From positions 1 to 22,296 of the forward strand of contig JAHQWW010000059.1 of assembly GCA_029856365.1 (NCBI GenBank): a stretch of 22,296 nt of DNA. The letters are read 5' to 3'. Source of the stretch: Candidatus Hodarchaeota archaeon (GTDB lineage: Archaea > Asgardarchaeota > Heimdallarchaeia > Hodarchaeales > Hodarchaeaceae). Positions 1 through 22,296 of this stretch are shown in pieces (position 1 is the first letter of the stretch; each line of letters opens with the position of its first letter). Made by a program: the position numbers and the translations under genes. Under the pieces are notes generated by a model that was not told where the DNA came from, searched no databases, and saw only the letters and a list, made by a program, of their open reading frames with translations.

Positions 1-616
1 CGGGAGGGAACATATCATCCCAGGATTCAACACCGTATTTTTCAATTAGTTGTTTCTCTGCTTCTTTGAAACGTTTAGGGTGCCAGTCTCTAATAATTGT
101 ATTCATTGGGTGATCAGCTGATCCACAATCGACACCTATCCATTTGAACTCCATATCCATTGCCCATTGGGGGAAGTCTTTATCTGGTCCTGGATGTTTG
201 ACAAAATATCTCAACTCATCGCTCTCAGGTTGATCCCAAGCATAGCGCTGATAACCTGTCTTTATAAGGAGAATATCACCGCTTCTGATATCAGCTCTTT
301 CCATCAACATGTCTGGAGAATAGAGATCGTAATCAGTTAATGTTTCAGAAAGATCTACAACGACTCCAGGCCCACAAAATTCTTCCAGCTCCATGTCTCC
401 AATAGTTCGCCCAGCTGCAAAAAAATGAATTTCCCCATCAATATGTGTTCCCACATGATTGCTGGTAGTCAATATCTGCCCGTTAGCTCCTTGCCCCATA
501 TGTGCTCCTGCGATTCGTTTGAAATATTGTAATTGCAAAGGAACATAGCTTGGCCATGGAGGCGTATGGATAGAGAGACGTTGGGTTAAATCTATCATTC
601 GAAAAGATTTCGACAT
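1..616 (-). CDS. Cyclase family / kynurenine formamidase-like metal-dependent amidohydrolase (3' end lies outside the window)
   Basis: Not in the ORF track. Hand translation from ATG at 616 gives MSKSFRMIDLTQRLSIHTPPWPSY...TSNHVGTHIDGEIHF...GPGVVVDLS...GDILLIKTG...HPGP...WIGVDCGSADHPMNT and stays open for 205 codons to the edge. HxGTHxD, DLT/PxWP and GVD are Cyclase-family motifs. Confidence 0.92.
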   Translation of the reverse strand, partial: MSKSFRMIDLTQRLSIHTPPWPSYVPLQLQYFKRIAGAHMGQGANGQILTTSNHVGTHIDGEIHFFAAGRTIGDMELEEFCGPGVVVDLSETLTDYDLYSPDMLMERADIRSGDILLIKTGYQRYAWDQPESDELRYFVKHPGPDKDFPQWAMDMEFKWIGVDCGSADHPMNTIIRDWHPKRFKEAEKQLIEKYGVESWDDMFPP

Positions 617-780
617 TTTTTACCACAACAATAGATTAAATTAAGTGATTAGTAGTATACCTTCCTCTTGGATGAACTATTTTAGGATATTGCTCTTATT
701 TTCGTTCAAAGTCAGCATTACTTTTTTGTACTTAAGTTAGATATTTTTTATATTTTCCCGAGTAGTCGACCCAATTGGTT

Positions 781-828
781 GCATCTATATTTTCGTGTCA
801 TTTAGGAATCTTTGTCACTTATAGATGC
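781..828. promoter_or_regulatory. 9-bp inverted repeat GCATCTATA-N30-TATAGATGC in the divergent cyclase/eutA intergenic region
   Basis: Arms at 781-789 and 820-828 are exact reverse complements. The spacer contains TGTCA twice. A regulatory function is inferred only. Confidence 0.3.
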
Positions 829-910
829 TTTTCATTGATTAGTATTAACTATTAGGACATAAGATTAAAAATGTCTATTAGAAACTACCCGATAGGAAGC
901 AGATCTCGCA

Positions 911-2359
911 ATGATATCAACAGAAGTAGAGAAACGAATTTCTAGTGTCGGTATTGATGTGGGAACTAGTACATCTCATTTGATTTTCTCAGAATTAGTG
1001 TTAAGGAAGGATCCAAGCTCAAGAACAGAGAAATATCATGTTGCAGAGAGAAATATTCAGTATCGAGGAAATATCTTTTTCACTCCACTCACAGATAAAA
1101 ATGAGATAAATTTAGAAGAATTAATCCAGTATCTATTAAATGAATACGAAAAAGCTGGCAAAAACACAACAGAAATTGATACAGGAGCTGTTATAATTAC
1201 TGGAGAGTCAGCCAAGAAAGAGAATGCAGAAAAGATTATAGAAATTTTAGCTCGAAAAACAGGGAAATTTGTAGCTGCTAGTGCTGGGCCTAATTTTGAA
1301 TCAATCATTTCTGCTTATGGCTCTGGAGCAGTAAATTATTCTCATAAACATTCTTGTAAAGTTATTCATTCTGATGTAGGAGGGGGAACTTCAAATACTG
1401 CAGTTATCAATAATGGAGAGATAATAGCAACAGCTTGTATTAATGTTGGAGGTCGACTTTTTATTTTTAATGATAAGGATGAAATTATCCGATTAGAACC
1501 TGCTGGGAAAATTACATTAAAGCATTGTAAATTAGATTTAAGAATAGGGGACATTGTTACATCACAACAAAAGAATCAAATTGCCCATAAATTAGCATCC
1601 GCTTTACTAGAAGTTATTACAGGCCAAGAATTGTCAGCTTTTACAAAAGAACTTATGATAACAGCTCCAATCCCTACTGAAAGTCTTAAAGAAAAATCAT
1701 TTTGGAGTTTTTCTGGGGGTGTAGCAGAATATATTTATCAAAAAAATACTAAAAATTATAATGATCTCGGAGAACAATTAGGTTACCAAATTCGATCACT
1801 GATTGAAGAATATAAACACAGTTGGATTGAAGTGCCCGAGAAAATCCGAGCGACTGTTATAGGTGCAAGTGAATATACGTTACAAGTAAGTGGATCCACA
1901 ACTTTCATGTCACCTAAAACAAAAGAGTCATTTTTTCCTATTAGAAATTTACCCATTGTTACACCAATAATTCAACAACAGATGCTATCAGAAGAATATG
2001 TTGCTACTCAAATTTCGACTGCATTAAAAAGACTTGACCTTCTTGAGGGGGAGGTGCCTTTAGCGTTAGCGTTTCATGATCCAGTTAGAACAGTTTACGA
2101 AAAATTAACGACATTTTCAAAGGGAATAGTAAAAGCTCTACCTAAAACGATCTTAAATAATAAACCCATTATAATGATATTTGATACGGATATTGGGAAC
2201 TCAGTAGGCAATGTTCTTCATCGGGTAACGGGGTTACAAAATAATATTCTGTCTATCGATGAGATTTCTTTGAAAGAAGGTGATTTCATTGATATTGGTC
2301 AGCCTGTTGTTAACAATCGGGTTTTTCCAGTTGTTATAAAATCTCTGGTTTTTGGATGA
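911..2359 (+). CDS. eutA: EutA-like ASKHA-superfamily ATPase (ethanolamine ammonia-lyase reactivating factor family)
   Basis: SVGIDVGTSTSHLIFS (phosphate-1), IITGESAKKENA, AGPNFESIISAYGSGA, DVGGGTSN (phosphate-2), NVGGRL, FSGGVAEY, IRATVIGA, and the C-terminal DFIDIGQP...PVVIKSLVF typical of EutA. 482 aa. Confidence 0.9.
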   Translation: MISTEVEKRISSVGIDVGTSTSHLIFSELVLRKDPSSRTEKYHVAERNIQYRGNIFFTPLTDKNEINLEELIQYLLNEYEKAGKNTTEIDTGAVIITGESAKKENAEKIIEILARKTGKFVAASAGPNFESIISAYGSGAVNYSHKHSCKVIHSDVGGGTSNTAVINNGEIIATACINVGGRLFIFNDKDEIIRLEPAGKITLKHCKLDLRIGDIVTSQQKNQIAHKLASALLEVITGQELSAFTKELMITAPIPTESLKEKSFWSFSGGVAEYIYQKNTKNYNDLGEQLGYQIRSLIEEYKHSWIEVPEKIRATVIGASEYTLQVSGSTTFMSPKTKESFFPIRNLPIVTPIIQQQMLSEEYVATQISTALKRLDLLEGEVPLALAFHDPVRTVYEKLTTFSKGIVKALPKTILNNKPIIMIFDTDIGNSVGNVLHRVTGLQNNILSIDEISLKEGDFIDIGQPVVNNRVFPVVIKSLVFG

Positions 2360-2365
2360 TAAATA

Positions 2366-2860
2366 ATGAAAATCCTAGGATTGATTTCCGATACTCATAT
2401 ACCCTCTCGACAAAAAAAACTTCCAAATTCGGTTATAAAGTCATTTTCAGAAGTAAGTGTCGATCTAATTATTCATGCAGGGGATTTAGAGGAATTATCA
2501 GTAGCTTCAGCACTTGAAGAGATTGCTCCACTCAAAGCTGTACAGGGGAACATGTGCAATAGCTCAGTAAAGAAAAGATATCCAAAGAAAGAAATTATAT
2601 CAATAGAAGATTTAGTAATTGGGGTGACCCATGGGAGTGGAAGCCCTACTGGATATCACAAACGTGTAATAAGTGAATTCAACAAAGATCCACGGCCTGA
2701 TATCATTGTAAGTGGGCATACACATCAACCCAACGCCAAAATTGAAAATAATATCCTGTTAATTAATCCGGGTACGCCCACAGACAGATATTTTGCCTCC
2801 CGTAACACAATAGCAGTCCTAGAAATTGATGGAAAGGACTATAAATATTATTTCATCTAA
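2366..2860 (+). CDS. YfcE/MJ0936/Vps29-family metallophosphoesterase
   Basis: Calcineurin-like motifs SDTH, HAGD, GN, HG, GHTH and INPG. It starts 6 nt after the eutA stop, so the two are probably co-transcribed. Confidence 0.9.
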   Translation: MKILGLISDTHIPSRQKKLPNSVIKSFSEVSVDLIIHAGDLEELSVASALEEIAPLKAVQGNMCNSSVKKRYPKKEIISIEDLVIGVTHGSGSPTGYHKRVISEFNKDPRPDIIVSGHTHQPNAKIENNILLINPGTPTDRYFASRNTIAVLEIDGKDYKYYFI

Positions 2861-2884
2861 ATAAAATGAACTTGAAAATTGTCA

Positions 2885-3361
2885 TTATTTTGATTTCAAT
2901 AATTCTTGAGCAAGTAACGCAGCATCGAAAATCGGTTTATACCCTGTGCAACGGCATAAATGCTCACCCAGTGCTGATTTAATTTCCTGTTCTGAGGCGT
3001 TAGGGTTCCTTTCATAAAGAGCATAAAGCTCCATAATGTATCCTGGAGTACAAAAACCACATTGAACCGCAGTGGCTTTAATGAAGGCTTCCTGAATTGG
3101 ATGTAACTTATCATCAGGGGATTGGGGAGAAATTCCTTCAATTGTTATCACATTTCCTCCTTCAAGCTTTTTGGGTCTAATAAGACAGGATTTAACAGCC
3201 TTACCGTTTAAAACAACAGTACATGCTCCGCAATGACCCTGATTACACCCATTTTTTGTTCCAGTTAAATTGAGCTTTTCACGAAGAATTGATAGCAGTG
3301 AATCCTTAGGATCAACTGTTAGTGTGTATTTTCTCCCATTGACAACAAGGTTAACCTCCAT
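2885..3361 (-). CDS. 2x[2Fe-2S] small subunit of a xanthine-oxidase-family molybdenum hydroxylase (CoxS/XdhC-like)
   Basis: TGTKNGCNQGHCGAC..C and QCGFCTPG...CRCTGY cluster-binding motifs. An AGGAG SD lies within the end of the upstream gene. Confidence 0.95.
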   Translation of the reverse strand: MEVNLVVNGRKYTLTVDPKDSLLSILREKLNLTGTKNGCNQGHCGACTVVLNGKAVKSCLIRPKKLEGGNVITIEGISPQSPDDKLHPIQEAFIKATAVQCGFCTPGYIMELYALYERNPNASEQEIKSALGEHLCRCTGYKPIFDAALLAQELLKSK

Positions 3362-3365
3362 ACCA

Positions 3366-5687
3366 TCAACTCCTCTCTTTTAAACATTCCAATACCTTTT
3401 CAGGGGTCACTGGTAATTTTGTTAATGATATTCCAGTAGCATATTGGAAAGCATTGAGAATAGCAGGAGGTACACCAATAATGGGGTGTTCAGCCATCGG
3501 TCTAGCTCCAAATGGCCCGTTTGGTTGAATATTTTCGACTAGAATACAAGTGAACTTATCTGGCATATCGAATATTGTAGGGATCTGATATCGCTTTAAA
3601 TTTGTCGTTTTCATGATTCCATATTCGTCAAAAAGGATTTTCTCTTTTACTGCAGCTCCTATACCCATTAAAACTCCCCCAGTGATTTGACCAATTACAG
3701 TTTCAGGATTAATCACCTTGCCAATATCTAGAGCTGTAACAAAATGTAGAACTCTTATTCTTCCAGTAGCTTTCTCAATACTTATATCACAACCTTGTGC
3801 TCCAAAAGTCCATTCATAAGGCTGGTATTGTCCTGTTTCGAGGTTTGGAAGGGTGACATCTCGAACAACAGAGGATCCAATCGCTAGAACTGGATCACCT
3901 ACAGTGTGACCATCTTCGTATTGATATCCAAGAACGAGATTTTCTAGTGGAATAGATTCATCCTTATAGGAAACAGTTCTCCCATCATACACCAAATCAT
4001 CAAAATCGCAATTAAAGACTAATGCAGCGTTGTTTTTGAACTGTGTAATTGCTTTATCACAAGCAGCGATTATAGCATTTCCAACCCTCATTGTGGTCAT
4101 ACTTGCGACAGTCTGCCATTCATAGGGAGTTAATTGTGAGTTAATTTCGTAATTAATACGAATTTTTTCCACAGAAACCTTCAGAGATTCAGCTGCAATT
4201 TGAGCTAGAACCGTTAGACACCCTTGTCCCATTTCGGTCCCTCCGGTAGAAATATTAACGGTTAAATCTTCATTGAATTTCAAAAAAACGTTTGATGAAG
4301 CATTTGCAGCTTGTACGGGTGATTTGACTAAGGCAGCAATCCCTCTTCCATATATATATCGATCATCTTTTTCTGGTAATGGATCTACTTCAAGAACCTT
4401 AATCATTTTTTCGAAACATTCTCTAATATCGCCATTATCAGTGGTAATTTTTTGACCTAAAGAATTGGTATCCCCAGGTTTAAGGAAATTCTTCATACGA
4501 ATTTCTCTTGAATTTATTTCAAGTTTAAGCGCGAGTTGTTCAATTAATCTTTCAATCATAAATTGCCCTTCAGGATGACCATAACCTCTCATTGCTCCCA
4601 CAGGTGGAGTGTTTGTATATACACCAAACGATTGGAGACTACAATTAGGAAAATAGTAGGGGCCAGCGCAGTTATGACCTGCTGCCAAGACTACATTGCA
4701 ACTCGTATCTGCATATGCTCCATCAGAGAAATACAATTGAGCTTCGAGTCCTACAAAGATTCCATCTTGTTTTGCACCGATTTTCATTCTTCCTTTTAGA
4801 CCTCGGCCTAACACAGTGCCAATGAACACTTCTTTTCGGGTAAGGCGGAATTTTAGATAATATCCTGGGACATATCGAGCGCAAAGCGCTAAAAGGGGTT
4901 CAATTGTATAATCTGATTTACCTCCAAATCCACCTCCAAGAAATGGAACATTCACCTGAATTTTATTCATCGAAAGTTTGAACATGTCTGCAAGGACTTC
5001 TCGCACAACAAATGGCGCTTGGGAACTACTCCATATATGTAACTCCCCAGTATGATCCCAGTGAGCCACTGCTCCGTGAGGTTCAATTGCTGCATGATTC
5101 ATTAATGGATATTCAAATTCATCCTCAACAATCACAGCAGCTTCTTGAAATACATTTTCATGATCTCCTTTCTTCAAATGATATTTATAAAAAATATTTG
5201 ATTTTGGTATAGGAATAAAAGTTGAAAGATGTTTATACTCACCATTTCGTTTATGAATAAGAGGTGCTTTTGAAGAAGTAGCCTCAATTGGATCTAGTAC
5301 AAAGGGTAATTCTACGAGTTCTACTTTTATTTTCTTTACTGCTTCTAATGCTTTCTTCTCACTCTCTGCTATAACAGCTGCTACTACCTCACCTGCATGT
5401 CTAATCTTGTCAAATGCTATTGGAGGTTGATCAAAAATACAAGTTCCATATAATAAGGTTTTCTCGACCCTTTTTGTATTTCTACTAATGATTTTATATA
5501 CTCCTTCTATTGACTCTGCCTCAGTTGTATCAATCGATTTAATCTGAGCATGAGGCACACCAGCACGCAAAACTTTTAGGTAAAGTGTTCGTGGGAATCG
5601 TAAATCATCAATATAAATGGCAGCACCAGTTACCTTTTCCTTGGCGTCTGCTCGTATAATCGATCTTCCAACAACATTGTAAGACAT
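3366..5687 (-). CDS. Xanthine dehydrogenase/aldehyde oxidase family molybdopterin-binding large subunit
   Basis: KVTGAAIYIDD, HAAIEPH, SSQAP, GGGFGGK, AMRGYGHPE, TEMGQG, ASMTT, INP...GQITGG, GPFGARPMAEHP. 773 aa. Confidence 0.95.
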   Translation of the reverse strand: MSYNVVGRSIIRADAKEKVTGAAIYIDDLRFPRTLYLKVLRAGVPHAQIKSIDTTEAESIEGVYKIISRNTKRVEKTLLYGTCIFDQPPIAFDKIRHAGEVVAAVIAESEKKALEAVKKIKVELVELPFVLDPIEATSSKAPLIHKRNGEYKHLSTFIPIPKSNIFYKYHLKKGDHENVFQEAAVIVEDEFEYPLMNHAAIEPHGAVAHWDHTGELHIWSSSQAPFVVREVLADMFKLSMNKIQVNVPFLGGGFGGKSDYTIEPLLALCARYVPGYYLKFRLTRKEVFIGTVLGRGLKGRMKIGAKQDGIFVGLEAQLYFSDGAYADTSCNVVLAAGHNCAGPYYFPNCSLQSFGVYTNTPPVGAMRGYGHPEGQFMIERLIEQLALKLEINSREIRMKNFLKPGDTNSLGQKITTDNGDIRECFEKMIKVLEVDPLPEKDDRYIYGRGIAALVKSPVQAANASSNVFLKFNEDLTVNISTGGTEMGQGCLTVLAQIAAESLKVSVEKIRINYEINSQLTPYEWQTVASMTTMRVGNAIIAACDKAITQFKNNAALVFNCDFDDLVYDGRTVSYKDESIPLENLVLGYQYEDGHTVGDPVLAIGSSVVRDVTLPNLETGQYQPYEWTFGAQGCDISIEKATGRIRVLHFVTALDIGKVINPETVIGQITGGVLMGIGAAVKEKILFDEYGIMKTTNLKRYQIPTIFDMPDKFTCILVENIQPNGPFGARPMAEHPIIGVPPAILNAFQYATGISLTKLPVTPEKVLECLKERS

Positions 5688-5819
5688 TAGATTAACCCCA
5701 ATAAAAATAGGTTTTCTGATTTTTAATTTAAATGTATTGCTAGGCCTAGAAGGATAAAGCTAAAAGGTAAAGAAATCAACAACAACAGACATCTTAGTTT
5801 AGTAAGTAATGATGAGAGT

Positions 5820-7079
5820 TTGATCGATATGCATGATATTTTGTTAAATGAAAGTGAGAGAGAATTGAAGAACCAAGCCCGAGAATTTATAAAATCAATT
5901 CCTTCATCCTGGTTACGAAAAATGGATCAAAACGAGATCCAATATCCTACTGATTATGTGAAAGCGGTAGCTGAAAAGAAACTCCTTGGTATTCGCTTTC
6001 CTAAAGAGTACGGTGGTCAGGGATTAGGATGGATTGCAGAAGTATCCATACTAGAGGAGATTGGTGTTCTCGGGGCATCCCTTGGATGCTTGTATTCTCT
6101 ACCCAGTATTGTTGGCGAGGCAATTAATATATTTGGTAATGAAGAACAGAAAAGAGAATACTTGGAACCAATCATCAGAGGAAAACTGTTTTGTGCAGAA
6201 GCTCTAACTGAACCAAGAGGAGGTTCCGATTTCTTTGGAGCCACCTGTACTGCGGAAAGACAAGGTGATGTATTTATTTTAAATGGACAAAAAAGATTTG
6301 TCGTGGGATCTGAAGGAGCAGACGTGTTTCTTGTCTATGCGAAAACTGATTTGAAAGCTAAAGATCCCAGAAAATCTATTAGCACTTTTATTGTCAGGCG
6401 AGATGTAGGAGTAGAGGTGAAACATGTTTATGGATTAATGGGTACTCGTGGAGGAGGTACTGGAAGATTAAATTTCAATAATGTTGAGGTTCCAATGAAG
6501 AATTTAATAGGGGAGCTCAACCAGGGTGGTGAAATATTCAATCAGATGATGATTCCAGAGCGAATGACTAGTGCTGCGGGAGCTATTGGTGCAGCAAGAG
6601 CTGGTTTTGAAGTTGCAGCTAGATATAGCAATCGTAGAAAAGCTTTTGGCCAACTTATCAGAAGATTTCAAGGAGTGAGTTTTAAACTAGCGGATAGCAT
6701 AACGTTACTTGATGCCGCTAGATCATTAGTTTTTACAACCGCAAAGACTATAGAATCCAATAAGGGCTTTACTAGTGGAGAAATCCGTCGAAAGGTTTCT
6801 GAAACCAAAAAATTTGCCACTGATTCAGCTTGGGCAGTTATTAACCATGCAATGCAGATTATGGGGGGAATTGGATATACTAATGTATACCCTGTTGAAC
6901 GACTATTAAGAGACATTAGATTAATGACGATTTGGACTGGAACTAATGAAATTATGAATCTACTCATTCAACATGAGTACTATCGTGAATTTCTCAAACG
7001 ACCTCAAGAATTGATACCTCGTAACATCGAACAGGATGCAGTTGGAGCAGAATTCGAAGAAGAAAAGATCTTTGAATGA
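5820..7079 (+). CDS. Acyl-CoA dehydrogenase family flavoprotein
   Basis: [64 protein letters not shown]. Start is TTG 5820 or ATG 5829. Confidence 0.95.
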
Positions 7080-7164
7080 AGATCCTAGTGAAAATCTTGT
7101 TTAACTAAATTTGAAAAGAATCTAAGGATTTAGATAACAAGGAGAGTATCAGAGAGTAATTTTC

Positions 7165-8742
7165 ATGTTTAGTGTTAAAACACATATAATTCGACAGCTA
7201 TACCGTGATTCAGTCCAACTAATGCGAGCCGCATCTGCAGCAAACAAATTAGAGGGAATCAAAATCGCTTCGGTTTTCATGGGTACTCCAAAAAATAAAT
7301 CTTTATTAGAAGAAGTAGGTCTTCTGACTCCTGAAGCCCAAAATGCAAAATCAAATGATATTATTATATCAGTTCATGCAGACACGAAATCCAATGCTTC
7401 TAAAGCTATTCAATATATAATCGATTTGATTTCTCAAGAAGTCACTACCCTAAAGGAAGTGGCTATATATCGATCAATACGGGGTGCTTTAACAGGATTA
7501 ACTGATGCTAATTTGGCTGTGATTTCTATCCCAGGAGAATTTGCTGCACGAGAAACTCGCTTGGCATTAGAACAGAATCTAAATGTAATGTTGTTCTCTG
7601 ACAATGTACCGATTGAGGATGAAATTGCCCTGAAAAACAAAGCTCATGAGGAGGGATTGATAGTGATGGGACCTGATTGTGGTACTGCCATGATTAAAAA
7701 CGTTGGGTTGGGTTTTGCAAATGTAGTAATGCCAGGACCAATTGGGATTGTAGCAGCTTCTGGCACTGGAACCCAAGAGGTTATGGTATTATGTCATCAG
7801 AGGGGAATTGGTGTTACTCATGCAATTGGAACTGGATCACGAGATATAAAAGATTCTGTTGGTGGTGTAACAATGATTGACGGTCTGCATGGCCTTGATC
7901 ATGATCCTACAGTCCAATCAATAGTTATAGTCTCAAAACCCCCAGATAATAAAACTCTCCAAAAAGTCTTAGAAGAAGTACAAATATGTTCAAAACCTGT
8001 TATAATTAATTTTCTTGGAAAAAAGGCTGGATACTGCGATCATCCTGGAAAAACTCTTACTGTCAATACTTTAGAAGAGGTTGCTTATTCTGCTTCACAT
8101 TTCATACAATCTAAAGAACTTAAACGGATTTCTGTTATCTTTGATGATTATGAGGAAATTAAACGCATTCTATCCAAAACTAAATCTATCTTAATGCCCG
8201 AACAGAAGTATATTAGAGGATTATTTGCTGGAGGTACGTTTACTTACGAAGCAGCAATGATTATCTCTGACATTTTACGTCCAACTGAATCATTATGGAC
8301 AAATGTTAACTTAGGGGGAACAAAACAGATTGAAAATCCAAATATGAGTAGGGAGCATACTTTGATTGATATGGGGGCAGATGAATTCACTGTTGGAAAA
8401 CCTCATCCGATGATCGATCAAACAGAACGTACTCGGAGATTTTTGAAGGAAATTAAAGACCCTCAGACTGCGGTTATTTTAATAGACTTCGTCTTCGGCT
8501 GGGGATCCCATATCGATCCATTAACAGATATGCAAGATGCCTTCACTCAATGGGAATTGCTCGATCGAAATATTCCTATAGTAACACATCTCTGTGGAAC
8601 TGAGCTCGATCCTCAGGATTTAAACAAATCAATTCCGACATTAGAGGACTTAGGAATTTATGTTATGCCCACAAATGCTCAAGCAGCAAGGTTAGCTGCC
8701 TTAATCGCAACACGTGGAGACCTGAATCAATTAATGAAATAG
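7165..8742 (+). CDS. fdrA: FdrA/YahF-family protein (succinyl-CoA synthetase alpha-like; AllF-type subunit)
   Basis: YRDSVQLM, MGTPKNK, ISIPGEFAA.E, FSDNV..EDE..LK, MGPDCGT, AASGTGTQE, GTGSRD, SKPP, GLFAGGT, DMGADEFTVGKPHPMID, DFVFGWGSH.DP, GTELDPQ. Confidence 0.92.
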   Translation: MFSVKTHIIRQLYRDSVQLMRAASAANKLEGIKIASVFMGTPKNKSLLEEVGLLTPEAQNAKSNDIIISVHADTKSNASKAIQYIIDLISQEVTTLKEVAIYRSIRGALTGLTDANLAVISIPGEFAARETRLALEQNLNVMLFSDNVPIEDEIALKNKAHEEGLIVMGPDCGTAMIKNVGLGFANVVMPGPIGIVAASGTGTQEVMVLCHQRGIGVTHAIGTGSRDIKDSVGGVTMIDGLHGLDHDPTVQSIVIVSKPPDNKTLQKVLEEVQICSKPVIINFLGKKAGYCDHPGKTLTVNTLEEVAYSASHFIQSKELKRISVIFDDYEEIKRILSKTKSILMPEQKYIRGLFAGGTFTYEAAMIISDILRPTESLWTNVNLGGTKQIENPNMSREHTLIDMGADEFTVGKPHPMIDQTERTRRFLKEIKDPQTAVILIDFVFGWGSHIDPLTDMQDAFTQWELLDRNIPIVTHLCGTELDPQDLNKSIPTLEDLGIYVMPTNAQAARLAALIATRGDLNQLMK

Positions 8743-8752
8743 GTGGATAAAG

Positions 8753-8923
8753 TTGGAGAAGTTAGATAAGCTGTTATCAACTGGACCAAAAGTTCTAAAT
8801 ATTGGATTACAATCGTTCTATGAATCATGTGAAACACAGGGAATACCTACTGTTCATATCCGTTGGGAACCTCCTGCCCAAGGTAACCCTGAGCTTCTAT
8901 CCTTATTAGATAAATTGCTTTAA
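8753..8923 (+). CDS. Small stand-alone FdrA-domain protein (56 aa)
   Basis: Not in the ORF track. TTG start preceded by AGGTGG SD; MEKLDKLLSTGPKVLNIGLQSFYESCETQGIPTVHIRWEPPAQGNPELLSLLDKLL. It matches the N(I/V)GL..F...QG..V...W.PPA.G motif found at the FdrA C-terminus or YahG N-terminus, and it fills the gap between fdrA and the DUF1116 gene. Confidence 0.85.
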   Translation: MEKLDKLLSTGPKVLNIGLQSFYESCETQGIPTVHIRWEPPAQGNPELLSLLDKLL

Positions 8924-8956
8924 TAGCCATACCCAAAGATTGAGGAATGGATTCTA

Positions 8957-10210
8957 ATGAACATTAAAAAGAAGATAGAACAAGCAAATGAAGTGGCATT
9001 AGAGCGAATGTCGAATGTTCAACCAATTCTAGTGGATATAGAGCTAGAAGCAATGAATGTAATTCCTGCGATGGATAAGAAAACCATTCTTCACGCGGGA
9101 CCACCAATTGATTGGGGTCGAATGTGTGGCCCGACACAAGGAGCCATAGCAGGAATCCTTGTTTATGAAGGATTAGCTGCTAATATTGAAGAAGGATATG
9201 AATTAGCAGCTTCGGGGGAGATAAAATTTGATTGCAACCATGATCATGATACGGTTGGGCCAATGACAGGAGTCACCTCTCCTCACCAACCTGTATTTGT
9301 CCTAGAAGATCGAGAAAATGGAAGAAAATCTTATTGTACCTTAAATGAAGGCAGAGGAAAAGTTTTACGCTTTGGTGGGTGGGATTTTGAAGTATTAGAT
9401 AGACTCAACTGGATGAAGGATATTTTAGCACCTGCCCTGAAAAAGGCAGTAAATCACGCTAAGGGTATTGATATTAAATCTATTATTTCTGAATCCCTAC
9501 ACATGGGAGACGAGGCTCATAATCGAAATAGATCAGGTTCATATCTTTTTATGAGAGAGATTACTCCACATCTTATGGATACAGTTGATGTTTCCACAGC
9601 TAAGGAAGTTTTCCTGTTCTTGACACAAAATGCGGACATATTTAACTTAAATCTCTCTATGCCTCACTCAAAGTTAATAGCTGACGCTGCTCGTGACATT
9701 GATTATTGTTCACTTGTTGTAGCTATGGCTCGTAATGGAACCGACATAGGAATTCAAGTTTCAGCTCTTGGTCGGGAATGGTTCACCTCACCAGCAACAA
9801 TGGTAGATGGGTTATACTTTCCTGGCTTCTCTGAAGAGGATGCCTGTCCTGACTTAGGTGATTCAACTATATCAGAAGTAATAGGAATTGGGGGATTCTC
9901 AATGGCCTCGTCTCCAGCCATTGTTTCGTTTGTAGGAGGGTCTGCTTCTGAAGCAGTATCACGAACCGAACGAATGTATGAAATTACAGCTGGTAAAAGT
10001 AAAACTTTTACCATCCCAAGTTTAAATTTTCGTGGAGCTCCAACAGGAATTGATATTCGGAAAGTTGTAGAACTAAATGAACCGCCATTAATAAATACAG
10101 GAATTGCTCATAAAGAAGCTGGAATTGGTCAAATTGGAGCAGGACTCACATCTGCACCCCTAGAGATGTTTCATGAAGCGTTGAAATCTTTTGGCAAAAA
10201 ATACTTATAA
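8957..10210 (+). CDS. ylbE: DUF1116 family protein (YlbE/YahG/AllG-like)
   Basis: IEQAN..A, ILHAGPPI.W..MCGP.QGA, VGPMTGV.S, LNEGRGKVLRFG, HMGDEAHNRN, MARNGTDIG, DLGDSTISE..GIGGF, PTGID, P.INTGIAHK..G.GQIGAG. GAGG SD upstream. Confidence 0.92.
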   Translation: MNIKKKIEQANEVALERMSNVQPILVDIELEAMNVIPAMDKKTILHAGPPIDWGRMCGPTQGAIAGILVYEGLAANIEEGYELAASGEIKFDCNHDHDTVGPMTGVTSPHQPVFVLEDRENGRKSYCTLNEGRGKVLRFGGWDFEVLDRLNWMKDILAPALKKAVNHAKGIDIKSIISESLHMGDEAHNRNRSGSYLFMREITPHLMDTVDVSTAKEVFLFLTQNADIFNLNLSMPHSKLIADAARDIDYCSLVVAMARNGTDIGIQVSALGREWFTSPATMVDGLYFPGFSEEDACPDLGDSTISEVIGIGGFSMASSPAIVSFVGGSASEAVSRTERMYEITAGKSKTFTIPSLNFRGAPTGIDIRKVVELNEPPLINTGIAHKEAGIGQIGAGLTSAPLEMFHEALKSFGKKYL

Positions 10211-10343
10211 TAAACTCAATTTTTCAAGAAATTCAGGAATTTTTTCAATGAATTCTCACATATTGGATCATTCTCACGAACCAAACCAGTTAAGACAGGA
10301 ATTGGTGTAACTACTTGATAGTTACAGTCTAAAAGTTGAATAT

Positions 10344-10784
10344 TTGTCGGTTGCAGCAACACCTTTGGCTTCGATTGCCACTTCAGCTTCCGTTCTTACT
10401 TTTTTATCTTTACAACTATTTCTAAACAGTTCTCAATCAATAATAAGATTATTAGCGGGAATGAATATTATTTTTCTTCTTGTAATAGTATTCATTTCAC
10501 TTTTCTTTCAAATTATGATTTATAGGGCAAAATTACGATTATCTCGTGTAAACCATGATCTTAAATCCCAAGGAATACTGGAATGTGAGGAATTTTCGGA
10601 TGAGCAATATTCTCACCTTATCAAAATGAGCCATCTAGCCCAGAGTGGCATAAAAACGATTGATCGCATTCAATGGTTGTACATCCATGATTTATGGCGC
10701 ATATTGTATGCATTTTTGATAATATGTATTTCACTTCTCATCCTACTTATTCTGTCAGAGATTCCATTTAGATTACAATCATGA
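10344..10784 (+). CDS. Hypothetical membrane protein (about 3 TM helices); possibly the downstream part of an interrupted gene starting at 10248
   Basis: Hydrophobic segments at both ends. The TTG start has no obvious SD. An in-frame ATG at 10248 is separated from it by a single TAA (10308-10310). Confidence 0.6.
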   Translation: MSVAATPLASIATSASVLTFLSLQLFLNSSQSIIRLLAGMNIIFLLVIVFISLFFQIMIYRAKLRLSRVNHDLKSQGILECEEFSDEQYSHLIKMSHLAQSGIKTIDRIQWLYIHDLWRILYAFLIICISLLILLILSEIPFRLQS

Positions 10785-10830
10785 GAGAAGTGATTGAAAT
10801 TTTGAGAGGAATCAATCCTTAATTAGGAAT

Positions 10831-11934
10831 TTATTTTTCTTTTTTTGCTCGTTGACGTAAGATAGCAACCCTAAACCCAAGAAAAGACGATTGATTGTAT
10901 GATACGGGAGAAGGGATTGTTGAAGGTAATTTTCTTAATGTATCAGCCAGAACTGTATTACCAATTGCCATCGCACTATAATCATCGGCACGTATTTCAG
11001 CGAGGAAGATCCGATAATAGTGAAAAATAGATAGAAAGGCCGAACTAAGAAATACGAGAAAAATAAGATTAATAAACAACAAGGAAAAGATGGGATCTAA
11101 AGTAAAAATTGTCTGTTCCTGCATTAATAGAATTAATCCTGTAAAAACACAAAATATTCTCATTATACGCAAAAAAGCTTCAGTGCCTCCAATTAGATAA
11201 GATTTCTTTATGTGATTATTAGCTATATGACCGATTTCATGCAGAATAACTGCAATTAACTCTTCATCTGTTAGTTTCCAATTAAAATACCTGGAGATAA
11301 GACAAATATTCCTTTTCCAACCATAAGACATAACACCAGCACTCAGAAACAGAGAAGGAAGTTGAACATCTGCAAAGCGATATTCGGAAATCATTTGGCT
11401 TTTCGGATGATTAAGCTCAACTTGGTCAATGATTTCACTACTCACTGCCTCTTGAGCCGTGGAAAGCAATTCTTGTTTATTTATGATAGATTTTACAAGA
11501 AAATAACTTTGTACTCCCAATGAAATGATTATGGAGAGCCCCAAATAATCCCATGGTTCTAAAATTTCGATAATATTGAATACTCTAAGGATAATCGTCA
11601 ATATAAAACCTACAAATATGACATAATAGACTTGTCTAATAAGATGTAAGCCCATTTCGTACCAAGAGGGTATAAAATGAAAATATTTAACTTCTAAAGC
11701 ATAATCCCGCAAATTCTTGAAAGATTGGTAAAATAAAAGGCCAGTAAATAGGAAGGGAAAAATGAGAATGAGATCAAGAAATAATAGATAGTGAATTTCA
11801 TTGTTTAATAATACACCTAAGAAAATGAATGATAAACCCGCGAAAAGTGGGTAAAAGAAAAAATAAAGAGTAAGCAACATGACGTCGCTGATAGGTAAAG
11901 AAACGCCTAAAGATCGATCAGATTCTCTAAACAT
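10831..11934 (-). CDS. M48-family (HtpX/Ste24-like) membrane zinc metallopeptidase
   Basis: Several TM helices, LTDEELIAVILHEIGH (HExxH), and downstream EIRAD..S followed by LADTLRKL. Confidence 0.85.
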   Translation of the reverse strand: MFRESDRSLGVSLPISDVMLLTLYFFFYPLFAGLSFIFLGVLLNNEIHYLLFLDLILIFPFLFTGLLFYQSFKNLRDYALEVKYFHFIPSWYEMGLHLIRQVYYVIFVGFILTIILRVFNIIEILEPWDYLGLSIIISLGVQSYFLVKSIINKQELLSTAQEAVSSEIIDQVELNHPKSQMISEYRFADVQLPSLFLSAGVMSYGWKRNICLISRYFNWKLTDEELIAVILHEIGHIANNHIKKSYLIGGTEAFLRIMRIFCVFTGLILLMQEQTIFTLDPIFSLLFINLIFLVFLSSAFLSIFHYYRIFLAEIRADDYSAMAIGNTVLADTLRKLPSTIPSPVSYNQSSFLGFRVAILRQRAKKEK

Positions 11935-11968
11935 GAAAATTCAACTAATAATACACAAGCTTAAGTAG

Positions 11969-11987
11969 AATTACTGTGTTAGTAATT
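11969..11987. promoter_or_regulatory. Inverted repeat AATTACT-N5-AGTAATT, a candidate operator upstream of the M48 peptidase gene
   Basis: Perfect 7-bp arms located between a TATA-like box (about 12001-12008, minus strand) and the ATG at 11934. Confidence 0.35.
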
Positions 11988-11989
11988 AG

Positions 11990-12042
11990 ATTTCATCTTT
12001 TTTAAAAATTCTTACAGTTACAAACTAGAATACATAACTTCC
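11990..12042 (-). repeat. Copy 1 of a dispersed degenerate intergenic element with a TATA/BRE-like core
   Basis: 11999-12020 TTTTTAAAAATTCTTACAGTTA matches 17999-18020 TTTTTAAAACCTCTTACAGTTA at 20/22. The flanking ATTTCATC, TAGAA and AACTTCC are also shared. Confidence 0.55.
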
Positions 12043-12152
12043 TCAGTTCTTTTTTTCAAGAAGTTAATAATATCAAAATTCATTAAAAGGGAAAAAAGTT
12101 CTTTGCAATACTAGCAAAACAATTCAGAATTTTCTCCTCAGGAGGTTTTATT

Positions 12153-12587
12153 ATGTTATTGGGAAGTAAAGAACATTTACTTGAAATTAAAAAAAGAGTT
12201 AATGCAAATGAAGAGTATTTACAAATGACTAAAGGGGAAGGAAAAAAATCCTTTACCTTTATATTGGAACCAGAAATCAAAAAAAATGTTACAGAAACGA
12301 TTCGTATTGGATATAAAGAGAATGATGGTGTAATTGAGGAAATTTGGGAGGGTGAACAAGAGACAGAATTTATTATTACGGGAAAATATGGTAACTGGGT
12401 CAAAATACTCCGTCAAGAGCTGGGGGCTACGAAAGCTCTCACAATGCGTAAACTTAAACTCAAAAAAGGTAGTCTCATAAAACTTCTTCGAACTAGTGAC
12501 AGTACAATAAAATGGATTCAAATCCTCGCCAGTATTCCAGTGGAATTTCATGGAGATTATGCTTCATTATCGACAACCGAGGAATGA
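12153..12587 (+). CDS. SCP2 sterol/lipid-binding domain protein
   Basis: GGAGG SD. The pattern ETEFIITGKYGNWVKILRQELGATKALTMRKLKLK fits the SCP2 C-terminal consensus (xDFxIxGxYxxWxxxxxGxLxxxxAxxxGKLKxxG). Confidence 0.75.
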   Translation: MLLGSKEHLLEIKKRVNANEEYLQMTKGEGKKSFTFILEPEIKKNVTETIRIGYKENDGVIEEIWEGEQETEFIITGKYGNWVKILRQELGATKALTMRKLKLKKGSLIKLLRTSDSTIKWIQILASIPVEFHGDYASLSTTEE

Positions 12588-12594
12588 ATTTATT

Positions 12595-13464
12595 ATGGAC
12601 ATTCTAAAATTAGAAAATAAAGTAGCTATAGTCACAGGTGGAGCCTCTGGAATTGGTGCAGCGGTTGTGGCTCAATTTACTGACCTGGGTATGAAAGTTG
12701 TAATTGCGGATCTTGATGAGGATTTAGGGGGAAAACTAGAACAGAAATTAGTAGATAAAGGAAAAGAATGCTTTTTTCACCAACTAGATGTTTCAAAATC
12801 TGATCAAGTTTCTACTCTAGTTAAAACAACACTAAATAGATATCAAACAATTGATATTCTTGTCAATTGTGCTGGAGTAGGTGGACTCTCTGGCTATTTA
12901 GACTTAATCGAAGAAGAGTGGGATTGGATCCTCGACACGAATTTAAAGGGAACGCACCTTATGTGTTTTGCTGTGGGTCAAATTATGGTTGAAAAAGGTG
13001 TAAAAGGTCGGATCGTCAACATTTCTAGTATAAATGATGAAATCCCCGTCGTCGGGATTGCTGCTTATGCTACAAGTAAAGCTGGGATATCAGGTTTGAC
13101 ACGTGCACTGGCTTTAGAACTTGCTCCTTATGGCATAAATGTAAATGCTATCCGTCCAGGAACTATTGTCACCCCATTAATGAAAGAACCGCTGGAACTA
13201 CCAGATCTGGCACAAGCATTGATCCGACAAATCCCTCGCGGTCGCTTTGGTCACCCTAAAGATGTGGCTAATGTAATAACATTCTTGGTTTCAGATCTAG
13301 GAGAATGGGTAACCGGAGCAGTCATTCCTGTAACTGGTGGTATGCATCTTGTTGGAGAAACTTCTTTCTACTATTTTTTTGAACGAGCAATGATGCATGA
13401 AGATCAACTCCCTGATATACCTTTTTGTCGGCCCTGGAAGAAATTTGACCTTTCTAAATTTTAG
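12595..13464 (+). CDS. Classical short-chain dehydrogenase/reductase (FabG/glucose-1-dehydrogenase-like, probably NAD-dependent)
   Basis: VTGGASGIG, IADLD (acidic residue, NAD preference), LDVS, NCAG, NISS, YATSK, VNAIRPG, GRFG.P.DVA. Start moved from 12550 to ATG 12595, which removes the overlap with SCP2 and follows GAGG. Confidence 0.93.
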   Translation: MDILKLENKVAIVTGGASGIGAAVVAQFTDLGMKVVIADLDEDLGGKLEQKLVDKGKECFFHQLDVSKSDQVSTLVKTTLNRYQTIDILVNCAGVGGLSGYLDLIEEEWDWILDTNLKGTHLMCFAVGQIMVEKGVKGRIVNISSINDEIPVVGIAAYATSKAGISGLTRALALELAPYGINVNAIRPGTIVTPLMKEPLELPDLAQALIRQIPRGRFGHPKDVANVITFLVSDLGEWVTGAVIPVTGGMHLVGETSFYYFFERAMMHEDQLPDIPFCRPWKKFDLSKF

Positions 13465-13508
13465 AAAAATCAAAAAATGAATAAGCTTTTAGGAATAAAT
13501 ACACGATC

Positions 13509-13949
13509 TCAATCCTGTTTCATGAAAAATTGATAACGTCCAAACCATGCTAGTAAAAAAATCCCTCCAATTAGTGCAGCTAAATTGATTACAATAGCTA
13601 GTAAATCATATTGATAAACTCCCTGTTGCAGATTGAACGTTATATCTATCAATCCTAAAAATACAAATGCGCCACCCGCAGCTGCAGCAAAAAAGGAACC
13701 ATACGACTTCTCATTCAAAACTCCAAATGCAGAAATGAGTAACAAAATTACTATCCAAGAATCAGCAACAGGAAAAGAAGACTCAAATGCGATGTACACA
13801 TCATATAATTGATCCCCTGGTTCAAATGATTTTAAAATATCAAAGAACCATCCAATCCAAAATCCAATCAGCAATAAAGCTCCAATAATTTCACAGATAG
13901 CAATAATCCTATCATTCCTTGAATAAATTGACTTCATTATTCTTTTCAT
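13509..13949 (-). CDS. Hypothetical 4-TM membrane protein
   Basis: Four hydrophobic helices and a conserved-looking loop FESSFPVADSW. It starts 10 nt after the upstream SDR. Confidence 0.75.
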   Translation of the reverse strand: MKRIMKSIYSRNDRIIAICEIIGALLLIGFWIGWFFDILKSFEPGDQLYDVYIAFESSFPVADSWIVILLLISAFGVLNEKSYGSFFAAAAGGAFVFLGLIDITFNLQQGVYQYDLLAIVINLAALIGGIFLLAWFGRYQFFMKQD

Positions 13950-13959
13950 CCTTTATTAA

Positions 13960-14940
13960 CTATAATCCATAGAACATTGCCATGATTCGTGTCGTTAGAT
14001 TCTCAGAAAAAAATCGTTTCATTAAATTTACTCCCCATATTTGAAGTTTAGATCCAGACTTATAATGGATTTTTGGACGTTTTGCTCTTATAATCTTTTC
14101 AACTTTTTTCGACACTATTATTGGAGGAGGACTTACGATTAAATTTCGCATTATTGTTTTCCAAGCTATTTTTCCATGGTTATAATATACTGAATTTTTT
14201 TCTAATGGAATCGCATCAATCATGTCTTTAATATCAGTGGATTTGAATTTCTTGTCCTTTTTATAGAGACATGCTGTAACCGCATTACCAGGAGTATTGA
14301 TATCTCCAGGGAGGAGAGAGGATACCCGAATGTTAAATGGTCTTAATTCAATTTTCAAACTTTCTGTTAACCGTAATATTGCTGCTTTGGATGCTGAATA
14401 ATAAGCCATGAAAGGAATTGCAGAAAGGCCTGCAAGTGATGAAGTGTTGATGATTTGTCCGTTCATTTGCTCCCGCATATTAGGTAATACTGCTTGAATT
14501 ACTCGAATGTAACCAAAGAAATTGACCTCAAATTGATCTTGAATGGCTTCTAAAGAATATGTTTCTATAGGGCCAAAATGAGCAAGCCCCGCATTATTAA
14601 TAAGAACATCAATATTGTCTAAATCTTGGATAGCACTGGTCACAGAGTTCATCTTAGTAACATTCATAGAAATATATTGAATATCTTCTAAATACTTATC
14701 TAAGTTCTGGTTAATTTTGGTTGAAATAAGGATTTTACTTGGCCTTACTTCTGTTTTGGCACTGTCAATATAATAATACTTTGTATGGTCTTGAATATAT
14801 GATTCTTTGAGCTGTTCTAGATCAATATTTTCAACTTGACGTGAGGTTCCAATTACAGAGTAACCTCGAGAGGTTAAATAGATAGCATGCGATAATCCCA
14901 TCCCTGATGTAGCACCAGTAATCAAAACTTGCTTATTCAT
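13960..14940 (-). CDS. Short-chain dehydrogenase/reductase (17beta-HSD/retinol-dehydrogenase-like subgroup, probably NADP-dependent) with an insertion
   Basis: ITGATSGMG, GTSR, LINNAG, FEVNFFG.IRVIQAVLP.MR, NTSS, YSASK, PGDINT. GGAG SD upstream. Confidence 0.92.
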   Translation of the reverse strand: MNKQVLITGATSGMGLSHAIYLTSRGYSVIGTSRQVENIDLEQLKESYIQDHTKYYYIDSAKTEVRPSKILISTKINQNLDKYLEDIQYISMNVTKMNSVTSAIQDLDNIDVLINNAGLAHFGPIETYSLEAIQDQFEVNFFGYIRVIQAVLPNMREQMNGQIINTSSLAGLSAIPFMAYYSASKAAILRLTESLKIELRPFNIRVSSLLPGDINTPGNAVTACLYKKDKKFKSTDIKDMIDAIPLEKNSVYYNHGKIAWKTIMRNLIVSPPPIIVSKKVEKIIRAKRPKIHYKSGSKLQIWGVNLMKRFFSENLTTRIMAMFYGL

Positions 14941-15166
14941 TGAAACAACTCCTAAAAAAATGATTAATCTAAGTTACTGTTATGTTGACAGCAGATGAGA
15001 GGATATTAAGATTAATTTATCAATTAAACATAAGTTTTTTCAAGTTCAAAGCTGGTTATAAATATTGGAATGTTCAATTCTTGGGAAAATTGTTTTCACA
15101 GCAAGAGGAAATTATAAATAGTTTTATTTTTACATTCCAAGATATTAGAAGAATTGAGGAAAAAAA

Positions 15167-15709
15167 ATGTCCTTCCCAATGAAAATAGTTCTCATTGGTG
15201 ATCATCGAAAATCTGAAATACTACAATATTATGGAGATATTTATCGAAGTAATATCACGTTTATAGCTGTAGCAGATCTGGCTTTTAAGGTGATGAATAT
15301 AGGAGGGAATACATTCAACTTTCAGGTTTGGCAATTATCAGAAGACCCGGATTTTGAATTGGAGAGAAGAAGATACCATTATGGAGCGTTAGGAGCAATT
15401 ATAGTTTTCGATGTTACAACCGAGAGTTTTCAGAATATCATTTCATGGTTAAATGAAATATGGTCTTATAATGGAATGGAAAAATCAATTCCAATTGTTA
15501 TTGCAGGGATAAATATTCGTAAAAGATCAAATGCTCAGAAACCCATCTTTGATGAAGAAGTATGGAAGTTTACAAAGGAAATGAATCAGAAATATCAAGC
15601 AAATATAATGTATATTCCTGTTGATGAATACACAGGAGAGAATGTAGCTCAAATCTGGGAAACATTAGGGGAATGGTACATTAGATATTTACAGCAGTTA
15701 GAATCATAA
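15167..15709 (+). CDS. Rab/Ras-like small GTPase-fold protein with degenerate nucleotide-binding motifs (probable pseudo-GTPase)
   Basis: The scaffold KIVLIGD...FQVW...RYHYGALGAIIVFDVT.ESFQNI.SWL.EI...IPIVIAG...TGENV...E.L is Rab-like, but G1-G5 are all altered. GAGG SD upstream. Confidence 0.85.
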   Translation: MSFPMKIVLIGDHRKSEILQYYGDIYRSNITFIAVADLAFKVMNIGGNTFNFQVWQLSEDPDFELERRRYHYGALGAIIVFDVTTESFQNIISWLNEIWSYNGMEKSIPIVIAGINIRKRSNAQKPIFDEEVWKFTKEMNQKYQANIMYIPVDEYTGENVAQIWETLGEWYIRYLQQLES

Positions 15710-15778
15710 ATCTAGTAAAGAGACTCCTCTTCTATTAAACCAATTCTAGTAGCTAAAAATAATAATGAATGGTCAGAA

Positions 15779-16567
15779 ATGATTCAACAAATACCACAGA
15801 ATCAATTAATGGATTTTTGGCCTTATTTTGAAAGACATAAAATGCGGAACCCACTGGCTCAAAATCTTGCGTGGTCAACTGTGGAAGGTTTTGTAGATAA
15901 TTTGGAAAATCCAGATGTAGTACTTTTTCTATGTCAGCAATGGGCATGTTATTTAGCAGGAAATAGGAAAGCTGAGAATTTGAAAGAATTATTAGTGAAA
16001 ATTCCAGAAAAAGCATTTATCTATGTGCCTTCTCAAGAATGGGAAAGATGTCTTAAAACTCAATGGACCTACTTTGGATATTTTCCTCGTACTGAGCTTT
16101 CTGCAAAGAATATATCATTACAGCGAATTAGGCGATTATTAAATTCGTTGCCTGAAGGATTCCAGATGAAAAAGGTTGATATAGAAGTAGCAAATCAAAT
16201 CTTGAGTCAGAAATTTTCAAACCATTGGGTAGGAGTGATAAACTATTTTGGAAGTCCCGAAAAATTTGACGAGGAAGGAATAGGATACTGTATTCAAGAA
16301 GATGAAAAAATAGCTTCCCTAGTAATGGGATTTAAGGCATCTGTACCGATTACTCAAAGTCTTGAAATCGCCATCGCAACCCACCCAGATTACCAGGGAA
16401 GAGGTTTTGCAACATTGGTAAGTGCCAAACTGATTGAATATATTTTAAAAAAGGGGATTGAACCACATTGGGATGCTGCAAATCCCTTATCTGTAAAATT
16501 AGCACAAAAATTAGGATTCACTGATCCTGAACCATATAGGTGCTATTATTGGCGAAAGAAACCATGA
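15779..16567 (+). CDS. GNAT-family N-acetyltransferase
   Basis: C-terminal GNAT domain: GIGYCI, EIAIATHPDYQGRGFAT (acetyl-CoA motif A), P.WDAANPLSVKLAQKLGF. Confidence 0.9.
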   Translation: MIQQIPQNQLMDFWPYFERHKMRNPLAQNLAWSTVEGFVDNLENPDVVLFLCQQWACYLAGNRKAENLKELLVKIPEKAFIYVPSQEWERCLKTQWTYFGYFPRTELSAKNISLQRIRRLLNSLPEGFQMKKVDIEVANQILSQKFSNHWVGVINYFGSPEKFDEEGIGYCIQEDEKIASLVMGFKASVPITQSLEIAIATHPDYQGRGFATLVSAKLIEYILKKGIEPHWDAANPLSVKLAQKLGFTDPEPYRCYYWRKKP

Positions 16568-16879
16568 AATAATTCAGAACTAAGAAAATCCTTTGATCCT
16601 CAATTTGAAAGGGGATTAGAAAATTTAAGCTTATTGAAATCAAAGATAAAAACAATTCAAACAAAAAAACAGGTTAAGAAAGTTGATAGTTACCTTTTAT
16701 CATTGTTAACTAAAACACGAGGGACTTTTGAGGAAATACTCTGCAATATCAATCGTTTCCTTGAAACTAAAATTGTAGAAAAATCAGATATCCCTCAATT
16801 CAAAGAATATGTTGGAAAAATTGAACAACGGCTTAATTCTCTTGAACAGATTGAAAATGAAACAAAAGCTCTTAATTAA
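16568..16879 (+). pseudogene. In-frame helical C-terminal extension of the GNAT gene behind a single TGA (alternatively a separate 81-aa ORF from TTG 16634)
   Basis: The GNAT frame continues without a stop after TGA 16565-16567: NNSELRKSFDPQFERGLENLSLLKSKIK...ETKALN* (103 aa). Confidence 0.55.
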
Positions 16880-16880
16880 T

Positions 16881-17900
16881 TCACATTTGAAAAACTGTTT
16901 GTAATTCTCCACTATTCTCAATTATTAATTGACAAAATTTTGCAACAGAATAACAATCATCAATACAAGCCATCTCAATCGGGGTGTGATTATTTCTAGT
17001 AGCAGTGAGAACGGGAATAGTTGGTATACCAGCTCCAATCACTCGTACAGGTCCTGCATCTGTACCTCCGATATTCCAAACTTCTGTTTGAATTGCAATT
17101 TTGTTATTCTTAGCTAATTTCAACAAATAATTACGAACATGAGTTGATAATAGTGAAGATCTATCTGATAAAGTAATCACTGGACCTTGGCCAATAGCTA
17201 CTGGGTGTTCGTCATATGTTATGTCTAAAATAAGTGCCATATCTGGTTGAATCTTCTGGGCGGCCGTTTTAGCTCCTCGTGCACCAACTTCTTCTTCAAC
17301 AGTTGCGACAAGAAAGACATCATCTAATGGTGGATTCTCTTTCAGATGTTTTGCTAGGAGAAGTAATTCGAAAACCCCTAGACGATTGTCTAATCGGGGA
17401 GAACATATTACTCTTTGTGAGGGATCACCAACAAAAAAAGGATCAATGGAAAAATGAACAGGATCCCCGGCCTGAATTCCCAATTCAGTTACTACTTTTG
17501 AGGAACGTGTTCCGATATCTATTTTAAAAGATTTTTTATTTTTGTCTTCTTGTTTAGCATACATTAAGCCTTTGATATAACCATTCTTAGTTGAAATGGC
17601 CACAGGTTGGAGGTGACAAGCCTGGGTGTCTTGATAACCAAAATTAAGACATTTAACATGTCCATTTACGATACTATGAACTAGAAAGCCGCATGTATCT
17701 AAATGGGCCCCAATAAACCATTTAAGCTTTTGGTCACGCTTTCCTTGTATTCTACAGATTACTGATCCTAAATTATCTCGCGACATATCACCATATTTTG
17801 CTAATTCTTTTGTGAGAAACATCCGAATAGGTGTCTCAAAGCCTGATTGACCTGGAATCTTTAGACAATTGATTAATTTTTCATCAATTTTATCATTCAC
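16881..17900 (-). CDS. M42-family (TET-like) metallo-aminopeptidase
   Basis: PGQSGFE, GAHLD, DIG, G...GD, RLDNRLG, TVEEEVGARGA, LDIT, GGTDAG, HTP.E; all metal ligands are present. GTG 17900 is the likely start (GGTG SD); the ORF track uses TTG 17912. Confidence 0.92.
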   Translation of the reverse strand: MNDKIDEKLINCLKIPGQSGFETPIRMFLTKELAKYGDMSRDNLGSVICRIQGKRDQKLKWFIGAHLDTCGFLVHSIVNGHVKCLNFGYQDTQACHLQPVAISTKNGYIKGLMYAKQEDKNKKSFKIDIGTRSSKVVTELGIQAGDPVHFSIDPFFVGDPSQRVICSPRLDNRLGVFELLLLAKHLKENPPLDDVFLVATVEEEVGARGAKTAAQKIQPDMALILDITYDEHPVAIGQGPVITLSDRSSLLSTHVRNYLLKLAKNNKIAIQTEVWNIGGTDAGPVRVIGAGIPTIPVLTATRNNHTPIEMACIDDCYSVAKFCQLIIENSGELQTVFQM

Positions 17901-17981
17901 ATAAAACACCAATGACTCAAGTCCGAATGAGGTTTCAAATATTCTTGTTTTCCACGAATATCATTTAAAGTGAGAATTTAA

Positions 17982-18047
17982 ATTTCATCCGAATTTTCTT
18001 TTTAAAACCTCTTACAGTTAATTGAGTAGAACTTTCAACAAACTTCC
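17982..18047 (-). repeat. Copy 2 of the dispersed degenerate intergenic element with a TATA/BRE-like core
   Basis: Matches 11990-12042 and lies upstream of the M42 gene in the same relative orientation. Confidence 0.55.
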
Positions 18048-18264
18048 GTGTAGAAAGCTAGCTTCTTAACTTTAGAGAGAAATTCTTTTCTAGATGATAA
18101 CCATGATAAACCTTCTGAATTATCAATTTATGTAAAAATTAGTTTATTGTATGATTATTCCATGCTTAAAAGGATCAAAATGACAACATCCAAGAAGAAA
18201 AATAAATCACTGGAAGAACTTCTAGGGGATTAATCCTAATTTCTTCATTCTCTTTCATTTTAAT

Positions 18265-20121
18265 TCACGGAGGAGGAGTTGACTCAATAACTACTTGTTG
18301 AGGCATCTCTTCAGGAACCCAAGCTACTTCTTGATGTTTGAAATACGTGTTGTATAAGTTTGCATACTCCCCTCCTTGTCTTAATAAGCCTTCGTGGGTT
18401 CCTTCTTCAATAATCTTCCCTTGATCCAGAACAATAATTCGATCAGCGTTTTTGACAGTACTAAGACGATGAGCAATAACAATCGAAGTACGACCTCTCA
18501 TTAATTGTTCCAACGACTCTTGGATCATACTTTCAGTATAAGCATCTACTGAGGAAGTGGCTTCATCCAAGATGAGAATTCTAGGATCTGCTAGAAGAGC
18601 CCGAGCAAAACTAACTAGTTGTCTTTGACCAGTACTCAAGAGGCACCCCCCTTCTCCAACTTGTGTTTGTAACCCATCTTTTAAATATTCTAAGATCTCA
18701 TCCACTCTGGAAATCTTTAAAGCACGTTGTAAGTCCTCATCGCTTGCATCTTTCCGGCCATATGCAATATTCTCCTCAATAGTGCCATTAAAGAGGAATG
18801 GTGTTTGCAAAACCATTCCTAGATGCTTTCGATAGGACTTGAGCTTAATATTACGGATTGGGATCTCATCAATCAGTATTTTTCCCCCTTGAAATTCATA
18901 AAACCGAGCTAATAATGCTATGATGGAAGTCTTCCCCGCACCTGTATGACCTACTATCGCCAATTTTTCTCCTGGTGGAACTGTAAGAGAGAAATCTTTC
19001 AAAACAGGAGCGTCAGAAACATATTCAAAGTTAACATTCCTAAATTCAATCTGTCCTTTTATCTGATCAATCTCAATATTGCCAAGATCTTGTACTTCCG
19101 GTTCTGCATCAATAACTTGGAGAATACGCTCATATCCAGCAAATCCAGCCTGAAGTTGAGCATAAAAGTTAACTAGCTGAGTGATGGGGAAGAAAAACCG
19201 AGCCAAGTAAGATAAAAAGACATATAGTGTTCCTGCAGTAATAATACCAATGCCTGAGATTGCTGCTTGTCCTCCAAACCCTAAAATAACCATTGTACCA
19301 ATTGCTGATAGAAGATCTACAAAGGGGAAGAACATACCCATTGACACATTTCTTCTAAAACCTGCTATAAAATGTCGCTCATTTACTTCCTTAAATTCAT
19401 TTAGAACTTCAGTTTCCACTCCGAATGATTTACTGACTTGAATACCATTCACAGATTCAGCCATGGATGAATTCACTGAGGCATGAGCTCTTCGAAAGCT
19501 CATACTCGTAATTCTTGCAATTTTACGAAATAAAAAACTCATAACTAACAGTACTGGAATGACCATGGCAGAAATCAGGGCCAATGGCAGGTTAATCAAC
19601 GCTAAAATGATAAATATGAAAATTAATACTAAAAAATGACCTACAATAGTCATCACAATAGAAACAGCAACACCATAATCAGAAGCGTCACTTGAGACTC
19701 GTGAATTGAGACGGCCACTGCGGTGTTTATCAAAGAATTTCATATCTTGTTCCTGAAGAGCAGAAAAGATATCCCCTCGTAAATTAACCATGAAGTCTGG
19801 AACAAATTTCGCTGACTGAATGTTTATGATATAATCGTTTACCCACGAGAGTACAGAGAGGAAAAGGTAGCTGATCCCACCTGCTAATAAGATCCAAAAA
19901 AAAATTTCTGTTGATTGAGGATTTTGAAGTGTATCAATTATATTGGCAAAAATCAATGGAGTGAGAAGACTAGTAAAGGTCGCAACGACCATGGTTATGC
20001 TAGAAATGACCATCGGCCGCTTATATGGAGCTATCCGTTTAATTGACCGTTTAATTAATTCCCAATCTGAATATTTCCTTTCTTCATCTTTTCGATCTAT
20101 ACCTTCAAAGATCCAACTCAA
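18265..20121 (-). CDS. Type IV ABC exporter half-transporter (TMD+NBD), TM288/TmrA-like subunit with consensus Walker B
   Basis: TMD followed by GHTGAGKT, Q-loop VLQ, signature LSTGQRQ, ILILDEATSSVD and IAHR. The TTG start directly follows the upstream stop, with GGAGG SD. Confidence 0.95.
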   Translation of the reverse strand: MSWIFEGIDRKDEERKYSDWELIKRSIKRIAPYKRPMVISSITMVVATFTSLLTPLIFANIIDTLQNPQSTEIFFWILLAGGISYLFLSVLSWVNDYIINIQSAKFVPDFMVNLRGDIFSALQEQDMKFFDKHRSGRLNSRVSSDASDYGVAVSIVMTIVGHFLVLIFIFIILALINLPLALISAMVIPVLLVMSFLFRKIARITSMSFRRAHASVNSSMAESVNGIQVSKSFGVETEVLNEFKEVNERHFIAGFRRNVSMGMFFPFVDLLSAIGTMVILGFGGQAAISGIGIITAGTLYVFLSYLARFFFPITQLVNFYAQLQAGFAGYERILQVIDAEPEVQDLGNIEIDQIKGQIEFRNVNFEYVSDAPVLKDFSLTVPPGEKLAIVGHTGAGKTSIIALLARFYEFQGGKILIDEIPIRNIKLKSYRKHLGMVLQTPFLFNGTIEENIAYGRKDASDEDLQRALKISRVDEILEYLKDGLQTQVGEGGCLLSTGQRQLVSFARALLADPRILILDEATSSVDAYTESMIQESLEQLMRGRTSIVIAHRLSTVKNADRIIVLDQGKIIEEGTHEGLLRQGGEYANLYNTYFKHQEVAWVPEEMPQQVVIESTPPP

Positions 20122-21954
20122 TTATGACCCTCCGAAAGTTGGTGTAATTGATGTTCTACTCACTTCCAAAGGAGGAAGCTCAACGTTCTTACCAAAAATT
20201 CGACGATAATCAGGTGATGTAAGGATTAATTTTGAATGATGGCCTTTTGCTACTATCTTTCCACCTTTGAGAACGATAACACAATCTGCTTGACGAATTG
20301 TAGATAACCTATGAGTGATTACAAAAGTTGTTCTTCCTTGTATTACTGTGTTTATAGCCTTGACAATTTTCTCTTCCGTTCTTGAGTCAACTGAGCTGGT
20401 GGAATCATCAAAGATCAAAATGCTGGGATTTGTTAAAAATGTCCTCGCTAGGGCGACTCTTTGTCTCTGTCCTCCAGAGAGTTGACTTCCTCCTTCCCCT
20501 ACATATGTGTCATACCGTTTTGGTAGCTTCATAATAAAATCATGAGCTTGAGCAAGTCGTGCAACCTGCTTAACATCAACATCACTTGCATTTCTTGCAC
20601 CAAATATAATATTTTCTCGAATTGAACGTGGAAAAAGATAGATATCTTGTTCAATACGTCCAAAGCTCTTTCGTAAGGATTCTAGTGAGTACTCCTTAAT
20701 ATTGATTCCATCAATTGTAATTTCTCCCTCATAATCATAAAGCCTGAGTAATAAGTTCGTGAGAGAGGACTTACCAGATCCAGTCGGACCAACAATAGCA
20801 ATAGTTTGACCTGGTGCGACTGCAAGATTGATTTTATCTAATACTGGTTTTCTTGAAGTTGGATATTTGAAAGATACATCCTTGAAACGGATAATTCCGG
20901 AAATTCCTGGAAACTCTTTATCCCCCTGACCATTCTCCTCTCCTTCTTCTCTAACTTCCATTTCATGAATTCTCCGTGCTCCTGCCAAACCTGCATTAAA
21001 AATTTGAATGGCAAAGCTAATTACATATGTAGGAACCATTAGACTGATTAATAATCCATTATAGGAGATTAAACCTCCAATAGTAAGTCTATCAAACATG
21101 ATCAAGAATGATCCTGCTAATACAGAGAATCCAATGGCTGCAAATAATATAAGTGTTGGAAAATAACGTGCTTGAAGTATTTGTTGGCGATACCAAGCTC
21201 CCCTGAAGTCAAGAACGTATTTCATAAACTTCTGGCGTTCATATGATTCCTCTGCGAACGCTCGTACAACTTCAGCTCCAGTTATGTTATCTTGCACAGC
21301 AGTAGCAATTGCACTCCATTTCCGCATGAAAGTGTGGCTAATTGGTGCCATTTTCTGGTTAAAACTAAAGACTGCCCATAGATAAGCGATAAAAAATGGA
21401 ATTGAAAGAATCAATAATTCAGGAGAGTTTAAAACTCCTATCACTAAAAGTGCAGAAAATATAATCGAAATAAAGACATCTGCTATCATTCCAAAGCCAG
21501 GACTAATTAATCCGCCGACTTGACCTAGGTCATTTGTAGCTAGAGCCATTAATTCTCCTGTTCTCACCGAATCATGGAATTTCAAAGGTTTATTCTGCAT
21601 ACTATTAAAAAACTCTTCCCTAATACGCTTTTGGGCAGTCCAAGACAACCAATCATTAGCAAAAGTTGTTAACACGGCTATAAAAAACCTCACTACCCCC
21701 AAAACTAGTAAAAAAAGCACAAAATCTCTTAGAAGAGATAATTGATCTGTAGGACTCAGTAAATCGTCTTTATCAATAATAGCCATATCAATTGCTTTAC
21801 CCAAAACGATAGGAATAAGTAAACGACTGAATATCACGATTAGGGTTCCAATTACCACAGAACCGATTACTAGAGGATTGGCTGTTAAATGACCCGAAAA
21901 CCAGCGTATGAATGATTTTTGTGTTTTTTGGAGTCCGATAACGTTATGTGACAT
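20122..21954 (-). CDS. Type IV ABC exporter half-transporter (TMD+NBD), TM287/TmrB-like subunit with degenerate Walker B
   Basis: TMD followed by GPTGSGKS, IEQ, LSGGQRQR, ILIFDDSTSSVD and ITHR. Confidence 0.95.
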   Translation of the reverse strand: MSHNVIGLQKTQKSFIRWFSGHLTANPLVIGSVVIGTLIVIFSRLLIPIVLGKAIDMAIIDKDDLLSPTDQLSLLRDFVLFLLVLGVVRFFIAVLTTFANDWLSWTAQKRIREEFFNSMQNKPLKFHDSVRTGELMALATNDLGQVGGLISPGFGMIADVFISIIFSALLVIGVLNSPELLILSIPFFIAYLWAVFSFNQKMAPISHTFMRKWSAIATAVQDNITGAEVVRAFAEESYERQKFMKYVLDFRGAWYRQQILQARYFPTLILFAAIGFSVLAGSFLIMFDRLTIGGLISYNGLLISLMVPTYVISFAIQIFNAGLAGARRIHEMEVREEGEENGQGDKEFPGISGIIRFKDVSFKYPTSRKPVLDKINLAVAPGQTIAIVGPTGSGKSSLTNLLLRLYDYEGEITIDGINIKEYSLESLRKSFGRIEQDIYLFPRSIRENIIFGARNASDVDVKQVARLAQAHDFIMKLPKRYDTYVGEGGSQLSGGQRQRVALARTFLTNPSILIFDDSTSSVDSRTEEKIVKAINTVIQGRTTFVITHRLSTIRQADCVIVLKGGKIVAKGHHSKLILTSPDYRRIFGKNVELPPLEVSRTSITPTFGGS

Positions 21955-22049
21955 GACAAGAAATTAGTAAAGATCACTTAAAAATGGGTTGTTTCTGGCA
22001 ATAAAAAGAGAAAATATAATATTAATTTTAAAACTACGATAAAATCTCC

Positions 22050-22068
22050 TTAAAAAAGAGAAAAAAGA
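22050..22068 (-). terminator. Oligo-T tract, putative archaeal terminator of the surface-protein gene
   Basis: The minus strand reads TTCTTTTTTCTCTTTTTT about 25 nt after the TAG at 22093. Confidence 0.45.
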
Positions 22069-22092
22069 ATGGGAAGTAATGAGACTCAACTT

Positions 22093-22296
22093 CTATTTTT
22101 TCAGACGATTTCTCACGACTGGCAGGAGTGCAAAAAGACCAAGTATCATAAACCATTCGAACCCTGGTGTCACGTTTGCGTCTGGATCCCCAATTACCGT
22201 GATCACCTGCTCGTAAACAGCTACTTGATTGCGAGTGTTCAAAATTGTCATTGTACATAGAAATTCACCAGTACGTGTTACATCATAGTCAAAGCT
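22093..22296 (-). CDS. 3' end of a cell-surface protein with a PGF-CTERM/Heimdall-CTERM-like sorting signal (5' end lies outside the window)
   Basis: Not in the ORF track. Open frame from the edge: SFDYDVTRTGEFLCTMTILNTRNQVAVYEQVITVIGDPDANVTPGFEWFMILGLFALLPVVRNRLKK*, i.e. beta-rich segment, PGF motif, TM helix, basic tail. Confidence 0.85.
   Translation of the reverse strand, partial: SFDYDVTRTGEFLCTMTILNTRNQVAVYEQVITVIGDPDANVTPGFEWFMILGLFALLPVVRNRLKK

Follow-up and report, generated by a model that had tools for sequence, protein, structure and literature searches.

Introduction

Aerobic actinobacteria possess an oxidative pyrimidine pathway made up of uracil/thymine dehydrogenase (EC 1.17.99.4), barbiturase and ureidomalonase. 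In E. coli, AllF, AllG and AllH together constitute the oxamic transcarbamylase, for which all three genes are required and whose assay mixture contains no CoA but only Tris buffer, Mg2+, carbamoyl phosphate and oxamate (Kim & Kim, 2024; PMC11326118). Homologues of AllF and AllG, with strong family matches, are encoded in the stretch of DNA analyzed here (the window), which is the entire 22,296-nucleotide contig C66 of a Candidatus Hodarchaeota archaeon. As in the allFGHK system of E. coli, the genome also encodes a carbamate kinase and a protein with an AllH domain, and by analogy the chemistry, in which phosphate splits an N-acyl-urea to give carbamoyl phosphate, is likely to be shared. However, AllF is split in the archaeon, the AllH-like protein is unlinked and is shorter than bacterial AllH by about 125 N-terminal positions, the carbamate kinase is unlinked and lies among other carbamoyltransferases, and no allantoin genes are found near AllF-AllG. 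We consider it reasonably likely that the region is a mosaic, in which AllF, its detached tail, AllG and a cyclase form the core of a scattered, bacterial-type ureide module.

Results

The original prediction named nine genes in four units around two divergent intergenic regions (617–910 and 5688–5819). This layout is borne out, Pfam and NCBIfam matches agree with the families at those positions, and a tenth gene, orf146, is present 3′ of allG. FdrA/AllF (7165–8742, + strand) is a succinyl-CoA-synthetase-alpha-like subunit with CoA_binding and Ligase_CoA domains (Pfam); it scores 443 bits against NCBIfam PRK06091 (cut-off 433) and matches E. coli FdrA (PDB 3DMY) with an E value of 4.8e-71. The protein consists here of a 525-aa body and a separately encoded 56-aa ORF (8753–8923, +), which is the detached C-terminal tail because it matches PRK06091 positions 505–554 of 555 (E 4e-8). 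The tail aligns apart from FdrA in all 13 FdrA-holding Asgard loci, of four relatives with checked frames, three encode it in another frame than FdrA, it was detected by tblastn in 37/80 bacterial AllG loci, and Koleobacter and Frackibacter have an annotated gene of 56–58 aa at the equivalent position. Judging from these alignments, the tail is a separate gene in this FdrA subfamily. AllG (DUF1116; 8957–10210, +; PF06545, 283 bits) is 50–57% identical to bacterial and Bathyarchaeia homologues and is encoded in 17 of 22 genomes of the genus, but in none of 19 sampled genomes that belong to the same class but to other families. The Asgard host named in the original prediction agrees with the labels Hodarchaeales/Heimdallarchaeota carried by homologues.

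The order ACAD-FdrA-tail-AllG-orf146, where ACAD is an acyl-CoA dehydrogenase (5820–7079, +; three ACAD domains in Pfam), is found at 8 of the 13 FdrA-carrying Asgard loci; at the other five, either the fetched sequence extends no further than AllG or its immediate 3′ flank, or orf146 gave no match that passed the filter. orf146 (10344–10784, +) codes for a predicted three-helix membrane protein of 146 aa, with three hydrophobic segments and no Pfam or NCBIfam match. In G001, a genome without AllG, ACAD directly precedes an orf146 homologue (45% identity), and both sister species, G001 and G016, keep this membrane gene with ACAD abutting it. Thus, the FdrA-tail-AllG segment has been inserted or deleted as a discrete unit, and the resident orf146 delimits it on the right. 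In most species ACAD and FdrA are co-oriented and 28–130 bp apart and hence may be co-transcribed; in G013, however, some 450 bp and an ORF of 99 aa intervene, and the gap is of comparable size in G002 and G018.

The cyclase gene (2–616, −; PF04199, 110.9 bits) loses the part coding for the C-terminus at the contig end and lies 6.5 kb from AllF-tail-AllG, on the opposite strand. The protein has the HxGTHxD metal motif and is up to 76% identical to bacterial cyclases encoded directly 3′ of AllG. We propose that this member of a metal amidohydrolase family is the ring-opening hydrolase of the module. It shares its fold family and motif with kynurenine formamidase and isatin hydrolase (PDB 4cob), but the match to 4cob is weak (E 1.9e-8) and covers no more than the first 110 residues, the cyclase is 269 aa long with an added C-terminal region, and its context is AllFG, not tryptophan catabolism. 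It was found in 15 of the 22 genus genomes, the exceptions being G001, G016, G004 and the fragmentary, AllG-positive G003, G008, G017 and G021. Because homologues outside the genus are overwhelmingly bacterial, we infer that AllF-tail-AllG and the cyclase were acquired by transfer. As for the co-transfer raised in the original prediction, the cyclase nests within a clade of cluster-linked bacterial cyclases (95% support); for AllG, the same origin as for the cyclase was not rejected (AU test, p = 0.415).

Recurrence was assessed at 80 bacterial DUF1116 (AllG) loci from many phyla. FdrA is encoded at 60/80 of these, the cyclase at 55/80, a molybdenum-cofactor (MoCo) subunit at 37/80 and a nucleobase permease of the NCS2 family at 30/80; the cyclase starts about −81 to +231 bp from the end of AllG in 46 of the 55 cyclase-holding loci, a FAD subunit is also present in 36 of the 37 with MoCo, and AllH in 44 of the 56 with enough upstream sequence. 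In contrast, ACAD, EutA and the phosphoesterase are found at none of the 80. Of the combination in the original prediction, the cyclase, FdrA, tail, DUF1116 and Mo-hydroxylase do so in many bacterial phyla, and the other three genes do not. AllF, tail, AllG and cyclase are hallmark genes of a widespread, unstudied bacterial cluster, AllH-AllF-tail-AllG-cyclase-XDH(FAD/Fer2/Mo)-NCS2 permease; our literature search found no paper that describes AllH-AllF-tail-AllG-cyclase. The archaeal AllF-tail-AllG order is identical, the cyclase belongs to the same clade, and the genome holds an AllH-domain protein and, on contig C160, a hydroxylase of the same subfamily. Here, however, the host is an Asgard archaeon, the genes occupy no fewer than four contigs rather than a single operon, the AllH version is short, and the pieces are interspersed with and flanked by ACAD, an EutA-like gene and an unrelated FAD-less hydroxylase.

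The FAD-less enzyme comprises a 2Fe-2S small subunit (2885–3361, −; Fer2 and Fer2_2 in Pfam) and a Mo-binding large subunit (3366–5687, −), and no FAD_binding_5 gene occurs anywhere in the 22-kb window. The large subunit has all three Pfam domains of the XDH family and keeps the catalytic Glu (E733), with Ser at the position of XDH Glu802; it misses all family-specific NCBIfam cut-offs by a wide margin, and its best PDB match is the alpha subunit of Thauera 4-hydroxybenzoyl-CoA reductase (1rm6, 305 bits), the beta subunit of which has no equivalent in the window enzyme. Like the aldehyde oxidoreductase of Desulfovibrio gigas (PDB 1sij/1vlb) it lacks a FAD module, but it is formed by two separate subunits and not by one chain. 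The two subunits are always paired, in the genus as in bacterial relatives (50–54% identity); the latter were inspected in three contexts, unrelated to one another, and in each formed a MoCo-Fer2 pair with no FAD gene. The original prediction took this enzyme for the hydroxylase of the module. It is, however, only 35–41% identical to the cluster-linked bacterial MoCo proteins, and the three-subunit C160 enzyme outscores it on 37/37 of them; by this comparison the counterpart of the bacterial-cluster hydroxylase is the C160 enzyme. Among the closest relatives of the latter outside the genus with enough flank fetched, those of Bathyarchaeia (L260, L261, L262) and Hadarchaeum (L267) lie beside cyclase, FdrA, tail, AllG or AllH, as does a more distant bacterial relative (L268) beside a module gene; no module gene was seen at four archaeal loci, on shorter contigs, and two bacterial ones. 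The window enzyme belongs to another subfamily and has an uncertain place in the module.

Other candidate components are dispersed in the genome. The AllH-like protein is encoded on contig C195, beside AMP phosphorylase, and was found in all but 6 of the 17 AllG-positive genus genomes. Contig C94 carries a hydantoinase/carbamoyltransferase/carbamate kinase locus, the kinase scoring 359.9 bits against TIGR00746 (cut-off 358.25) and the amidohydrolase passing the dihydropyrimidinase/hydantoinase cut-off but failing the allantoinase one. Hence YlbF/DUF2877 and carbamate kinase are missing from the window, as originally stated, but both are present elsewhere in the genome. Further XDH-family enzymes are encoded on C50 and an Ldh_2-family dehydrogenase on C73; neither allantoate amidohydrolase (AllC) nor an NCS2 permease was found in the genome, which is 83.6% complete. 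Among the 22 genus genomes, AllG was counted in 17, the window-type MoCo in 19, the cyclase in 15, the C160-type MoCo in 14 and the AllH-like protein in 11. Every genome with the C160-type MoCo (14) or the AllH-like protein (11) is AllG-positive, and neither gene was found in the five AllG-negative genomes, a co-loss count that rests essentially on the G001/G016 lineage and on incomplete genomes, kin not being independent. AllG, both MoCo types, the cyclase and the AllH-like protein were not found in G001 (94% complete) or G016 (90% complete), which keep EutA, ACAD and carbamate kinase; the two are sisters (100/100) and group with the module-bearing G021 (94/89).

The remaining genes are probably neighbors by descent and not pathway members. 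The EutA-like protein (911–2359, +) falls below every NCBIfam EutA equivalog cut-off despite 456 bits against PF06277, EutB was not found in the genome, and its relatives at 50–60% identity, which come from MAGs of Bathyarchaeota and of other Asgard archaea, share no common gene neighborhood. The gene occurs in 20/22 genus genomes, including the module-lacking G001 and G016, and codes for an archaeal EutA-like ASKHA ATPase; it is resident and probably lies outside the module. The YfcE-type metallophosphoesterase (2366–2860, +; PF12850, 119.8 bits; TIGR00040, 102.9 bits, cut-off 56) is predicted to be co-transcribed with EutA, is missing from G009 and G010 or reduced there to a remnant, and is probably not a module member either. 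ACAD, likewise in 20/22 genomes including G001 and G016, is 57–66% identical to ACADs of many bacterial phyla that have no conserved neighborhood; it is a resident gene that adjoins FdrA-tail-AllG and, like orf146, probably not a pathway member.

Discussion

That all nine genes form one pathway, in which FdrA/DUF1116 makes a CoA thioester that ACAD oxidizes, as originally predicted, now seems very unlikely. The genes are adjacent, ACAD is closely spaced and co-oriented with FdrA in most species, FdrA carries CoA-related domains, the window-type hydroxylase is unfound in three AllG-lacking genomes (G001, G004 and G016), and its best PDB relative uses a CoA thioester. However, EutA and ACAD persist in congeneric genomes without the module, where ACAD abuts orf146, and both genes, with the phosphoesterase, are missing from the bacterial loci. 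Moreover, the bacterial relatives of ACAD lack a conserved context, ACAD and FdrA are split in some species, unrelated sugar-acid and nickel-pincer-cofactor genes lie between ACAD and the hydroxylase in several others, and the E. coli AllFGH assay requires no CoA (PMC11326118), so that the thioester step finds no support. A role for the window hydroxylase, taking over or sharing the hydroxylation of the module and passing electrons to ferredoxin or another acceptor, is unlikely, if less so: it co-varies with the module and sits near it, 0.1–10 kb from ACAD-FdrA-AllG in 9 of the 12 genomes in which both could be placed, and so, with its catalytic Glu kept, it may take part. Against this stand its different subfamily, the better fit of the C160 enzyme, the stand-alone bacterial pairs in unrelated contexts, the variable cargo between it and the FdrA-AllG block, and its retention without FdrA-AllG in G015 and probably also in G006.

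It is also rather improbable that FdrA-tail-AllG is an ordinary oxamate carbamoyltransferase that ends the breakdown of allantoin or purines by turning oxalurate, as in E. coli, into oxamate and carbamoyl phosphate. Membership in the AllF and AllG families, the AllH-like protein and carbamate kinase, the XDH-family enzymes of C50, the C94 locus and the Ldh_2-family dehydrogenase are all consistent with it. But AllC was not found, the C94 amidohydrolase does not score as an allantoinase, Ldh_2 proteins are common in archaea in other roles, and identity of 50–57% to bacterial AllG does not fix substrate specificity. Furthermore, the genes that accompany relatives of this AllG subfamily are the cyclase and a non-xanthine-type hydroxylase and not allantoin genes, and the substrate is therefore probably not allantoin-derived oxalurate. 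No allantoin or purine operon was found left of position 1, on the probable neighbor contig (C167) or in the flanks in relatives. In these respects the original prediction holds: the recurring genes, as compared here, support an undescribed N-heterocycle or ureide catabolic module rather than a canonical allantoin operon.

The scattered bacterial-type module that we favor would be a cluster pulled apart in the genus into AllF-tail-AllG, the cyclase, the C160 hydroxylase, the AllH-like protein of C195 and the carbamate kinase of C94. Its function is most likely ring hydroxylation, ring opening and phosphorolysis of an acyl-urea to carbamoyl phosphate. The Mo-hydroxylase would place a water-derived oxo group on a nucleobase-like ring, the conversion of uracil or thymine to (5-methyl)barbiturate being the most economical fit; the cyclase-type hydrolase would open the cyclic imide to an N-acyl-urea, for example ureidomalonate; AllF/tail/AllG, possibly with AllH, would use phosphate to cleave the acyl-urea to carbamoyl phosphate and an amide, by the type of reaction that E. 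coli AllFGH carries out on oxalurate; and carbamate kinase would yield ATP, NH3 and CO2. PucR-type regulators, in 14/80 of the bacterial loci, hint at purines, and the one permease that was typed scores higher with models of xanthine permeases than with those of uracil permeases, in both cases below the cut-off. The starting substrate is probably a pyrimidine, a tentative assignment. The proposed order, a Mo-hydroxylase forming barbiturate followed by hydrolytic opening to ureidomalonate, is that of the oxidative pathway of actinobacteria. In the archaeon, however, the ring opener would have the cyclase/kynurenine-formamidase fold and not the barbiturase/cyanuric-acid-hydrolase fold, and the ureido group would be released not as urea but as carbamoyl phosphate, from which ATP would be gained.

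Gene content of the window and the AllF-tail-AllG module

The window carries part of a dispersed Asgard variant of a recurrent bacterial gene cluster that is built on the known AllFGH enzyme family. It is one full 22.3-kb contig (C66) of a Hodarchaeales genome, G000, that is 84% complete (83.6%) in 204 contigs. Pfam and NCBIfam profiles bore out the nine genes named in the original prediction, their coordinates and their layout in four units: a cyclase (2-616, minus strand), truncated by the contig end at position 1; an EutA-like protein (911-2359) and a YfcE phosphoesterase (2366-2860), both on the plus strand; the 2Fe-2S (2885-3361) and Mo large (3366-5687) subunits of a hydroxylase on the minus strand; and, on the plus strand, an acyl-CoA dehydrogenase (ACAD; 5820-7079), FdrA/AllF (7165-8742), a 56-residue tail (8753-8923) and AllG/DUF1116 (8957-10210). 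A tenth gene, orf146 (10344-10784, plus strand), always follows DUF1116 and codes for a predicted three-helix membrane protein of 146 residues; it was considered as a hidden AllH (DUF2877/YlbF) and rejected, being a membrane protein with no match to the AllH profile. No RNA genes were detected in the window by Rfam or tRNA scans.

AllF matches NCBIfam PRK06091 with 443 bits (cut-off 433) and PDB entry 3DMY with an E value of 4.8e-71. The 56-residue ORF, third member of the FdrA/DUF1116 module, matches the E. coli-type FdrA model over its final 50 positions; because this separate ORF encodes the C-terminal ~50 residues of that model, FdrA is naturally split here. AllG (PF06545, 283.3 bits, cut-off 27) is present in a single copy in the G000 genome. 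AllF, the tail gene of about 56 codons and AllG are contiguous (7165-10210), an order shared with Koleobacter, Frackibacter and many of the 80 bacterial loci that we compared.

The ACAD has the N-terminal, middle and C-terminal domains of its family (PF02771, PF02770 and PF00441) and reaches no specific NCBIfam subfamily cut-off, the top model being acryloyl-CoA reductase (255 bits against 640). The EutA-like protein likewise misses the equivalog level of its top NCBIfam EutA model (389 bits, cut-off 598); EutB was not found in the G000 genome (84% complete), and archaeal relatives of the EutA-like protein occur without an EutBC context. A second, longer EutA-like paralogue (G000:C133:7642-9048; ~690-residue frame, 39% identical) is conserved in several genomes of the genus. 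Between orf146 and the gene for an SCP2-domain protein lies a 367-residue protein with a weak M48 peptidase match (10831-11934), present in the related genome G007 and not found by tblastn in three other relatives compared alongside. In several species, the SCP2-domain protein and two short-chain dehydrogenases (12153-14940) show synteny with the ACAD region; together with the ACAD, they may form a lipid or acyl-CoA-related set. They are followed by a small GTPase of the Ras/Roc family (15167-15709), a type common in Asgard archaea.

Recurrence of the cluster in bacteria

As a bacterial comparison set, we took the surroundings of 80 DUF1116 (AllG) homologues in GTDB species genomes, which span many bacterial phyla, and scored these loci for matches to the window proteins and to reference proteins from Koleobacter and Frackibacter. 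FdrA was present in 60 of the 80 loci, the cyclase in 55, an XDH-family large subunit in 37 (36 of these 37 with a FAD subunit) and an NCS2 permease in 30; a purpose-built profile detected AllH in 44 of the 56 loci with sufficient upstream sequence. The cyclase gene starts about -81 to +231 bp from the end of AllG in 46 of the 55 loci that hold it. Thus, of the combination whose recurrence was in question, the cyclase, FdrA, the tail, DUF1116 and a Mo-hydroxylase form a real and widespread cluster, but the ACAD, EutA and the YfcE phosphoesterase do not belong to it, as they occur in 0/80 loci. The cluster occurs commonly among anaerobes from many phyla. A literature search found no published description of it and turned up the E. 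coli allFGH work alone, which is the sole biochemistry bearing on the cluster: AllFGH is an oxamic transcarbamylase for which all three genes are required (PMC11326118).

Compared with the E. coli enzyme, AllF and AllG are matched here, whereas the carbamate kinase and allantoin operon partners are not. Compared with the bacterial cluster, which runs AllH-AllF-tail-AllG-cyclase-XDH-permease, the window matches the AllF-tail-AllG order but lacks a cyclase directly after AllG, an adjacent three-subunit hydroxylase and the NCS2 permease, for which no PF00860 match was found in the G000 genome (83.6% complete). The cyclase of the window lies 6.5 kb upstream of AllG on the opposite strand, and elsewhere in the genus it is 13-27 kb or more away.

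The hydroxylase that probably belongs to the module

The hydroxylase next to the module is FAD-less (FAD_binding_5 was not found in the window) and is of another subfamily than the bacterial cluster enzyme. The large subunits linked to the bacterial cluster are 35-41% identical to it, and all 37 of them score higher against another G000 enzyme, at C160:29237-31618, than against the window enzyme. The C160 enzyme (C160:27931-31618, fetched as locus L204:7905-11619) is a three-subunit XDH-family enzyme with Mo, FAD and 2Fe-2S subunits, and it matches the cluster subfamily. It stands alone, between an ARMT1-like phosphatase and a 465-residue protein without a family match. Five of its closest relatives outside the genus (49-53% identity) adjoin a cyclase, FdrA, tail, AllG or AllH gene: three from Bathyarchaeia (L260, L261 and L262), one from Hadarchaeum (L267) and one bacterial (L268). 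Module genes were not seen beside four archaeal relatives on shorter contigs, nor beside two bacterial ones.

The window enzyme itself is a general XDH-family Mo-hydroxylase (PF01315, PF02738 and PF20256, with a Fer2/Fer2_2 partner), whose closest solved relative is 4-hydroxybenzoyl-CoA reductase. Its bacterial relatives (50-54% identity) are two-gene Mo/2Fe-2S pairs without a FAD gene, in unrelated settings in the three contexts looked up; since they are likewise FAD-less, the FAD-less state is a subfamily trait and not a loss in this cluster. A regular-expression scan had suggested that the catalytic Glu is missing from this enzyme; alignment rejected this, as E733 is invariant and falls in one column with the Glu of the GxGE motif in the C160 enzyme. 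After GGGFGGK, where xanthine dehydrogenases have the Glu802-type substrate residue (bovine numbering), the window enzyme has Ser and the C160 type has Ala. With no FAD subunit, no Glu802-type residue and all XDH equivalog cut-offs missed, the window enzyme is not a canonical xanthine dehydrogenase. Neighbourhood searches returned no recurrent neighbourhood that would name a function for the window hydroxylase, the ACAD or the EutA-like protein.

Distribution and synteny in the Hodarchaeales genus

Among 22 genomes of the genus, AllG is present in 17, and it was found in 0/19 sampled genomes of other families of the class. The C160-type hydroxylase occurs in 14/22 genomes, all 14 of them AllG-positive, and in none of the five AllG-negative genomes; the short AllH-domain protein occurs in 11/22, again all AllG-positive. 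The cyclase is found in 15/22 genomes, the window-type hydroxylase in 19/22, and the ACAD, EutA and carbamate kinase in 20/22 each. In the ACAD tree, two AllG-negative genomes, G001 (94% complete) and G016 (90% complete), pair as sister species (100/100) and cluster with G021, which bears the module (94/89). Searches of G001 and G016 failed to find AllG, the cyclase, the AllH-like protein or a hydroxylase of either type, whereas EutA, the ACAD, orf146 and carbamate kinase are retained in both. In a third genome, G015, the ACAD, a cyclase and the window-type hydroxylase remain, with FdrA-AllG missing at the locus.

The order ACAD-FdrA-tail-AllG-orf146 is found in 8/13 FdrA-bearing loci; in the remaining five, the fetched sequence stops at or just past AllG, or the orf146 match is below the filter. 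In G001, the orf146 homologue lies directly after the ACAD, and because the two abut, FdrA-tail-AllG appears to be a discrete three-gene block that was inserted or deleted between resident genes. The nearness of this block to the ACAD then needs no functional explanation. The ACAD and the FAD-less hydroxylase are 0.1 to 10 kb apart, depending on the species; in several, this gap holds unrelated cargo, and in G013 a 99-residue ORF separates the ACAD from FdrA. It is rather improbable that Hodarchaeales rebuilt the bacterial pathway by recruiting the FAD-less hydroxylase and the ACAD beside AllF-tail-AllG as a CoA-dependent or ferredoxin-linked branch unlike that of any bacterium, doing with a half-size AllH or none and turning the operon into a dispersed regulon that gains ATP by breaking down the bases that AMP phosphorylase releases, in the archaeal group closest to eukaryotes.

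The gap cargo comprises larE-larB-larC (nickel-pincer cofactor synthesis) in one species and, in others, LarA-like, 6-phosphogluconate dehydrogenase, sugar (FGGY) kinase, class II aldolase, 2-hydroxyacid dehydrogenase and tungsten aldehyde oxidoreductase genes (L017:5168-8151 in G011, L195:8365-12759 in G019 and L196:6973-13705 in G002). The AllG of G017, on contig C284 (L004/L029), is 93% identical to that of the window; the ACAD of the same genome, on G017:C91, is 80% identical to the window ACAD and lies in an EutA-ACAD-SCP2-SDR locus without FdrA-AllG, and the AllG contig of G017 is probably mis-binned or recently transferred. The ACAD orthologue of G010 (G010:C9:446274-447524) has one in-frame TGA.

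Unlinked parts and the flank of the cyclase

AllH/DUF2877 was found neither in the window nor in the clusters of relatives. An unlinked contig of G000, C195, carries a PF11392 protein (48 bits, cut-off 25) whose match covers just the C-terminal ~180 of the 310 profile positions. This half-size AllH/DUF2877 protein, of 184-215 residues (G000:C195:3-467; L027:9764-10306 in G009), keeps the conserved motifs G-x-G-S-T-P-x-S-D-D and G-A-S-S-G, and in the closed genome of G009 the AllH-domain gene is ~190 kb from the cluster. Its gene always adjoins those for an AMP phosphorylase (TIGR03327, 537 bits, cut-off 535), for a second protein paralogous to this phosphorylase and for a HAD hydrolase. Prediction of a complex between AllG and the AllH-like protein scored 0.00, which is evidence neither for nor against an interaction.

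Carbamate kinase is encoded on contig C94, with a hydantoinase/dihydropyrimidinase and two OTC-family carbamoyltransferases; it is not an operon partner of the module. In that cluster (G000:C94:2884-13804, L205), the hydantoinase/dihydropyrimidinase matches TIGR02033 with 430 bits (cut-off 393), the two carbamoyltransferases reach no specific cut-off, and the whole resembles a second catabolic route to carbamoyl phosphate. AllC was not found in the G000 genome (84% complete).

Beyond the cyclase, the DNA of G007 and G011 codes for a PEMT, a large hypothetical protein, a PqqD-like protein and ABC transporters. In G000, contig C167 ends with a PEMT gene and a cyclase C-terminus, in the order seen in G007, and also encodes ABC transporters, an ADH and a HAD hydrolase. 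The overlapping stretch of ~130 nt (window 1-130; G000:C167:45671-45989) is diverged, with no exact overlap and no blastn match; because it is diverged and not identical, C167 either represents the neighbouring DNA of a co-assembled variant or holds a second cyclase copy, and we use this contig as no more than probable context for the DNA beyond position 1. A canonical allantoin/purine operon just outside the window would have counted against the original prediction; none is present in the G007 and G011 flanks or on C167. In G009, the cyclase (G009:C1:4257803-4258606) is far from the cluster and has an in-frame TAA, and a second cyclase fragment (G009:C1:804555-804815) has a TGA; the gene may be decaying in that genome.

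Origins of the genes

The Asgard AllG sequences form a single clade, whose long branch arises among those of bacteria and Bathyarchaeia. The cyclase nests, at 95%, in a clade formed by the cluster-linked cyclases of Caldisericota, Cloacimonadota, PVC, Elusimicrobiota and other groups. FastTree placed the cyclase and AllG differently, and discordant origins were considered on that ground; an AU test did not reject a tree in which AllG joins the bacteria that the cyclase groups with (p = 0.415). Since the test allows a common placement, we claim neither co-transfer nor separate transfer of the two genes. The nearest relatives of the EutA-like protein outside the genus form an archaeal family, and a second search, by DNA pattern, returned as close relatives only those of the genus and two distant clostridial EutA. 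The ACAD shares 57-66% identity with ACADs from many bacterial phyla. These several different affinities fit a mosaic.

Proposed pathway and significance

The original prediction read the nine genes as a candidate N-heterocycle pathway, possibly with a CoA-thioester step, and with a final oxidation by the ACAD. That interpretation is supported in part: the recurrent core (cyclase, FdrA, tail, DUF1116 and Mo-hydroxylase) survives, and most of the nine-gene scheme is lost. We infer instead a route in which the three-subunit Mo-hydroxylase would oxidize a nucleobase-type ring, the cyclase-fold metal hydrolase would open the resulting cyclic imide to an N-acyl-urea, AllF, the tail and AllG, probably with the AllH-like protein, would convert the N-acyl-urea and phosphate to carbamoyl phosphate, and carbamate kinase would form ATP. 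As to the substrate, the enzyme set is fitted most simply by uracil or thymine, with barbiturate and ureidomalonate as intermediates. The position of the AllH-like gene next to AMP phosphorylase, which releases bases from nucleotides, agrees with a pyrimidine route. Against a settled pyrimidine substrate, the one bacterial cluster permease that was typed leans to xanthine-permease models, and the PucR regulators found in 14/80 bacterial AllG loci lean the same way.

Gene adjacency within one strongly syntenic genus can suggest pathways that do not exist. Co-loss is an argument independent of adjacency for the membership of the C160-type hydroxylase, the cyclase, AllF-tail-AllG and AllH, and the same pattern marks the ACAD and EutA as non-members among the neighbours. 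The cluster may be an oxygen-independent route that turns the ureido group of nucleobases into ATP, and its genes reached the Asgard archaea too, where the operon has been split over unlinked loci that are still retained or lost as a set.

Follow-up and report, generated by a model that had tools for sequence, protein, structure and literature searches.

The window analysed here, a stretch of 22,296 nucleotides from the genome of a Candidatus Hodarchaeota archaeon, carries on its plus strand a gene for a Rab-like small G domain protein with a pI of about 5, in which the motifs of a working GTPase have been replaced and which is called the pseudo-GTPase below (Table 1). It is located between the gene for a small membrane protein and a convergent gene for an M42 aminopeptidase, and is followed by a gene for a GNAT acetyltransferase. 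The protein does not contain a single cysteine, so that it has no prenylation site and the C-terminal prenylatable cysteine motif is absent. The intact frame with its GAGG element and the lack of a C-terminal prenylation cysteine had already been noted in the original prediction, which was made from the DNA letters, and both points hold. A scan for σ70 promoters and terminators gave no excess over shuffled sequences, the σ70 model being one that is not applicable to archaea. The sites at which the DNA occurs are marine sediments and mangroves, and the runs listed as containing the stretch include none of RNA.

Table 1. Features of the locus and of the encoded protein, in coordinates of the window.
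Feature	Position	Strand	Description
ORF, opposite strand	12083–12403	−	106 aa; overlaps the next ORF
ORF, probable gene	12153–12587	+	144 aa
Small membrane protein	13509–13949	−	Four hydrophobic helices read from the translation; no Pfam family
SDR gene	13960–14940		In one block with the membrane protein gene
Divergence island	14910–15725		Relative to the closest genome
A/T-rich, TATA-like stretch	15111–15120		ATTATAAATA; upstream of the pseudo-GTPase gene, as read from the sequence
GAGG	15156–15159	+	Shine-Dalgarno-like, 7 nt 5' of the ATG; seen in the sequence, putative function
Pseudo-GTPase gene	15167–15709	+	Uninterrupted ATG-initiated ORF, 180 aa
Former G1/P-loop	15197–15214	+	Residues 11–16, GDHRKS; 3 residues shorter than GDGxVGK[ST]
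Former switch I	15254–15280	+	Residues 30–38, ITFIAVADL; threonine of canonical TIGADF replaced
Former G3/start of switch II	15329–15349	+	Residues 55–61, WQLSEDP in place of WDLAGQP
Former G4	15506–15526	+	Residues 114–120, GINIRKR in place of GNKxDLR
Former G5	15620–15637	+	Residues 152–157, VDEYTG in place of TSAKTG
C-terminal helix	15644–15706	+	Residues 160–179, NVAQIWETLGEWYIRYLQQLES; long and conserved, from predicted secondary structure and conservation
GNAT acetyltransferase (PF12746)	15779–16879	+	69 bp downstream of the pseudo-GTPase gene; split by an in-frame TGA
In-frame TGA of the GNAT gene	16565–16567		
ORF of the GNAT tail	16634–16879		81 aa

At the level of sequence, the homology of this protein to the Ras/Rab family is far above chance. 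The Pfam Ras model (PF00071) is matched over positions 1–155 of its 162 with 47 bits against a cut-off of 21.6 bits (E 2.8e-12) and the Roc model with 31 bits, while the NCBIfam search with the protein returned no family. When solved structures were searched by sequence, Rab1, Rab4, Rab8 and the Thorarchaeota Rab 7EZB came out on top (E ~1e-11), with alignments that open a gap of 2+1 residues within the P-loop. An AlphaFold2 model built on the alignment of 18 orthologues alone was poor (pLDDT 61.6); a second one, built on 95 sequences including more distant relatives, reached a pLDDT of 92.6 and a pTM of 0.90, a confidence that depends on the canonical GTPases in its alignment. The latter model, a prediction and not a solved structure, has the strand and helix order of a small G domain and the six-stranded α/β fold of the Ras superfamily. 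Its top Foldseek matches are all Rab proteins (E 4e-12, TM 0.74–0.79), and VIA-align superimposes it on Rab4a with a Z of 21.6 and an rmsd of 2.0 Å over 160 residues, the 50 best structural matches being all GTPases and nearly all Rabs. Compared by eye with the motifs RabF1–F5, the protein shows partial matches at NFQVW, Y(H/Y)YGA and IVFDVT, with RabF1 and RabF3 altered. The Rab-like fold that had been proposed, with HMM and structure searches as the way to check it, is thus recovered both by Pfam and, at Rab Z scores of about 21, by the confident model.

The motifs that define a functional GTPase, namely G1 GxxxxGK[ST], the switch I threonine, G3 DxxG(Q), G4 NKxD and G5 SAK, are all missing, and at the corresponding places the protein reads GDHRKS, IAV, QLSE(D), INIR and VDEY. 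The strings quoted in the original prediction can be read in the translation, both those at the motifs (GDHRKS 11–16, ITFIAVADL 30–38, WQLSED 55–60, GINIR 114–118 and VDEY 152–155) and those of the structural scaffold (KIVLIGD, FQVW, YHYGALGAIIVFDVT, SFQNIISWLNEI, PIVIAG and TGENV). Its statement that all five G-boxes are destroyed is correct in that every motif is replaced, with the one qualification that the first Gly-Asp of G1 (Gly11-Asp12) is retained and Lys15 is nearly invariant in the family.

That family was delimited by a word-index search, which yielded 17 full-length orthologues with 59–96% identity, and by an exhaustive search of representatives, which added one cluster at 56% (P0020), the next hit lying at 47% and the following ones at 38% or less. 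All of them are 176–181 residues long, and the 17 from the word-index search belong to MAGs that bear the label Heimdall-, Hod- or "Promethearchaeota". The same degenerate motifs are present in 18 of 18 (56–96% identity), with a family consensus of IGDxKKxEIL at G1, WQLSxDP at G3, GINIHER at G4 and VDE(R/Y/H)TG at G5, and no close orthologue has intact G-boxes, so that the proposed check of the degenerate boxes among orthologues comes out in favour of their conservation. Invariant columns number 41 and include Q56, L57 and D60 of the former G3, and P61, Arg120, Asp153 and Glu154 are, like Lys15, nearly invariant. The position of the Mg-coordinating Ser/Thr is variable (S/A/G/P/K/T), and two members, P0016 and P0020, have QQS at the P-loop and therefore no lysine there. 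The family consensus was set against the 49 fully canonical relatives of alignment A3, at those positions on which at least 80% of the latter agree; the canonical residue was kept at 2 of 13 nucleotide-contact positions versus 18 of 26 other positions (Fisher p 0.0022), and the loss is therefore concentrated at the nucleotide contacts, much as had been claimed. The best-conserved segments of the family are the β2–β3 hairpin (FKVMNIGGNTFNFQVWQL), the former switch II/α2 (DPxFxxERRRYYYGALG) and the C-terminal helix; the latter, with its family-specific W164 and W170, is a candidate interaction surface.

Selection on the gene was assessed with orthologous DNA from six genomes. Pairwise Nei-Gojobori ω values range between 0.06 and 0.20, dS being saturated in most pairs; the least saturated one (G058 versus G062) has a dN of 0.072, a dS of 0.70 and an ω of 0.10. 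By maximum likelihood (codon model GY+F3X4, seven sequences, 178 codons), ω was estimated at 0.070, the corresponding values of two neighbours being 0.084 (M42 peptidase) and 0.076 (membrane protein), and the gene is hence under purifying selection as strong as that acting on its enzyme neighbours. A mangrove metagenome from another study and year contains an intact, near-identical copy (23 differences in 870 bp). Relative to the closest genome (G065), the upstream spacer and the pseudo-GTPase gene together form a local island of divergence, with 57–71% nucleotide identity against 85–95% in the flanks and a dS of 1.38 against 0.36–0.45 in four flanking genes, at an unchanged ω; this suggests an exchange of alleles by recombination and not relaxed selection. 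Relative dS also differs from gene to gene in other pairs of genomes.

When searched at E ≤1e-30, the gene is present in 8 of the 22 genomes of the GTDB genus-level group to which the window belongs and in none of the 61 other genomes of the class. Seven of these copies are full-length with an intact frame, and the eighth (G068) is cut by the start of its contig. The position between the membrane protein gene and the convergent M42 gene is constant. In five genomes (G058, G066, G062, G051 and G056) the membrane protein gene immediately precedes the pseudo-GTPase gene on the same strand, at a distance of 3–41 bp, and in three of them (G066, G062 and G051) the order SDR-SDR-membrane protein-pseudo-GTPase is realised on a single strand, where the gaps do not exceed about 40 bp. 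Relative to these three, the window and G065 have the block formed by one SDR gene and the membrane protein gene in inverted orientation, which leaves the pseudo-GTPase gene there with its own upstream region of 226 bp. At least six further genomes of the genus have the membrane protein gene but no pseudo-GTPase, so that a functional operon of the two is unproven. G050, G063 and G048 have retained the order SDR-SDR-membrane protein, their slots hold either other genes or nothing, and M42 follows beyond the slot in G050 and G048; the ORFs observed in the slot of these three loci are unrelated and encode 345 (on the opposite strand), 394 and 251 residues. Absent from 14 of 22 genomes, some of which have the same SDR-SDR-membrane protein ... 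M42 arrangement, the gene is therefore dispensable and can be regarded as an accessory occupant of a variable slot, lost in several lineages and tightly conserved where it is kept.

The GNAT gene follows the pseudo-GTPase in the window and in G065, G058, G066, G062 and G068. It is missing at the loci of G051 and G056, and orthologues of it stand elsewhere without a pseudo-GTPase in G057, G060 and G059; an obligate pair is ruled out by these cases, and the link between the two is weak, since each gene occurs without the other. More generally, the comparison of synteny across loci brought out no conserved partner gene, and none of the seven syntenic loci has an adjacent roadblock, longin or GTPase gene. 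PADLOC assigned no defence family to the pseudo-GTPase, the GNAT or the membrane protein, and gave only marginal matches for the 81-aa ORF of the GNAT tail. As to the GNAT itself, orthologous proteins have about 365–375 residues, whereas the window reads 262 residues followed by that ORF, which still matches the C-terminal tail of the orthologues. The intervening TGA corresponds to TGG (Trp) in four orthologues and to TAT (Tyr) in a mangrove strain. The same stop is seen in contigs of two runs that belong to separate studies and possibly represent the source samples. It may reflect a nonsense mutation of recent date; alternatively, re-initiation could produce the tail. In addition, one 3351-bp metagenome contig (P0018) encodes a product of 243 residues in which residues 1–64 of a pseudo-GTPase orthologue are fused in frame to the GNAT, entered at about its residue 28. 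This is either a deletion variant, in which case it would represent a strain that has lost the pseudo-GTPase, or an artefact of assembly.

The relatives of the family point to where it came from. In a tree of 141 rows, obtained by a fast search with SH-aLRT as the sole measure of support, all orthologues group together (SH-aLRT 99). Their stem is long, at 0.75 substitutions per site, and the branches within the group are short, a shape that fits an initial burst of change and later constraint. The sister sequences P0022 and P0025 also have a short P-loop (support 85), and the whole is nested in a 36-row clade of Asgard Rab-like proteins (support 95), in which one or more of the G1, G3 and G4 patterns are missing from 34 of the 36 rows. 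The only fully canonical rows of that clade are P0040 and a paralogue from the same genome as the window (G000, contig C77, 1247–1810), which is the closest paralogue of the pseudo-GTPase there, with 35% identity and a common N-terminus of MSF(L/P)MKIVL; nothing clear could be made of its gene context. One further sequence, P0021, resembles an intermediate, having kept TIGAD and WDLAGQ and lost G4 and G5, and hints, as a single sequence, that base recognition may have been lost first. Placed in this tree, the pseudo-GTPase descends from within a clade of canonical GTPases, and its family is not ancestral to any eukaryotic pseudoGTPase. When P0022, the nearest outgroup with a short P-loop, was searched against the class, only generic subfamily members with 34–44% identity were found, and by this sequence search its family is absent from the searched genomes of the class.

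The likeness to the canonical Asgard Rab-like GTPases, of the type of Thor-Rab or of the C77 paralogue, extends to a homologous G domain of equal length and to the lack of a C-terminal prenylation extension, and the motifs in common with that subfamily include MSFxMKIVL, FQIW, YYxGAxGAxxVFDVT, EIWxxNG, IPxVxxG, TGENV and LGxxYxxYL. The pseudo-GTPase differs from them in that G1–G5 are all replaced, in the P-loop shorter by three residues and in its long stem branch. Thor-Rab from Thorarchaeota has been crystallised with GDP (PDB 7EZB; Tran et al. 2024, PMC10933270), and canonical Asgard Rab-like proteins are likewise without a C-terminal prenylatable cysteine motif (PMC10933270); degenerate forms go unmentioned in this paper, the main structural one on the small GTPases of Asgard archaea. 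The wider subfamily also comprises GTPases with N-terminal extensions of about 200 residues, one of which is a weak match to a longin domain, and one member that carries C-terminal zinc ribbons. The window's own genome yields 59 Ras-family matches, most of them canonical, and according to the tree at least two independent degenerate lineages. As a separate observation, the second of these consists of C184:5724-6311, C180:3292-3765, C97:7687-8040 and C49:17670-18089, has N-termini reading MPDEYLLKICMIGIPDKLKT and MPDEYLLKICIIGTPNELKT, and adjoins in the tree the canonical C171:37049 (MPDEYLLKICAIGSGSVGKT).

The analyses above establish a G-domain homologue in which all nucleotide-contact motifs have been replaced, the new residues are conserved and purifying selection is at work. 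Its best explanation is probably that of a pseudoGTPase of the class i type, acting as a protein-binding module of fixed conformation that does not depend on nucleotide, be it as an adaptor, a scaffold or a decoy. A canonical Asgard Rab-like GTPase would have given rise to it by descent with retention of the G-domain fold, and the product would no longer hold or hydrolyse guanine nucleotide, because its P-loop has lost three residues, its NKxD and SAK motifs have been replaced and the former G5 now carries acidic residues. Its binding surfaces would be the former switch II/α2, the β2–β3 hairpin and the C-terminal helix, and toward a partner that members of the parent family bind as well, these may imitate the parent switch locked in one of its states. 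The reading as a pseudo-GTPase given in the original prediction is thus supported, since the predicted fold, the conservation of the degenerate boxes and the non-neutral evolution, for which an estimate of dN/dS had been proposed, are all in its favour.

According to one paper, the range of known pseudoGTPases extends "from bacteria to human" (PMC12490416); those of class i neither bind nor hydrolyse nucleotide, in the wording of Stiegler and Boggon (2020) as far as it is quoted in PMC12490416. The N-terminal domain of AAGAB belongs to this class (PMC12490416), and CENP-M and the pG1/pG2 domains of p190RhoGAP are examples that serve as scaffolds (PMC10211241, PMC5593906). Like these proteins, the archaeal one combines a GTPase-like sequence and, as predicted, a GTPase fold with the absence of the G motifs. 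The nucleotide-independent protein binding proposed here is a likeness in working and not in descent, and whereas the failure to bind nucleotide has been demonstrated for the eukaryotic class i proteins, for the archaeal protein it is deduced from the residues at the pocket. Further differences from the eukaryotic cases are the independent and recent origin within an archaeal GTPase clade and the organization as a stand-alone protein of 180 residues. Neither CENP-M nor p190RhoGAP is among the structural matches listed (the 50 best of VIA-align, and Foldseek), and a common origin with CENP-M is unlikely, given the descent from an Asgard Rab-like clade. Degenerate septins and other eroded GTPases, for their part, serve as fixed interfaces of assembly (PMC10731463); the similarity is that, within a GTPase family that has expanded, evolution has repeatedly eroded the nucleotide pocket, although septins belong to another GTPase class and nothing in the analyses above points to filaments or hetero-oligomers of the pseudo-GTPase.

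A sharper version of the best explanation, possible though rather doubtful as it stands, would make the protein the obligate partner or decoy of a canonical sister GTPase system, either in a heterodimer with an active Rab-like paralogue, such as that of C77, or by titrating its GEF, its GAP or a roadblock/longin regulator. The interswitch, that is the β2–β3 hairpin, and switch II/α2 are the faces used by Rab regulators and effectors, and since it is these that are conserved in the family, a decoy or partner role toward the machinery of the canonical sister GTPase would be our most specific guess. It agrees with the canonical nature of the closest own paralogue and the N-terminus in common with it, as well as with the long N-terminal extensions and the weak longin match in the parent subfamily, but the lack of a roadblock, longin or GTPase neighbour at all seven syntenic loci speaks against it. 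Less probable still, and on the whole unlikely, is a remodelled pocket that, with its short GDxKK loop, Lys15, Arg120, Asp153 and Glu154, still binds nucleotide or some other phosphorylated or anionic ligand, which would make the protein a non-hydrolysing or differently specific switch (a pseudoGTPase of the class ii/iii type, or an NTP binder of changed specificity). With Lys15 and Gly11-Asp12 remaining, a non-canonical phosphate site is possible; the highly conserved residues that replace G3 and G5 could form a new ligand site instead of filling the pocket, and partly eroded members of the clade (P0027, P0030 and P0021) may still bind nucleotide. However, the canonical anion hole cannot form in a P-loop that is three residues short, the Mg2+ Ser/Thr is not conserved, P0016 and P0020 lack even the P-loop lysine, and both elements of base recognition have disappeared, with acidic residues at the former G5. 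Finally, it is highly improbable that we are dealing with the leftover of a GTPase gene duplication that is in decay or has no function: this view would accord with the patchy distribution, the variable slot and the metagenome contig with a deletion, but is contradicted by the selection analysis, with an ω as low as that of neighbouring enzymes, and by the intact frame in the seven full-length genome copies and in 18 of 18 database orthologues, the 41 invariant columns at 59–96% identity and the short inner branches after the stem, while the translations exclude a mis-called frame in the orthologue alignment.

Asgard archaea are the closest prokaryotic relatives of eukaryotes, and to our knowledge almost nothing is established about the cellular roles of their expanded small-GTPase families, roles which bear on the origin of the membrane and signalling switches of eukaryotes. 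A "dead" Rab-like protein kept as a class-i-type binding module is a natural probe in this respect, since its nucleotide-independent partner surface is probably inherited from working switches. The erosion of G-boxes is recurrent in one Asgard subfamily, as the surrounding clade illustrates, and it is somewhat more plausible than its opposite that Asgard archaea have repeatedly and independently turned Rab-like switches into nucleotide-free binding modules that are kept under strong selection. If so, the use of pseudoGTPases as scaffolds would not be a eukaryotic invention but something that arises wherever families of small GTPases expand, of which the present family, a dispensable and narrow one confined to part of a single genus-level group, would provide a clean, stand-alone and easily expressed example. 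The partner of the protein would in that case bring to light an effector or regulator surface in the Rab-like signalling of archaea. A full-text literature search for pseudoGTPases in Asgard or other archaea brought up no relevant paper, and the present case would thus extend pseudoGTPases of the class i type, as predicted by sequence and modelled fold, to the archaea, outside of which alone we had found them described.

Farther upstream in the window, two ORFs overlap on opposite strands (Table 1). The product of the plus-strand one is 82–97% identical in four related genomes and is represented by a fragment of 39 residues in a fifth, and this ORF is probably a real gene.
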